A stretch of DNA of 64,000 nucleotides from sequence record OR805293.1, one strand, 5' to 3'. Below the pieces are notes generated by a model, which made no database searches, was not told the DNA's origin, and was given only the letters and a program-made list of their open reading frames with translations. Of the stretch, positions 1 through 64,000 are shown one piece after another; the first letter of the stretch is position 1, and the number at the start of each line of letters is the position of its first letter. Position numbers and translations under genes: made by a program.

Positions 1-1
1 C

Positions 2-346
2 CCTCTACACAAAATAGATATAACAGAAGTAATTAAATGGAAACAAATGATACTGCATTGCTTAAATAAAGGATTTTGGTGTACTTTAGATTTTGATATA
101 TGCAATTCTTCTGCAATTTTAGAAATGGATTTATCTAAGTATGATAAATTTATTCCTATTATAAGTGCAAAAATACCAAATATATCCGAATACAATAAAA
201 ACACTATATTAAAGATAGATGATATAGGTTTTGATGAAACTAACGAAGGAGTATGGTGTCATAAGTTAAACGATTTAAAAGATAATACCGTACATACTAG
301 CTGGGACAAATATACAGGAGATATTTCAATTGACGAAAAAAATTAA
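2..346 (+). CDS. hypothetical protein, 5' partial (frame open from window start)
   Basis: Frame open from nt 2 through ATG 47 to the stop at 346; overlaps next gene start. Confidence 0.6.
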   Translation, partial: PLHKIDITEVIKWKQMILHCLNKGFWCTLDFDICNSSAILEMDLSKYDKFIPIISAKIPNISEYNKNTILKIDDIGFDETNEGVWCHKLNDLKDNTVHTSWDKYTGDISIDEKN

Positions 347-635
347 TTATAGCAAAGTATATGAACCGAAAGGCGCACTATATAGAATTCGTCGCATTTC
401 TGACGGTGCATTTAGCACAGGGTCTTCCAGTCCGGCGTTTGTAACTTCTGGTCCGGGAAAAGTATTCAATACTTTAGGTAAACTTAGATCTCATCTTACT
501 ACTATTCGTAATAACCCGGTTTTACAAGACATATACAACGAATGTGAAATTGTTCAGTATGTAGAAGCTGACCAGCCAACATACACTCTAGCTGAACACA
601 CAGAATTACTTATACTTAAAAAGTTAACACAATAA
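330..635 (+). CDS. hypothetical phage protein
   Basis: ORF track; coupled to upstream ORF. Confidence 0.75.
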   Translation: MTKKINYSKVYEPKGALYRIRRISDGAFSTGSSSPAFVTSGPGKVFNTLGKLRSHLTTIRNNPVLQDIYNECEIVQYVEADQPTYTLAEHTELLILKKLTQ

Positions 636-640
636 CGCGC

Positions 641-669
641 TTTACTGCGCGTTAATTTGCGCGTATGCT
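641..669 (+). promoter_or_regulatory. sigma70-like promoter
   Basis: TTTACT-17-TATGCT. Confidence 0.5.
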
Positions 670-698
670 GCAAAAACATGTAACACTAGAGCTTATAT

Positions 699-1175
699 AT
701 GCTTATGCTTAAAAAGCTGTATAACGCAATTTATGCGTTCCTTAACGAACTTGCTTATATAAAATATATAAGATTCTATGTCTTCTTTAAATGTGTTCAT
801 AAGCATCATGTATCGGAAATACTTCTGTTAAGTAATCTAGCAGGTACGACTATAGGAGCATATAGATTTGAACGTCTCGGAAGCATGGATTATTGCACTA
901 TATCGATTGACATGCCACTCGACGAGGATTATTTTATTGCCTGTAATACAAAAGGAATTATTTCTGTAGCAAAATGTAATCTCATATCAATGAATTTTTA
1001 TGATTTTGGTACACAATTATCAAACTATTACTTTTTTAAATACGACAATACATCGAATGGTTCGTTTTTTGTGTATCCATCCAAAAATTATTTAGTACAT
1101 CCAGAAGTAATATCTTATATAAAGAAATATAATAATGAGAGTTTATATAAAAGAACAACGTATTTGCCGGGGTAA
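699..1175 (+). CDS. hypothetical protein (true start may be downstream)
   Basis: ORF track; 5' part lies in a GA/TC-poor promoter tract. Confidence 0.55.
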   Translation: MLMLKKLYNAIYAFLNELAYIKYIRFYVFFKCVHKHHVSEILLLSNLAGTTIGAYRFERLGSMDYCTISIDMPLDEDYFIACNTKGIISVAKCNLISMNFYDFGTQLSNYYFFKYDNTSNGSFFVYPSKNYLVHPEVISYIKKYNNESLYKRTTYLPG

Positions 1176-1374
1176 TGCCGAAATATACGATATAGTTATC
1201 AGACAGGAAGGTTATTTAGAATTTCTAGAAGAAACAGAAACAGAATACACAGGATTTCTAAATGTTGTTAAAATATACAAATGCACCGATGGGTATCAAA
1301 AACGAATTCATACAACAAAACAGAAGTTTTCTTTTCCGAAAGATTCTGACGAAATACTTATAATAGAATTATAG
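1135..1374 (+). CDS. hypothetical protein
   Basis: ORF track; overlaps upstream stop. Confidence 0.6.
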   Translation: MRVYIKEQRICRGNAEIYDIVIRQEGYLEFLEETETEYTGFLNVVKIYKCTDGYQKRIHTTKQKFSFPKDSDEILIIEL

Positions 1375-1384
1375 GAATTTCTGC

Positions 1385-1951
1385 ATGACTACAACTGAGG
1401 CAACTCTACTTAGTCTCGCTATCGCTGCAAGTTGTATGGTAGCAGACAAAATGTATTCTAAAGAATTTGAATACATTACTAACCTTAAAATAAAAGAAGA
1501 AAAACTAAAAGAAGAATTTGCTATAAATGATGAAGATAAAATAAAATCATACATAGCATTGTGTAAAAGAAGAAAGAATTGCAGGGCAGTAGCAGAAGCA
1601 ATATATTATGAAGCGCGTAGTGAATCTAGGATAGGAATGCAAGGTGTAGCATTTACGATATTAAATAGAGCCATGAATCCTACTAGATGGCCCAACACCC
1701 CGTACAGTGTGGTTTACTATAAATGCCAATTTAGTTATACTTGCGACGGCAGTAGAAAACAAGGTTTTAAAGAAAAAGATAAATGGGATTTAGCTAATAT
1801 AGTAGCATATAGGGCTATAAATAGACTATCTAGCGATCCCACCAACGGCGCTGATCATTATTATGCACCGCACAGAGTAAGCAAACCGTATTGGGCAAAG
1901 AAAATGAGAAAAACTGCCAAATTAGGTAATCATGTGTTTTATAAATCGTAA
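1385..1951 (+). CDS. cell wall hydrolase, SleB/Hydrolase_2 family
   Basis: Motifs AEAIYYEARSE, VAFTILNR, CQFS, DPTNGADHYY, PYWAK, GNHVFY; N-terminal hydrophobic segment. Confidence 0.92.
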   Translation: MTTTEATLLSLAIAASCMVADKMYSKEFEYITNLKIKEEKLKEEFAINDEDKIKSYIALCKRRKNCRAVAEAIYYEARSESRIGMQGVAFTILNRAMNPTRWPNTPYSVVYYKCQFSYTCDGSRKQGFKEKDKWDLANIVAYRAINRLSSDPTNGADHYYAPHRVSKPYWAKKMRKTAKLGNHVFYKS

Positions 1952-1966
1952 TGAGGGGATTATACT

Positions 1967-2197
1967 ATGGTATGCAAAACAATAACAAAAGAAATGTTTG
2001 AAATGCAATATAATATAAGAAACTATTCTACCGTTGCTCATATATATATTAGCACAAGAGCAAATATAATAGAAATATATTATAAAACCCCGTTTAACCA
2101 GGGCATAGTATTGCAAAATTATTACGTTAACGAAGAATGCGACCAATATATACAGTCTTGTAGATTATATAGGGAATATGAAAAAAATAGAATATAA
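1967..2197 (+). CDS. hypothetical protein
   Basis: ORF track; GAGGGG RBS upstream. Confidence 0.6.
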   Translation: MVCKTITKEMFEMQYNIRNYSTVAHIYISTRANIIEIYYKTPFNQGIVLQNYYVNEECDQYIQSCRLYREYEKNRI

Positions 2198-2477
2198 AAT
2201 AAATCTTTTAATCGAAGAAATAAAAGAGTTTAAAAGAACAAAAAAAGAACTCAATGAAGACCTAATGCAACATTATACAAAGTTCTATTCAGAACAAGTT
2301 AAAGATGTTTATTTTAGATCTTTAAATTTTAGACGAAATTCTGTAAAACAACTTATTAAACAATTGCATACAGTATGTAAACAAGCTAAAATAAAATTAC
2401 TTTATATTAAAGCTAAGTCTTCAACTAAACAGCAGAGGCAAAAATGTAATAAAGTAAACGTAACTAGACGAACATAA
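2178..2477 (+). CDS. hypothetical basic coiled-coil protein
   Basis: ORF track. Confidence 0.6.
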   Translation: MKKIEYKINLLIEEIKEFKRTKKELNEDLMQHYTKFYSEQVKDVYFRSLNFRRNSVKQLIKQLHTVCKQAKIKLLYIKAKSSTKQQRQKCNKVNVTRRT

Positions 2478-2493
2478 TATTTTGCGCTATACT
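2465..2493 (+). promoter_or_regulatory. sigma70-like promoter
   Basis: TAGACG-17-TATACT upstream of GC-rich gene. Confidence 0.65.
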
Positions 2494-2551
2494 GTATATC
2501 AAGCTAAGAAGCTTAACAAACAACATTAATACAACCGAGAGGTAATTTGCA

Positions 2552-2911
2552 ATGGCAAAAAGCTACGAAGAAGCATGGGCACTGGCAGAATTTCCCGAGC
2601 ACTCGAAGGTCGTCGATGGTCAAGTCGGCGGCGTGACCGAATACGTTCTCCAGGAAATCGACTCCTACTGCATCGTCGACAAGGACGGCAACAAGGTGTG
2701 GCTGAACATTCAGGGCAACATGCACCGCTTGCTCGGTCCGGCCACCCACATCAACGGGAAAAAGAAAAACGCCTGGGCAGTGGACGGTGACATCATCCGC
2801 ACCTGGGATGAATACGAAAAAGCCGTCGGCGACCGGGTGCCGAAAGAGCACATTATGATGCTCAAGCTTCAACACGGCGACGATCAGTTCGAGTTCGACA
2901 CCGACGACTAA
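2552..2911 (+). CDS. GC-rich hypothetical protein with an HRLxGPA motif
   Basis: GAGAGGT RBS, strongly C/G-ending codons, motif MHRLLGPATHING. Confidence 0.9.
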   Translation: MAKSYEEAWALAEFPEHSKVVDGQVGGVTEYVLQEIDSYCIVDKDGNKVWLNIQGNMHRLLGPATHINGKKKNAWAVDGDIIRTWDEYEKAVGDRVPKEHIMMLKLQHGDDQFEFDTDD

Positions 2912-2933
2912 ACCGGCGGCGAGTGCGCTCGGT

Positions 2934-2974
2934 TTATATAAAATAAGGGACTTTATGTCCCTTATTTTATATAA
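2934..2974. terminator. long perfect hairpin, probable bidirectional terminator
   Basis: TATATAAAATAAGGGAC-tttat-GTCCCTTATTTTATATA. Confidence 0.75.
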
Positions 2975-3097
2975 GAAATAAACAATAAATGACATTTTTA
3001 GTTGAATGTTGCTTGCAATCATGTATTTTTGAATATAATAATTAATGTAAAATATTAGTCGTTTCTGTAATTATATTTTCATAATAGGATATATAGT

Positions 3098-3706
3098 GTG
3101 TTCAAAAATGAATGTTTATTAGTAGGTGTGACTGAAGTTATTGCGAATATATTTTTATTTTCTAAATGTGTTTCTGAATGCAAACCAGCTGGCACATATG
3201 TAAGTAATCAATCTATAATCTTACGATGGTACTCAACTGGTATAGTAAGTGAAGTTATATATAATATCAAAATAGTGCCTTCTGTAAATAATAAATTATT
3301 TTTAAATACGATAACATGGTCTGATGGTCATTATGCCTACCAAGACATTAAAAAACCGACCAAAGTATCAGATGTATTACATACTAATAAATATGAAACT
3401 TCGTTTGCTATCCATTTTAAAAACATATCGTTTGATATGTTTATTCCTTTTATAGTAAAGGAAGTAAGAGAATGTCAATTTACAATACACGATCTACGGT
3501 ACATAACAACGATTCCCATAGGATCGCGAAATACCAATTATAAAATAATATCGTATGTAAATGATACAGATTTATGTAATGTACATTTTAGTGCCAGGAA
3601 TTACCTGTACTTTTCATTGACCACATATAATTATAATACTATATATAAACACACATTCAAAATATCAGAACAGTTTAGTATATGGGATATTGATGAAATA
3701 TGTTAA
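3098..3706 (+). CDS. hypothetical protein
   Basis: 202-aa ORF, AGGA RBS, GTG start. Confidence 0.7.
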   Translation: MFKNECLLVGVTEVIANIFLFSKCVSECKPAGTYVSNQSIILRWYSTGIVSEVIYNIKIVPSVNNKLFLNTITWSDGHYAYQDIKKPTKVSDVLHTNKYETSFAIHFKNISFDMFIPFIVKEVRECQFTIHDLRYITTIPIGSRNTNYKIISYVNDTDLCNVHFSARNYLYFSLTTYNYNTIYKHTFKISEQFSIWDIDEIC

Positions 3707-4308
3707 ATTTAAAAGAAATAAGAAAGTCTGAATACGGGAATATATTTGGAGTTAGCTATCTTATATATAACTGCAGACTTTCTAGTTTCGATGTAGTTCG
3801 AAATTCATGCATAATATGTTTTGAGAGCAATTTTTATAATTGTATAATTCATTCGTGCGAATTGGATTTATTTTATTATAAATATGGATCTTTAAATGAC
3901 GATCCAGAAAATAATATCTATCCTACTGAAATTAAATTATTAAATTCAAACAAATTAAAGAAGAATAGAATTTTTTATTCTTATATATCTATAATATCCA
4001 AAGCAAATGAGTTATACAAATATATTCCCTATATACTATCTAGGATTGCATCCAATTCTATCGTACTTCATAATTACAAAAACTTGAATATAGGTGATTA
4101 CGGCGGTTTTATACGTGTGTGGACATACTGGACTAATTCACACATACTCGGAGGACCTAATGTAAGTGTAAATAATTCGGCTATAACTGTTATATTTCCT
4201 AAGATCAATAAAACAGAATACAGCATGCCTGTAATAGAATCCTATAATTTGGTATTAGAAATAGATAAAAACTCTAATATAATTTTTCCGGTATTAATAA
4301 ATGAATGA
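3700..4308 (+). CDS. hypothetical protein, possible distant paralog of 3098..3706
   Basis: 202-aa ORF; weak shared IP[FY]I...H...IG pattern. Confidence 0.7.
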   Translation: MLNLKEIRKSEYGNIFGVSYLIYNCRLSSFDVVRNSCIICFESNFYNCIIHSCELDLFYYKYGSLNDDPENNIYPTEIKLLNSNKLKKNRIFYSYISIISKANELYKYIPYILSRIASNSIVLHNYKNLNIGDYGGFIRVWTYWTNSHILGGPNVSVNNSAITVIFPKINKTEYSMPVIESYNLVLEIDKNSNIIFPVLINE

Positions 4309-4780
4309 AACCATACAATCTCTCCGAAGAGAAATAGAATTATTAAAAGATCAAGGTCTAAAATTAAGACATATAAAAAATCCTTGTAAAAAATGTATGG
4401 GCTACGGAATTATTTGTTATGGATCTACTGCTATGTGGAACAGAGGTGCAGTCGGAGGGAATGCAATAACACCCGGCCGGTGCGATGCTTGCTGGGGTTC
4501 TGGTGATGAAGATAACCCGTGGGAAAATTTATTAGAATTAACAATTCAAAAAAGAACAATAGATACAATCTACAACTCTCTTAAATTGGATGGTTGGATA
4601 GAAGTAACGTCCGATACTGTATTTTTTAAAGGAAGTAACAGAGTTGTTACTAAATCTGGAAATATTTTATATGGATATAGAAGTTATTATAATGACAAAC
4701 AATTAATCTGCTACATCGAAGAACCTAATACTTCAATTAATTTAAAAATAACTAGTTGTGTTTTTATACAAAAGTGTTAA
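4301..4780 (+). CDS. DnaJ-type zinc finger (CxxCxGxG) protein
   Basis: CKKCMGYG and CDACWGSG. Confidence 0.7.
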   Translation: MNETIQSLRREIELLKDQGLKLRHIKNPCKKCMGYGIICYGSTAMWNRGAVGGNAITPGRCDACWGSGDEDNPWENLLELTIQKRTIDTIYNSLKLDGWIEVTSDTVFFKGSNRVVTKSGNILYGYRSYYNDKQLICYIEEPNTSINLKITSCVFIQKC

Positions 4781-4802
4781 AATGTAATATATTTAAAAAC
4801 TT

Positions 4803-5192
4803 TTGAGATTACCAATGTATAATTTCGAAAAGTTTATAACCGAGTATCTGTATAATAAAAAAGAGACAGAGCATTACGGGTATTTTTCTATATATAATTC
4901 TATTATTTTAAAGTGTATTTCTGGATGTTCAGATGAGCACTACGAATTTATTTCTAATTCTTTTATATCATATAAATGTAAAAAGAAATTAATAATAGAA
5001 TTTTCTGTTAAATCGAAAGATAACATATACCATTCCATTAAACTTGCAGCAAAATATCACTCTAAAACAAAAGAAAAGTTAGACACTATTACTAATGTGG
5101 ATAATTTATTTTTGTTTGAAACAAAAATAGGAATTATAGGTAATAATTTGTCTGTATATGTAGATTTAGGCGAAGTAGAATATATTGTATGA
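4803..5192 (+). CDS. hypothetical protein
   Basis: ORF track; ATGA overlap with next gene. Confidence 0.65.
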   Translation: MRLPMYNFEKFITEYLYNKKETEHYGYFSIYNSIILKCISGCSDEHYEFISNSFISYKCKKKLIIEFSVKSKDNIYHSIKLAAKYHSKTKEKLDTITNVDNLFLFETKIGIIGNNLSVYVDLGEVEYIV

Positions 5193-5815
5193 TATACAGT
5201 TCGCATGCAAACATATTTAGGTCTGTTGCAAATTCTCTTATTTTAGAAATTTATAAAATAAACATCTCTTTAGAAAAAATGATAGACGATGGACACGGCG
5301 ACATATTAGATAGACAAGTAGTTTGCAGGAAAGGAACTTGGTTTTCTAAAAATTATTATATAATTTCTTCTTCTGCAAAAGAATTAGTTTCTCTTTCACC
5401 TGCATTTGTAGAAATATCAAACATTACTGTATCTGCATATACTTCTGGCGCATTAAAAAATAACCCTTTATCTAAAATGAAGGGATTCGACAAATATATG
5501 CATAATGTAGGTGATGCGCTAACTGCAATTAATTCGTCTAAGCTTGCAAACAAACTATTTAAATCTATAGAAGAACAAAATATAATTGTTGCTAAAGGCA
5601 GGGAAGAATATGCTTTATCGCAAAGTTTAATAAAAGAAAATTGTCATACAAACAAAGGAATACAATATAAACAATTAGAAGAAATAATTAATACCTATAT
5701 ACGTCAATTGCCAGAACACTTACAACACGAAGCAAGAAACAGAATAAGAAAATCCGATAAGAAACTTAAATCTTTAATTAGTTACGCACAAGAACATAAC
5801 ATAACTTTTATATAG
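5189..5815 (+). CDS. hypothetical protein
   Basis: 208-aa ORF. Confidence 0.75.
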   Translation: MIYSSHANIFRSVANSLILEIYKINISLEKMIDDGHGDILDRQVVCRKGTWFSKNYYIISSSAKELVSLSPAFVEISNITVSAYTSGALKNNPLSKMKGFDKYMHNVGDALTAINSSKLANKLFKSIEEQNIIVAKGREEYALSQSLIKENCHTNKGIQYKQLEEIINTYIRQLPEHLQHEARNRIRKSDKKLKSLISYAQEHNITFI

Positions 5816-5825
5816 TGGAAATATA

Positions 5826-6155
5826 ATGAAAAATATAATTAAACATATTTTAGATTTTTATAACGGATTTTCCTATATAGTTCTATCAAACGTTATATTT
5901 CTTTTCAGTTGTATAGTAACTACAGTATTTCTGTGTTATGTGTCTAAATTAAATAATGTACAAAATTTGGTATCCGACTCGGTTTATACAACTATAGTAG
6001 TTTTGTATTGTATTATAGGTCTTCTATGTGGATTAAAAAGTTGTAAAATAATAGAATTGATAAAACCAGAGAAAAATATTGCAACTACTGTAGGTGTTAT
6101 AACCGGCATCGCCGTAGTGTTAGTTGCTATGTTGGGATGGATATATGCGGCGTAA
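5826..6155 (+). CDS. membrane protein
   Basis: Three hydrophobic segments. Confidence 0.7.
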   Translation: MKNIIKHILDFYNGFSYIVLSNVIFLFSCIVTTVFLCYVSKLNNVQNLVSDSVYTTIVVLYCIIGLLCGLKSCKIIELIKPEKNIATTVGVITGIAVVLVAMLGWIYAA

Positions 6156-7572
6156 TAGAAATCTTTCATCTTCTCATAGATTGATATCAAAAGTAGCCGT
6201 TAAGATTAAAATTCCCCATATGATGAGCGGGAAATTAAATGGAGCATTTGATCACTATTTTAGTAAGAATATAATAGCAGAGGATGCTGCTATCTGTAGA
6301 TGGGCAGGAGATAGCAAATATGCAGGAAGATCGTCGATATATTCTGACGATATACCCCGTCAATTAATACGCAACACTGCAGGAAATGTCTCAGGTTGCA
6401 CATCTTACACTAACAAAGTTATTATGAATTATAAAGAGGATGCCGGAATGACTCAAGTTAACAGAACCTACACACGTAATAGTAACGATATTGAGTTTTC
6501 TCTGGAAGAAGAATTCTCTAATGTCTTTAATGAATCGCCTATAAGAAAAACGTGGGTAGCATTTATAGATTGTAACACAAAGGCAGTAGAAGAAGCATTT
6601 AAAACTTGCCTAAGTAAAGAATCGTTTGATATAATCTCCAAAAAATATACAAATATAACATCTTATTCGTCATCTGATGCAGAGCGAGATGCAGACGTTG
6701 CATCTGAGGAAATTTGGGTAATAGGAAACGAAAAAGCAGCTATTTCTAGAATTACAGATATTTACGATAGTGTACGGTTTATGGTAATTTCTGCAAATGA
6801 TAGTTGTAATGTAGCTAGGTTTGTAGAAGAATTTGGAAAAGTATATGCAAATGCATATCCTAAAGTAAAAGAAGAAAAACCGGAAATTAATATTATTGTG
6901 GCTGATTCCCACGGTTATGATTTAGAGTCGTTTGACATGACTCCTCTGCAAAACATAGATGCCTTTATTGAAGAAAATTATAACGATGATTTTAAAGACA
7001 CATCTGAATATATAGTAGAAAAAATTATTAGTTCTAGTAAAGGTATAACACTCCTTCATGGCGAACGAGGAACTGGTAAAACTAATTTCATCCGATACAT
7101 TGCAAATAAAGCTAAAAAGAAGAAACTCATATATGTTCCTTCCGATATGGCTCCGGAGTTAGCCAGACCTCAGTTTGTCTCGTTTGTTATGAACCACAAA
7201 GATAGTGTGTTTATAGTAGAAGACGCAGAAAATATTCTCCGTCCTCGGGAAGGCGGCGGCAGTTCGGCAGTGTCTAACCTTCTTAACATGAGTGACGGTA
7301 TCCTAGGTGATGCTGTTCGGTGTCAGTTTATTTGTACGTTTAACTGTAAAATTTCAGAAATTGACAGTGCATTGACTCGTAAAGGTCGGTTAAATGCAGA
7401 GTATGAATTTAACAAATTAACAAAAGAAAAATCCCAAAATCTTTTAGACAAAAAATACGGAACAGGAACATATGTAGCAAAAGGCGAAATGACGCTAGCA
7501 GACATTTACAATATGGATAATCCTGACTTTAAAGTCCAACTTAAGAAACAAAAAATTGGTTTCGGGAACTAA
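6124..7572 (+). CDS. AAA+ ATPase (true start probably ATG 6448, after AGAGGA)
   Basis: Walker A GERGTGKT, Walker B VFIVEDAE, LLNMSDG, ICTFN, SRH IDSALTRKGRL. Confidence 0.9.
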   Translation: MLCWDGYMRRNRNLSSSHRLISKVAVKIKIPHMMSGKLNGAFDHYFSKNIIAEDAAICRWAGDSKYAGRSSIYSDDIPRQLIRNTAGNVSGCTSYTNKVIMNYKEDAGMTQVNRTYTRNSNDIEFSLEEEFSNVFNESPIRKTWVAFIDCNTKAVEEAFKTCLSKESFDIISKKYTNITSYSSSDAERDADVASEEIWVIGNEKAAISRITDIYDSVRFMVISANDSCNVARFVEEFGKVYANAYPKVKEEKPEINIIVADSHGYDLESFDMTPLQNIDAFIEENYNDDFKDTSEYIVEKIISSSKGITLLHGERGTGKTNFIRYIANKAKKKKLIYVPSDMAPELARPQFVSFVMNHKDSVFIVEDAENILRPREGGGSSAVSNLLNMSDGILGDAVRCQFICTFNCKISEIDSALTRKGRLNAEYEFNKLTKEKSQNLLDKKYGTGTYVAKGEMTLADIYNMDNPDFKVQLKKQKIGFGN

Positions 7573-7577
7573 ACAAT

Positions 7578-7841
7578 ATGCGTAGATATTTCATTGTATA
7601 TTTTTCACTGGTATTCATATTAGCTATATCCGGAATTATATATGCGTTGACATATGGATTTATGTTTGCCGGAAAAGAAAACTCTCCAGGGTATTCTAAT
7701 AGTAGGGATAATCTTATTAAAAATATGAATGAATTATTGGAACAACAAAAAGCACTAAATTTGGAAATAAAGGAATTAAATAAAGAAATTAATTCTACTA
7801 AAACTGAAATATCATCTAAATTACAAAATGTAGACACCTAA
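7578..7841 (+). CDS. membrane-anchored coiled-coil protein
   Basis: N-terminal TM segment plus heptad-rich C-terminus. Confidence 0.65.
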   Translation: MRRYFIVYFSLVFILAISGIIYALTYGFMFAGKENSPGYSNSRDNLIKNMNELLEQQKALNLEIKELNKEINSTKTEISSKLQNVDT

Positions 7842-7859
7842 TAGTAGTTTCTATATAAT

Positions 7860-7893
7860 AAAACAGGAGCATTAGGCTCCTGTTTTATTTTTT
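7860..7893. terminator. bidirectional intrinsic terminator between convergent genes
   Basis: AAAACAGGAGC-attag-GCTCCTGTTTT followed by T-run. Confidence 0.85.
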
Positions 7894-8624
7894 GAAATTT
7901 TAGTCATTATAGTATTATATAAATCATATGCACGTTTGATTATGCGTTTGTATGCTCTGGGGTTTTCGTTTTTAAGAAACATAATATAATTTATGTGTGC
8001 ATTTTCTATAAATGCATTTATAAATTCTTCTTTTGTTAAGACAGTTCCTTTTTTGTATAAAAAACTAAATTGATCTACAGTTTGTTCTAAAGCTTGACTT
8101 ATTCTTGCATTTATTTCGTATGATTGTCTATAATATGTATCTGAAGATGCCGGATCGTATCTTTTTATTTTTTCATTCTTAAACGGTTGTCCTTTATTTT
8201 TATCTAGTGCATGCCTTAACTCATGTACTATAGTTGAAACTACACTCTTGTTATTACTAAAAGAATTACCATAATAATGAGTATAAACATATATAGTATT
8301 AGATACTAAGTTGTATTCTCCTTTCTTTGCACCGTGTTGTCCGGAAATGTCAAACACTACCTGTATATCTTTAAATTCATTGTATAGATCATCGAATATA
8401 TCATCAGGAATTATATTTTTTAAAACAACAGTATAGGTACTTAACATTAATTGTACAGTCGGCCAATCGTAGTTTTTCAACAACAATTGATCTTCTATTT
8501 CTTCTCTGTGTTGCTTTAAATTGTTGAAATATGATATAGCGTTTGCTACACACATTTTTGCAATATTTTGAATAATCAGTTCTTCGTCTGAAGTTTCGAT
8601 TAAATTAATTTCGTTTAGTCGCAC
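7872..8624 (-). CDS. HExxH zinc-metallopeptidase-like protein (paralog 2)
   Basis: TIVHELRHALD ... YEINAR; N-terminus MRLNEI. Confidence 0.7.
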   Translation of the reverse strand: MRLNEINLIETSDEELIIQNIAKMCVANAISYFNNLKQHREEIEDQLLLKNYDWPTVQLMLSTYTVVLKNIIPDDIFDDLYNEFKDIQVVFDISGQHGAKKGEYNLVSNTIYVYTHYYGNSFSNNKSVVSTIVHELRHALDKNKGQPFKNEKIKRYDPASSDTYYRQSYEINARISQALEQTVDQFSFLYKKGTVLTKEEFINAFIENAHINYIMFLKNENPRAYKRIIKRAYDLYNTIMTKISKNKTGA

Positions 8625-9294
8625 GATTTTCTGCCCTTATCTTTAATGTAACATACAATTCGTAACATCTAGATACTATTCGTTTCCATACTTTTGGATT
8701 TTCTTTCTTTAAGTATGTAAGCTGATGACCTTTTGCGAATTTTTCTATATTATCTAGAAACCATTCTTTGGATGGTATTTCTTTTGAAGATCCCCAATAC
8801 TGCAAAAATATAACCTTAAGATCATTTAATAATTCGGCTATTCTTGCATTTATTTCGTATTTTTGATTTAAATATTCTTTATGTTTATCTGAATTGTTTG
8901 TATGTTTATATAATAATGGATTACCCTTAGAACTATCTAATGCATGTTGTAATTCATGAACTAAGGTATTTGTGTATGTTATATCATTTTTATATGAATC
9001 TGGACCTATATCAAAAAGTGCTATGAGATTTTTGCCATCAGTTCTTTGAATAAAAGCACCGTTGTATTGTTCTGGATGCTCATTCGCATACGGACGTATT
9101 ATTAAATCGGAAATATTATTTAAAACAGGATACTTATCGAAATATTCTTGTTTTATTAAATCTTTTAGTTTGTATGAATTGTATATTTTATTTTCTGCAT
9201 TCTTTTCTATAACAAACCATATTATTTTTGCAATAGTAGATAATATTATACTTTCGCTTGCCTTTTCTGTTAGATTAAATTCTAAAATTTTCAT
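8605..9294 (-). CDS. HExxH zinc-metallopeptidase-like protein (paralog 1)
   Basis: TLVHELQHALD ... YEINAR; N-terminus MKILEF. Confidence 0.7.
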   Translation of the reverse strand: MKILEFNLTEKASESIILSTIAKIIWFVIEKNAENKIYNSYKLKDLIKQEYFDKYPVLNNISDLIIRPYANEHPEQYNGAFIQRTDGKNLIALFDIGPDSYKNDITYTNTLVHELQHALDSSKGNPLLYKHTNNSDKHKEYLNQKYEINARIAELLNDLKVIFLQYWGSSKEIPSKEWFLDNIEKFAKGHQLTYLKKENPKVWKRIVSRCYELYVTLKIRAENRATKRN

Positions 9295-9300
9295 TATATC

Positions 9301-9495
9301 CTATCCGTTATGTTTCCAATACTGGATAGATTTTTCTTGTTTAGAAACCCAGTCTTTAGAAGGTTTTCCTTTACCCTCATAATATCTAAGGGGCTTCCCT
9401 GTCTTTTTAGAAACAAGTGCCCATTTTCCATTTATATGTTTTAATTCTTCGTCTAATTCTGACGATTCTAGTATGCATATTTCGGAAAGTTTCAT
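9301..9495 (-). CDS. small basic phage protein
   Basis: MKLSEI start; GKWALVSKKTGKPL...IQYWKH pattern. Confidence 0.7.
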   Translation of the reverse strand: MKLSEICILESSELDEELKHINGKWALVSKKTGKPLRYYEGKGKPSKDWVSKQEKSIQYWKHNG

Positions 9496-9526
9496 AATCT
9501 TTAATCCTGTATTATATGTATATGCT

Positions 9527-9552
9527 TATTTATCGCATTATATAACTAAATA
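9527..9552. promoter_or_regulatory. divergent TAAATA (T4-late-like) promoter candidates
   Basis: TAAATA on - strand at 9527-9532 and on + strand at 9547-9552 between divergent genes; another at ~21466. Common by chance in AT-rich DNA. Confidence 0.35.
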
Positions 9553-9580
9553 GTGTTATCTTGTAAAGGAGGAGTTTTCC

Positions 9581-10561
9581 ATGGGAAGACCTATTAAAAG
9601 CGATTGGTTTGGTGAAAGCGAAACGGGCCAACCTAAGTTAAGCATATATGCTAAGTTACCTGGTATGACTAATGCTGCCGAGGGTTTTATAGTAGCACAA
9701 AAAGGTACTCGTAAATATAAAGTAAACGTTAACGACACTATAGGCGATGTCTTTCTAGTTAATTCTAAATTAGCTGATTTAAATGAAGGCGAAGGGGTTA
9801 TATTCGTAGGCGAAGTAGATAGTGACATAACTGTTTCTAAAATACAACAATACGGATTAGTAGCAGTTAATTCCACTGGCGAAATTCAATTCGGCGGACA
9901 AACACAATGGGTAGTAGACGAAGAAACAGGATTACAACCTGATACTAGTTCTGTCCCGCAACCAAGTAATCAAACGTTGCTTGCAAATGCCAGTACTGCA
10001 TTTAAGAAAGAAAACGGAACATTATGGACTGGTTCGGGAATACCGGCATCAGGAATGTTAGTATCTAAAAATAATATAATTGAACTTGCATTGTCTGCAC
10101 ACTTGCGCGGTTCTGTTATTAACAGAAAAATAAACGACGACGGTTCGTATGATATATCTCTAACTTCTTCAACACAAGATTGGGCGTTTGACTATTGTGT
10201 AGGTATTGTATCGCCGGCAGTAACAGATATAACTACAGAATACGACGTTGTTCTTACTGCATATTGCAATTCAGAAGGTAAAGAACAAAACCCGGCTGTA
10301 TTTACTTTAGCAAAAGAAGATACATATGTATGGAAAAATACAGTTCTAGACGGAGATATTACTGACAGTGCATCCGATCCTGATAATCGGTGTGTTCAAA
10401 ATACTCTTAGATATACGTTCTTTAAAGATAATGTTGTGCCTCCAGTAGGTGAAGAAGATCCTATAGTAGGTACATTTATTATCAAATTAGAAGCAACCCA
10501 TAAAACTAACTTTAATACTGTTAGTGCAAAAATGATAGTTCGTGTAACAAAAGATTTTTAA
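9581..10561 (+). CDS. putative virion structural protein
   Basis: AAGGAGGAG RBS; beta-rich composition; TAAATA upstream; flanking terminator. Confidence 0.55.
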   Translation: MGRPIKSDWFGESETGQPKLSIYAKLPGMTNAAEGFIVAQKGTRKYKVNVNDTIGDVFLVNSKLADLNEGEGVIFVGEVDSDITVSKIQQYGLVAVNSTGEIQFGGQTQWVVDEETGLQPDTSSVPQPSNQTLLANASTAFKKENGTLWTGSGIPASGMLVSKNNIIELALSAHLRGSVINRKINDDGSYDISLTSSTQDWAFDYCVGIVSPAVTDITTEYDVVLTAYCNSEGKEQNPAVFTLAKEDTYVWKNTVLDGDITDSASDPDNRCVQNTLRYTFFKDNVVPPVGEEDPIVGTFIIKLEATHKTNFNTVSAKMIVRVTKDF

Positions 10562-10573
10562 TAAAATCTAAAC

Positions 10574-10606
10574 AAAGAAAAGCGCTTTTATATGCGCTTT
10601 TCTTTT
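10574..10606 (+). terminator. intrinsic terminator
   Basis: AAAGAAAAGCGC-ttttatat-GCGCTTTTCTTT. Confidence 0.8.
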
Positions 10607-10633
10607 GACACAGTTACTGTTTAATTGTATTAT
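10605..10633 (+). promoter_or_regulatory. sigma70 promoter
   Basis: TTGACA-17-TATTAT. Confidence 0.8.
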
Positions 10634-10664
10634 GCAACAACAAACCGTACAGTAGGATACTATC

Positions 10665-10907
10665 ATGCAAGAAATTATAGTGTACAGAAATCCGGTAGAA
10701 GCAGCGTTTTGGTCGAGCATGCAAGACGGAAATATTGTACTTTTTCTTGTGACATTTATGATTATGGCAGTATCATTAGTGGTAATGTTAGTAGCTCTGT
10801 ATAACACATTTGTTGTTAATAAACGGGTTCGCAATAAATGGATTTATGTTCCTGTTGTGTTAGGAATTTTAATTTCTATGATAACATGCTACAATCTATT
10901 TTTGTAG
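10665..10907 (+). CDS. small membrane protein
   Basis: Two TM segments; AGGA RBS. Confidence 0.75.
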   Translation: MQEIIVYRNPVEAAFWSSMQDGNIVLFLVTFMIMAVSLVVMLVALYNTFVVNKRVRNKWIYVPVVLGILISMITCYNLFL

Positions 10908-10919
10908 AACGAAAATCAA

Positions 10920-10947
10920 TAAAAAGGGCTTAAAGCCCTTTTTATTT
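10920..10947 (+). terminator. intrinsic terminator
   Basis: AAAAAGGGCT-taa-AGCCCTTTTT. Confidence 0.8.
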
Positions 10948-11023
10948 GTCTACGCATACCTTTAGCACAAAAATATTGTTTTATGCTATAATGTCCTTAC
11001 TATAATGTATTGAGAATATATCT

Positions 11024-12109
11024 ATGAATATTAATATATGGTATACTAACGTAGAACTACAAACAAAAACAAAGAAACAAGTACAGATTTGGCCTAAAAA
11101 AATTACTAGTCCCGAACCTTCCTACAGTTTTACAAATTGTGTAAGAAATGTACAAAACGTATTTGACGAAATACATATTTTAAAGGATATATCTATTAGA
11201 CACGGAAGTGCGAAAGTAATGCAAGCAGCAATATATATAAAAGAGATAGATATGTATGGCAGATTTGATCTGAGGGCAGAATCTCTTGTAGAACTTTTAC
11301 ATACAAAAAACATTTCTGTTTCGGAAGGTGTAATTAAAGGTAAGTTTTCATTTGATTTTAGTTCTAGTAGTTATAGAATTATTCCGGCAGATAATGTAAT
11401 TTCTGCCAGTGCAAAGAAAACTGCAAAAGAACTAATTCCATTTAGGGCATATAAAGATAAAGTAGGAAATTCCGTTATATACCTAGGGAAGGCATCAACT
11501 GAATGTGGCAAACAATTATTTTTGACAATCGACTTGCCTAATCATCAAGAAGAAAAAGGTCTAGCAAAAATGGCAGTAGATCTTGTAGGCGGAAGATATG
11601 CATGGTATATAAATTCTGATCATAATGTGTATAAGAACGAATTTGAAAAACTAAAATCATATGACGAAGACATGTACAATGTTATACTAAAATTAAAACA
11701 ATTAGATGTAGGTGATCTATCAAGTATATATGAAAAGTATTTCTTAAAGGCGTTTTATTATTGCACAAAAGAAGGACATCGTGTATTTGACCGCAGATTT
11801 GATGTAGCAACCGGGCGGACGCTAGGCACCGGAAGTTATCTATATAGACTGCAATATACAGTAGGTGTTCCTTCGTTGTATCAAGAAATTGACGATATTA
11901 GTGAAATGTTCGTCAGTAACGGAATTCCTGGAACATATGTAGCTATTCCCAAGAAATGGCTATCTTACAAATATATCAGTGCTAGCAACGCATTACCTTT
12001 ATACGTAGACTTTAAAAATAAAATCGTCCGTAAAACAACTGTAACTGATGAAATTAACCCATATGAATACGATGATAGTTTTATAAATGAAGTATTAAAT
12101 CATATATAA
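11024..12109 (+). CDS. hypothetical protein
   Basis: 361-aa ORF downstream of TGcTATAAT extended -10 (10984-10992). Confidence 0.85.
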   Translation: MNINIWYTNVELQTKTKKQVQIWPKKITSPEPSYSFTNCVRNVQNVFDEIHILKDISIRHGSAKVMQAAIYIKEIDMYGRFDLRAESLVELLHTKNISVSEGVIKGKFSFDFSSSSYRIIPADNVISASAKKTAKELIPFRAYKDKVGNSVIYLGKASTECGKQLFLTIDLPNHQEEKGLAKMAVDLVGGRYAWYINSDHNVYKNEFEKLKSYDEDMYNVILKLKQLDVGDLSSIYEKYFLKAFYYCTKEGHRVFDRRFDVATGRTLGTGSYLYRLQYTVGVPSLYQEIDDISEMFVSNGIPGTYVAIPKKWLSYKYISASNALPLYVDFKNKIVRKTTVTDEINPYEYDDSFINEVLNHI

Positions 12110-12173
12110 TTTATTTAATACGATACTAGACTATATACGGTATTCTTTTGTATGATATACAATGACAGTTGGG

Positions 12174-12344
12174 AATTTAAATGCTTTTTACAGTTGCTGC
12201 AAAGCATGCAAAATAACGCATACGTAAACAGCACAAAACACGCGCATAATGCGTTGTTTGTGTGCTTTGTGTATACTGCACTAGCATGCAAACTAGCATG
12301 CAAAATAACGCATTTTTGCAGCTATAACGCTAGGGGTACGCATT
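12174..12344. other. GA/TC-dinucleotide-free intergenic tract
   Basis: 171 nt with no GA and no TC. Confidence 0.85.
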
Positions 12345-12546
12345 CCTACAAATATAATAATTTGCTAGAATGATGTATATTTTTAAATTCTAAATTTAAC
12401 CTATCCTATAATATACATTACGGAAATGTTACAATTAAAAATTTTATTATCTCAGACTTTATGCACATTCAATCTTATAATACTATATTAAATACAAATA
12501 TATTTATTGATTTGCAAGTAACATTTAACAAACGGAGTATATTTTA

Positions 12547-12870
12547 ATGGTCTCTGTTAATATACCGTTAATTGTATCTAATAAAATATATAAAATGGAA
12601 TTTGAATATGGCAAGGATGATGTGTTATATTTGTGTATGTATAGTGACAATAATACATATCTACATAATATAATAGTCAATACAGAATTTTCTATGCTTT
12701 TTGTTCAATGTATGGGTAAAACTATACCACTAGAATCGATATTATATATCCAGTCAAATATAAAAACAATAAGTGTGACTGATGATTATGGCTGTATAAC
12801 CCTACATAACGATACATTTTGTTTATGTACTGGATATTTTCAGGAAAAAGTTAAATTTTTTGCAGATTAA
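12547..12870 (+). CDS. small AT-rich hypothetical protein
   Basis: ORF track; GGAG RBS. Confidence 0.6.
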   Translation: MVSVNIPLIVSNKIYKMEFEYGKDDVLYLCMYSDNNTYLHNIIVNTEFSMLFVQCMGKTIPLESILYIQSNIKTISVTDDYGCITLHNDTFCLCTGYFQEKVKFFAD

Positions 12871-12872
12871 AT

Positions 12873-13199
12873 ATGAATGAACAAATTATATTATGTTTTC
12901 AAGCATGCATTAATAAATTTGCCTACTTAGGAAACCCAAAAATAAGATTATTTAGAATCGGTAAAAGTGTCAAGATATCTGCACGGAATTATAATAATAT
13001 GGATATAGGTTCGTTTGACAGTAATTTGAAATTTTTATTATATATCGATAGTATCCAAGATATTGGAATATATGATGAAAATTTTATATTTTATATATCA
13101 ATAAATTCAGACGAAATATCATTTTTGGGTTCTACAGGTACAGCACAAGTAGATACTGAACTTGGAATTACTATATTCTTTACCCGCACCAAAACATAA
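12873..13199 (+). CDS. small hypothetical protein (ILxLQ family-like)
   Basis: IILCFQ start; LLYIDS in second half. Confidence 0.6.
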   Translation: MNEQIILCFQACINKFAYLGNPKIRLFRIGKSVKISARNYNNMDIGSFDSNLKFLLYIDSIQDIGIYDENFIFYISINSDEISFLGSTGTAQVDTELGITIFFTRTKT

Positions 13200-13208
13200 T
13201 CCTAAATT

Positions 13209-13466
13209 ATGATATTCATTGCACAGCGACTATTATATAACATAACATATAATAAAAATACAATACTGTTCGGTTGTTTTAATAGTGGATATTTTTTAAT
13301 TAATAGAAGAAGTGGTATTGGATTCTTATTTACAGATATATGTATGAAACGAATAAAATGCATTTATTTCATATTATATATTTCGCGTAATACTAATACT
13401 ATAGGCAAAGATGCAATCTATATTAAAGATTTAGAACTACTCAGAGCAATGCACATACTTCGATGA
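13209..13466 (+). CDS. small hypothetical protein (ILxLQ family-like)
   Basis: MIFIAQ start; ILYISRNT in second half. Confidence 0.55.
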   Translation: MIFIAQRLLYNITYNKNTILFGCFNSGYFLINRRSGIGFLFTDICMKRIKCIYFILYISRNTNTIGKDAIYIKDLELLRAMHILR

Positions 13467-13771
13467 ATATAAATTTAATACTGCTACTTCAAAGATGTAC
13501 GTCTGTAATAGGAGGATTCCAACGCGGCGGCGCAACACTTATCCATATTTATAGTGATTTTAATTTATCTGCTATAATGACGTTATACAAAAGAAGATGC
13601 AAATGCATTGTATTTACTGACATTTTGTTTAACGACATTAAAGACGGTTCTATAGATATCATTATCTATATAAGTAAGAATGCAAACCTAATACACGATA
13701 AATTTGCCTACATAGACACATCTGTTACAGATGAATCTTCTGTTCCTTTACACGATATGACAGGAATATGA
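13463..13771 (+). CDS. small hypothetical protein (ILxLQ family)
   Basis: LILLLQRCT start; IIYISKNA in second half. Confidence 0.6.
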   Translation: MNINLILLLQRCTSVIGGFQRGGATLIHIYSDFNLSAIMTLYKRRCKCIVFTDILFNDIKDGSIDIIIYISKNANLIHDKFAYIDTSVTDESSVPLHDMTGI

Positions 13772-14253
13772 ATAATCCTATATATAATTTTATACTTGCA
13801 AGACGAATATGCAAACGGTATAGAATAAAATTCAATCCTTTTGTAAAATTAGATACAGGAAGTTTACAAATAGATAACGCAGATAAAATAACAGTTAGCG
13901 TAAATGTATTTAATAGTAATTTTATACCTATATTTTGGCACGAAATAGGGCATTATATTCATCATACATTAGTTAATTATAAAATTTATTTAGATTACTA
14001 TACTCCTATTTGTCCTACACACGGGTATCTTTTATATAATAAGACACAAGATTTTTATAAATGTCTTTATTCCGAAATGTTTGCTAGTAGATTTGCACTA
14101 AAGGTATGCGGAGCAAAACATAAGAAATACCTCATAAAATGTTTTCACACATACACTTCTGCTGCATTTAAAACCAACATCGCCAGCCAATCCAAATTTA
14201 CAAGATTTGTAGATTTTGTAGAAAAACTTTCTAGAAAATTAGATAGATATTAA
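13768..14253 (+). CDS. HExxH metallopeptidase-like protein (ImmA/IrrE-like)
   Basis: FWHEIGHYIH ... SEMFASRFA. Confidence 0.6.
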   Translation: MNNPIYNFILARRICKRYRIKFNPFVKLDTGSLQIDNADKITVSVNVFNSNFIPIFWHEIGHYIHHTLVNYKIYLDYYTPICPTHGYLLYNKTQDFYKCLYSEMFASRFALKVCGAKHKKYLIKCFHTYTSAAFKTNIASQSKFTRFVDFVEKLSRKLDRY

Positions 14254-14256
14254 TAT

Positions 14257-14451
14257 ATGAACACTTATGATTATATAAGACAGAATAACGACAAAATAGT
14301 TACATTTGAAACCATATTACATATAAGCAGTAGAAGTAGAGTAATAAGACTGCATTACAATTTTAGTTATATTTTACAACGAATGTCTCTAATTCTACCA
14401 GATAAACGCGGGAACCTGGTAATTAAATACTTTTATTACCGAAGTGTATGA
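14257..14451 (+). CDS. small hypothetical protein
   Basis: ORF track. Confidence 0.4.
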   Translation: MNTYDYIRQNNDKIVTFETILHISSRSRVIRLHYNFSYILQRMSLILPDKRGNLVIKYFYYRSV

Positions 14452-14538
14452 AATATATTTCGTGTATATTATATAACTTTCTGTTCACTACTTATATAAA
14501 AGTACATTCCAAAAATATTGTAAATATAGTATAGTTTT

Positions 14539-14760
14539 CATATAAAAGTATGCGTATAATTTGCACATATAACGCAATAGCACAGCAACAAACAAAACGT
14601 AATAAAAAAATGTTGCAATAGCTTAAAAGTTTTAGTATAATAAGCACATAACAACGCAATACAGTTTACAAACAAAACGTAATAAAAAATGTTGCAATAG
14701 CTTAAAAGTTTTAGTATAATAAGCGTATAATGCAGCTTATATAACAAGTTAAAAACCCCT
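14539..14760. other. GA/TC-dinucleotide-free tract containing the tRNA promoters
   Basis: 222 nt with no GA and no TC (includes an internal duplication). Confidence 0.85.
14613..14720 (+). promoter_or_regulatory. tandem duplicated sigma70 promoters for the tRNA cluster
   Basis: Two copies of TTGCAA-tagcttaaaagttttag-TATAAT (14613-14641, 14692-14720), each with an upstream A-tract; period 79 bp. Confidence 0.85.
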
Positions 14761-14833
14761 CGGTAGCTCAGTTGGTTAGAGCGCGCGACTCATAATCGCT
14801 AGGTCACTGGTTCGAATCCAGTTCGAGGGACCA
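14757..14833 (+). tRNA. tRNA-Ile2 (CAT, lysidine type)
   Basis: Cloverleaf; anticodon arm GCGA-CT-CAT-AA-TCGC as in bacterial Ile2; CCA encoded. Confidence 0.85.
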
Positions 14834-14855
14834 ATTTTAAGATGTTGTGCTTTTA

Positions 14856-14940
14856 GCCCGAGTGGTGAAATTGGTAGACACAGGAGACTTAAAATCTCCC
14901 GCTTCGCAGCGTACCGGTTCGAGTCCGGTCTCGGGTACCA
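14856..14940 (+). tRNA. tRNA-Leu (TAA)
   Basis: Cloverleaf with long variable arm; CCA. Confidence 0.97.
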
Positions 14941-14990
14941 AACAAAAGATATAAATACTTAACAAGATAGGAAACTATTCTAAAATTAAA

Positions 14991-15066
14991 TGGCTAGTAG
15001 CTCAGTTGGTAGAGCAAGTGACTGTTAATCATTGGGTCGTAGGTTCGAGTCCTACCTAGCCAGCCA
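14991..15066 (+). tRNA. tRNA-Asn (GTT)
   Basis: Cloverleaf; TGGCTAG/CTAGCCA acceptor stem; CCA. Confidence 0.97.
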
Positions 15067-15092
15067 ATTACACTTTGTTGTATATTCAATAT

Positions 15093-15168
<76 letters not shown>

Positions 15169-15237
15169 ATTTTAAATAACATTTGTATCTAAAGAGATAC
15201 AATAGTCTAAATAAAATATTCATATAATGTTTCAAAC

Positions 15238-15314
15238 GGGACTTTAGCTCAGTTGGTTAGAGCGCGCGACTCATAATCGCTAGGTCACTGGTTCGAATCC
15301 AGTAAGTCCCACCA
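15238..15314 (+). tRNA. tRNA-Ile2 (CAT), second copy
   Basis: Body identical to 14757 copy; different acceptor stem GGGACTT/AAGTCCC; CCA. Confidence 0.85.
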
Positions 15315-15364
15315 ATTTTTATATACAAATCAAACTATACTTAAACTATATAATGAATGAATAT

Positions 15365-15449
15365 GCCCGGTTGGTGAAATCGGTAGACACAGGAGACTTA
15401 AAATCTCCCGACGAAAGTCGTGCCAGTTCGAGTCTGGCACCGGGCACCA
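15365..15449 (+). tRNA. tRNA-Leu (TAA), second copy
   Basis: Cloverleaf with long variable arm; CCA. Confidence 0.97.
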
Positions 15450-16391
15450 AACTCCTACAAAAGGAACATATTATAGTATGTTCCTTTTTTATTATGATAT
15501 TTTTATTATGAATGAAATAATGCATATATCTGCCAACACATACGTAATAGAATATCGCGTATTAAACAAGTTAGTAGTCACTATAAAAAATAATAGATAT
15601 TTTACATTATGGGTACATTTTGATATCGGTACATTTTCTATGGCATGGAAATACAATGCAATATAGAATTAAAAAATGAAATACATTATTAATTTACAAT
15701 ACTCAACAGAAGTAATATATATGCCGTGTTTCAACATAATATCGTTATGCGATAATAGATCTGTTACTATCCTTTCTATTACTATGATATTTAAGATAAG
15801 ATACTATTTGCATCCGATGTTCCGTTATATTCTATAATACATAATATTTTTATTGTAACAAATACCAGAAGTGCTTAGATAATATATAGCAATTCTGTTT
15901 ATTATCGATATTGCGGTATACTTAGTATTTCTTATTAACCGTATTACATAGAATAAAGAATGGAAAAAATTTTAACTATTTCACATAAAACATTAATATG
16001 TGAACTGTCGTTATTAAACTGGTCGAAATCCATAGTTTGTGCATATTCTGGCGAAATAATATGGTATGTTCGGTTGCATAAGAAATGTTATGTAGTACAG
16101 CTAAGATGATAATGAACTGTATTTTTTCCTATTCGTACTATTTAGAACGCATCGTATGTCATGCAAAAATCTACAAAGGGTTTGTAGTCAGTAAAAATAC
16201 TTTTTGTGAGAAATCCGTAATAGCTTTATACTTAATAAATAGTGGTAGTTATTTTCATAAATGTTATGTCGATCATTACTTAATTGTATAGATATATTTT
16301 AATAAAAATAGTTGACCGAACAAACAAAACAGTATATAATGTTACGCATATAAAGCATTATTACAAAGCTATCATTAGTTGCACAAGATAT

Positions 16392-16468
16392 GCGCTCGTA
16401 GCTCAGCTGGATAGAGCATCCGCCTTCTAAGCGGATGGTCGGGGGTTCGAATCCCTCCGGGCGCGCCA
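16392..16468 (+). tRNA. tRNA-Arg (TCT)
   Basis: Cloverleaf; CCA. Confidence 0.97.
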
Positions 16469-16488
16469 ATTTTAAAGAGTGTTGTGTT

Positions 16489-16719
16489 ATGCAAACAATA
16501 AGATTTGACATAAGACTTCTTCGTTATAGTATGAAACAAGGTTTCTGTTGCATAGGTAAAGATATATTTGAAGTGTGCAGAAAAACTCGGATCAGTCCAG
16601 GTCAGCTAAACTTACGAAAAAATTATATAGGACGAGTATTAATCGGAATTGATTCGAACTACAATCTGCACAATACCTGTTTAGTAGGCTGGACTCGCTA
16701 TAAAAATATTATAGTATAA
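16489..16719 (+). CDS. hypothetical protein
   Basis: First ATG after tRNA-Arg within ORF 16435..16719. Confidence 0.5.
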   Translation: MQTIRFDIRLLRYSMKQGFCCIGKDIFEVCRKTRISPGQLNLRKNYIGRVLIGIDSNYNLHNTCLVGWTRYKNIIV

Positions 16720-16736
16720 AAATTTATATTAATAAT

Positions 16737-16979
16737 ATGAATAGATGCAAAGAACATCTACAATACAGAACAATCAAAAAGCATACATTAACTTGTAGGA
16801 AATGCAAAGAGTTATCGTTACAAATAAAATTATTTTGGCTTCAACAACAAGCATTCAGTATTAGAACCGATACTAGCGGAATATACATATTCGATATTAA
16901 ATATAATTCTATTTACGTATACTCTGTAGCTTGGTATAATACAGAATTATACGGTAAAGGGAAAATAATTTTAGAATAA
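16737..16979 (+). CDS. small hypothetical protein
   Basis: ORF track. Confidence 0.45.
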   Translation: MNRCKEHLQYRTIKKHTLTCRKCKELSLQIKLFWLQQQAFSIRTDTSGIYIFDIKYNSIYVYSVAWYNTELYGKGKIILE

Positions 16980-17007
16980 ACATGTATATATAAGAGTACC
17001 TCAAATA

Positions 17008-17340
17008 ATGAATAATTATTCTAATGATACAGATATTCTAAAATGGATAAAGCGTAACAATAGAAAAAATGCACGTCTAATTTCATATATAGACGGAATA
17101 TATAATATTGTTTATTTCGATGGCGGAAAAGCAAGAGTTGGCATAGTAAAAGACAATATGCACTGCAGATACGGAATACATAGTCGTGGATCTATGTATT
17201 CGAAAGATATAATGAGCCTGTGGCAATCTAGTACAGGTTCGTGTTCGCCCGATGATGTAAAGATTATGCAAGATTATCTAGACGATAAATGCATACTTCC
17301 GGAATTTGATTTTTCTCAGATTAAAAATTTAAAATGGTAA
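17008..17340 (+). CDS. hypothetical phage protein
   Basis: 110-aa ORF with globular composition. Confidence 0.75.
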   Translation: MNNYSNDTDILKWIKRNNRKNARLISYIDGIYNIVYFDGGKARVGIVKDNMHCRYGIHSRGSMYSKDIMSLWQSSTGSCSPDDVKIMQDYLDDKCILPEFDFSQIKNLKW

Positions 17341-17363
17341 ATAATATAACAATATAGTTTTAT

Positions 17364-17440
17364 CGCAGGGTATGCAAGAGGTCTAAGCAGAAAGGCTCAT
17401 AACCTTTTTATCGTGGGTTCGAATCCCACCCCTGCAACCA
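17364..17440 (+). tRNA. tRNA-fMet-like initiator (CAT)
   Basis: C1:A72 mismatch; acceptor CGCAGGG/CCCTGCA; CCA. Confidence 0.85.
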
Positions 17441-17449
17441 GTTTTATAT

Positions 17450-17526
17450 CTAGGCATAGCTCAAGTAGGTAGAGCACTTGCTTTGGGAGCAAGAGGTTGG
17501 GGATTCGAGGTCTCCTGCCTAGACCA
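17450..17526 (+). tRNA. tRNA-Pro (TGG)
   Basis: Cloverleaf; CCA. Confidence 0.95.
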
Positions 17527-17535
17527 ATTTACTAT

Positions 17536-17608
17536 GCAGTCCTAGCTCAATTGGTAGAGCACTGTCCTTCCAAGTCAGATGTTACGGGTTCGAGTCCCGT
17601 GGGCTGCT
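17536..17608 (+). tRNA. tRNA-Gly (TCC), CCA not encoded
   Basis: Cloverleaf; discriminator T followed by CAA. Confidence 0.92.
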
Positions 17609-18337
17609 CAATATTCTAATATAATCGATGATTCGTGTAGTGGATAAATATGGAAGTATAGTTATACCATCTAATATAACGGTGCTGGAAATACAGGCAT
17701 ACACAACAGAGTTAGTGTATGTAAGAAAATCTCATTGTTTATGTTTATACATTCCTAATATAGGAAATTATGCTTTATGGTTTTTAGACAGATAGGATAA
17801 AAATATAAATCGATATTGTTCTGTTTAAGGAACCAACATTAAATGGCAGGTTGCATATTTAGACTCGATTTGTCTATTTTTCGTGAAAATGTATATAGTA
17901 TTTCTAGGTTGTCTTATACAAAATCTATATGTGTTTCAATAAAAACTAAACCGACAAGCAATAGAAGACAATTAGAAATATATGTTGTAGATAAAACAAC
18001 TGATTTTTTAGTTGCATGCAAATATTTTTAGCTTATCTATTTTGACTTGCCTTTAAAATAAATAACCATTATATATTTGATATAACAACTATTCTAAATA
18101 GAAATAAAACCATAAATACACATAATAACGGTGTGGATTTATGGAAAACATATTTAGGATATCTATTAATGCTAACGAAGGTATTATACGAATATCCCCT
18201 ACTTACTTTTTTAATGGTGTTTTTTATTCAAAGCATTTGAATATTTTTATAATAGATCCCGACGGATATCTAATAAGAAAAATATATACTTGTAGTACAT
18301 TCTTATGATGATTTCTTTTAAATATACAAAATAGCAT

Positions 18338-18366
18338 TTGACACAAGTATAATTATTTCGTATAAT
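18338..18366 (+). promoter_or_regulatory. consensus sigma70 promoter
   Basis: TTGACA-17-TATAAT. Confidence 0.9.
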
Positions 18367-18397
18367 AAGTGTATAAAATAACAAAAGAGAATTTTAA

Positions 18398-18757
18398 ATG
18401 ATTTCCAAAATTCAAATTGTATACGGAATATATCTTCCTACTGCTGATGCAAAAATTATATACGAAGACTCGGAATACGAATCTAATAAAATAAATAAAA
18501 ATATTAGATTATTTGCAAATGATGCATATTTAGAAGATAAGATTTTAGAAAATAAGGAATTCGAAGATAATCCCTATGTTCCGCACTTTTATGGTATTTT
18601 TTGTAAAGAATTCGATAATGACCAAAGTGCATACTTATATAATGTTCCCAAATCTTTTATAGATGAATATAATAATGTAGCTCCAGCTATTTTGGCTAGA
18701 CTCGGTTATTTAGATAGAGTTGCAGGAAAACAACATTGTAGAATAATCTACGAATAG
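18398..18757 (+). CDS. hypothetical protein
   Basis: ORF downstream of consensus promoter. Confidence 0.75.
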   Translation: MISKIQIVYGIYLPTADAKIIYEDSEYESNKINKNIRLFANDAYLEDKILENKEFEDNPYVPHFYGIFCKEFDNDQSAYLYNVPKSFIDEYNNVAPAILARLGYLDRVAGKQHCRIIYE

Positions 18758-18771
18758 AATTAACTAGTTTT

Positions 18772-18861
18772 GGAGAGGTGATAGAGTCTGGTTTATTATA
18801 CTAGTCTTGAAAACTAGCGGATCGAAAGGTCCCGTGGGTTCGAATCCCACCCTCTCCGCCA
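18772..18861 (+). tRNA. tRNA-Ser (TGA)
   Basis: Cloverleaf with long variable arm; CCA. Confidence 0.96.
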
Positions 18862-18866
18862 AATAT

Positions 18867-18956
18867 AGATACTTGACCGAGTGGCTTAAGGTGCTTCCCT
18901 GCTAAGGAAGTGAGTTTGAAAAAGCTCCGTAGGTTCGAATCCTACAGTATCTGCCA
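18867..18956 (+). tRNA. tRNA-Ser (GCT)
   Basis: Cloverleaf with long variable arm; CCA. Confidence 0.96.
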
Positions 18957-18962
18957 ACACAT

Positions 18963-18990
18963 AAGCGGAACAATTGTTCCGCTTTTTATT
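18963..18990 (+). terminator. intrinsic terminator after Ser tRNAs
   Basis: AAGCGGAAC-aatt-GTTCCGCTT followed by T-run. Confidence 0.85.
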
Positions 18991-19316
18991 AACCTAATAA
19001 ATGTTATTTTATAATGTTACTCATTATAAAACACAATAACAAAAATATCTTATAATACTAGTTTTGAAATTTCTAAAATAATTTGCAATGATATTTGTTT
19101 TAGTTATTATATAGAAAAAGATTACTAGACAAAGTATTATTGCAGATGTCAAATGCAATCAACTAATATTATTATCTAATTTAGCAAAATCAGAAAATAC
19201 TCATTTAAATCAGTATAGTATTACATTCTGGTATTTTCCATTAAAACAATAAATTTACAATTTTATTAATACACCGAGTATAGTATATTAAATATAAATC
19301 ACACGAGGTCACAGTT

Positions 19317-19532
19317 ATGAACAAACATTTCGATATAATTGCCGAACTTGAATATCCTACTTATACTGTACAAGTAAGGAAATATCGCGACGATGGTAGA
19401 TATGAGGTTGGTCAACAACCCAACGAGGGCGAGTATGTTGCACGCCACGAAAATTGCACTGCCGACGACGCCATCCGCGTACTATCTCACTACTGCACAG
19501 CAGCCCTTTATAAAATAAAGAAACAATACTAA
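19317..19532 (+). CDS. hypothetical protein
   Basis: GAGGT RBS; higher GC than flanks. Confidence 0.8.
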   Translation: MNKHFDIIAELEYPTYTVQVRKYRDDGRYEVGQQPNEGEYVARHENCTADDAIRVLSHYCTAALYKIKKQY

Positions 19533-19536
19533 TTAA

Positions 19537-19755
19537 ATGAGAATATTTGTTATGTGTACAGATGCCGGTCCTTCACCGGCATTTTGGCAAGAACTAAACT
19601 GCGGAATAACCTATGACACTAAAGATGCGTGTGGCGATTTCAGTGTTAATGACATATTCAATGTATTAGTAAAAAAAGTAAACATAGTGTTATGTGCGAA
19701 TGTGTCCAACTACGAGATATTAAGCTATTCTAGGTTCTTAAAATCATGCACATAA
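19537..19755 (+). CDS. hypothetical protein
   Basis: ORF track. Confidence 0.6.
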   Translation: MRIFVMCTDAGPSPAFWQELNCGITYDTKDACGDFSVNDIFNVLVKKVNIVLCANVSNYEILSYSRFLKSCT

Positions 19756-20018
19756 CTAACCTATGTAAACTATGTTCCATGTATCAATATCTCGAAATCA
19801 TCATGGAAAATCTGCAGGACAAAACAACATCAATTATAATTAGATTCGAAGTACCGACAGAGTATGGTAATATTTCGTCTTTCATATTTCATTTTAAAGT
19901 ACATAAGGAAACAACTAAAATAACTAATAATCTAAGTGATTATTCTAATAGAATAAATCATTTACATAACAGTTATATTAGATGGATTAATAACCCAAGA
20001 ATGAAACTTTATAAATGA
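19746..20018 (+). CDS. hypothetical protein
   Basis: ORF track. Confidence 0.45.
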   Translation: MHITNLCKLCSMYQYLEIIMENLQDKTTSIIIRFEVPTEYGNISSFIFHFKVHKETTKITNNLSDYSNRINHLHNSYIRWINNPRMKLYK

Positions 20019-20176
20019 TAAAAATATTTAAAATACAGATGCATTTAGAACATATAGTATATGATCATTTAGCTATATATACTATAGATTCATCATCATC
20101 AGCCATCGTTTTTATTAATTTAAATAATCCTAAACCCATATGGAACACTCATTATAAACATTAAAGAGAATAATGA

Positions 20177-20527
20177 ATGAACTTTGAGTATGTATTTAAA
20201 TTAATCAATCTACTAAAAGTTTCTAGTTCGATAGAATGTATTTCGTTATCTAAATTTTATAACGACTACGGCGTATATATAGAATACAAAAATAATAAAA
20301 AACTGCATCGCTTGTTAGACCATAACATTACTAGCCCAATCAACATTATAGAAGAAGAACTAGAACGCATAATTAGAATTTCTGCATCTAATGTGAAAAT
20401 ATCACCAGTGTACAATCGTGCTACCCAAAAAGAAATATTAAATATGTGGATAAATTATACATTAATTTGGCGAAGAACATTTTATTCTAGTGCATATACA
20501 ATGCAACCGTATTTGAAGGTAAAATAA
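20177..20527 (+). CDS. hypothetical protein
   Basis: ORF track. Confidence 0.6.
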   Translation: MNFEYVFKLINLLKVSSSIECISLSKFYNDYGVYIEYKNNKKLHRLLDHNITSPINIIEEELERIIRISASNVKISPVYNRATQKEILNMWINYTLIWRRTFYSSAYTMQPYLKVK

Positions 20528-20707
20528 ATGACAATAGACGAATTTCTAGAACAATTAGACTGTGCATGTACTGATGGCAATTGCATATTTCGCCCATCGC
20601 ATCGGAAAGGAATGGTAACTAACGGTGGTTGTAAGTGTATAATAGACAGAAATAAACACACTAATGTACTGAGGTATATTAATTTCTTAAAATCTAAAAT
20701 AAAATGA
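20528..20707 (+). CDS. small Cys-rich protein (59 aa, not in ORF track)
   Basis: MTIDEFLEQLDCACTDGNCIFRPSHRKGMVTNGGCKC...; abuts upstream stop and overlaps next ATG. Confidence 0.7.
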   Translation: MTIDEFLEQLDCACTDGNCIFRPSHRKGMVTNGGCKCIIDRNKHTNVLRYINFLKSKIK

Positions 20708-20922
20708 TAGATTACATCTTTAAATTAAGTTCCTATTGTTTAATTTTTATAGATTCATCACGCCATTATGGTGTACACTACGATCTGGCAGAATATTTTT
20801 CAGACGGTTCTATATGGTATAAATGGTCTTATGAGACCACTTCGCACAACGATACTCAGTATAATAAAGGAAAATACACAAAAAGTTTTATATACTTAAT
20901 GGAAGGAAAATATTCAGCATGA
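20704..20922 (+). CDS. small hypothetical protein
   Basis: ATGA-coupled at both ends. Confidence 0.55.
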   Translation: MIDYIFKLSSYCLIFIDSSRHYGVHYDLAEYFSDGSIWYKWSYETTSHNDTQYNKGKYTKSFIYLMEGKYSA

Positions 20923-21437
20923 AAGGGTATGATTTAATTAAAGAATATTATGGTACCCGGGTTGCTAAACGTTCCGGGATTCCGTTAATGAACCATATAG
21001 ATGAAGGTCTAAAAATTTTAGATACAATAAATTCTTCATACGAAGTAAAAGAAGCATTTTGTTTACATCCTTTGCTCCAAAATAACGAAGAATTTGAAAA
21101 TAACTATGATTTAGTAGTAAGCACAGGCGGCCTGGTAACAAAAAGTATTCTTCTTGCAATGGAATATAGACACAAAGCAAATACATATTTGTGTAAAAAA
21201 GAAACAGATCATTGGACAGTTGAATATGCATCTAAAAAAATAGGTCATATTATTCATCCTGTAAAAGAAATGCTAATAGCAGATAAGGTTCAAAATTTCA
21301 AAGATTTTAAAATATATCATAAAGACACCCACAAAAGATCTCATCAGTTATCTAAATATTTTAAAAATTGGCTAACAATCTTAGAAATATCTGACGTCGA
21401 CGCTAAAGATTTAGAACAAGTGTGTTATAAAGATTAA
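20919..21437 (+). CDS. HD-domain-like phosphohydrolase with degenerate HD motif
   Basis: PLMNHIDEG, CLHPLLQ, LIADKVQN resemble RelA/SpoT-type HD motifs. Confidence 0.5.
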   Translation: MKGYDLIKEYYGTRVAKRSGIPLMNHIDEGLKILDTINSSYEVKEAFCLHPLLQNNEEFENNYDLVVSTGGLVTKSILLAMEYRHKANTYLCKKETDHWTVEYASKKIGHIIHPVKEMLIADKVQNFKDFKIYHKDTHKRSHQLSKYFKNWLTILEISDVDAKDLEQVCYKD

Positions 21438-21498
21438 CACACATTAGATTTATAAATGCAATGCCACTAAATATCTTTAATTATGTAGGAGATATATT

Positions 21499-22137
21499 AT
21501 GTGGCAACAGCGTTGGGCATTAGTTGGAGACTCTATCCAGGCATGGGTATTAGAAAATAGTAATAGTGGTATTATTCCGAGGGCAGATAAACTCACTGCA
21601 TCTATGATACCGTTTAAAGTAAACGCATCTATACAGAACGTGTCTGTCCCGGGCATGCGTTTAGCAAAAGGAACTGATCCTAGTGATCCGTTTGATATTT
21701 CTTCATTAAGCAAATTACATGGATTTTTCGGGTTAAACGGAGTTGTGTGTACATTAGGTACAAATGACTACGGAAGTCCATATGTAACTACAGTCGATTA
21801 TTTTCATGCTTTAACTGATTTTTTGAATGCAGCAATATCGTTAACCATACCTGTTGTAATTGTTTCGCCTATATGGCGACAAGATAAGGATACATCTGTA
21901 TTAAAATACGACGGAACGACTAATGTACTTGCAGATTTTCAAAATACAGCACAATGGGTTACTTCACTTGTTTCTGCTAATAATAGTAATGTCTATTTTA
22001 TAGATGGGAAACAAGCACCTGTCCAAAATGCAACATATTTTGGTGATGGATTGCATTTAAATGCTGCCGGACATGCTAAGTTTTGCACATGGTTAGTAAA
22101 TGAAATGAAATCCAAAAATCTTTGGCAACAATATTAA
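21499..22137 (+). CDS. SGNH/GDSL hydrolase (esterase)
   Basis: Blocks LVGDSI, NVSVPG, LGTND, DGLHLNAAGH; AGGAG RBS. Confidence 0.9.
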   Translation: MWQQRWALVGDSIQAWVLENSNSGIIPRADKLTASMIPFKVNASIQNVSVPGMRLAKGTDPSDPFDISSLSKLHGFFGLNGVVCTLGTNDYGSPYVTTVDYFHALTDFLNAAISLTIPVVIVSPIWRQDKDTSVLKYDGTTNVLADFQNTAQWVTSLVSANNSNVYFIDGKQAPVQNATYFGDGLHLNAAGHAKFCTWLVNEMKSKNLWQQY

Positions 22138-22138
22138 T

Positions 22139-22170
22139 AAAACATTGCCCGCTAATGCGGGCAATGTTTT
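22139..22170 (+). terminator. intrinsic terminator
   Basis: AAAACATTGCCCGC-taat-GCGGGCAATGTTTT. Confidence 0.85.
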
Positions 22171-22243
22171 ATTGTATTTTTATTTTTCTTATGCTATTAT
22201 ACAAATAATAAATAATGGACGTTTAATAACAAGGAAATGTTTT

Positions 22244-22474
22244 ATGAGTTCAGAATTTGATATAGATGACAGCGGACTTGCTGAAACCCACGAACAAATT
22301 GTAGAAAAAGCTGTAAGTAAAATACGAAAAGAAATGGCAAGAAATTCTGGCTATACCGAATGTATAGATTGCGGAGAAGAAATAGGAGAAGAAAGAAAAC
22401 GTATACTGCCAAGCGCAACAAAATGTGTGGAATGCCAGTCGTTGTTTGATCTGAGAAATAAGTTATACAAATGA
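22244..22474 (+). CDS. DksA/TraR C4-type zinc finger protein
   Basis: CIDCGEEIGEERKRILPSATKCVECQ; 76 aa from ATG 22244 after AAGGAA. Confidence 0.9.
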   Translation: MSSEFDIDDSGLAETHEQIVEKAVSKIRKEMARNSGYTECIDCGEEIGEERKRILPSATKCVECQSLFDLRNKLYK

Positions 22475-23294
22475 ATCTATCATTATTATGTAAATTATCT
22501 AGAGTAGTTAGAAATAGTACAATCGTTATTTCTATTGAATATTCTAATTTTTTTATTTCCATTTTTAATAAAATATATAGTTTAATAAGAATTGATATTG
22601 CTTCTAATTTAGTTACATGTTGCTTATCACCGACTGTTATAAACCTATTATCGTTTTGTATAGAAGAAAGAAATGAAAATAAATCTAAAAAAGATAATAA
22701 CACTAAACAAACTTAGTTGAACATTATAAGATTATATTTAGAAAACAAATATAACCCGAATGTCTCTAATTACATCATAACGTATTAATAGATATAATAT
22801 ATTAAGAATCTAAGCAATAAATATTTGCATATAAGAAGGATTCTAATATGTCATATAATCCAAATTTCAATACCTCTATTATAGGATTATCGTATAATTC
22901 TATAAAATTACATATAGTAGAACATGTACAAAAAGACATAAAAGGTAATACAGTTTACATTATATCATTTGTAAATGATTTTGGATTTATTTTTGCTAAA
23001 GTAAAAACTAAATATGATCCTAAAACTGTCTTATAATGCACGCCAAATATGCATAGAACCAAGTACCATATATACATGTATATGGGTCCGGGGAGAAAAG
23101 GGGATAGTTTTGTATAGACGTATGATTTATGATACAAAATCGATGAGTATAGGCAATTATGATTATACAACTTATATTTCGCATGAAATAGGGGGCTTAG
23201 GCTGGACCAGTTATAAGAATTTAAAAAAATGCTAGATTTCGTTGCTATAAAACAGTATACTAAACACTCAACACATTAACTAGCAGAGGTAAAC

Positions 23295-23444
23295 GTGGAT
23301 AATATCAAATCGTGCAAATGCGCACATGATTTCCAGGACAGTGTGTACGGCAAAGGTAATCGTGTGCATAACGTGTTTACTAAGGGATATCGTTGCACCG
23401 TTTGCGGTAAAGAAGTTATTACTTCTTCCACTGGCAAGAAGTAA
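23295..23444 (+). CDS. small zinc-binding protein (49 aa, not in ORF track)
   Basis: GAGGT RBS, GTG start; CKCAHDFQDSVYGKGNRVHN...RCTVCG; own promoter and terminator. Confidence 0.8.
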   Translation: MDNIKSCKCAHDFQDSVYGKGNRVHNVFTKGYRCTVCGKEVITSSTGKK

Positions 23445-23450
23445 AATATA

Positions 23451-23476
23451 AAAAAGGGCACACTGTGCCCTTTTTT
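23451..23476 (+). terminator. intrinsic terminator
   Basis: AAAAAGGGCAC-act-GTGCCCTTTTT. Confidence 0.85.
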
Positions 23477-23566
23477 AATAGTAAGAAACAAAGTAAGTCA
23501 TGCATTCAACTATCCATATTATACACTGTGCATTCTAATACACAGTGTATTGTTGCGAGTAATTAA

Positions 23567-23788
23567 ATGTCAACGACGCCTAGGGGAAAGAAAACTAAAA
23601 TAACATGCAATAATATAGAATGTAATAATGTATTCGAAGTAAGAATTGCCGATGTTAAAAGAGGTTGGGGACTATATTGTTCTAAGTCTTGTAAACAAAC
23701 TGCACAAGAGCAACAACGGCAAATGATAAAAAAATTATCCGGAGAACATTTGTTACCGAAGAATAAGCGAAGAAAAAAGTATTGGTAA
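23567..23788 (+). CDS. small zinc-finger protein
   Basis: CNNIEC ... RGWGLYCSKSC. Confidence 0.7.
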   Translation: MSTTPRGKKTKITCNNIECNNVFEVRIADVKRGWGLYCSKSCKQTAQEQQRQMIKKLSGEHLLPKNKRRKKYW

Positions 23789-23962
23789 GAGGTATAGTAT
23801 GAATTTAATACTAAACTATTCAATTTGTGCAAATACTACAGCTATAACTTTTTATATTTTCGGATTAAACATTAAAAAGGCATGGGTATACGTTACAAAG
23901 TCAGATAAGTATGGTAGGTATTTGTACGTATCTCAAGACGGATGTATGGGTGTCTTTCCTGA

Positions 23963-24259
23963 ATGGCAAATATAATTAAAATGAAACCGGTATTGTACTA
24001 TGTAGGTGATAATCCCAAAGGGGCATTTTTGTGCGAAATTTATGGCAAGGAATACCCATTTATCAATAATGAAACTAGATTTATTAAAGTTAATTCTATT
24101 TTTTATATATCTTTTATATCTGCTAAGTATACATATATAAAATTTCTAGTTAGATATAGATTTGTTACATGGAGGTTATACGACACTGATATTTATATTT
24201 CCTTTAGTAGAGCTATGACATCCGTTGAGCGGGAAATTAATAAAATAAGAGGAATTTAA
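23963..24259 (+). CDS. hypothetical protein
   Basis: ORF track. Confidence 0.55.
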   Translation: MANIIKMKPVLYYVGDNPKGAFLCEIYGKEYPFINNETRFIKVNSIFYISFISAKYTYIKFLVRYRFVTWRLYDTDIYISFSRAMTSVEREINKIRGI

Positions 24260-24395
24260 AAAATGCGTTATTTTGCACGTTTGCATTATGCTATACGCAA
24301 GTTTGCAATAACGTGCAAACGCATGTATAACGCTAATACAGCTAACAATACAGTGCATAAAAACATGTACAGCATACTAGCGTTACAACGCATAT
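24253..24395. other. GA/TC-free (also GG/CC-free) tract with promoter TTGCAA-17-TATAAC (24303-24331)
   Basis: 143 nt with no GA, TC, GG or CC. Confidence 0.85.
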
Positions 24396-24562
24396 CGTTG
24401 AACTATAAATGTATATATATCTGGAGCAATATGGTATTCTTGTCAGTCACTACTGATGATACCTTAACTACATATCATATATATAGAAAAAGTTTAAGAA
24501 CTGGTTTAGAATCGTGTAATTTTTCTTATGTACTTGGATTAGTTATGAAGGAAGGATATTAG
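24365..24562 (+). CDS. small hypothetical protein (ILxLQ family)
   Basis: MYSILALQRI start; the upstream ORF extension is the promoter tract. Confidence 0.5.
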   Translation: MYSILALQRISLNYKCIYIWSNMVFLSVTTDDTLTTYHIYRKSLRTGLESCNFSYVLGLVMKEGY

Positions 24563-24564
24563 GT

Positions 24565-25176
24565 TTGATTAAGTTAGTAAAACCCATTGCATATTATGGA
24601 CAGAAATTTGGTATCGCTGTTTCGGGCGGTATTGATTCTATGGTTGCATTGTCCTTCTTAAAGAAATATCCACAAAATAACTTCGATGTCTTTCATGTAA
24701 ACCACGGATCGGAGTATGATATCAAAGCAGAGCAATTTGTGAGAGATTATTGCAGCGACAATAAAATAAATTGCCATGTATACTGCATTAACACAAAAAA
24801 ACCAAAAGGTTGTAGTTGGGAAGAACATTGGCGAAACGAACGATATAAATTTCTTCACTCTCATGAATTAGAAATCATGACTGCACATACACTAGACGAC
24901 AACGTAGAGACGTGGTTGTTTTATAGTATGCACGGTTCGCCTCGTATCATTCCGTATCGGAAAAAAAATGTCATCCGACCGTTTATGCTTACTACAAAAA
25001 ACGAATTTAAAAAATATGCGAAAAGTAATGGTGTACAATGGTTAGAAGATCCTAGTAACCGAGACACCAATTTTAATAGAAATCAAATTCGACATAATAT
25101 AATTCCTCAAGCACTTAAAGTAAATCCAGGATTGTTTAAAGTGATTGCAAAAAAAGTAAGAGAAGAGAATGAATAA
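24565..25176 (+). CDS. tilS: tRNA(Ile)-lysidine synthetase, N-terminal catalytic domain only
   Basis: PP-loop AVSGGIDS, HVNHG, RNERYKFL, TAHTLDDNVET, IRPFM, WLEDPSN, RNQIRHNIIP. Confidence 0.93.
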   Translation: MIKLVKPIAYYGQKFGIAVSGGIDSMVALSFLKKYPQNNFDVFHVNHGSEYDIKAEQFVRDYCSDNKINCHVYCINTKKPKGCSWEEHWRNERYKFLHSHELEIMTAHTLDDNVETWLFYSMHGSPRIIPYRKKNVIRPFMLTTKNEFKKYAKSNGVQWLEDPSNRDTNFNRNQIRHNIIPQALKVNPGLFKVIAKKVREENE

Positions 25177-25284
25177 ACGTTTACTTTTAACAATGTTTGT
25201 TATTTCTATTCAAGCGAGGAATTATTATATAATACCATATGCCGGTATTAAAAATAAACTTGTGTTTATTTTATCTAGTAGCAA

Positions 25285-25632
25285 ATGAATACTATAATAA
25301 CGCTAAGTGCTTTGCAGGAAACAATACAAAGAGACGAATGGTCAGACCGCTATCATTTTGTTATTAAAGATAGGTATGGTAGTGATATATTGTATTGTAT
25401 AGAATACGAAAATTCATTACAGTCGTGGTTTATAGACTATACATATAACAATAGTTTGATATACTTAGATATATTTAAAATTCAGCTATTAACACAAAAA
25501 ATATCATCTTATACTAGTAACAGAACAGTAGTATTATTATCAGACAGTATCTCGAATGTAATTTTATATTACGAAATAGCAAATGATAGTATTAGTAGTA
25601 AAAATTATTCATCCGAAATAGTATTAACATAA
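25285..25632 (+). CDS. array small protein
   Basis: ORF track; family-like. Confidence 0.55.
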   Translation: MNTIITLSALQETIQRDEWSDRYHFVIKDRYGSDILYCIEYENSLQSWFIDYTYNNSLIYLDIFKIQLLTQKISSYTSNRTVVLLSDSISNVILYYEIANDSISSKNYSSEIVLT

Positions 25633-25845
25633 CTGAATGTATTTTAGTATAAGACCATAACGCACCCATTTGCATTTAAATTCCAAACTAAAACTATAAC
25701 CTCTTTATGTATATTCTTATTATTGCAATTCTAGTAAAATCTGTACAACTATTACTGAGTTAGATGTACAGGACAAAGAACAGCAAAATGCTTGACTATC
25801 CATTCGTGTTAGGTTAATTTAACAAAATTATATAAGGTATTTTAA

Positions 25846-26178
25846 GTGTTTATCATTAAATTACAAAGCAATTGTGACAAAATAGAAATAGATAACTCAA
25901 AATACAATTACGGGTTTTTTATTGTTAACTCAGAAAACATGAAAGTATTCCATTACAGTAACAAAGAATCGTCTTTGTATTCTATGTTTGCAAAAAATCT
26001 ACATATCAATGTATTTTTGGTGTCTACCTTGTGTTGTATTATATGTTTCGACTATCCTACTTTATACTTAGAAATGGAATCAAACCGTGCAGTAGCATTA
26101 GGTATAAATCCATGTTTCTTAAATATAGATGTACAAGGTTCTCGGTTCCATAATTGGGATCCGATGTGTTTTGTATAA
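25846..26178 (+). CDS. array small protein
   Basis: MFIIKLQSNC start. Confidence 0.6.
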   Translation: MFIIKLQSNCDKIEIDNSKYNYGFFIVNSENMKVFHYSNKESSLYSMFAKNLHINVFLVSTLCCIICFDYPTLYLEMESNRAVALGINPCFLNIDVQGSRFHNWDPMCFV

Positions 26179-26226
26179 ACATGTGATATAATTTGTGTTT
26201 AGTCATTTCTTAAATAAGGTATCGAA

Positions 26227-26568
26227 ATGAAAGAAAACAATATACTAGAAATGCAAGCAGGATGCTCAAACGTGGCTGTTATAGGTAACAGTGTTATAAG
26301 TATAGAAGGATTATATGACAAACCAACAAAAACATTAAACTTTTTTGTAAGATATAATTTAAACCATGATTCAGAGTACTTATCATACATTTACACATTT
26401 AAAAATGATATATGTGTACTGTCTTTATCTAGTAAATGTTTTATGATTAAAATAGCCCCAGAGGTGTATTATAAAACTAGATCTGTATGTATTATTAATA
26501 ATATAGGAAGTGGATTGTTATATAGTTACAAAAATCACACATGGGCTCGGACATGCGTTCTAATATAG
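26227..26568 (+). CDS. array small protein
   Basis: NILEMQAGC start. Confidence 0.6.
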   Translation: MKENNILEMQAGCSNVAVIGNSVISIEGLYDKPTKTLNFFVRYNLNHDSEYLSYIYTFKNDICVLSLSSKCFMIKIAPEVYYKTRSVCIINNIGSGLLYSYKNHTWARTCVLI

Positions 26569-26900
26569 AAAAAATTTATTATATTTCTAAAAATACACGA
26601 AGTATAAAGGTAATGGACCATACAATCACTATATGGTCGTTATATATTTCACCTAATATTACTATAATTTTATGGGCAACTAATTTAACTACAGGATTAT
26701 GTACCTTAAAATATAAAAATGAATTCAAAATAGATTTATTTAAATTAGTCAATACAGTGTATTATATAGAAAACAAATATAGAAACAGCACATATGTATT
26801 AAATGATGTATTGCACAATACTATATGCTCTGTGGGTATATTAAGACCCCGTATTGCAGATGAAGTATATTGCAGATATAGAATATCGTATGTCAGCTAA
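26541..26900 (+). CDS. array small protein
   Basis: ORF track. Confidence 0.55.
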   Translation: MGSDMRSNIEKIYYISKNTRSIKVMDHTITIWSLYISPNITIILWATNLTTGLCTLKYKNEFKIDLFKLVNTVYYIENKYRNSTYVLNDVLHNTICSVGILRPRIADEVYCRYRISYVS

Positions 26901-27049
26901 CATTACATATATTGTATCAATTACTGCTAGATGCACATCTATATATGAAGATGCGTATAGTGATTTCGTTATATTTTGTATAGCAGATGTATTTGGTAGT
27001 TATATAATTCAATATATGACAGAACGCAACAATAGGTTTATAGCTGTAT

Positions 27050-27358
27050 ATGAATATACATTTTCTACAATATGATATGTCTGATTCAAGTATATTATGC
27101 AATATAACAAGATATTCGTATACAATAAGACTGAGTCATTTTGTTATATCCGGAATGGGTAGGCCTATAACAAAAGTTGTATCCAGTATACTGTGTACTC
27201 CTATTCATATAATAGATGTGTGTAATGTTTCGCATCGTGCAAGAGATACGATTTTTTCGTACAATGACACCCAATTACGCAGTTCTTTGCATTTGTTTTC
27301 TATATCATTTTGGAAGTTAAAAGCATATACTATGATAAACGTATCCTACATAATATGA
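27050..27358 (+). CDS. array small protein
   Basis: MNIHFLQ start. Confidence 0.5.
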   Translation: MNIHFLQYDMSDSSILCNITRYSYTIRLSHFVISGMGRPITKVVSSILCTPIHIIDVCNVSHRARDTIFSYNDTQLRSSLHLFSISFWKLKAYTMINVSYII

Positions 27359-27849
27359 TATTTCAAAAACCATTTATAGAATTAAATAGTATCCCAGATT
27401 ACACTCATCCGGGCGGATTTGCATACCAACGAAAAAATCATATACACGAAGGCGTAGACCTTTATTGTAAAAATAAAGAACCTGTGTTTACAATGTTATC
27501 GGGTAAAGTAGTTAATATAATAAAAGATTTTACAGGACCGGGGTGCGGAACACCTTGGTGGAATAAAACAAGTGCAATAGTAATAGAAGACGTATTCGGT
27601 GTATGGGTATACGGCGAAATATTAGTAGGAAATTGGATTAACATAGGAGATACTGTACCAGCTGGAACATGTATCGGCAGAGTAGAACAAGTGTTAAAAA
27701 AGAACAAAGGACGTCCTATGTCTATGCTTCACGTAGAACGATATACAAAAGGAACTACAAATTCTATTGGATTATGGCAATTAAATACTAGCAGACCTGA
27801 AAATTTATTAGATCCAACACCTTTGTTACGGCGTATCATAAATGAATAA
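27355..27849 (+). CDS. M23-family (LytM-like) peptidase
   Basis: HEGVDLY (HxxxD), MLHVE, LDPTPLL; ATG 27355 overlaps upstream stop. Confidence 0.85.
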   Translation: MIFQKPFIELNSIPDYTHPGGFAYQRKNHIHEGVDLYCKNKEPVFTMLSGKVVNIIKDFTGPGCGTPWWNKTSAIVIEDVFGVWVYGEILVGNWINIGDTVPAGTCIGRVEQVLKKNKGRPMSMLHVERYTKGTTNSIGLWQLNTSRPENLLDPTPLLRRIINE

Positions 27850-28183
27850 TATATTATATATTCAGAATTTTATAAGAAGTAGAAAATTAGAAGCAGAATA
27901 CGGATGTATAGTTACCATTAATAATAATACAGGAGCTAGAGAATTTACAGCATATCATCTCAAAAACTGGCATAATTGTTCATTTATATCCTATAATAAT
28001 TGCAGTATAGATATTATTGCATTATGTAACCATACACACACGATAGCATATGGAGCAGATAATGCAAGTTTTATAATAAAAAATAATAACAGAAATATAC
28101 TACTGTCAGTAGTTGGTACGAATATGACATATTCGTCTTGTTATTCATCTTCTGTAATTATAAATATTTCTGTTTTATTATAA
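27842..28183 (+). CDS. array small protein
   Basis: MNNILYIQ start. Confidence 0.6.
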   Translation: MNNILYIQNFIRSRKLEAEYGCIVTINNNTGAREFTAYHLKNWHNCSFISYNNCSIDIIALCNHTHTIAYGADNASFIIKNNNRNILLSVVGTNMTYSSCYSSSVIINISVLL

Positions 28184-28184
28184 A

Positions 28185-28508
28185 ATGAATTTAATATTTT
28201 GTATAGCTAGCATTGATAATATACAAATAGGTATAGACCGGTCAATCGGACATATAAACAATATAATATATATTCGAACTAGCCCCTCTAATGATATAAT
28301 CAAATATATAACAGAAGTAAAATATGGTAAAACAGTATCACTTATGTTAAATCTCGATACATCAGTATTTAAAGAATTATTTATTTTTATTTTGTCATGT
28401 AAATGTAAACACATCACTGAACTAAGAATATACGATAAAGTAGTATTTTATTTTTATTCTGATAACAGAAGATCTTTAACAGATTTGTTATATTACATAG
28501 GTCAGTGA
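28185..28508 (+). CDS. array small protein
   Basis: MNLIFCI start. Confidence 0.55.
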   Translation: MNLIFCIASIDNIQIGIDRSIGHINNIIYIRTSPSNDIIKYITEVKYGKTVSLMLNLDTSVFKELFIFILSCKCKHITELRIYDKVVFYFYSDNRRSLTDLLYYIGQ

Positions 28509-28620
28509 CAGTACATTTACAGAAAAATATAATATCTTATGTATTATTCATTATAAAAACTCTGTTGTGTTATTAAGTGTTGTATGTTAGTGTGCAAGTT
28601 AATTAAATGCGGAACACCAA

Positions 28621-28914
28621 ATGGATATTATTCTTTTTATATCAAATAATACATACTATATAATATCAACGAGTAATAGCACATTCTTATTATACAGATT
28701 TGATCAAAAATGTATCTATGTTGCAACAAAAAATCTTAATTCACATCCGGTAGTGATAGACGACGGAAGTAATGGCTGGGGGACAATATATGAGATTCCC
28801 GCACTAGTTCAGTTTTACACAGATATTTTTAAATTTTCTGTGCATCACGAATTAATTCAAATATATGTGCTCACAAAAGTAGGTCAATTTTTCTCTAAGA
28901 TTGTTACTTACTAA
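28621..28914 (+). CDS. array small protein
   Basis: MDIILFISNNT start. Confidence 0.6.
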   Translation: MDIILFISNNTYYIISTSNSTFLLYRFDQKCIYVATKNLNSHPVVIDDGSNGWGTIYEIPALVQFYTDIFKFSVHHELIQIYVLTKVGQFFSKIVTY

Positions 28915-29236
28915 TATAATTGTACAATACATAGGTAATTTGATGGACAATATATTTTATATTTCGTACGAGATAGCTAGTTGCCGGTATTCTAGTCCAA
29001 CTACATTTCAATTAATTAATAAACACAATAGAGAATTTTATGCAATACGTTTGGCTGCAGGATACCCAAGCGACATTTTCGATTTTGATTGGAAACAAAA
29101 AATCTTATTAACGTCTAAATATTGTAATAAGCTTTTATTTCTTATTAGTAGAGAAAAGATACAGGTAACTACCAAGTTAAGGATATTTTATTGCCTTAGT
29201 AACGTATCTGCTAAATCGGATCAAGTTACACTATGA
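28901..29236 (+). CDS. array small protein
   Basis: ORF track. Confidence 0.5.
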   Translation: MLLTNIIVQYIGNLMDNIFYISYEIASCRYSSPTTFQLINKHNREFYAIRLAAGYPSDIFDFDWKQKILLTSKYCNKLLFLISREKIQVTTKLRIFYCLSNVSAKSDQVTL

Positions 29237-29457
29237 ATATCATACCATTAATTTTAATTAGTGTATACTAGTTATTGTGACACTATTAAATATGTCAATT
29301 AGATAAAATAAATTATTAATGAAAAATCTATTTCCTACCGGATGCATATTTAATATATTGGTATTATCTTATCACACAGATACAATATATGCTGCATGTT
29401 ACTCAGATTGTCGTGTTATTGCACTAAACAGTTATTATACATACTATATACCTTTAA

Positions 29458-29718
29458 ATGACTAAATTAATACTTACAATTTCTATTAATACCAAACAGA
29501 TAGCATTATTAAACGATGTTGTGCATTTTCGAAATTATAATAAAGCGGTATACTTTATAAATTTTTTATCTAAATCTAAGTCATTAATTATTGTGGACGA
29601 GTTAATAACAGATAGTTTTATTATCTTTTATATAAGTGAAAATTGTTCCGAAATTTATGTCACCCCTAGATATGCTTTTATATGTAATTTCGATGGGGTT
29701 GGGTTTTTTAGATCATAA
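29458..29718 (+). CDS. array small protein
   Basis: LILTISINT start. Confidence 0.55.
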   Translation: MTKLILTISINTKQIALLNDVVHFRNYNKAVYFINFLSKSKSLIIVDELITDSFIIFYISENCSEIYVTPRYAFICNFDGVGFFRS

Positions 29719-29749
29719 CTAGTTGTGTTAATTAGGATAACTATACTTA

Positions 29750-30043
29750 ATGAAATATGATTTTATATTACATATGAGTAATAACACAAATTGTATTATA
29801 TTCGACACAAGTATTACCTTTGTTGACAACAAAGGTATATTCTTTTATAAAATAATACCAATACACTTGCATGGTATGTGTAATTTTCCTTATATAGATA
29901 ACAGTTGGTCAAACTATATTTCATTACCTATAATTATACAATATTATACAAATAAACTGGTATATTTACCGTCTATTATACTTTTTCGTCAAAATAAATC
30001 TAATATATCAGCAGATACTGTATTTCGTACAAATATGTTATGA
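29750..30043 (+). CDS. array small protein
   Basis: DFILHMSNNT start. Confidence 0.6.
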   Translation: MKYDFILHMSNNTNCIIFDTSITFVDNKGIFFYKIIPIHLHGMCNFPYIDNSWSNYISLPIIIQYYTNKLVYLPSIILFRQNKSNISADTVFRTNML

Positions 30044-30321
30044 ACGATGAATTAATACTATTGTTAAGTAAAGAGACTTATATAACTTCATTTTCTCATA
30101 ACTGTGTAGACTTGTTCAGCGCTGCTGGAATTATATTTTATAGCATATCTATACCATACATGGGTTCCCGTGCTGCTAGCAGAATACATCATTTATATTT
30201 GTGTGTGTTTACACTATCTCCTTTTATAATACAATCATTTTGTCGTGTAATATTCGATAATAAGTATACAATTGGCATAGCACATAATGGCACACTTATA
30301 TGGAAAGGTCTTTACCAATAA
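30040..30321 (+). CDS. array small protein
   Basis: ELILLLSKET start. Confidence 0.6.
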   Translation: MNDELILLLSKETYITSFSHNCVDLFSAAGIIFYSISIPYMGSRAASRIHHLYLCVFTLSPFIIQSFCRVIFDNKYTIGIAHNGTLIWKGLYQ

Positions 30322-30390
30322 CTTTTTCAGTTGCTATAACATGCACAATGTGCAATAATAAAAAACAATGTGCAATTGTGAATAAAATAC

Positions 30391-30696
30391 ATGAATATTA
30401 TCATTAACATTCAAGCATCAACATCCGAAATCTTCTTTGATACAGACTGTATCTCGTTAATGACTAGCTTAAGCGGTTATGTTCTTTCGATAAACCGAAG
30501 AACAGGAAAAGGCGCAGTTGTACTTCATAACATAAAGTTAGATTCCATATATCGTATTCTACTATTACAGCACACAACTACATCACTTGTTGTATGGGGT
30601 GCTATAGACATTAAAGTATCATTTAAAGACATAGCCGATGAATACATTTTCCTTGCTATAGGAAGAAGATATTATCACGGCGAATGGTTAAAATAA
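30391..30696 (+). CDS. array small protein
   Basis: MNIIINIQAST start; ILLLQHTT in second half. Confidence 0.65.
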   Translation: MNIIINIQASTSEIFFDTDCISLMTSLSGYVLSINRRTGKGAVVLHNIKLDSIYRILLLQHTTTSLVVWGAIDIKVSFKDIADEYIFLAIGRRYYHGEWLK

Positions 30697-30965
30697 TTCT
30701 GACTATGCATAAAATTTATTATGACGAAATTTTAGAAATATCTAATAAAGCTAGATTAATTGTAATTTATTCTGGCATATGTTCTATATACGCAAAACCT
30801 TCTGTTTATTATAATGTAAATTATAACTTTTATAGTAATCCATTTAGTTTGTGGAATAGGGCAGTATTTATAGCATCTAAACAATGCGGGTACATAGCAT
30901 TCACTGATAACCGGGTGCGTATATTAACTGATAAAAAAATAATGTGGTATTATAATTATCTATAA
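30684..30965 (+). CDS. array small protein
   Basis: ORF track. Confidence 0.5.
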   Translation: MVKIILTMHKIYYDEILEISNKARLIVIYSGICSIYAKPSVYYNVNYNFYSNPFSLWNRAVFIASKQCGYIAFTDNRVRILTDKKIMWYYNYL

Positions 30966-30980
30966 GGTATAGATCGAAAA

Positions 30981-31289
30981 ATGGTATATAAAATACCGAA
31001 CGACAAGTGTATGTTGTTAATATTTCTGAGTAGTATAGCTGATACTATATCTATAGAAATCAGTTTTAGAAAAAGAATTAGAAAATGTTTGTACACACTA
31101 AAAATATACAAAGGTGATAACAATTGCATATTTATAAATGGCGTACTATTATTTAAAAAAGTTATATGTAACGATATGATAATTCCTATTTTGATACAAT
31201 CAGTCACAAGATCAATATCAATGCATAACGACTTCTTAGAAGTATTTTCTAACAAATATTATTTGACGTTATTTAGAAAAATGACATAG
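30981..31289 (+). CDS. array small protein
   Basis: ILIQSVT in second half. Confidence 0.5.
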   Translation: MVYKIPNDKCMLLIFLSSIADTISIEISFRKRIRKCLYTLKIYKGDNNCIFINGVLLFKKVICNDMIIPILIQSVTRSISMHNDFLEVFSNKYYLTLFRKMT

Positions 31290-31309
31290 TCTTAAATGGG
31301 CAAAAATGC

Positions 31310-31561
31310 ATGATTGTTATACTTCTTTCACACTTTACACATGAACTAAATGCACAGTTTAATGAATTAGAACTTACTGTGTATGGTAATAGATTAGCGC
31401 AAATATATCCAACAGCATTTATAGATACTAACATTCTATGGCATTATATGAGTAAACCTAATTTCTTACTATTTTATATTTCTAATAATGCAAAAACGAT
31501 AAAATTAAACCATTCGCCCCGAATATTATTATATAACTCTCCCATACCTCACTATATTTAA
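31310..31561 (+). CDS. array small protein
   Basis: ILLSHFT start; FYISNNA in second half. Confidence 0.55.
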   Translation: MIVILLSHFTHELNAQFNELELTVYGNRLAQIYPTAFIDTNILWHYMSKPNFLLFYISNNAKTIKLNHSPRILLYNSPIPHYI

Positions 31562-31593
31562 AAAGATAAGTAGCTGAACTATCATTTAAACAG

Positions 31594-31950
31594 TTGTTGT
31601 ACAGAAACTCTTTTAATGAGCAGGTTAATGTCCATCTAAACCCTATGTGCAACCTACCATTTATTATATCAAGTAATTCCCACAAACTAATCTACGGACA
31701 GTATTTTAACAATACAAGAGGTCCAGGCATATACATTGCTAATATAAATGGATTTGTGTTTCTATACTCAGTTGTTACTATTTCTAATTTTCAAATATGT
31801 TTTAGTATGCTTAACGAAATAGATCCTTTGTATTTGCAATACAAATGCGATTCAATAAAAACAATAAACACACTTATGTATTATAGACTAAATGTCAATT
31901 CATTACTTAATACAATGTTATGTAAAGAATATTATGAATTTAATACTTGA
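31594..31950 (+). CDS. array small protein
   Basis: LYLQYKC in second half. Confidence 0.5.
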   Translation: MLYRNSFNEQVNVHLNPMCNLPFIISSNSHKLIYGQYFNNTRGPGIYIANINGFVFLYSVVTISNFQICFSMLNEIDPLYLQYKCDSIKTINTLMYYRLNVNSLLNTMLCKEYYEFNT

Positions 31951-32218
31951 ATTATTAAGAAACACTAGTAAAATCATACCGCTTGATGGTCTAAATGCTG
32001 CTAGATTTATTCTTGTAAATACCCATTATATAAAAATAGCATCTTTTTGTTTATCATTTTCTACATGGACCTGCCAGACATTTTTAAGTATAAACCAGTT
32101 TCAAATGTCAGAATCTACGTTAGTTATCATATCTAATAAAATAAAGAAGATCAAAAGAGTAAAAAAATCATACGCTTTAGTTTTTGACGAATCATATATT
32201 CTGTTGAAAATCAAATGA
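31934..32218 (+). CDS. array small protein
   Basis: MNLILELLRNT start (ATG 31934). Confidence 0.55.
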   Translation: MNLILELLRNTSKIIPLDGLNAARFILVNTHYIKIASFCLSFSTWTCQTFLSINQFQMSESTLVIISNKIKKIKRVKKSYALVFDESYILLKIK

Positions 32219-32469
32219 TAATACATATCTCACATTTAACACATATAATAAGTGTATATTCTAAATATATAATCGTTACTAATAAAGCTAATGAAATTAT
32301 ACTTTGCAATTACATATATAACCAAACTAAAATTTACATTAGCAAATTATTACTAAATATCGATTTAATCTGTTATATTCAACATAACACAAAAACTATT
32401 AGTTATCCCATTGTACATAGCCATTTTCTAGCGTATCCATATCTTTGCAATAATGCCTTGGTTGTATAA
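32215..32469 (+). CDS. array small protein
   Basis: ICYIQHNT in second half. Confidence 0.6.
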   Translation: MIIHISHLTHIISVYSKYIIVTNKANEIILCNYIYNQTKIYISKLLLNIDLICYIQHNTKTISYPIVHSHFLAYPYLCNNALVV

Positions 32470-32471
32470 TT

Positions 32472-32759
32472 ATGGATTTTATTTTCCTACTACAACATAA
32501 CACTTCTATTATATTATTTAATAATATATCATATGGTAGTATAGAATTATACACAAAAGACGAAGTTCCAGTATTAGACATAGAAATATCAAATTCTATG
32601 TACATATATCAAGGTAATTTTAATGACAAAACTGCAATACTCCATCTACAGCAAAATACACACCAGATACAAATAGATATAGATATTATAAAAATGAGAA
32701 ACATGTACTATAAAGACATTTATTATATTGTATTACATGGATTATATGGATTATATTAA
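32472..32759 (+). CDS. array small protein (recent duplicate A)
   Basis: MDFIFLLQHNT ... ILHLQQNT. Confidence 0.7.
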   Translation: MDFIFLLQHNTSIILFNNISYGSIELYTKDEVPVLDIEISNSMYIYQGNFNDKTAILHLQQNTHQIQIDIDIIKMRNMYYKDIYYIVLHGLYGLY

Positions 32760-32825
32760 ACTTATCTCCGCAGAAGTAAATCAAATATATCCATATCTTG
32801 TCAACAATACTTTGGTTATATAATT

Positions 32826-33107
32826 ATGGATTTTATTTTCCTACTACAACATAACACTTCTATTATATTATATCGTAATAGTATTATAGAATTATACACA
32901 GAAGACGAAATGCCAGTAATAGACATAGATATAACAAATTCTATGTTCATATATCTAGGTATTTTTAATGACAAAACTGCAATACTCTATCTACAACAAA
33001 ATACACACACGATACATAAAGAATCATCAAATTCTTATTATATGATAAGAATGAGAAATATGTACTATAAAAACATTTATTATATTATAACACATGGATT
33101 ATATTAA
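32826..33107 (+). CDS. array small protein (recent duplicate B)
   Basis: MDFIFLLQHNT ... ILYLQQNT. Confidence 0.7.
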   Translation: MDFIFLLQHNTSIILYRNSIIELYTEDEMPVIDIDITNSMFIYLGIFNDKTAILYLQQNTHTIHKESSNSYYMIRMRNMYYKNIYYIITHGLY

Positions 33108-33378
33108 ACTTATCTCTTCAGAAGTAAATCAAATTAAAAAATCCACCCACCCCGGTGGCACCCGCAACGGCTTAACACTATATAACGTACATGACCAACC
33201 TATAATAGAAATAAAGATCCAAAAAATAATATCCCGTGCATATGTGCGTGCAAACTACGATAAGTTGTGTAACGAAATTTGCATTCTTTATATACAAAGT
33301 CAAACAACTTCAATATCTACCACACGGAACTCACTAGTAATCTTTACTTCCCACTATATAGTTCACTCTATCATATGA
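33094..33378 (+). CDS. array small protein
   Basis: ILYIQSQT in second half. Confidence 0.65.
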   Translation: MDYIKLISSEVNQIKKSTHPGGTRNGLTLYNVHDQPIIEIKIQKIISRAYVRANYDKLCNEICILYIQSQTTSISTTRNSLVIFTSHYIVHSII

Positions 33379-33647
33379 ACCTAATCCCCGCACTGCAACA
33401 TAAAACTAGATATATATCCCAATTTGATACTACTTATCGTTTAATTAACTCAGATAGAAAATGCTTTTATCTTATAACACGCAAGAACAAAAAGACCACA
33501 GTAGACATAGACTATAATATCTTCAATGATATTTTCGGTATATTACATTTACAGTCTAAAACACATATACTAAGACGTTCATATAACGTAATACAAGTAC
33601 ATGATGTATATTCTAATTTAACACATTTTGCCATAGCTCGGCAATAA
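33375..33647 (+). CDS. array small protein
   Basis: MNLIPALQHKT ... GILHLQSKT (ATG 33375). Confidence 0.65.
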   Translation: MNLIPALQHKTRYISQFDTTYRLINSDRKCFYLITRKNKKTTVDIDYNIFNDIFGILHLQSKTHILRRSYNVIQVHDVYSNLTHFAIARQ

Positions 33648-33653
33648 CCATAA

Positions 33654-33935
33654 ATGAAATTTATTATAACATTACAATCATACACAACTACAATACAGTT
33701 TCTAACTAATGATTTTATATTATATTCTGATAGAAATAGATTATTAGAATTAGGTATATACAATAACAAATTCAACTGTTACATACATATCAATAATTTT
33801 AATAATAACAATATAATCATGTGTTATCTTCAGCATATAATTTATACAATACACATTCATCCCTTTGTTTTATCGATGTGTAATAGTAATTGGTTATCAG
33901 TTAATACAAAATGTTATTCAAGAAGACTTTACTAA
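33654..33935 (+). CDS. array small protein
   Basis: MKFIITLQSYT ... CYLQH. Confidence 0.65.
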   Translation: MKFIITLQSYTTTIQFLTNDFILYSDRNRLLELGIYNNKFNCYIHINNFNNNNIIMCYLQHIIYTIHIHPFVLSMCNSNWLSVNTKCYSRRLY

Positions 33936-33974
33936 AGCAATGAAGATGAATGATAGAAATCACTACACTATAAC

Positions 33975-34370
33975 TAATGAGTGATAATACTCTAATAGAT
34001 AGAAACTATAGTGTACAAATAATGAGTGATAATACTAATAGAAGCTATAGTATACAAATAATGAGTGATACCAATAGATGGTGAATAATGAGTGATACTG
34101 AGTGATACTAATAAGATAGTGATAGTGTACAAATAATGAGTGAATTATATAGTACATATTTCGGTGAATACTGATATAATATCAATAGATAGCTATAGTG
34201 TACAAATAATGAATGATAATACTAATAGATAGTGATACTGACAGATAGCTATAGTGTACAAATAATGAGTGATAATACTGATAGATACTAATACTAATAC
34301 TGATACTAATAGATAGCTATAGTGTACAAATAATGATTGAATTATGTAGTACATATTTCGGTGAACCCTA
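33975..34370 (+). repeat. iteron-like modular direct-repeat array (candidate replication origin)
   Basis: CTATAGTGTACAAATAATGA-type copies at 34006, 34045, 34120, 34193, 34249, 34317; TGAATTATRTAGTACATATTTCGGTGAA at 34141 and 34338. Confidence 0.85.
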
Positions 34371-34394
34371 ACATCACCAAAGAAAGAAGGACCA

Positions 34395-34600
34395 AAATTT
34401 TGGAAATCTTGCTCTATAGGTCCCATTCATTTTCTTCCCAGTTACATTTATATTCTTTCCATTTCTAACCATTTTTATAGATTTTTTTTGGAAAAATCCG
34501 TTTTCTGCTATATAGGTCCCTCCTTATAAAATATAAGTTCTTTTTCAATAAAAAATATTTTTTTTTGAAAATTTCCAATTCTTGCTATATAGGCCGGTTT
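34395..34600 (+). repeat. three spaced TGCT[AC]TATAGG[TC]C motifs after T/A tracts
   Basis: Copies at 34408, 34505, 34581. Confidence 0.7.
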
Positions 34601-34743
34601 CATTATATATTCCCGTTTGCATAACATATACGGAATATAGTATGCTATACGTATATAAACCGTGACTCTAGACAACTCACTTACTGTACGCTTGTTAATA
34701 TAATTCCATTTCGTAGTATAACGTATATACAGGAAAACTAGTT

Positions 34744-35016
34744 ATGGATCTGATACTATTTCTTCAACATAGTACTGTAGAGATGGACTATAGTGAATGG
34801 TACATTCGTCTTAACAACAAGAATGAAAAGCATATAGCTATGATTACAGATAACGGTCTTAGACTGTATTATAGAAATATCAATGGCTTACTTGGTATTC
34901 TTCACTTACAATACTGTAATTATGATTTTTTATTCAGGTATATGGGCAGTTATATTTCTTTTACATTTGTTAATAATAATAGGTTTGTACATGAAACATA
35001 TGCTGATTTGAAATAA
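34744..35016 (+). CDS. array small protein
   Basis: MDLILFLQHST ... GILHLQYC. Confidence 0.7.
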   Translation: MDLILFLQHSTVEMDYSEWYIRLNNKNEKHIAMITDNGLRLYYRNINGLLGILHLQYCNYDFLFRYMGSYISFTFVNNNRFVHETYADLK

Positions 35017-35019
35017 TAT

Positions 35020-35325
35020 ATGGATTTCATACTATTACTTCAATCTCATTGCAATGAGATTGTATATACCAAACAAATCATTGATATGCTCAATGCGCAT
35101 AATAGGCAGTTCGTATATGGAATTACGTTGCCTATGGGAAGAAAACATGTATCATATGATGCATATTGTTTGTATAATAATTTATGTGATGTGATAGGAT
35201 TATTGCATATGCAATCTATTCTATCATTAATAGAAGTTAAACATTTAAAATCATTTTCTGGTAAAACAGATATTATTGTTAATATGGTGTTTGCTAACGG
35301 TTTTCTTCAATATGCTATATTCTAA
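35020..35325 (+). CDS. array small protein
   Basis: MDFILLLQSHC ... GLLHMQS. Confidence 0.7.
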   Translation: MDFILLLQSHCNEIVYTKQIIDMLNAHNRQFVYGITLPMGRKHVSYDAYCLYNNLCDVIGLLHMQSILSLIEVKHLKSFSGKTDIIVNMVFANGFLQYAIF

Positions 35326-35341
35326 TAGTTGTGTCTAATAC

Positions 35342-35626
35342 ATGGACTTAATATTATTATTTCAGTCTCGTTGTTGTAAGATTTGGTATTCAGATTATAT
35401 TATAGATATGATCGACTATAGTGATTATACTATAGTATCATTACTACGCCCGCCGAATGGGCGTATGTATGCCTATTGTTCGTGTAACAATATAAACAAC
35501 GAAATTAGTATAATGCATTTGCAGAATAGCATACATTCATTACAAATAAGTTATAGTACCCGTTCTATAATGTGTCGTATGACTAATGTGTATGAAGATC
35601 TAATTCAATATATTAGTATACTTTAG
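35342..35626 (+). CDS. array small protein
   Basis: MDLILLFQSRC ... IMHLQNS. Confidence 0.7.
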   Translation: MDLILLFQSRCCKIWYSDYIIDMIDYSDYTIVSLLRPPNGRMYAYCSCNNINNEISIMHLQNSIHSLQISYSTRSIMCRMTNVYEDLIQYISIL

Positions 35627-35628
35627 TA

Positions 35629-35904
35629 ATGTATTTTATCTTGTTTATACAGAAATTGTGTTGTTCGATTAGAAGGGCTTCACATGGATTTGATATTTTT
35701 GATACAAATGAAGTAGCATATTCATTAATAGATCATCATGGTTTCAGTATGAAACATTTCGTTTCATACTCTGTTATAAATGATGTAATAGGAATTATAC
35801 ATTTACAAGTGCATACAAATAAGTTATATTTTCTTCATGAAAAACATCAAATGGATATGATTTGTTTTCTAGATAGTAAAGGCGGTCATTTTTTTAGTTT
35901 GTAG
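35629..35904 (+). CDS. array small protein
   Basis: MYFILFIQ ... GIIHLQVHT. Confidence 0.65.
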   Translation: MYFILFIQKLCCSIRRASHGFDIFDTNEVAYSLIDHHGFSMKHFVSYSVINDVIGIIHLQVHTNKLYFLHEKHQMDMICFLDSKGGHFFSL

Positions 35905-35916
35905 AGGGCAGAATTT

Positions 35917-36180
35917 GTGCTATTAATATTAATGCTTCAGCGTAATGTTGAATGGATTCTTTATATTGAATACGAAATTCGACTTGTTCTGCCCGATTAT
36001 AACACGTTATATTGTTTTCCAATTTATAAACAGAAAATTAATGGGTATCTAAATTGCTTTGTTATTAATGACATTGTAGGTATGTTTTATTTACAGTACA
36101 ATTGTAATGTTATATCATTTGATAGATTTAATGTTTTTATGATACTAAACCGCAATGACATAATAATTTATGGCCGGTGA
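35917..36180 (+). CDS. array small protein
   Basis: LILMLQRN ... GMFYLQYNC. Confidence 0.6.
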   Translation: MLLILMLQRNVEWILYIEYEIRLVLPDYNTLYCFPIYKQKINGYLNCFVINDIVGMFYLQYNCNVISFDRFNVFMILNRNDIIIYGR

Positions 36181-36476
36181 CTAGTATGGATATTATATTA
36201 ATCCTTAGCAATGAAGTTATAAGAATACAAGGTTGTTTTTATGATATAGAAACTTTACAAATAAGGTTCTTCAATAAATACGACTCAATATATTTTTGTA
36301 ATAAAATGGGAGGATTTGTTAACTATAAAACATTTCCTAATGAACTACTAAGTATAATTCATTTGCAGCAGAATACACACAGGTTAATAACACACAGTAA
36401 ATGTATATTTTTTGATAGTGTGGATTTTATTTCTATTCACTGGGAGACTTTGTTTGACACAAACGAATATGTATAA
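36177..36476 (+). CDS. array small protein
   Basis: MDIILILSNE ... IIHLQQNT. Confidence 0.65.
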   Translation: MTSMDIILILSNEVIRIQGCFYDIETLQIRFFNKYDSIYFCNKMGGFVNYKTFPNELLSIIHLQQNTHRLITHSKCIFFDSVDFISIHWETLFDTNEYV

Positions 36477-36720
36477 TGATATGAATTATATATTACTAAT
36501 TAGTAACCAGTCTAAATATATTTCGTTGAAGGCACTTGGATTAACTGTAAACACACGTGAACCAAGGTTAACTCATTATATTATATTTTAAATATGAACG
36601 AAGAATATGATATATTATATTTGTCTAATAATACTATGCAAATAACATTTCACTTTTCAGTATATTGTTTTTATGATAAAACTCGTAGTATTATATATTG
36701 TCAATAAGACAGAAATATAA

Positions 36721-37035
36721 ATGGATTTAATATTAACACTTCAACATAAAACTGTGCTAATATCTCAGTTTAGTGCATTATTTGTATTTCAAAATATAAA
36801 CAGTGATACTATATTTTGTTTGGATATAGGTAAACATGTATATTATTTTGAAATAATATTCAGGTTATATAATAATAAGAATGGCATGGTGTATTTGCAA
36901 CATGCCATTAATTCTATTAAGTTTACCCTTAGTTTATATTATCATACAATTCATGGATATTCTAGTATGCCATCTATATATATGTATGATAAAAAATATG
37001 CTATTGTACACGTACCATATGTTAGGAATACTTAA
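36721..37035 (+). CDS. array small protein
   Basis: MDLILTLQHKT ... MVYLQHA. Confidence 0.7.
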   Translation: MDLILTLQHKTVLISQFSALFVFQNINSDTIFCLDIGKHVYYFEIIFRLYNNKNGMVYLQHAINSIKFTLSLYYHTIHGYSSMPSIYMYDKKYAIVHVPYVRNT

Positions 37036-37334
37036 TGGATCTTATATTATACATTCAGTACAGTGCTCATAAAATAGAAACTGTTTATAAATCATATCTA
37101 TTTTATAGTAATAACTATTCACTTTATTACAGACTGTCTGTATATAAGAGATTATTGGTACCATCGGGTAGTGAATCATATGCAAGGGCTTCGGCTGAAT
37201 ATTCTGCTATTACAGACAAAATAGGAATTATACACTTACAATCGAAAACACACGCAATATTATTTGTTATAGACAGTATGTGCATTCACGACAAATCGTA
37301 TCAAACACTCCATTATATTATACTAAGGTCATAA
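37035..37334 (+). CDS. array small protein
   Basis: MDLILYIQYS ... GIIHLQSKT. Confidence 0.7.
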   Translation: MDLILYIQYSAHKIETVYKSYLFYSNNYSLYYRLSVYKRLLVPSGSESYARASAEYSAITDKIGIIHLQSKTHAILFVIDSMCIHDKSYQTLHYIILRS

Positions 37335-37433
37335 TGTTTATAAGTTTTATTCCGCCTGTTGCAATGTTGATACGACTACAATCAAATCTACATATTATCT
37401 GTTTTGATTCTGTTTATGATAGTATAGTGTTTT

Positions 37434-37715
37434 GTGATAAAGACTACGACGAAATACATTGCTGCTTATGGTAGCGTGTTTGCATTTAACGCAAAAACAT
37501 GTTATACAGTATTGTTTGTTGAGTATTTTGACATTGTTGTTTCTAAAAATCTTTTATATAAAGGATTAATATGCATAATATATTTAAATTATCATATTGT
37601 ACAAATATGTTTAAATTTAAAATATTATGGGATCAAAAAGTATACCTATGCTCGTTTATGTCATTGCGGTATACTACCCTATATATTTCTGCAGGTCGTA
37701 TCAGATAAATGGTAA
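37434..37715 (+). CDS. array small protein (possibly degenerate)
   Basis: ORF track. Confidence 0.4.
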   Translation: MIKTTTKYIAAYGSVFAFNAKTCYTVLFVEYFDIVVSKNLLYKGLICIIYLNYHIVQICLNLKYYGIKKYTYARLCHCGILPYIFLQVVSDKW

Positions 37716-40600
37716 CAAATATATTAGAATTAATGTATGTATGTCACCATACATATAATATAACAACTGACAGCTACTATAACATTTTCTTCTTAAATAA
37801 AAATAATAAAATTATCTTTGTTGTGTATTAAAACAAATGGGAATATTTCTCTTATCACGCAATACTTGTTATATTTGTGTTATACATGTCAGACGCATTG
37901 TATACAAGATTAAAATGTATGACAGACATGGCAATTATGTGTTTACAATTAATGTTATCTAAGAACATATTAAATTATATAGAATTTGGTTGTATGTAAT
38001 ACTGTTTAATAATGGCAACAGATATTGATAAAATAACATACATTTCATTTAACTCATGCTATATATCAGTTAATCGTTTTGGTGTTATTATATATTATGA
38101 GTACGGTAGGTTGATTTTATATGATGATACCCCCGGGATTATATAAGAACGTATTCTACATACAGTATAATGTACGTCATATAAGCATATATTATTTTGA
38201 TGCATGTGAATGTAATATATTACAAGTAGAATGCAATAATTTTCTTACTCTAACATATAAATTAAATGAAAAAACCAATAAGTAATGTGGTTGAATTATC
38301 GTTTAATACGCACTGGTTTAATACCAATTATATAGCTAGTGCTCACTGTTTAATACTTTATAATGCGTCGTCATATCCTATACATTATGTTCGTTTACAC
38401 ACAAACAAGCGTTAACACTTATGTCGCCGGTATCAATTTATAATATAGTTTGTATTCAACACTATCTTAATAGATGGTATACTAGAATATCCACAACAGG
38501 TATTAATGTGTATTCAGATTCATATGTTAGAATTAGAATAAATGTTCATAAATAAAAATATTATAAATTATGATATATTGCAGGTATCTTCATGCGCACA
38601 TATAATAGATTCATCGCTATGTAGCACGTATCTATTAGCATGCATTTATAATAGTAATGAAAAAATTATTATAATTAGTGTTGCATATCTAAGATGAATG
38701 GTATAAAAGATATAATAGAATTTTCATCGCATGCATACGAAATATGTGCCAATACAGCAAGACTTAGAGATATAGTATACTACTCAATACTCATAAAGGC
38801 AAAAGACGGTCTTGCATTTTATATGGTAGACTCGTTTGCATATATAACATGACCAGTATCCTTGAATGTTCTTACAATACTTCTAATATTATGTTTCGTT
38901 TTTGTAAAAACAGTGATATTTTAGTTGTGAACTTTCTAAACAAAAATGATGACATACATTTCATTGTAATAATTAGATACAAATATACATATCGTTAATT
39001 ACTAATACATAAGAGAGTAATAAATGAATAGAGCAGCAAAGAAAAATGTTTCTATATTTGTTATTCAGAATCATACTTTTAGAGTTCATGTTGTACGATA
39101 TGATCCTGCGAGAATTTCAATATATCTCTCACTTGTACATAATTGTGTTGCATCTTAAGAACTATATCTGTATAATGTAGGTTACATTTGCATGTATAGG
39201 ATTATCTTTCATATAATATATGCTTATTAACTATACGACATGTATTGAATTACTTTATAGTATTGTATGATTCGTAAAAATATAGTTCTAATATCACATA
39301 ACACGTCAAAAATAATATTAGAAAGAAGAACAAGCAAAGTATTACGTGTTTCTATATTTAAATCAATCGGAAAATACTACTACCATTATTATACAACGTG
39401 TGGGAAACTATAATGCAAGATCATCATTTCACTACACTGTTGTATATGTCTAATCGTGCAGATAGAATAAAGATTTTCCGACAGCCTTCCTGTCTTATTG
39501 TATATATTAAGTCAGGTATGTTATATATTAATAAACAATTCTTAAAATGTTAGAATATATAGATACTCTCAAATATAATTACATTTTAACTGTATGCAGC
39601 GGTGTAGAGTCTATATCATTTGAATCATTTACTAGATCAGTGATATCAGTTTCCATAATATATAATAATATTACTATCTTTCCGTGCCAAACTACACGAA
39701 CTATACTGTATGGTGTATAATCTTATTTTTATTTCTTTTAATGTTTCTTTAATTAGTTTTTCTATTTTTAATAAAACATTCGAAGTTTATATTTATGGAA
39801 AAATGTTATTGGTAATTTATTATACAGGACTGTATATATGTTAGATATATTGCTACGGTTCCAACGCAGAGTGGATACAATTAAGGTGGAGTTAATATGG
39901 CGTCACTTGCATTTTTATGAAAAAGCCGGCGAGGAGTTAGAGTTATTTCATATTATATTTCTGCCGCCCGATCACCGAAGTATTAATTAACAAAAACAAG
40001 TTGTATTTTTCGGCATAAAAATTTATGAATAAAGATACAAACAAAGAATCACCTATTATTAAAGAATTATATTTTATATTAAGATTGTAAGTAAAATAAA
40101 ATACTTTTAGAATCTAAAACTAAAATGATCGATTGGGTATTTAAATTGTCTGCTAGTTGCTACGAAATAGACGGACAACACAGTGAGTCAATAAGAATAT
40201 ATAATTCATATTGTCTTTTAGGAACTATACAATGTTATTGTGCTCAGTTAAAAATAAATTTATATAAATTTTAATATTGTGGGAAGAATTCTTTTAAATA
40301 GGCATACTATATGAATGATCTATTACACTACCAACTCACATTACGTTCCATATCTTTGCAGAAAGCTCTTTTTAAGTCAGGCAATGTGTATTACATTCTA
40401 ATTGAACGTAACGACAGCGGTAGGTATTCCCGAGATGTAAAAATACTTAAATGATATGCGTATATTTGTAATATCACAAAATTGTATGACTATCAGACTT
40501 TTTTATCATACATATTTCGTTAAAGATGTAAATTATGATTCAATTTGTGTATTATATAAAACGAATAGCAGAATTGTAATACATCCGAGTTTTACAGTAG
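37710..40600 (+). pseudogene. zone of fragmented array paralogs
   Basis: ~2.9 kb with no ORF >=60 aa but with family-like fragments, e.g. MVTNILELMYVCHHT at ~37709 (frameshifted) and MIDWVFKLSASC at ~40125. Confidence 0.6.
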
Positions 40601-40792
40601 ATGAATATATTCGATCTGTCTTATAATTCTTCATTTATTTTGATGAAATCGAATAGAATATACATTAGTGATAATAACAATTATTGTGTGGGAGCTACAT
40701 ATGTATTACCTGCAATAACGAAATATATACATCAAATATTCCATGTAAACGCTGCAATATATAGATTTTTAGATACAAGTATACTAGTATGA
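40601..40792 (+). CDS. short array-like protein
   Basis: ORF track; ATGA-coupled. Confidence 0.45.
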   Translation: MNIFDLSYNSSFILMKSNRIYISDNNNYCVGATYVLPAITKYIHQIFHVNAAIYRFLDTSILV

Positions 40793-40977
40793 AATTCAAT
40801 ATATTTAAATTGCAAAGAAGATGTCACATTATAAATTGTCATTTTTATGACATTCTTAGATTTTCAAAACCTACATATTTTCGAGATGCTGATAGAATAA
40901 CTATATTTTCATTAATAGGTACTAATAGTATCAGAATTTACGAGGATATGTATAAAGGATATGCACAAACCATATGA
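40789..40977 (+). CDS. short array-like protein
   Basis: NIFKLQRRC start. Confidence 0.45.
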   Translation: MKFNIFKLQRRCHIINCHFYDILRFSKPTYFRDADRITIFSLIGTNSIRIYEDMYKGYAQTI

Positions 40978-41258
40978 TTGAAATATTAATATTTTCGAGT
41001 GCTAGTGATTATATTAGTATAAGACATGATATGGCACGGCTATATAATCTTAATGGTGTTAGTGAATTAATATTTGTATCAAAACCATACAAATATATTA
41101 TATTAACTAATTTAAAAAATCATATAGGTATATTCTGTATTTCAAATATAATAAGCAAAAGGGTGATGGGAGATATTACTAGTAACGAATGTTGGGCTTA
41201 TCCTTGGCCTCCAGATACTGGCATAGATGTATATATTAATTTCCTGTATAAAAATTGA
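40974..41258 (+). CDS. array small protein
   Basis: EILIFSSAS ... GIFCISN. Confidence 0.55.
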   Translation: MIEILIFSSASDYISIRHDMARLYNLNGVSELIFVSKPYKYIILTNLKNHIGIFCISNIISKRVMGDITSNECWAYPWPPDTGIDVYINFLYKN

Positions 41259-41289
41259 TGAGCTTTCTACTAAACACACAATATAACCA

Positions 41290-41317
41290 TAGACAAATAA
41301 GTACATTATGCTAATAT
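41290..41317 (+). promoter_or_regulatory. sigma70-like promoter
   Basis: TAGACA-16-TAATAT with extended -10 TG. Confidence 0.65.
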
Positions 41318-41323
41318 ATGCAT

Positions 41324-41740
41324 GCTTACTAAACAGTTACTTGTTAAGTAAGTTAAAAAGTCTGTAACAGTGATGTTACAGGATACACAGGCAAATACGG
41401 TTGGAAGATGCTGTGTAAAGAACAAATATCCAGCTCATTCCTAGGCATTATAGCCTACACAATATACTTGAATGGGCATAAAAACTTCCAAAGAACCTTC
41501 GAAATTTTCTCATAGGATAGTGTATTAGAAGGAATGCACTATCAGGAAGCTGTAGGTGATGGTTGCTATCCCAGACAGTCCTTTCTAAAATACTTTAATA
41601 TGATATAAAGTTCTATGCAACCGTATACATGCTGTAAGATATTAGATTACACCATGTATTAAACGTAAAAGCAAAACCTTCAGTTAGTAATCTCGCAGTG
41701 AAGGGGGTAGGTGAGTGCTACCCAAACTCAACAAACAACT
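41324..41740 (+). ncRNA. candidate structured ncRNA or long 5' leader (ncRNA-1)
   Basis: No ORF >=60 aa; promoter; multiple stems (see findings). Confidence 0.5.
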
Positions 41741-41766
41741 AATGGTCTAGAAAAGGTATAGTATAC

Positions 41767-42174
41767 ATGCAACATACTCACATTCGTTTCTACAACGAAG
41801 AAACTCAACAGATCGATAACCGCCGTGGCGCTACTGTTGCCTGGGAAACCGCCGGCAACAAGATCCGTATTTCCGTAGCAGCATGTTCGGAAATGGATAA
41901 CTTCAACCGCAAGACCGGACGTGAACATGCTGCTAGCCGTCTCGAAAGTGGCGACTACATCGAGTTTAACGGCACCGAACTTCTTAATGCACAGATGTCT
42001 TCTGTAAGTCATGTGCAGTCTGAAGGTCTCGTTCGTGCTATGTGCTTCTTGCTAGCACAAGGCAAAGGCGATCTATATTACCCGGCAAGCGAAGGTCAGC
42101 TTCGCAGCGAAGCCGAGTGCAATAGCTACAACGCTCTCGAGTACCTGAAACACCAGATGGGCATTCATCAGTAA
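41767..42174 (+). CDS. GC-rich hypothetical phage protein
   Basis: AAGGT RBS; motif AACSEMDNFNRKTGR; host-like codons. Confidence 0.85.
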   Translation: MQHTHIRFYNEETQQIDNRRGATVAWETAGNKIRISVAACSEMDNFNRKTGREHAASRLESGDYIEFNGTELLNAQMSSVSHVQSEGLVRAMCFLLAQGKGDLYYPASEGQLRSEAECNSYNALEYLKHQMGIHQ

Positions 42175-42187
42175 GTATTCGGCCATT

Positions 42188-42230
42188 CGGAATTGCGATT
42201 TAGGTTTTGGAATTCTAAATCGCAATTCCG
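42188..42230. terminator. 16-bp perfect hairpin
   Basis: CGGAATTGCGATTTAG-11 nt-CTAAATCGCAATTCCG. Confidence 0.55.
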
Positions 42231-42415
42231 GTTTCCAAATTCAATTTTAGGCACAAACTCGGATCCGCATTTGCATTTTGCATTTACATTTTGTGTTCTG
42301 AGTGTATATGCAAAATGCAATCGCGCATGTTGTCGATGCATTGGCTAATCTTTTATTTTTGATAGTTTAGAAAAGATTAAGAACAGAAACTATCTGTAAA
42401 TTAATAAAAATAACA

Positions 42416-42444
42416 TTTACATTACATACACATATGCATATACT
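42416..42444 (+). promoter_or_regulatory. sigma70-like promoter
   Basis: TTTACA-17-TATACT. Confidence 0.75.
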
Positions 42445-42450
42445 ATATAC

Positions 42451-42728
42451 AAGTTATGCGCTGTTGCATACGTAAATACCTCCTATGTTGTTTAGATATG
42501 TCGATTCTGGTATAACCAGATAGACCTAAGGATGATGCTAGTGATTCCTTAGTATTGTATATTCTAGCTGAGTATAAAGAGTAAGGGGCTTTATACAAAT
42601 AACAATTCCCTAGGCAAGATATACCGCTCCGTTGTGCTGACGAGCATAATTTGCCCAGATACAGAGCACGTGACTGGTCTGAGGAGCATTTATATCAGAA
42701 AGGCAGACTTATGTTTGCCTTTCTTTTT
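42451..42728 (+). ncRNA. candidate ~275-nt structured ncRNA (ncRNA-2)
   Basis: Bounded by promoter and terminator; no credible ORF; several stems and a possible pseudoknot. Confidence 0.65.
42697..42728 (+). terminator. intrinsic terminator
   Basis: AGAAAGGCAGAC-ttat-GTTTGCCTTTCT followed by TTTT. Confidence 0.85.
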
Positions 42729-42742
42729 GAGCAAATATTCTC

Positions 42743-42786
42743 TTATTCATTTCCTTATTCATTTCCTTATTCATTTCCTTATTCAT
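42743..42786 (+). repeat. 12-bp tandem repeat TTATTCATTTCC x3.7
   Basis: Direct reading. Confidence 0.9.
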
Positions 42787-42790
42787 CTCT

Positions 42791-42930
42791 ATTTCATTTG
42801 TTATTGCAAATAAGAATTAGTCTTATTTGCGTTTGTAATTTCATTTGTTATTGCAAATAAGAATTAGTCTTATTTGCGTTTGCAACGAAAAAGAATATGC
42901 AAATAATAACTAATCTTATTTGCATTTGCA
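42791..42930. promoter_or_regulatory. cluster of three palindromic boxes (GCAAATAAGA-N5-TCTTATTTGC)
   Basis: 45-bp perfect direct repeat 42791-42835/42838-42882, third box at 42898-42924. Confidence 0.75.
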
Positions 42931-43095
42931 CTGCCTATTATATGGATTGGTAGCATACTTGGAAATGGATAGTAAATAAGTAGTTGATTTGTTTATAAAT
43001 TTTAATTCTATATCGTACTGATTGACCTTGCTATATATAGCTCGCGCGCGTATACAAGATGGTAAAAAATAATTTAAAAATATTTTAAAAAATGC

Positions 43096-43219
43096 TTGAC
43101 TTTCCATTACTACGACCTTAAAGTGCGAACTGTAGACGCAGTGTGTAGAGCGCTACATAGTAAGCAACGCAGAAAGTAAACAAAAAATGCTTGACGCAAT
43201 GCAAACTAGGCTCTACACT
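43096..43219 (+). promoter_or_regulatory. tandem sigma70 promoters
   Basis: TTGACT-17-TAAAGT (43096-43124) and TTGACG-17-TACACT (43191-43219), both preceded by AAAAAATGC. Confidence 0.75.
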
Positions 43220-43302
43220 GTATACAAGCTTAAGGGGTAAGTGCCCCGAAAGTGTAGTAAGTAAACAACATAATCCTTCCATCAGCTACAGAGGTATACA
43301 AC

Positions 43303-44007
43303 ATGTCCGTACATATCACTCGTCAACGTACCGACAAACAGCACGTCCTGGCACTGGCAATCAACGGCGTGGTCATCGGCCAGACTATGGCTACTTACAC
43401 CACCCCGAGCAAGCGCACCTGGTCGGCGACCGCTGAAGTCGAACTGGCAGACGGCACCGTCGTACAGTTCGAGCAGAAAGAAGTGTTCAGCGCGATCCGC
43501 ATCACCCGCGAAATCGAGCAGGCGCTCGACGGCAAGGAACTGGCGGCCAAGTACACCCCGGAACCGAAAGTTCCCGGGCAGAAGGGTCCGAAACCGCTCA
43601 CCGACGAAAGCCGGCTCAGCAACGCGATCGCGATCGTCAAGGCGGCCATCACCCACACCGGCTTCGACGAAGCTACCCTGGTGTTCGACGGGGTCGACAA
43701 GGCCAACTTCGAGCAGAACAGCACCTCCGTCGGCAACAAGCTGCGTCGCCTGGGCTTCGTCTTCGAACTCGGCGCCGGCAAGGCGAATAGCGGCAAGGGC
43801 TTCCTGATCAACCGCAAAGCGCAGGCCGAGGCAGAAGCTGCCGAACGCAAGGCCAAGCGCGATGCCGAGAAGAAGGAACGCGAAGAAAAAGCGGCGGCTG
43901 CCAAGCGCGAAGCTGACGAACGCAAGGCCAAGCGCGAAGCCGAACGCGCTGAAAAGGTCGCTGAAAAGAACGCAGCGATCGCCGGGGCAGCGCAGGAAAG
44001 CAAGTAA
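43303..44007 (+). CDS. very GC-rich protein with Ala/Lys/Glu/Arg-rich C-terminal tail; paralog of 62563..63018
   Basis: GAGGT RBS; host-like codons; shared NGVV.GQ...VQF.Q..VFSAIRI domain. Confidence 0.9.
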   Translation: MSVHITRQRTDKQHVLALAINGVVIGQTMATYTTPSKRTWSATAEVELADGTVVQFEQKEVFSAIRITREIEQALDGKELAAKYTPEPKVPGQKGPKPLTDESRLSNAIAIVKAAITHTGFDEATLVFDGVDKANFEQNSTSVGNKLRRLGFVFELGAGKANSGKGFLINRKAQAEAEAAERKAKRDAEKKEREEKAAAAKREADERKAKREAERAEKVAEKNAAIAGAAQESK

Positions 44008-44022
44008 TTGCCCAACTGCGCC

Positions 44023-44052
44023 GAAAGGGGAGCAAATTGCTCCCCTTTCTTC
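44023..44052 (+). terminator. intrinsic terminator
   Basis: GAAAGGGGAGCA-aat-TGCTCCCCTTTC. Confidence 0.85.
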
Positions 44053-44620
44053 ATGACCATATAATCTATATACTACTGTGTCTTTAACTATATTTTCTAT
44101 ATCAGCTAGTTTGTATGCAATAACTTGGTATTCTATGCCAGCGACACAATGCTGTTATATAGACATAATAACACGCGACGCTGATATTTTTATAACCTAT
44201 CCATTTTATAATAACATACTTGTATCTAAAATTATTTCTAATACAATACCTGTAGGAAGTTATGAACACTATATTAGAGATATGTCGTGGAATAAGAAAT
44301 GATCATATAACAGTCAATAATTTTACATATGACTACTATCTAGAGGTAAACACACCTGTGTTTTCTTTAATGATAATTATTCCAACAGTTCCTATATTAG
44401 ACAATACTTGCATTACTTTTATAAAAAAGTATTAATATGAATATATTCTTTATATCAAACAGTCTATCTAATATACTATATCATAAAGCTTATGATATAC
44501 ATATGATAGATATTAATATTAATAATTCTACTTCTATTTGGCTTACATATTCTTTCAATATTGCTAAGGTATCATTTAAATATATTATCTAATTCATTTT
44601 CTTATTGTATGAATTGTAAT

Positions 44621-44689
44621 TGCAAATTACTCTTATTTGTAATTGCATATAAACAATCAGTTGCTATTAAAAGTATTTGCTGTTAATAT
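44621..44689 (+). promoter_or_regulatory. palindromic box plus sigma70 promoter
   Basis: TGCAAATTACTCTTATTTG, then TTGCTA-17-TAATAT (44661-44689). Confidence 0.6.
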
Positions 44690-44973
44690 ATTATATAACA
44701 GTGCAATTGATATTTTAAAATACAGTGTGCAATACATCTTACATGTATTAAAATTTGTGTGTTACTTATTTTGCATTAATGATTAATATACCTCTCATAC
44801 AGTACAAAACTCATACTATAAACAATTTGTTCGGGCGATCGTTCTCAAAATGTATACAAGTGCGAGATGACAATCTAATTTTACTTGTTAGTTTTTATAT
44901 AGAAGGTTCTAAATATAGAAAATTTGTATATAACAACCAATGCCTTGCCAATGCCTTGAAGGGATTTTAGTAT

Positions 44974-45240
44974 ATGCAAACAACAATCGTTAATGCCCTA
45001 AAATCTATTAATGTAAAGTATTCGGATATATTTTACACAAATGGTAATTTGTGTAATACCGTTACAATACGAAATATTCGCAAAAATGGTAAATTAGATT
45101 CGGCAGAACAAATCAATGTAGAATCAGTTGTGAGCAATTATTTGATTCAAAAAGATTTAAATTTGCCCTTTTCTATTCAGTGGGCAAATAATGATTGTTG
45201 CGAAGAGTATACTACACTTATTCTCTTCTTCAGAAAATAG
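44974..45240 (+). CDS. hypothetical protein
   Basis: ORF track. Confidence 0.65.
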   Translation: MQTTIVNALKSINVKYSDIFYTNGNLCNTVTIRNIRKNGKLDSAEQINVESVVSNYLIQKDLNLPFSIQWANNDCCEEYTTLILFFRK

Positions 45241-45413
45241 TGTATGATTAGATTAAAAAGATATGTTCAATTGCATAGCATATACAGATTGTCTTACTAT
45301 GCGCACAACATACATTTTAGCAAAACAAAGAAGATAATGCTTTACGTAGGAAACGCAGGTCCCGTACCCGTAACATGACAGTATATAGCGTTAAAATGTG
45401 CATTTTTTGCACG

Positions 45414-45533
45414 ATTTTGCGGGGTATGCGTTACAAGCAATACACACATACTGCTTTTAAAATGCATGCTTACATGCGCTTTGTAGGGGGTTTAAAACAT
45501 GCTTAAATTAGTTACCACTGTGCTATACAACGT
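45414..45533. other. GA/TC-free tract
   Basis: 120 nt with no GA and no TC. Confidence 0.8.
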
Positions 45534-45711
45534 CTGTGTAGCTTCGTTGATAATGATTGTGTTTGTATGTGGTATAAATTTAGTAATGTATATAGATAAC
45601 AATACTGCCAATAATCCAGTTGTTATCTTTATTTCCCTTCTATCGGTTATTTGGGGTGTTGCGCGGTTAAGCTATATGTTTGTTACTATCCAATTTCAGT
45701 CCAAGAAATAA
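45499..45711 (+). CDS. small membrane protein
   Basis: AGGGGG RBS; two TM segments. Confidence 0.65.
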   Translation: MLKLVTTVLYNVCVASLIMIVFVCGINLVMYIDNNTANNPVVIFISLLSVIWGVARLSYMFVTIQFQSKK

Positions 45712-45726
45712 AAGTATTGGTAACAT

Positions 45727-46068
45727 ATGATAGATAAAAATGGAAATACAGAAGACTTTGATTTTGATAATGCATGCACTATAACTGATCTGTCTGTTCC
45801 TCTTCAGCAAAAAATACAATCATATAAATTAAATAAAATATTGGTTATGGTTGCAATCCTTAAATATTCGAATATAAAACAAGAAATTGGATGTTTCGCT
45901 ATCATATGGGATCATATAATAAAAATAACTGTTGAAGTAAAATGCAATCCGTATGCAGAAACACACATACTCATGCATGCGCATGTATTTTCTAATTCCG
46001 ATTCATGTACTCATAGTGTATTGCTGAATTACAGAAACAAATATTTACCCACTAATTATTATAATTAA
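45727..46068 (+). CDS. hypothetical protein
   Basis: ORF track. Confidence 0.55.
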   Translation: MIDKNGNTEDFDFDNACTITDLSVPLQQKIQSYKLNKILVMVAILKYSNIKQEIGCFAIIWDHIIKITVEVKCNPYAETHILMHAHVFSNSDSCTHSVLLNYRNKYLPTNYYN

Positions 46069-46069
46069 T

Positions 46070-46474
46070 ATGGAAGATATTCTTAAAATTGCCAAACTAA
46101 TCGGGTACGTAAACATACATGCAAATAAACATTTTCAGTATGGTTTTAACAAAGATATGGAACATGTATGTGTTAGTGCTAAGAGTAGGACAAGTATAAA
46201 GGGAATAAAATACCTTTATGTAGTAATGAATATATATTATATATATTGCCAGCAAGAAAGTGTTGCTGTTATATTAAACGAAGTAAACACTGATGAAATG
46301 CCTGTATTAGACAATCTTTATGCTAAGCTCAATGATTTAGTTACACATAAATCTGTTATAAAATTTAAATATACAGAAATAACACAAGAACAAATAGATT
46401 TGTTGAATAATAGTGAAAGATATATAGTATATTTTGACTCTAATTTAGAATACGGAATAGCTTCGTTTTATTAA
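46070..46474 (+). CDS. hypothetical protein
   Basis: ORF track. Confidence 0.65.
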   Translation: MEDILKIAKLIGYVNIHANKHFQYGFNKDMEHVCVSAKSRTSIKGIKYLYVVMNIYYIYCQQESVAVILNEVNTDEMPVLDNLYAKLNDLVTHKSVIKFKYTEITQEQIDLLNNSERYIVYFDSNLEYGIASFY

Positions 46475-46487
46475 TTTTGAGGAATAT

Positions 46488-46685
46488 ATGAAAAAACAAA
46501 CAGGATTTACAGATTGGCCATTGATTAGTTTGGGTACAATTATTATCTTGTGTGTATGGGTACTAATTCTACAATACACAGAAATAAATGTACTAGAAGA
46601 AAAATGTAACAAAGTAGGTGGTATTTTTAATAACACCGTTTGCATACGGTCAGATGCAGTTATTAATTTAGATAAGGTAAAATAA
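46488..46685 (+). CDS. small membrane-anchored protein
   Basis: GAGG RBS; one TM segment. Confidence 0.7.
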   Translation: MKKQTGFTDWPLISLGTIIILCVWVLILQYTEINVLEEKCNKVGGIFNNTVCIRSDAVINLDKVK

Positions 46686-46686
46686 A

Positions 46687-46944
46687 ATGCCAAAACTTTA
46701 CGTTAACAAAAAACATGATACCATTTATCTTCAATTAGATCATTTCTCATCTAATACTGTATCTCCAATTAATTATAACGAAGATGTAGAATATGTAATT
46801 GATAGGATCCGTAGTCTGCATAAATCCGGCTTCGGATTTAGTCATATGAATACTCTGCAAGAATATCTTACGGCAAGAACAGAACAGGATAAGAAGTTTA
46901 AGCTTAAAGTAGAAGACTTCGAAGTAGTATCATTTAAGATTTAA
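46687..46944 (+). CDS. hypothetical protein
   Basis: AAGGT RBS. Confidence 0.75.
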   Translation: MPKLYVNKKHDTIYLQLDHFSSNTVSPINYNEDVEYVIDRIRSLHKSGFGFSHMNTLQEYLTARTEQDKKFKLKVEDFEVVSFKI

Positions 46945-46965
46945 AATTATACATAATCAAAGTAT

Positions 46966-46994
46966 TTGACATTTGATGTGTATACTAGTATAAT
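46966..46994 (+). promoter_or_regulatory. consensus sigma70 promoter
   Basis: TTGACA-17-TATAAT. Confidence 0.9.
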
Positions 46995-47000
46995 TTGCTC

Positions 47001-47625
47001 ATGCTGTCGTAACAGCTACTTTGTTCCATTCACAAGCAGCTCTGTTCCATTATTGGATATTGGTAGTAGAAACTATCCCCATCGTGCCCACAGTATTGTT
47101 CTGTTAGAGACAGGTTAAAGCATACAAAAGTGGGTTATTTAAATTATGATTTTGGGTGCTGAAGTATAGTCGTTAGACAAGGATATGTCTAATGTTGCAA
47201 AGGACTATGCGAAACGTATTATATATCTTATCCGATATTAGATATGTAATAAAAGGATGAAGCTCTGGTAGAAACAGAGTGTAATTCTTGCTTGTATTTC
47301 GCACGAATATACAAAAGAATATACACACCAACTTCAGCATTGATGTAAATTTTCTAGCATAGGTATATAACATCGATGTTCCGGGATTCATTGGAAACAA
47401 TGAGAGAATGATGTAATCTGAGGAAAAAGGTCCCCGCCTCGTCCATATTACGAAATGGTTTTGAGTACTTATGCCCTCGTCCTATATTGGCATATGGGTT
47501 TTATATTTCTCCCGTAATTACGGGAGAATATAATTTCCTGAACCTACTTGGAAATGGACGCTTCTGATGTGCTTCGCACATCATCTAAGGGCCTTCACCC
47601 TTACCGCTAAGAGCAAGAGCAAAAG
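47001..47625 (+). ncRNA. candidate ~600-nt highly structured ncRNA (ncRNA-3)
   Basis: Consensus promoter; no + strand ORF >=60 aa; nested multibranch stems (see findings). Confidence 0.7.
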
Positions 47626-47860
47626 CAATATAATTACAAATAAGAATTAATTATTGTTTAGTTTTATCGTAATGAATATGAAGATAAAAACTAAACAATA
47701 ATTCACATGTAGCGTTAGCTACTGTGAATATCTACTATAGTATTAACCATATATGTATACAAGGGCATAATATGACTATTACTTGTTGACAATATGATAT
47801 GTGTGTTACACTGCATAAATCAAATGTACATTACAATGTTTTGATTATTAGGAACATACT

Positions 47861-48445
47861 ATGTCATTTTCTTTGACTGCTGCTATTAATCGATACACTA
47901 GTCTAATAGAAGAAAATTTCAAAATAAATTATCTGAGGCAGTTTGAGTCAGGATATATCTCGTATAAATTACTAAGAAATAAAGCACTCCTGCATACCGA
48001 AATATCACATGGACTTGATTACATAAAGGTAATTATTTCTTATACATATGTAGAAAATAATGTCGAATTAGATATCAAATCATCTATTGTACATTCGTAT
48101 ATTTCTACTACTGATTGCTCTAAATTTAAAGTAGGAGATATAAAAACGTTTTACGATTCAGTTCCTCGTGGAAATGTTTTTAATATTAAAGAGAATACTC
48201 AAGTTAGCTGGTCAACAGCTAATATTGGAATTTACGAGAATCCGTTTAATCTTAATTATATCTCGAACAATAAGTATATTCGATTAGAAACAGGAGACAT
48301 ATTTGTCTATATTAATGATAGTATGGTAAATGAACTACAAGAACATATGCATGTTCATTCTATATGTACTAACAAAACAAAGAAGTTTTATGTAAGAGAA
48401 ATTGATTTGAATATGCTACATTACAAAAAACACATTATGGAATAA
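47861..48445 (+). CDS. hypothetical protein
   Basis: AGGA RBS; 194 aa. Confidence 0.75.
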   Translation: MSFSLTAAINRYTSLIEENFKINYLRQFESGYISYKLLRNKALLHTEISHGLDYIKVIISYTYVENNVELDIKSSIVHSYISTTDCSKFKVGDIKTFYDSVPRGNVFNIKENTQVSWSTANIGIYENPFNLNYISNNKYIRLETGDIFVYINDSMVNELQEHMHVHSICTNKTKKFYVREIDLNMLHYKKHIME

Positions 48446-48448
48446 AGA

Positions 48449-48997
48449 ATGAACTACAAAGCATTAGAAGTATTTTATTTCTTTCTAGAACATTACAAGG
48501 TAAATCCAGTAGCCGATTTGGAATTTAAATTCGAACCCTCGGGTAGTGATGATCAATCTAAGCGCAAGTCATCACTGTCGTTTGTTAAACGCATTGGTGT
48601 TCTTACTCCTTCATTTAACGAATTATACGAAGTTCAGAATCGATTCATGACAGATCTTCGAGAAATGAATGTAGTATATAAGATAGGATTTAATTATAAT
48701 GCATTCAACGTATTAGCACCTTTGTATGCAAGATATGAAAAGAATGTAAAAGAATTTCGTCGACTTTTAAAGAAATACTCAAATTTCAACGAAGTAACAG
48801 AATATTACAAAAAAGCCAACAACATGTTACCGGACAATGTATACGAAACAATGAAGGAAGATTTTTCATTGTTTAACGACGTTACTACAAAGAGGTTATC
48901 TGAAATAAAACTTTGTTATCCTAATTGGCAAGTATGGGATTCTGAACATCCCAACTGGGAAACAATAAATCAACTTTATAAGAATGCAAAGAAATAA
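48449..48997 (+). CDS. hypothetical protein
   Basis: 182 aa. Confidence 0.8.
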   Translation: MNYKALEVFYFFLEHYKVNPVADLEFKFEPSGSDDQSKRKSSLSFVKRIGVLTPSFNELYEVQNRFMTDLREMNVVYKIGFNYNAFNVLAPLYARYEKNVKEFRRLLKKYSNFNEVTEYYKKANNMLPDNVYETMKEDFSLFNDVTTKRLSEIKLCYPNWQVWDSEHPNWETINQLYKNAKK

Positions 48998-49006
48998 TGC
49001 ATATTT

Positions 49007-49117
49007 AGAAAGGGAATTATAATTCCCTTTCTTTTTGGATCTATATTAGCAAATGCTAATTAATCTTATTTGCACAAATTTAATCCTATTGTGTTTTCTA
49101 TTTTGAAGTGCTACATT
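49007..49117 (+). promoter_or_regulatory. terminator + palindromic box + promoter module
   Basis: Hairpin 49007-49036; box 49049-49075; TTGTGT-17-TACATT (49089-49117) with TG. Confidence 0.65.
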
Positions 49118-49155
49118 ACATGTAGTTGCATAAAACTATATACAGGAGAAATGAT

Positions 49156-49704
49156 ATGTGGGATATCAAAGAAGGGGATGATATCGAAGTCGAAGCAGTT
49201 ATGGATGAACGAAGCTATGAGTGGACCGGCAAGTTACGTATCATTCAGTATCGGACCCTTCAATCAGCTCAGTGGCGTGTTATTATCAATATAGTAGAAT
49301 TTTGGAGTCATTCTACTGAAAGTATACTGAACGAACTTGGTATAGAAGCTAAACACATCACTAAAGGATATGCTACACTTAGTATGGTTCGTTTCCCGGA
49401 TGTTGATTACCTATTTAGTGTAACACCCGATAATGCAGATTATGTAACTGTTAACCACAGTGCAGTAGATATTTCTGACAGTTGGTTTGTTGCAAAAAAC
49501 ATAAAAGCAGTTATGTATCATTTGGGATCTGAAATTCAGCTCACTCCGTGGTTTGTGCGTAAAGATAGTAGTGAGTCAAATTTCAATTGTATTGATCGAT
49601 TAGTAGCTCTAGTGAAAGAGAATACTGATGTTGACACGTATCAGTACATTAAAGTAGGTTGTCCTGAGGACAAGTCATTTTACTTTGCGTGGATAGACAA
49701 ATAA
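49156..49704 (+). CDS. hypothetical protein
   Basis: AGGAG RBS, ATG 49156. Confidence 0.75.
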   Translation: MWDIKEGDDIEVEAVMDERSYEWTGKLRIIQYRTLQSAQWRVIINIVEFWSHSTESILNELGIEAKHITKGYATLSMVRFPDVDYLFSVTPDNADYVTVNHSAVDISDSWFVAKNIKAVMYHLGSEIQLTPWFVRKDSSESNFNCIDRLVALVKENTDVDTYQYIKVGCPEDKSFYFAWIDK

Positions 49705-49830
49705 TTCGTTTGCTATACGTACTAATACGTTGTATACTGTTAGTACGTATAGTAGAAGTAACATATAACGTTTTGAGTTAAGGGAACCATAACATAAAAA
49801 AGAATTTGAATTGAGGTGCCCTACGAGTAG

Positions 49831-50325
49831 GTGTTCGAGATGGAGCAAATAGTGAATATGCGAGAAGTGACATTTCTTTCCGCAGTGGATGCCAGCAAGA
49901 TCGAGACGCCGAGCAACGTCATCAGCATCGGCAGCAAGGGTGATTGGTATGCCTTTGCCTGCGATCACAAGCGCGTTCTGCGGCTGGAGTTTGATGACGT
50001 AGACGGATACGTGGGAAGCGATGGCTTTCGAGTGTTCAGCCACATTGACGCCAAGCAGATCCACGACTTCGTGAACGAGTGTGGTGATGAACCGATCATT
50101 GTTCACTGCCAAGCAGGCATGAGCCGATCCGCTGCGGTTGCCAAGTTCCTAGCTGACAAGCGCGGCTACACCTTGAACCTGTCGAAGCCTTGCTTAGGCA
50201 CTACACAATTCTACAACCGCCACGTCTACGGAACGTTGAACCTCAACAACGCCGAAAGCATGAGCGCCTATTACGCAGAGATGGAGCTAGCCGACCGGAC
50301 GCGTGGCCATCCAAAGGAGTCCTGA
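49831..50325 (+). CDS. protein-tyrosine/dual-specificity phosphatase-like protein
   Basis: Active-site CX5R motif IIVHCQAGMSRSAAVA; upstream LEFDD acid loop. Confidence 0.88.
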   Translation: MFEMEQIVNMREVTFLSAVDASKIETPSNVISIGSKGDWYAFACDHKRVLRLEFDDVDGYVGSDGFRVFSHIDAKQIHDFVNECGDEPIIVHCQAGMSRSAAVAKFLADKRGYTLNLSKPCLGTTQFYNRHVYGTLNLNNAESMSAYYAEMELADRTRGHPKES

Positions 50326-50327
50326 TC

Positions 50328-50627
50328 ATGCCTGACATGAGAGAAGAGTTTGAAGCCGCAATCTTTGCGGAAGTGAATGAACAGCGGGCTGCTGAAGGTG
50401 AATTTGTCCTTCAGCATCCAGAAGGGCTATTTGCCCGCGATGACGATGGCTCCTACTTGATCCGTTGGGTCAAGAGCGCATGGTGGGCCTGGCAAGCCAG
50501 CCGCGCAGCTCTGAGAGTGGAGTTGCCGAAACCTCACCCTGCATTTGAGTACGCACCTAGAGCCAAGGTTTTCAATATAACTGACGTTGAGGTAGCCCTC
50601 CAGCAAGCCGGAATCGAGGTGAAGTGA
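50328..50627 (+). CDS. hypothetical protein, temperate-phage-like
   Basis: AAGGAG RBS, ATG 50328; MREEFEA...AWWAWQASRAAL pattern. Confidence 0.75.
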   Translation: MPDMREEFEAAIFAEVNEQRAAEGEFVLQHPEGLFARDDDGSYLIRWVKSAWWAWQASRAALRVELPKPHPAFEYAPRAKVFNITDVEVALQQAGIEVK

Positions 50628-50774
50628 ATGAGAACGCCCATCTTCATCGGCGGATCAATTGGCATAGGAATCGCCTATCTGATGAATCCTGAATATCCCG
50701 CTATCGCGCTTGCAATGGTGTTTAGCGCGGGTACCTCATTGTTCATTCACTATCTATCTGAGGTATGGCCATGA
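50628..50774 (+). CDS. small membrane protein (48 aa, not in ORF track)
   Basis: GAGGT RBS; coupled at both ends; two hydrophobic segments. Confidence 0.55.
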   Translation: MRTPIFIGGSIGIGIAYLMNPEYPAIALAMVFSAGTSLFIHYLSEVWP

Positions 50775-50845
50775 CCGACCACGCAGAGCTGCGGAGGCTG
50801 GCTAAAGAAGTGATCCGAATTGAACGAAATGAGGATGCAGCATGA
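50771..50845 (+). pseudogene. 24-aa Ead/Ea22-like N-terminal remnant
   Basis: MTDHAELRRLAKEV...; ATGA-coupled on both sides. Confidence 0.45.
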
Positions 50846-51378
50846 GCATTGACTGGACCAAGGCACCAGAGGGTGCGACGCACTACCAACCGGAATCACG
50901 CGGCTTCCATGCGGCATGGTTCCGACTTCAAGGGGGGAAGGCTCGCGAAATGTGGGTCGTGAGACCCAGCCGCGCGCTTGAGCACATCATCGATCCGACT
51001 GTCTTCGACGAGAGCATGCAGAACCTGATCGCCCGCCCCGTAGAACCTGCCACCTGGAACGGCCAGGGCCTGCCGCCGGTTGGCCTGATGGTGGAGTGGA
51101 AGGCAGGCCTTGATCACGACTGGCAGCGCGTAACCGTGCTTGCCTACGCCAATGGCGACGCGTGGTTTCAGCCCGAGGATGGCCCGTCTTTCATCGTCGG
51201 CAACCCGGCAAACTTCAGGCGTATCCGCACCCCCGAGCAGTTGGCCGCCGAGGAGCGGGAAAAGGCGATTAATCAGATGATTTCTGATGCTGGATACGTA
51301 GATCCGAAGATTGGCACATTTGTGGCTATGCGCAATCTCTACGACGCCGGCTACCGGCGCCGGGAGGAAGGGAAATGA
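50842..51378 (+). CDS. hypothetical phage protein
   Basis: MSIDWTKAPEGATHY; W.G.GLPPVG; LYDAGYR patterns. Confidence 0.8.
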   Translation: MSIDWTKAPEGATHYQPESRGFHAAWFRLQGGKAREMWVVRPSRALEHIIDPTVFDESMQNLIARPVEPATWNGQGLPPVGLMVEWKAGLDHDWQRVTVLAYANGDAWFQPEDGPSFIVGNPANFRRIRTPEQLAAEEREKAINQMISDAGYVDPKIGTFVAMRNLYDAGYRRREEGK

Positions 51379-51641
51379 GCAGACTGACAGCTGAGCAATC
51401 CCGTGACATAGCGCGAGCGAAAGACGATGTCGATACTATCCTCAACGACATCGCCAAATCAGCCGCAGAAGGAAAGTACGTGTACACTACCCGCGCCTAT
51501 GGGTTCGGCACAGGCGGCGGACGGCGCAGCGACGCGATCCTCAAAGTGTTGCGTAGCCTCGGCTACGACTGTGCGGTGCATGCTGAGGGACGCCAGTCTG
51601 TTGACCTGTGGCTTGAAGTGAAATGGGGAGACAAGCCATGA
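51375..51641 (+). CDS. hypothetical protein
   Basis: ATGA-coupled; GGAAGG RBS. Confidence 0.75.
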   Translation: MSRLTAEQSRDIARAKDDVDTILNDIAKSAAEGKYVYTTRAYGFGTGGGRRSDAILKVLRSLGYDCAVHAEGRQSVDLWLEVKWGDKP

Positions 51642-52057
51642 CTAACAACCCCGGAGATTCAAAAATGATCGTAGAAAACGCCAAGCAAGCTGCCGAAGAC
51701 TTCAAAACTTCCATGGCTAAGATTTTTCCGAATTACATCGCCAGGGCGTCGGTTTCCGATAACCTTGGTCCGGCGATGACAATTTCGTTTGCGAATGTCG
51801 GTTGCGCTTCCGAAGCCCCGAACAGCATTCTGATAAATGCGAGCGGTTACATGCGCTTTATGATGCATTTGTGTGACAATTGCGGGAATGTATTGCCAGA
51901 AGGTTCGCCGGTAGAAATTGAGCTGCTAATGTGGTCTATCCCCTGTCGTTCGGAAGTAATCAAGTTCCGCAAGATCAAGGGCAAGACACCAGCCGAAGCT
52001 ATGCAAAAGCTAGTCAAGTGGTTTGAAAAAAACGCCGAAGCTATCCGGGGTCTGTAA
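51638..52057 (+). CDS. hypothetical protein
   Basis: GGAG RBS, ATG 51638. Confidence 0.75.
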   Translation: MTNNPGDSKMIVENAKQAAEDFKTSMAKIFPNYIARASVSDNLGPAMTISFANVGCASEAPNSILINASGYMRFMMHLCDNCGNVLPEGSPVEIELLMWSIPCRSEVIKFRKIKGKTPAEAMQKLVKWFEKNAEAIRGL

Positions 52058-52081
52058 TGGTCTCCACGTAGGACACGCAGA

Positions 52082-52483
52082 ATGAACATTGTGTTGGACA
52101 AATTGCTGTTTGGCGGTTTCATCGACCAGCAGCGCAATGAACTTGCCCAGCAACAACTGAATCGGTTGTTTGCCAAGTACGGTGAGCCGAAGATTGGTAT
52201 CACACGGGCATGCTTTCTATCTAAGCATTACGTCCTGAAGTTCCCGATTAATGACAGGGGTGAGCGGTGCAACGATTGGGAAGGTAGCTGTTCCGGCAGC
52301 TACTTGGCACGCGGACGCTGGCTAGAAATCGGAGGCTTCATTTGTGTCATGCAAGAGCGTTTGGTTGAAGTGGATTGGAAGAACAACACCCATGCAAACT
52401 TTCCTGATTGGGTAGGCAGCATAGATTGTGGTCAAGTCGGCTACGATAAACATGGCGTTCTGAAAGCGTATGACTTCGGGTGA
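52082..52483 (+). CDS. compact protein-kinase-like protein
   Basis: GITRACF, YVLKFP (catalytic Lys), N.WE, MQERL, DCGQVG, terminal YDFG. Confidence 0.5.
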   Translation: MNIVLDKLLFGGFIDQQRNELAQQQLNRLFAKYGEPKIGITRACFLSKHYVLKFPINDRGERCNDWEGSCSGSYLARGRWLEIGGFICVMQERLVEVDWKNNTHANFPDWVGSIDCGQVGYDKHGVLKAYDFG

Positions 52484-52486
52484 AGC

Positions 52487-52678
52487 ATGACCATCAATTT
52501 GTTTGTCGTCAACATAAAGAACGAACCTATCCCAACCGACCACAAGTCGATACTCCGCTATCTTGGCCTTAGCCTGCACACGCAAGGCCGTCGTGTATCT
52601 GCCAAATTCAGCAGCGGTAAGTTGAAGCTGAACAACTACAACATCGAATTTTTTCACATGGCGGAGATGATTCCATGA
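52487..52678 (+). CDS. hypothetical protein
   Basis: ORF track; coupled to next gene. Confidence 0.65.
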   Translation: MTINLFVVNIKNEPIPTDHKSILRYLGLSLHTQGRRVSAKFSSGKLKLNNYNIEFFHMAEMIP

Positions 52679-53211
52679 CCGACACCAACAAAATAAAAAA
52701 GCTAGCAAAACTGGACGAGATCGACAGGCTCAGGGCAGAGCGAGACGCCGCCCTGGCCAGGGTCGTAGAGCTGGAACGCGGCAAGGTCTACGTCGAAGCC
52801 CGGCAATGCGACGAGTGCCAGCATGTCGGGATCAACGATTCCGCCACGGTCGTGGCTGCCTGCCACGAATGCGATTGGACCGGACCAGAGCCAGAAGAGG
52901 ATAAGTGCCCCGGTTGCCAGAGGGAGAATTGCATGGCCGCAGCCTGCCCGCAGTGTGGCGCCCGATATGTCCTTGTTGCCAGCGAAGAGATAGCCGCCCC
53001 TGTAGCCCAGGCTCAGCACAGCGTGCCAGAGGAATGGCACTGCATGCTAGCGAATCTTCAGTGGCACTACGAGCCGTATGACGATCACTACCACCGTGAC
53101 CAGGGCTTCTATTGCCCGGTCTGTGGCGGTGAGAAGGACGAAGGGCACAAGCAGGGTTGCAACCTGGCCAAGTTGATCGCCACTGCCGACCTCAAAGAAG
53201 ACAAGAAATAA
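52675..53211 (+). CDS. chimeric Ead/Ea22-like protein with Cys-rich zinc-binding repeats
   Basis: MTDTNK, DEIDRLRAERDAALARV, several CxxC motifs. Confidence 0.7.
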   Translation: MTDTNKIKKLAKLDEIDRLRAERDAALARVVELERGKVYVEARQCDECQHVGINDSATVVAACHECDWTGPEPEEDKCPGCQRENCMAAACPQCGARYVLVASEEIAAPVAQAQHSVPEEWHCMLANLQWHYEPYDDHYHRDQGFYCPVCGGEKDEGHKQGCNLAKLIATADLKEDKK

Positions 53212-53237
53212 AATTCTAAATTACTCGAACAAACATA

Positions 53238-53483
53238 ATGGGAGCAGCATACATGAGCCTCAAATATAACGGATATGTCTTTAACATCGGTATCCTTGGC
53301 CAAAACGAAGCTATCAGTGAATACGCCTATCCCACCGATGATCCCGAAAGTGATAAAAAGAAAGCTTTTTTGACTGCAATGGCAAAATTCGTCGAATCAG
53401 ATGATTTCGAGAAATTTACTAATCAAATGTATAACAATTTCTCGATTAATGTTCAAGCACTAGTTTCTACGTCTACAGAGTAA
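53238..53483 (+). CDS. hypothetical protein
   Basis: GGAG RBS before internal ATG. Confidence 0.65.
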   Translation: MGAAYMSLKYNGYVFNIGILGQNEAISEYAYPTDDPESDKKKAFLTAMAKFVESDDFEKFTNQMYNNFSINVQALVSTSTE

Positions 53484-53676
53484 ATTATCAGTATTGATGC
53501 TGATATAGACTATTACAGCTTCTTGTATCAGCATCAATACTGCAAAAAATAAAGAATAATTAATTCCAGTTCTTTGTTCCTGTATTAAGTGACAATAAAG
53601 AAGGCATAACTACTTTGTCTTTGATGCTAAGTAGTAATTATCTTATGATAACTACAAGAATATCAACGAAAAATAA

Positions 53677-53853
53677 ATGAACATCTTAAAACATATATAT
53701 TGGGCTGTGCGTTATGGTGATTGGAATATAGGATGGGATCCGACCTGGGGTAGCAAACCCAATGAACCTTTTATTTGGTGTAAGCCGATATATTATGACG
53801 GACATCATTGCTACCTGCGAGTAGGCTACTTTTGGATAGGAGTAACATACTAA
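53677..53853 (+). CDS. small Trp/Tyr-rich protein (58 aa, not in ORF track)
   Basis: MNILKHIYWAVRYGDWNIGWDPTWG... Confidence 0.55.
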   Translation: MNILKHIYWAVRYGDWNIGWDPTWGSKPNEPFIWCKPIYYDGHHCYLRVGYFWIGVTY

Positions 53854-54094
53854 CATTTGCAATATATCTATAAAAGAATATATTAGTAACACAGTTGTTA
53901 AATTGCAAACACTAATTAATCTTATTTGCATTTGCTATCTTGTATAATAGAAACGACTTCTAAACATGGATATGAGATGGAAAATTTAGATAGGATCTCT
54001 GTTACAAATTTTTGAGTTACAATACATAGTAGTTTTGCTATTATGTGTTTATAGAAGTTTAATAACAGAACTAAAACATAAAGGATTGTCTGTC

Positions 54095-54436
54095 ATGAAA
54101 AGTTACGCAAAGTTTTATGTAGGAACAAACATATATGATGCTGAAGTGCCGGATTTAGACATAAACATGCCAGATGCAGAACTTTTCGAAGTAGCATTGC
54201 ATCAAATGGCAGTACAGTGGTCTAGCACTGCCGGGCATCCGCATCACAAGGATGCAATGCGTAAAGACGGCAAGGTAGCCCGGAGTAAAGAACGGGTGTA
54301 TATTCGCGGCAACGGCTGGTCCATTTCGTTGCATAGTCCCGAATTTGTAGAAAAACATTCGGCATACATTGCCGCAGCGGAGTGGAAACTACTAACAGAT
54401 TTGCTTGTGTTTGACACCTGCTGGAACGCTAATTAG
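54095..54436 (+). CDS. hypothetical protein
   Basis: AAGGA RBS, ATG 54095. Confidence 0.75.
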   Translation: MKSYAKFYVGTNIYDAEVPDLDINMPDAELFEVALHQMAVQWSSTAGHPHHKDAMRKDGKVARSKERVYIRGNGWSISLHSPEFVEKHSAYIAAAEWKLLTDLLVFDTCWNAN

Positions 54437-54463
54437 TAATTCTCTTTATACAGGAGAACAGTA

Positions 54464-54796
54464 ATGAATAATATCAGTGTAAGAAATATGCGTTATATTG
54501 TACGTGGTTTTGTTACTCATGCAATTGCCCGGGGTTATTCAGTTTCCGTTTATGAAGGGGGCGATTGGGCGATCGAGAAGAGTACTTCTGTAAAAGATAT
54601 TATGAATTCTATCATGTCTACCGACAGTGATACATTCTGTATTTATAATGCAGAGAAGGTGAAGGTAGGTCATGTGTATTGCATTTATTGCAATAGTGAT
54701 TACGAAGTTATTGCAGATTACACCGATTCACCTCTTATTCAATCGATTCTCGTCGAAGCTCTACGCAGAGCAGATCGAATAGAAGAACTGAGCTGA
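54464..54796 (+). CDS. hypothetical phage protein
   Basis: AGGAG RBS. Confidence 0.85.
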   Translation: MNNISVRNMRYIVRGFVTHAIARGYSVSVYEGGDWAIEKSTSVKDIMNSIMSTDSDTFCIYNAEKVKVGHVYCIYCNSDYEVIADYTDSPLIQSILVEALRRADRIEELS

Positions 54797-54798
54797 GA

Positions 54799-54829
54799 AA
54801 AAGAAGCAGGAATAATTCCTGCTTCTTTT
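54799..54829 (+). terminator. intrinsic terminator
   Basis: AAAAGAAGCAGGAAT/ATTCCTGCTTCTTTT. Confidence 0.85.
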
Positions 54830-54901
54830 GTATGTTACAAGTTAAACAAGATTAATTTGCATTTGCTATGTAATAATATTTTCTATTGAATTAAATATTA
54901 C

Positions 54902-55138
54902 ATGTGTTACTATATGCACAATGCTGTTAAACAAAGCGATAAATTAATAGCTATGGCAAATAAATTACATATCATCTGTGCAAAATGTGGTAGCACTCTT
55001 ATAAACATAAAAATACCAAAAGTATGTGCAGATGATCTATTGAATGTAGTATATTTTTCGTGCGAAAACTGTAAGGAACTTACAGGTATATACGAATGGG
55101 CAGAAACAAATAATCGCAAAGTAGTTGACGATAGGTAA
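54902..55138 (+). CDS. small zinc-ribbon protein
   Basis: CAKCG ... CENC. Confidence 0.6.
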   Translation: MCYYMHNAVKQSDKLIAMANKLHIICAKCGSTLINIKIPKVCADDLLNVVYFSCENCKELTGIYEWAETNNRKVVDDR

Positions 55139-55145
55139 GAAGTAA

Positions 55146-55451
55146 ATGGAAGCATATACAGATTGCCCTATCCTAATGATCGGTGATGCTCCGCACGAAG
55201 AAGCACCTATAAGAAAAATAATTATAAAAGGTTATGATTTTAAATATATCTGGGCAGTATACCATTATATGGATTTAATTCCTATAAGGGTTCAGATAAA
55301 ACGCTGTTATGTGTACGAAACTCCGGGTAGAGTAGGTTATGTAAAATCTATTAGAGAAGAAGTATTAAGAAAACGCAAAAAGAAACAACGTGACATATAT
55401 GAATACGATACATATCAAGATGAAGACGATTTTTGGAAAGGAATGTATTAA
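55146..55451 (+). CDS. hypothetical phage protein
   Basis: AYTDCPI..IGD....APIR pattern. Confidence 0.7.
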   Translation: MEAYTDCPILMIGDAPHEEAPIRKIIIKGYDFKYIWAVYHYMDLIPIRVQIKRCYVYETPGRVGYVKSIREEVLRKRKKKQRDIYEYDTYQDEDDFWKGMY

Positions 55452-55452
55452 A

Positions 55453-55746
55453 ATGCATAATACCCGTATTGTTGTTCGACTCAATGTTATCACTCCTATT
55501 TCAACTGCTAATGGCGTTGTAGTTGATTCGGTAGTCCGCGGGCATCGAGCAGGCATTAAGCAAGGCAAACAAATGTATCATGTTTATTCTATTCAAACAG
55601 GCGAGTATCTCGGTTTGAAATCAGAAGACGACGTAAGTGAAATTAAACCGTCTTCGTATGAAGAATTTCTTACTCCGAGAACACTTACTTCAAACGAAGT
55701 AGAACAAGTTAAATCTTCTTTCGAATGGTACGAAGCTAACATTTGA
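55453..55746 (+). CDS. hypothetical protein
   Basis: AAGGA RBS, ATG 55453. Confidence 0.7.
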   Translation: MHNTRIVVRLNVITPISTANGVVVDSVVRGHRAGIKQGKQMYHVYSIQTGEYLGLKSEDDVSEIKPSSYEEFLTPRTLTSNEVEQVKSSFEWYEANI

Positions 55747-55749
55747 TAT

Positions 55750-55778
55750 AAAGGGGGAATAATTCCCCCTTTATTTTT
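55750..55778 (+). terminator. intrinsic terminator
   Basis: AAAGGGGGAAT/ATTCCCCCTTT. Confidence 0.85.
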
Positions 55779-55815
55779 CTTTTATAAACATAAATAATTC
55801 GCATTTGCACCGAAG

Positions 55816-55945
55816 ATGCTTTATAACGCATAAATTTACATAGCTAATACATACATATTGCTAACGTTAAAAAGCGCATTATATAGCTTATAATTGCATA
55901 TTGTGCAATGCATTTGTTGGTGTTATATTAAACATGCGCAACAAT
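55816..55945. other. GA/TC-free tract
   Basis: 130 nt with no GA and no TC. Confidence 0.8.
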
Positions 55946-55981
55946 CAACTATACAAAAACATTTATTATGGAGATACAACA

Positions 55982-56272
55982 ATGAAAAATACACTGTGTC
56001 TCGTTGCATTTTTGGGTCTCACAGTAATAGCTCATACTTATGCAGCAGATTCTGCAAATAAAGATGTGAGCACCCTCATTATGGAACAGGATCTAGAAAC
56101 ATATCTAAATGAAGAGTTTGGATTAACAGGGAAAGTTAATTGCAATAATGCTGTTAACGGAATGTTCGAGTGTGTCATGCACGACGGACAAAAGAAATAC
56201 ATGTTTGCATGTAATGCAGAAGACAGTGTATGCATAGTAGTATCTGTCCCGATTAAAGGAATTCGGTTATGA
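55982..56272 (+). CDS. secreted or periplasmic small protein with signal peptide
   Basis: GGAG RBS; MKNTLCLVAFLGLTVIAHTYA signal-like sequence; Cys pairs. Confidence 0.75.
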   Translation: MKNTLCLVAFLGLTVIAHTYAADSANKDVSTLIMEQDLETYLNEEFGLTGKVNCNNAVNGMFECVMHDGQKKYMFACNAEDSVCIVVSVPIKGIRL

Positions 56273-56457
56273 AAAAAGCTCTTTCAAGTGTAATAGGTAT
56301 CATTGTTCTGTTACTAGGCGTATTTATGGTAGATAATCCTACAATAGGATTAATGCTAGGAGGGTTAGTAGGTAGTTATATTTTCAGCATAGGCGGAGTA
56401 ATTCTATGTGTTATATCGTTTATGATATTTGCACTTGCCTTTGTTGAGATGAAATGA
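56269..56457 (+). CDS. small membrane protein
   Basis: AAGGA RBS; two TM segments. Confidence 0.7.
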   Translation: MKKALSSVIGIIVLLLGVFMVDNPTIGLMLGGLVGSYIFSIGGVILCVISFMIFALAFVEMK

Positions 56458-56610
56458 ATGCTTATTTAAGTAAATGCATAAACAGGTAACTGTATAAAGA
56501 ATAAGGAAAGATTAGATCTTGTCTGTAATAGTTATATATTTTTCAATGTAATATTCTTCATTTTCATTGCATGTGTTACAAATTAGATCACAAAAAGTTT
56601 TAAAATTCAG

Positions 56611-56639
56611 TTTACAGCATGCATAGTTTTACGTATTAT
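56611..56639 (+). promoter_or_regulatory. sigma70-like promoter
   Basis: TTTACA-17-TATTAT. Confidence 0.7.
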
Positions 56640-56645
56640 AAACAC

Positions 56646-57130
56646 ACAAAGCAATACAGCATAACGCATTGTAAGCAACACTAAACGGGAGACACCGTCC
56701 CGCAAGCAGCCCGCCCGCGATGTTCGCGGGCTGCGGCAAACAGGTGTACAAGGTCTAGTAACGTGGAAGGCGCAGCATACCTTTCCTTAAATCGGAAATC
56801 GGTCAATGACGTACCTGCCCCTGGACACTGCTAGACCTTGCTGCTACAGGCGGGACAGCTACAAAGGTACACTGTATGTATCTATGCTTTACCCCGCTTT
56901 GTAGCAGGTCTTAAAACGGTCTACTGGCATATGCCTTAGTGCTAGTAGGAATCATTAACCTAAAACTATTATATGCTTCCTGGAGGTGAAGAGTATGCCG
57001 CCGCAGCATTAAATATACATTATGATGATGATAATTATGAATGCCGAAACACCGCTTCGATTCGTTTAAAAGACAGATGTCTGAATCGAATGTTTTTGGG
57101 CAAAAAGGTCCCTTAGATGGGATTTTTTTG
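56646..57130 (+). ncRNA. candidate ~480-nt GC-rich structured ncRNA (ncRNA-4)
   Basis: Bounded by promoter and terminator; long stems; no + strand ORF >=60 aa. Confidence 0.7.
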
Positions 57131-57216
57131 CGGCTGTTAACTAGCAAACGCGAATTAATCTTATTTGCAATTTAAGAAAAATACCAGTTGACTGTAGCTT
57201 GTTAACATAGTACATT
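57101..57216 (+). promoter_or_regulatory. terminator + palindromic box + promoter module
   Basis: Hairpin 57101-57130; box 57144-57169; TTGACT-17-TACATT (57188-57216). Confidence 0.7.
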
Positions 57217-57245
57217 TAACTCATAAATCCGCAGGAGTAGCAGTT

Positions 57246-57413
57246 ATGTCGCTGAAAAAGAAACTTTTAAATTCTGTGCAGATTAAATATTTCGGCAACA
57301 TTTATACTTACATTTATGATGCCGTTCATGACGTTATTTATTTCGATAACCAGCAAATGTCTTATGCCGAATTTGAAGAGGCAGTAGACTGTAAGCTAGG
57401 AGAAGTTCTGTGA
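57246..57413 (+). CDS. small protein (55 aa, not in ORF track)
   Basis: AGGAG RBS; stop overlaps next start. Confidence 0.7.
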   Translation: MSLKKKLLNSVQIKYFGNIYTYIYDAVHDVIYFDNQQMSYAEFEEAVDCKLGEVL

Positions 57414-57685
57414 ATGAATATGTTGATACACACAGAGCTAAAAGAATACTAATAATTTCTTCTATATGTTTTTTTGTAACTGGCATTCTGATAGGATACA
57501 GCCTAGCGTCGAATTCTGAGTCTGCTTCGTTATATATGCAGTATAAGGAACTTGTAAAGTCTTGCGAAGCAGAATTGCCAAGAAATGAAAATTGCCAAGT
57601 AATCGTATATGCTATACCAACACCCGAAGTAGAAGAAGAGAAACTAGAAATACAAACAATTCTTAGAGGGGTCGAAATAAAATGA
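57410..57685 (+). CDS. membrane-anchored small protein
   Basis: One TM segment; coupled. Confidence 0.7.
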   Translation: MNEYVDTHRAKRILIISSICFFVTGILIGYSLASNSESASLYMQYKELVKSCEAELPRNENCQVIVYAIPTPEVEEEKLEIQTILRGVEIK

Positions 57686-57918
57686 GCGTATACTGTAATT
57701 GCATAGCATGCGGTGGAGATGATCCGTATGCTGTATGTGAAAATGTGTTAATGGATATCCAAAAGCACAAATATAATACTGGTCCCAGCTGGGGGCTGGT
57801 AGTTGCGGCAGTATTGTGTTTGGTAGGAATGGGATTAGCAGGTAACGCAGCACTATCTGATAAAAAAGAAACACCGTGCGAAACTACACAACAAAAACAA
57901 GAGGTGTATAATGAGTAA
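57682..57918 (+). CDS. small membrane protein with Cys motif
   Basis: CNCIAC; one TM segment. Confidence 0.65.
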   Translation: MSVYCNCIACGGDDPYAVCENVLMDIQKHKYNTGPSWGLVVAAVLCLVGMGLAGNAALSDKKETPCETTQQKQEVYNE

Positions 57919-58117
57919 CAAAACAACAGACATGCTGGTAGATGAATTTCTGTGCGAGCGTGCATCTTTTTCTCCGTTTAGCGAAGGTGTTCATGCAGCT
58001 AAACTAGGGCAGAAATATACAGACTGCCCGTATACCAAAAATGAGCCGTATGAACGTAACGAATGGATTCGAGGACATCAAATGTGGCATGATTATTCTG
58101 TTCAACAATACAAATAA
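57911..58117 (+). CDS. hypothetical protein
   Basis: GAGGT RBS; G...CPY...WIRG pattern. Confidence 0.75.
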   Translation: MSNKTTDMLVDEFLCERASFSPFSEGVHAAKLGQKYTDCPYTKNEPYERNEWIRGHQMWHDYSVQQYK

Positions 58118-58132
58118 TATTCAGAGGATATT

Positions 58133-58336
58133 ATGAAGAAACTATCTATGTGCGATTTTGCCAAATGGAAGGCAAACTATTACAGCACTAATAAATCCGG
58201 TCAGCCACTCCGGCTAGGACAAGCATTTATTAACGAATTTTCCGAACAGGGTGATATGCCTCAGCCAAATCTATATTATGAAGAAGATAATGCAACTGCT
58301 GAGCTTATCATTCTAGAAAAATACATTATGTACTAA
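58133..58336 (+). CDS. hypothetical phage protein
   Basis: GAGG RBS; LRLGQAFIN motif. Confidence 0.75.
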   Translation: MKKLSMCDFAKWKANYYSTNKSGQPLRLGQAFINEFSEQGDMPQPNLYYEEDNATAELIILEKYIMY

Positions 58337-58346
58337 GGAAGTAGTA

Positions 58347-58541
58347 ATGTATCTTGCACACCTATTCGCTTTGGTCCCGTCTATGTTTGCAGTATTAATT
58401 AATGCTATCTTTATTAAATACGGTTTGGGACCTGCTTCTATAATAGTATTTATGGCCTTAGTTGTAACTGTAACAGGAATTGGGTCTGTAATAGATATGA
58501 TGCGTGCATTGTCTGAAGTAGACAATATTATTGATAGATAG
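58347..58541 (+). CDS. small membrane protein
   Basis: AAGGA RBS; two TM segments. Confidence 0.7.
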   Translation: MYLAHLFALVPSMFAVLINAIFIKYGLGPASIIVFMALVVTVTGIGSVIDMMRALSEVDNIIDR

Positions 58542-58866
58542 TATTTATGTATGCATAAGAGAACTTATGAAACTCAACGAAGTTACTACAATTTCTGATC
58601 TAGACAATATTCCTGTCACTGACAAATTTATAGTTGTCGGCGAAGATATGGTAGGTCTTGCTTTTATCGATAACGATGGAAAGTTAAATGATGGATTCTT
58701 TTTTGAGTGTACTTATACTCAGAATAAGGAACAAATATTTAAAGCTGTTCAACATTTAAAAAAACAAGTAGATGAATTAAATAATTGTAATAAAGAGAAA
58801 GTTATAGCACATATCATGCGAGCTCCTGAGTTTGCATATGTTTGGGTATACTTTGAACAAAAATAA
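58531..58866 (+). CDS. hypothetical protein (start possibly downstream)
   Basis: ORF track. Confidence 0.65.
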   Translation: MIDSIYVCIRELMKLNEVTTISDLDNIPVTDKFIVVGEDMVGLAFIDNDGKLNDGFFFECTYTQNKEQIFKAVQHLKKQVDELNNCNKEKVIAHIMRAPEFAYVWVYFEQK

Positions 58867-59148
58867 TAGTTCTATATTTTTTGATATATGCAAACGCAAA
58901 TAATTAGAATTTGCAGAACCTGTTACAAACTTTCTGTTTATATAAAATACAATCATGCTATAATAGTTTATAATAAAAATGTAAGCATATAGCACCAAAA
59001 GAACAAAGATGAAGTTCATTCTTTGTCTAAAGATTAAGTTTGCTGAGAATTTTGATAAGAAACTTCAACTGCTAGATATTATATCAATAGTGCATTTATC
59101 ATGCATTGAACAGAAAAGAAGTACTCTTTTATCTACGAGGAAAAGCAA

Positions 59149-59364
59149 ATGAAATACAAAATCATTCTTCAAAACCGTAGCAATGGTGTTGTCGCTGAAT
59201 TTTCGGTAGATAACGAAATTAACCCCGAGATCATGGATACTTCTATTATTGTTCATGAAGGGACATCGTATATGTTTACTGGCCAGCGCGGTTCTTACTA
59301 CGATATCCTTTATTTTAGTGAAATATATAAGACTATTAACACGACAGACTTGTCGTTGCTATAA
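59149..59364 (+). CDS. hypothetical protein
   Basis: GAGG RBS. Confidence 0.75.
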   Translation: MKYKIILQNRSNGVVAEFSVDNEINPEIMDTSIIVHEGTSYMFTGQRGSYYDILYFSEIYKTINTTDLSLL

Positions 59365-59437
59365 CAGAAAACGCTTTACAATAGCTCTAAATGTGCTATT
59401 ATGTAGTTGTACATAAAACAACGCAGGAGATTATATC

Positions 59438-59635
59438 ATGCGTAGCACACTCGGAGTAGAACATGCATCGAGAGAAATTCTTTCTGCATGGGTTGATGTA
59501 ATGCAGCAACTCAACTGTGAGCATTTCTATAGCGAACTGAAAGACAATGCAGTTCGCTTAGATTTACAGGAATATATGTATACTGAACGTCTCGTTCAGT
59601 ATTATACAGATCTTCCAGTCACTAATGCTGGTTGA
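59438..59635 (+). CDS. hypothetical protein
   Basis: AGGAG RBS. Confidence 0.75.
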   Translation: MRSTLGVEHASREILSAWVDVMQQLNCEHFYSELKDNAVRLDLQEYMYTERLVQYYTDLPVTNAG

Positions 59636-59665
59636 TGCCTTCGCCGGGCGTGAACTACATTTATT

Positions 59666-59777
59666 AGGAAAGGGGTTTTAAGCCCCTTTCCTTTTGATTG
59701 TTAAGTGTAAGTGCAAATTAATCTTATTTGCTTGTTACAATTTAGTTCTTGAATTCACACATAATAGTATGTATAGT
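59666..59777 (+). promoter_or_regulatory. terminator + palindromic box + promoter module
   Basis: Hairpin 59666-59695; box 59707-59731; TTGAAT-17-TATAGT (59749-59777). Confidence 0.7.
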
Positions 59778-59814
59778 TTTAATATATAAGATACCAACAT
59801 GCGAGGTTGTAAAA

Positions 59815-60267
59815 ATGAAACTTCATAATATGAATGGTAATATTTTTATTCGGTTTGAAGTAGATACTTCGTCGGATAATTTTGTAGAAAAAGTTTACGA
59901 AGAAATTATGCAGCTTCCTGCAAAATTGTATTTCGAGAAGATAGAACGTAGAACTTGGTTCTGTAGCTTTTACACAGGCTACGACGAATTGGTAGAATTC
60001 GTTAATGAAATAAAAGACAGAGTTAGTTCAGAAGGTGTTTTCTTTGACAGGCCATTGCAGCTAACTCTTATCAATTCGGGCGGGGTAGAAGTAAATATTT
60101 CCGATATAGAACCAGATCTTCACTATCTTTTTGATAACGATATTACAACTACAAAACTTATCTCTATGGAAGGATCGTGCAATATGGTAGATTTGCTCAT
60201 GTGCGAATGGGTACCTATTAACATTCGTACTTCTATTGCTAAGGCATTTACTGACAAATTTTTGTAA
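59815..60267 (+). CDS. hypothetical protein
   Basis: GAGGT RBS, ATG 59815. Confidence 0.75.
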   Translation: MKLHNMNGNIFIRFEVDTSSDNFVEKVYEEIMQLPAKLYFEKIERRTWFCSFYTGYDELVEFVNEIKDRVSSEGVFFDRPLQLTLINSGGVEVNISDIEPDLHYLFDNDITTTKLISMEGSCNMVDLLMCEWVPINIRTSIAKAFTDKFL

Positions 60268-60359
60268 TAAAATACCTGTTGACGCATATAGCAATATGCG
60301 CAATAATATGCACGAAAGCAAGAACAGATCCAAATAACCTTTTTATAAGAGATTATATT

Positions 60360-61007
60360 ATGTCTAAGTATCTTTCTTTTAGCGTAAACGTAGACATGGA
60401 CAACACTGGTCTGTTGAAATGGTTGCGTCCTACCACCGGTCGGTTGGATGGATTCGAAGAGAGTGTTAAAAACTTCGTTTCTTCTTTCCGCTCAGTCGAG
60501 TCGAGCCCTACGGTGTTTCAAGTTTACGATGACGATGATCAGCCGTTGCAAGTAAGCAACATGAGCTGCTTCTTCCGATACTTTCCGGTGTATGGTATGT
60601 GCCTTGCACCGGGTTCGATGGTCAGGGAACAATATCGTCGGGAGATCCTCGACTACACTACTGACGAGTTCTGTTCATTCAGTAACTACTTCAGTGACGG
60701 CAAGGCCATCCGCGGCGGGGCAGTCTTGTGGTGGGATGTAGAGAAAGACTTGGTATGGTCTGTTAGTCCCGAATTGATTCGCCTTGTATATGCCCGCTTG
60801 CAAAGTGATATGGACATCGGGTGGTATCATCTCGGGCAAGAAGTTATGGCTGTAGTTCCCCTTCGTTCGTATCCCAACGATGTTGCCCGATGGAAATATG
60901 TACAAGGTAATATCTGCGGCATCGACGATCAAGTGAGCATTCGCAGCAATGTCGACGGTCGAGTCACCCGGCTTAATTGGGAATACATCGTGACCCAAGG
61001 GGGATAA
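60360..61007 (+). CDS. GC-enriched hypothetical protein
   Basis: ATG 60360; GC rises sharply at the start codon. Confidence 0.8.
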   Translation: MSKYLSFSVNVDMDNTGLLKWLRPTTGRLDGFEESVKNFVSSFRSVESSPTVFQVYDDDDQPLQVSNMSCFFRYFPVYGMCLAPGSMVREQYRREILDYTTDEFCSFSNYFSDGKAIRGGAVLWWDVEKDLVWSVSPELIRLVYARLQSDMDIGWYHLGQEVMAVVPLRSYPNDVARWKYVQGNICGIDDQVSIRSNVDGRVTRLNWEYIVTQGG

Positions 61008-61008
61008 T

Positions 61009-61236
61009 ATGGGCGGTCTTGCTAATATAGTTGCATTCATAGCTTCTATTGTTGCAATTGTTACTGGAAATATCTGGTATTTTATCGCACTGTTGCTATG
61101 CACAGCATTTATGTCGCCCGAACGAAAAGGATCATTAATTGATGTATTTTCGGTCATTGTCGGGATTGGTGCTATATTTAACGGAGACATTGCATGGGGC
61201 ATAGTGTTCATAGCATTAGTGATAATAGTTAAATAG
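61009..61236 (+). CDS. small membrane protein
   Basis: Four short hydrophobic segments; GGGGGA RBS. Confidence 0.7.
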   Translation: MGGLANIVAFIASIVAIVTGNIWYFIALLLCTAFMSPERKGSLIDVFSVIVGIGAIFNGDIAWGIVFIALVIIVK

Positions 61237-61265
61237 AAAGGAAGGGGGTTTAACCCCTTCCTTTT
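61237..61265 (+). terminator. intrinsic terminator
   Basis: AAAGGAAGGGG/CCCCTTCCTTT. Confidence 0.85.
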
Positions 61266-61671
61266 ATTGTAGGTGTTAAATGTCATCAATTTTTTATCTT
61301 AGCAAATGGACAGAATACATAGTAATTTTAAACAATAAGAGAATAAGGTTAAGTACAGCGAAATATTCTATAGGATATGTATCACTAGAAACACCTCGTC
61401 GCACATTTTACTGGACACTTTTTAAATGAAATACAATAATCATATCTAATTAGCTACCTACATTTATATCAAAAACCATTCTATGAAATATATTTCCTAA
61501 ATCATATTACAAAAGTTATATTTGAATTTCGGATTCATATCTCAACCTTGCATTGCAATATAAAATGCGAATATGAGTGTGCTATATGTATTTGCATATG
61601 CATGTACATACGCATAAACGTATTAAGAAATACAATTTATTTTATCCTATACAATTATCTTTAATACCTAT

Positions 61672-62016
61672 ATGTTGTTTGATAATAAAAGTATAATAAG
61701 TAAAAGATATTATCCATTGTATAATGGTTTTAATATATTTCGCTGTAGTGTTGGATTTATATATTTTTCATATGATAAAATGTCATTTATTCACGACATA
61801 TTCATGCAAACCATTTCGTTGTTCCTTATGACGTTATTATTGTTTTTACTTATAACTCCGTTATATTATATAGGATTGAAAAATCCAGTCAATATAACTA
61901 CATTTGTTTCGTGTTTAATAATAACCATTCTTATAACAAGTTATTATTTTATGTCAGTTTTGACTTATATATTCTGTATTACTGTTCAGTCAATAATTTA
62001 TAAAAGAAAGAAATAA
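61672..62016 (+). CDS. hydrophobic hypothetical protein
   Basis: ORF track; very AT-rich. Confidence 0.4.
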   Translation: MLFDNKSIISKRYYPLYNGFNIFRCSVGFIYFSYDKMSFIHDIFMQTISLFLMTLLLFLLITPLYYIGLKNPVNITTFVSCLIITILITSYYFMSVLTYIFCITVQSIIYKRKK

Positions 62017-62028
62017 TTTAGTTTCTTT

Positions 62029-62094
62029 TTCATTATCTTTTTCATTATCTTTTTCATTTTCATTATCTTTTTCATTTTCTTTATCTTTTATCAT
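62029..62094 (+). repeat. 12-bp tandem repeat TTCATTATCTTT (3 exact copies plus variants)
   Basis: Copies at 62029, 62041, 62059; variant at 62071. Confidence 0.85.
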
Positions 62095-62213
62095 TGCAAA
62101 TACAAATAATAATTATTCTTATTTGCATTTAGTGATGTAAATAATTCTTATTTGTAATTGCGATTAATTCTTATTTGCTACAATAGATAGAATAAGAATA
62201 ATTCACATTTGCA
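62095..62213. promoter_or_regulatory. cluster of four palindromic boxes or half-boxes
   Basis: CAAATAATAAT-T-ATTCTTATTTG (62103-62125); TTCTTATTTG at ~62146 and ~62168; inverted AATAAGAAT at 62191. Confidence 0.7.
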
Positions 62214-62369
62214 ATGCCGCTAAAAGCGCTGTAAGCGCTGTATGTTGCGTAGTAATGCTAAGCAATGCATTAGTACAGCTACGCGCACAAACGCTGTTAT
62301 ATGCGCTTGTAGCGCGTTTTAGGGCCCATGCGCATGCGTACACCTGTAGCTTTACATAGCAAAATGCAG
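62204..62369. other. GA/TC-free tract
   Basis: 166 nt with no GA and no TC; GpC-rich. Confidence 0.85.
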
Positions 62370-62498
62370 AAAAGACGTCGTCTATTGACGTGCCTGTCTT
62401 AATAGAAATATACAATTGTACAATACCTGTGAAATCCTACACACTACAGACATGCAAACAAGCAATGTGCTTGCAAGCATAAAAGTTTTTAAAAAGTA

Positions 62499-62527
62499 GT
62501 AGACATTGTGTAGCATCCCTAGTAAGC
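62499..62527 (+). promoter_or_regulatory. sigma70-like promoter
   Basis: TAGACA-17-TAAGCT. Confidence 0.6.
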
Positions 62528-62562
62528 TACACACACATAAACAACACAACGGAGTACAAGCT

Positions 62563-63018
62563 ATGTCTAATGTAAGCATCCCTGCAGTAACGGTAGAGAA
62601 CATCGGCACCCTGCGCATTGTGCGCACCGCTAACAAGGAGGTCGGAAGTGTGCTCGACCTAAAAGTTAACGGGGTAGTAGTAGGGCAAGCTTTCCCGCTC
62701 TACAGCACAAAAACCCAGCGTAGCTGGAACGCAAGCATGCACGCTACCGTTAACGGTGTAGAGGTGCAGTTTGCACAGGAAGGCGTGTTCAGTGCAATCC
62801 GCATTGCACGGGCGTTCGAGGATGCAGTAAAGCATGCCGTTAGCAACGGCGAGCAAGGGCAACCCCTCCCCGCGCCGGCGGCGCAGTCCGATGCCCCGGC
62901 AACGGCAGAAGCGCAAGCAGAAGCCCCGGCGGCGCAGACCGAGGATGCGCCGGAGACCCTGGCAGCCGAAGCTAAGCCCGCCCGCAAAGGCGGCAGCAAA
63001 GGCGGCAGCAAAAAGTAA
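62563..63018 (+). CDS. very GC-rich protein with Ala/Pro linker and basic tail; paralog of 43303..44007
   Basis: GGAG RBS, ATG 62563; NGVVVGQ...VQFAQEGVFSAIRI; ends KPARKGGSKGGSKK. Confidence 0.88.
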   Translation: MSNVSIPAVTVENIGTLRIVRTANKEVGSVLDLKVNGVVVGQAFPLYSTKTQRSWNASMHATVNGVEVQFAQEGVFSAIRIARAFEDAVKHAVSNGEQGQPLPAPAAQSDAPATAEAQAEAPAAQTEDAPETLAAEAKPARKGGSKGGSKK

Positions 63019-63172
63019 GCGCTGCTAACACAGGAAAGGGGCAACTGCCCCTTTCCTTTTATGTCCTAGTTGTAAATGCAAATTAATCTTATTTGCATTT
63101 GCACAAGTCATTCTCCTGTTGCATTACTGCTTTAAGATGTTAGTATATATGTAGCTATACGGAGTAATTGCT

Positions 63173-63324
63173 ATGAAGCGCAAGTACCTAAAGGCACAGT
63201 TCGAGCATGTTAGTGCCAAGCTCGCCTGCAGCGTATGTTCGAAGAACTCGGTTGCAAGCCCGATGCTTGCTCTGCTAGCATGTACGAGGATAAGACGCAC
63301 ATCACATTAGCCTGGAGCAAGTAA
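63173..63324 (+). pseudogene. small gene apparently carrying a 1-nt frameshift
   Basis: GGAG RBS plus MKRKYLKAQFEHVSAKL, then a second frame QRMFEELGCKPD...AWSK* abutting the next ATG. Confidence 0.45.
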
Positions 63325-63615
63325 ATGGATATGTCGATTGTGAACAAGCGCTTCGAGAAAGAACTAGCGCTGTTTAATGTCGAAGTTCTCGGTAAGCGCA
63401 CAGTGAATCATATAACGAAACCGAACATCGAAGTTTCGTTCAAACTAAAGGGTCATACTACTGAAGAAGAGATGACCACTGTTACTCAGCTCGCACGTCC
63501 CATTATGGAGTATGTAAGCGGACGTAGGGTGGTCTGGGCACACACCAGTCTTTGGCGTGCAATGAAAGACGACCTCGAAGTAGCAGTGCTGACAATGAAG
63601 TTATCCAAACAATAA
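63325..63615 (+). CDS. hypothetical protein
   Basis: GGAG RBS; ends before terminator. Confidence 0.75.
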   Translation: MDMSIVNKRFEKELALFNVEVLGKRTVNHITKPNIEVSFKLKGHTTEEEMTTVTQLARPIMEYVSGRRVVWAHTSLWRAMKDDLEVAVLTMKLSKQ

Positions 63616-63770
63616 GAGATAGGGGCAACTGCCCCTTTCCTTTTATGTCCTAGTTGTAAACGCAAATTAATCTTATTTGCATTTGCACAAGTCAATCTCC
63701 TGTTGCATTACTGCGGTAAGATGTTAGTATGTGTTTAGCAGTAACACATAACTAGCAGGAGCAATAGACA

Positions 63771-64000
63771 ATGGCTAAAGTATTGCATGTTGACAGCATC
63801 GGCAACATCGCCGAAATGTTTACATCTGTAGACCTCGATAGCGCCTTGTTGTACGCAATCAAGCGCTGTGCAATGATGGGCAAGGTTAATGTTGTTGGTC
63901 CCAACGCTCCTGTGTTTGCTATCCACTACGACGCACTGACAGCGTACGACGTGCAGTGGCGCCTCATTCCTCCGGGCTGCGGCGTTACCGTGTACGTCAT
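63771..64000 (+). CDS. hypothetical protein, 3' partial
   Basis: AGGAG RBS, ATG 63771; frame open to window end. Confidence 0.75.
   Translation, partial: MAKVLHVDSIGNIAEMFTSVDLDSALLYAIKRCAMMGKVNVVGPNAPVFAIHYDALTAYDVQWRLIPPGCGVTVYV

Follow-up and report, generated by a model that had tools for sequence, protein, structure and literature searches.

The closest described relative of the RNA considered here is ncRNA002 of the Pseudomonas phage PA5oct, a sister phage of the one analyzed. It was annotated from strand-specific RNA-seq data (Lood et al. 2020, PMC7318152), and its GenBank entry (MK797984.1, positions 21951-22401, EST35_0068) reads "putative lncRNA, ncRNA002; annotation based on RNA-Seq data". 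According to these authors, the RNA contains no plausible ORF, has no known promoter, and shows similarity only to phage MIJ3 (PMC7318152). It is encoded on the plus strand and accounts for 4.65%, 5.04%, and 1.23% of phage reads at 5, 15, and 25 min of infection, respectively (Lood et al. 2020, PMC7318152), the phage portion of all reads at these time points being 21%, 69%, and 92% (preprint version of Lood et al.). Taken together, these shares indicate that ncRNA002 peaks in mid infection, when it makes up a few percent of non-rRNA reads. The published work gives no promoter, structure, or function for the RNA, and a literature search turned up no later work on what ncRNA002 does.

Other described systems share some of its features. 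The GOLLD and ROOL "ornate" RNAs of phages and prophages, examined by cryo-EM (bioRxiv 10.1101/2024.12.08.627333), are likewise large (>400 nt), multi-hairpin, phage-borne ncRNAs without known function, and, as in the present case, the carrier phage also has tRNA genes. 6S RNA, CrcZ, and RsmY/RsmZ of Pseudomonas are similarly abundant and structured and have a promoter and a terminator of their own; they are stable and sequester a protein stoichiometrically, which is the mode of action tentatively favored here for ncRNA002. A similar combination of a strong Shine-Dalgarno (SD) sequence, an AUG, a few codons, and a stop codon within an abundant transcript is known from minigenes and leader peptides (lambda bar, macrolide-type pentapeptide leaders).

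The window analyzed here is a stretch of 64,000 nt, in which the original prediction, made from the sequence alone, flagged a large ncRNA at 56611-57130. The 801 bases around the ncRNA locus matched Pseudomonas phage Deifobo (OR805293.1) with 100% identity; coordinates in that record equal the window coordinates plus 124000. In ten further records of the genus Wroclawvirus (Arenbergviridae), the PA5oct-like jumbo phages of P. aeruginosa, the locus is conserved with 94.6-99.1% identity. The PA5oct counterpart showed 94.6% identity over 97% of the query, with the same flanking genes, position, and strand, and its ncRNA002 feature, carried over by alignment, occupies approximately 56658-57113 of the window. 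Judged by this alignment and gene order, the flagged Deifobo stretch is the ortholog of PA5oct ncRNA002: the two loci have the same extent and are highly transcribed in early and mid infection. They differ by two swapped blocks (56715-56735 and the spacer 57011-57040) and by approximately 15 point differences, and the locus adjoins an indel hot-spot.

The RNA had originally been called novel and placed in a cluster of four ncRNAs within 16 kb. Its novelty is contradicted by the GenBank entry and publication for PA5oct, and the PA5oct RNA-seq data back only two ncRNAs in the region, ncRNA001 (window 42471-42706) and ncRNA002; ncRNA003 and ncRNA004 of PA5oct are located elsewhere in the genome. 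Overall, the observation is confirmed and the earlier interpretation is partly supported: the large ncRNA is real but already known via PA5oct ncRNA002, and the present analysis adds a domain map, the two replaced blocks, and a conserved hairpin containing GGAGGTGA.

Transcription of the locus was assessed by placing contigs from four public RNA-seq runs on window positions 55200-58700. In two runs, the summed contig depth reached 4-9 x 10^5 over 56721-57071, compared with 1-8 x 10^3 in the flanking genes, so that the depth at 56.6-57.1 kb is approximately 100 times that of the flanks. Across the terminator bin (57072-57188), the depth drops approximately 10-fold, and past the terminator it drops approximately 50-fold more, to about 1.4 x 10^3. 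DNA carry-over was rejected as a source of the signal, since a 100-fold step cannot arise that way. In the flanks, both runs differ from PA5oct by C at 56574, A at 56583, and a 109-nt insertion at 56460; they therefore represent a phage other than PA5oct and provide independent backing of the published result. Two more runs, which stem from different studies and are labeled with different organisms, each gave a single contig in the 3.5 kb (56658-57053 and 56705-57111) with zero mismatches, which would look like trace contamination by a very abundant RNA. The contig end at 56658 coincides with the PA5oct annotation. Because the contigs are strandless, the assignment to the plus strand was taken solely from Lood et al. 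2020 (PMC7318152). With this depth profile and the read shares of PA5oct ncRNA002, transcription of the stretch is established, and it is very probably a genuine RNA gene.

The transcript, the ortholog of ncRNA002, extends over 56647-57130 on the plus strand, with a length of approximately 450-485 nt according to the PA5oct annotation and the RNA-seq contigs. Its putative promoter (56590-56639, plus strand) consists of an UP-like A/T-tract, AAAAAGTTTTAAAATTCAG, followed by TTTACA at 56611-16, a 17-nt spacer, and TATTAT at 56634-39. This TTTACA-17-TATTAT element, named in the original prediction, is indeed present at 56611-56639 and was the top plus-strand match in a promoter scan of the region (10/12). 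Positions 56584-56639 are invariant in 10 phages, while the first bases of the UP-like element differ at 2-3 sites; the A/T-tract upstream of the -35 box may work as an UP element. The start predicted from the -10 box lies at approximately 56647-50, and host sigma-70 RNA polymerase would initiate at about 56647-56658 from this strong promoter.

At the other end, an intrinsic terminator, GCAAAAAGGUCCC-UUAGAU-GGGAUUUUUUUGC, was located at 57100-57131 (plus strand) by sequence, fold, and depth drop. It has the A-tract/hairpin/T7 layout, and its pairs are preserved despite changes in phage phi30-2. The terminator proposed originally is thus present, and RNA-seq depth falls in the bin that contains it. 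A consensus scanner overlooked this element, apparently because its stem reaches into the A/T tracts. Immediately upstream lies the hairpin P7, UUCGAUUC...GAAUCGAA, followed by UGUUUUUGG (57056-57099, plus strand, hairpin to 57090; pair probability 0.95), which together resemble a terminator or an Hfq module. Transcription would halt at this hairpin/U-tract and at the intrinsic terminator. For the next gene downstream, the promoter scan indicates a separate promoter-like site at 57188-57216.

The GC content of the stretch is 0.55 at 56700-56899, compared with 0.33 across the window, and a translated ORF could in principle account for it. No such ORF was found. The GC-rich core lacks 3-base periodicity (chi2 p = 0.72, compared with p < 0.02 in seven CDSs of the window), and stop codons occur in all six of its frames. 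In PA5oct, the 47-aa and 15-aa ORFs of the plus strand are frameshifted or lost; in phage Cassandra, a frameshift disrupts the 33-aa ORF; and the minus-strand ORFs sit opposite the transcript. Two plus-strand ORFs are intact in 10/10 phages: a 32-aa ORF (56806-56904), located inside the helices P3/P4 and without an evident SD sequence, and a 44-aa ORF (57041-57175), which has no SD sequence and crosses the terminator where coverage collapses. A resemblance of the 47-aa frame to an SsrA tag ("EEYAAAA...DDDNY") is not conserved in PA5oct, and ARAGORN called no tRNA or tmRNA in 56-58 kb; a tmRNA was rejected on these grounds.

Some room for translation may nevertheless be left by the intact 44-aa ORF and by a putative mini-ORF in an invariant hairpin (56973-57012, plus strand, hairpin to 57009), which was delineated by local folding and alignment. 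This hairpin sequesters GGAGGUGA (56982-89), an 8-nt complement of the 16S rRNA 3' end, and the locally folded segment 56968-57016 has an energy of -9.5 kcal/mol. The sequence GGAGGTGA occurs in one copy in 64 kb, both strands counted. An AUG at 56995, 8 nt past GGAGG, starts the ORF MPPQH (Met-Pro-Pro-Gln-His-stop), whose stop codon at 57010-12, exactly at the start of the variable block, is TAA in nine phages and TGA in PA5oct.

A dual-function RNA or mRNA could be proposed on this basis, in which GGAGGUGA, 5 nt, and the AUG drive an MPPQH minigene or stalling leader, or in which the 44-aa ORF is translated. The uniqueness of GGAGGTGA and the retention of SD, AUG, mini-ORF, and stop codon in 10/10 phages speak for it, as does the intactness of the 44-aa ORF, which carries roughly 4 synonymous and 7 non-synonymous differences. 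Against it, the SD sequence is bound in the hairpin to both CCG (Pro) codons of the mini-ORF, so that the "SD" might be nothing more than the G-rich side of a stem, and G-rich/C-rich complementarity could suffice to explain it. In addition, the abundant RNA would end before the stop codon of the 44-aa ORF, which itself lacks an SD sequence; neither the 15-aa nor the 47-aa ORF is preserved in PA5oct; periodicity is absent; and the PA5oct authors report no plausible ORF (PMC7318152). This dual function is considered quite improbable. The element described here also departs from minigenes and leader peptides: a hairpin sequesters its SD sequence, it has no coupled gene downstream, and its translation is putative. 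Leader-peptide attenuation was rejected, the mini-ORF being too distant from the terminators for coupling.

As for the fold, the plus strand of the stretch gave -168.6 kcal/mol with z = -6.1, and none of 100 dinucleotide shuffles equaled it. The minus strand gave z = -3.7 and the PA5oct RNA z = -5.1, while the background from 25 other windows of the genome was z = -1.4 +/- 1.6. The original proposal of a transcribed gene for a structured, non-coding RNA, equipped with a separate promoter and terminator, is supported. The number of stems of at least 8 bp (18, compared with 11.2 +/- 3.7 in dinucleotide shuffles, P = 0.06) is not clearly beyond chance, and the longest stem is 12 bp, with a shuffle mean of 10.5 (P = 0.18). 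A strong fold z-score was also noted for the region 10.5-11.0 kb of the window, which holds a small gene flanked by two terminators.

The minimum free energy (MFE), centroid, and alignment folds agree on the domain layout. According to the centroid fold, the 5' leader (56647-56685, plus strand) is C/A-rich and mostly unpaired. The predicted core, also on the plus strand, begins with the hairpin P1 (56686-56702; CGGGA/UCCCG with the loop GACACCG, mean pair probability 0.82) and the GC-rich hairpin P2 (56706-56734; alignment and local folding). P2 includes one of the swapped blocks, and PA5oct has a different GC-rich sequence here, 3 nt shorter, which still forms an imperfect hairpin. P3 (56749-56840; p = 0.97) is a 92-nt irregular rod shut by the 12-bp helix CAAGGUCUAGUA/UGCUAGACCUUG, and P4 (56841-56907; p = 0.95) is a 67-nt rod, CUGCUACAG-GCGGG / CCCCGC-UUUGUAGCAG. 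The hairpin P5 (56920-56949; p = 0.96) is formed by CUACUGGCAU/GUGCUAGUAG with the loop AUGCCUUA. The SD-containing hairpin is embedded in an AU-rich stretch; downstream of this hairpin, an AT-rich variable spacer (57011-57040, plus strand; alignment) is swapped in PA5oct, and the long-range pairing of this spacer predicted for Deifobo is absent from the PA5oct prediction. Predicted long-range pairs and an AU-rich "P6" helix were distrusted in general, as they are not kept in PA5oct.

Most helices listed originally were recovered at their positions: GCAGCCCGC/GCGGGCTGC (56706/56726), CAAGGTCTAGTA/TGCTAGACCTTG (56749/56829), CTACTGGCA/TGCTAGTAG (56921/56940), and TTCGATTC/GAATCGAA (57056/57083). 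For GCTACAAAG/CTTTGTAGC (56858/56897), the sequences are there, but their pairing is out-competed in the thermodynamic model; P4 prevails over the earlier GCUACAAAG/CUUUGUAGC helix with p = 0.95 vs. 0.00.

An alternative-pairing switch had also been suggested, i.e., a riboswitch-like RNA toggling between the local CGGGA/UCCCG and the distal GUCCCGC/GCGGGAC pairing. The segments do exist (CGGGA at 56686, GTCCCGC at 56697, and GCGGGAC at 56850) and are complementary, with perfect distal pairing over 7 bp; a duplicated GCUACA offers two possible partners for UGUAGC, and the distal pairing would enclose P2 and P3 in a neat three-way junction. Energetics do not favor this arrangement: forcing GUCCCGC/GCGGGAC, GCUACAAAG/CUUUGUAGC, or both yielded folds 6.8-8.8 kcal/mol above the MFE in each case, and both alternative helices have an ensemble probability of approximately 0. 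No aptamer family from Rfam matched, and there is no controlled gene, the RNA being followed by two terminators and then by a downstream gene with its own promoter-like site. Comparative and regulatory support is missing, and the 10 phages show no sequence variation that would test the pairing. The switch is therefore regarded as extremely unlikely.

Selection on the structure was examined in an alignment of 10 phages, approximately 99% identical over the RNA. Owing to this high identity, none of the 158 predicted pairs (0/158) shows a compensatory change, and the structure thus remains a prediction. Two observations nevertheless lend it indirect backing. The first is that substitutions avoid stems: within the core, variation affects 1 of 162 paired and 6 of 79 unpaired columns (Fisher p = 0.0056), and the sole paired change, G56849A in P4, converts a G-U pair to A-U. 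The three variable sites of P3 (56787, 56800, and 56823) are all unpaired, and that of P5 (56935) is a loop position; in P7, the change C57087U in PA5oct retains the pair as G-U. Over the entire RNA minus the replaced blocks, substitutions likewise avoid stems (p = 0.016). The second is the wholesale replacement of two blocks in PA5oct (P2 and the spacer 57011-57040), which mark peripheral or spacer parts, the remainder being nearly constant. The argument that high GC content implies selection on pairing is unsafe alone, several GC-rich islands of the window being plainly coding; here it is rescued by the z-score, the absent codon periodicity, and the substitution pattern.

Searches for related RNAs found none outside the genus. 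At the gathering threshold of Rfam 15, whose families include GOLLD, ROOL, 6S, CrcZ, RsmY/Z, tmRNA, RNase P, group I/II introns, riboswitches, and ribozymes, nothing in the window passes except its 12 tRNAs, and no family matches the RNA even at E <= 10, where 56400-57300 gave just four chance-level matches of 9-16 bits; the covariance-model check suggested for the original prediction thus came out negative. BLASTN with "distant" settings against 50,697 phage records found no match to the locus beyond Wroclawvirus, and a search of plasmids (BLASTN) gave a 33-nt chance match only. Exact patterns revealed no homolog outside Wroclawvirus in IMG/VR (three patterns) or JGI metagenomes (two patterns), and none in the 185,579 species genomes of GTDB (two patterns). 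For both flanking proteins, TBLASTN found nothing beyond the genus, and the downstream 91-aa protein forms a single cluster in a search of 5.8 billion proteins. No repeats and no similarity to ncRNA001 or the rest of the 64-kb window were detected, and paralogy with ncRNA001 or other GC-rich islands was accordingly rejected, as was a host-derived GC-rich fragment or REP-like hairpin, for which there was no genomic match. Within the databases searched, the RNA is an orphan confined to one genus.

These results also bear on the reading that the RNA is a by-product or a cis element, namely, a captured GC-rich fragment, or an origin priming or activating transcript with an AT-rich unwinding block. 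The genome contains many GC-rich islands that look acquired, an indel hot-spot lies beside the locus, and a fast-changing AT-rich block is situated 3' of the GC-rich core. However, bacterial genomes, plasmids, metagenomes, and viral contigs yielded no source sequence, and the stem-avoiding substitutions and extreme z-score argue for selection on the RNA. As for an origin, the cumulative GC skew climbs steadily over 54-60 kb with no reversal, and the RNA stops at a terminator. This reading is considered very unlikely.

Compared with GOLLD and ROOL, the present RNA is smaller, is found in one genus only, and has no covariance-model match at E <= 10; it lies approximately 38 kb from the tRNA cluster, and multimerization is not in evidence here. 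It likewise matches no Rfam model of 6S RNA, CrcZ, or RsmY/RsmZ and lacks the central-bubble rod of the 6S type, arrays of GGA in loops, and A-rich CA motifs. An RsmA sponge was rejected, as a GGA motif array is absent and the GGAs lie outside hairpin loops, one of them being lost in PA5oct; an Hfq/Crc (CrcZ-like) sponge was rejected, as there are no AAnAAnAA repeats. From the read shares, the copy number per cell was roughly estimated at hundreds, which is below that of 6S RNA. Such a number would fit a target that is itself present in few copies (for example, a nuclease, a defence protein, a phage protein, or a sigma factor or holoenzyme), and not bulk ribosomes or Hfq.

The best overall explanation appears to be a stand-alone Wroclawvirus RNA gene, orthologous to ncRNA002, whose product is a trans-acting folded protein binder; this explanation as a whole is regarded as an even call. 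The product would be an untranslated RNA of approximately 450-485 nt with an open leader, a five-hairpin GC-rich core (P1-P5, 56686-56949) that includes two long rods, and a 3' part made up of the AU-rich variable spacer, the conserved hairpin with its ribosome-binding-site look-alike, and the hairpin/U-rich/terminator module. It builds up to approximately 100 times its neighbors in early and mid infection and declines later. The folded RNA might then bind a low-copy protein in trans as a decoy or scaffold, being neither a riboswitch nor an mRNA. A role in trans through a protein partner during host take-over is suggested by the abundance, the compact multi-hairpin architecture, the RNA's own terminator, and the lack of above-chance complementarity (>13 nt) in the 64-kb window; this part is put forward tentatively, as a possibility that falls well short of probable. 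Inspection of sequence and fold found no set of protein-binding motifs in the RNA.

The hairpin, U-rich stretch, and U-tailed terminator constitute the Hfq-binding module of enterobacterial sRNAs. The 3' hairpin, UGUUUUUGG, and terminator with its U7 tail (57056-57131) seem to resemble this module, and the centroid fold leaves approximately 40 nt at the 5' end unpaired. The RNA could accordingly be imagined as a base-pairing riboregulator or RNA sponge, whose leader or linkers pair with host or phage RNAs and whose 3' end serves as the Hfq-type module. However, complementarity to the rest of the 64-kb window does not exceed 11-13 nt, which is the chance level, and 450+ nt with a big GC-rich core far exceed what a seed-type sRNA needs. 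A riboregulator is thus considered unlikely, and a protein binder is preferred over it because of the large size and compactness of the RNA and because no target for it was detectable in the window. The protein binder is likewise ranked above the mRNA/minigene, the switch, and the by-product or origin transcript.

PA5oct-like phages are candidates for phage therapy, and an orphan structured RNA is among their top early transcripts. Should it act on a host factor as decoy or scaffold, it would represent a new take-over tool and a rare functional large phage ncRNA. In addition, a gene of the Rmf/CrpP type lies approximately 0.8 kb downstream of the ncRNA in a shared early block. Its 68-aa product (57911-58117) scored 29.7 bits against NCBIfam NF041886 ("Rmf/CrpP family protein", cut-off 28 bits) and 24.7 against Pfam RMF, just under the cut-off of 27.9. 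The possible association of the ncRNA with this gene is only a lead. The juxtaposition draws attention because Paride, another Wroclawvirus, can multiply in P. aeruginosa cells that are deep-dormant and antibiotic-tolerant; its replication in deep-dormant cells depends on RpoS and (p)ppGpp (PMC10761892). One could speculate that ncRNA002 founds a new class of jumbo-phage RNAs aimed at the translation apparatus, with the Rmf/CrpP-fold protein taking part in ribosome take-over. Its hairpin would offer the strongest anti-SD complement of the region together with an AUG-Pro-Pro minigene, and the RNA and protein could then seize ribosomes, including the hibernating ones of dormant cells. This speculation is judged highly improbable.

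Finally, the Deifobo record annotates three tiny "hypothetical protein" CDSs within the stretch, two of the three on the minus strand. Three of the small CDSs so labeled in the records of Deifobo, Ettore, Paride, Cassandra, and PAC2 probably lie inside the RNA gene, and their re-annotation is warranted.

Three small CDSs (Deiofobo_0343-0345), each designated as a hypothetical protein, are annotated in the Deifobo record within the gene of the ncRNA002 ortholog, at positions 56681-56806 (minus strand), 56911-57009 (minus strand) and 57041-57175 (plus strand). Similar CDSs are annotated in this gene in the Ettore, Paride, Cassandra and PAC2 phages. Two of the three Deifobo CDSs are antisense to the ncRNA transcript, and the remaining one spans the terminator. 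The small CDSs annotated within the RNA gene are probably spurious calls.

The RNA contains two copies of the GA(G/A)ACACCG motif, one in the loop of the predicted P1 hairpin (56692-56696) and the other ahead of the predicted P7 hairpin (57049-57053). Either copy is able to pair with the single GGUGU sequence (56743-56747), and, judging by sequence complementarity, a pseudoknot or a long-range contact is possible. Contigs of two public RNA-seq runs, X5 and X7, were compared with a 3.5 kb region (55200-58700). Each of the two runs contained nothing of this region except the ncRNA (56658-57111), with no mismatches. Both come from other studies and carry other organism labels; the presence of the ncRNA in them is most simply explained by between-library carry-over of an extremely abundant transcript.

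Directly upstream of the ncRNA promoter, an indel hot-spot is located (56460-56501), which comprises 40 nt in Deifobo versus 109 nt in an RNA-seq contig. In the annotations of Paride, Cassandra and PAC2, an additional 65 aa ORF lies between the upstream gene and the ncRNA promoter; according to these annotations, it apparently corresponds to the same insertion as the 109-nt version of the contig. Downstream, 0.8 kb from the ncRNA, an early gene (57911-58117, plus strand) encodes a 68 aa protein that matches the NCBIfam family NF041886 (Rmf/CrpP family protein) with a score of 29.7 bits, above the cut-off of 28. Its score with the Pfam RMF (ribosome modulation factor) family, 24.7, is slightly under the cut-off of 27.9, and a search for PDB sequence matches found none. 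This Rmf/CrpP-like gene is carried by a phage genus with known replication in dormant cells.

At 42471-42706 (plus strand) lies an ortholog (99% identity) of ncRNA001 from PA5oct, the terminal-repeat region's other abundant RNA. Since its 5' end is UACCUCCUAUG (anti-SD-like) and its 3' end is GAGGAG, the ribosome-binding site of the following gene, this RNA may be a 5' UTR. The 487-nt sequence immediately upstream (42001-42487), which shares the first bases of the ortholog, has a fold z of -4.9. Low values (-4.3 to -5.5) were also obtained for the intergenic-looking stretch 10562-11023, which proved to be ordinary: it contains a small gene (10665-10907, 80 aa) with a strong hairpin terminator on either side (10574-10605 and 10918-10946).

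GC-rich islands (43276-44075, 49826-53225 and 62526-63100) reach 64-73% GC versus 33% for the genome. The second and third contain ORFs with strong codon periodicity (e.g., 52675-53211 and 62506-63018, respectively) and were probably acquired from high-GC bacteria. In addition, 12 tRNA genes (Met x3, Leu x2, Ser x2, Asn, Thr, Arg, Pro and Gly) are clustered at 14757-18956 (plus strand), and this set is identical to that published for PA5oct.
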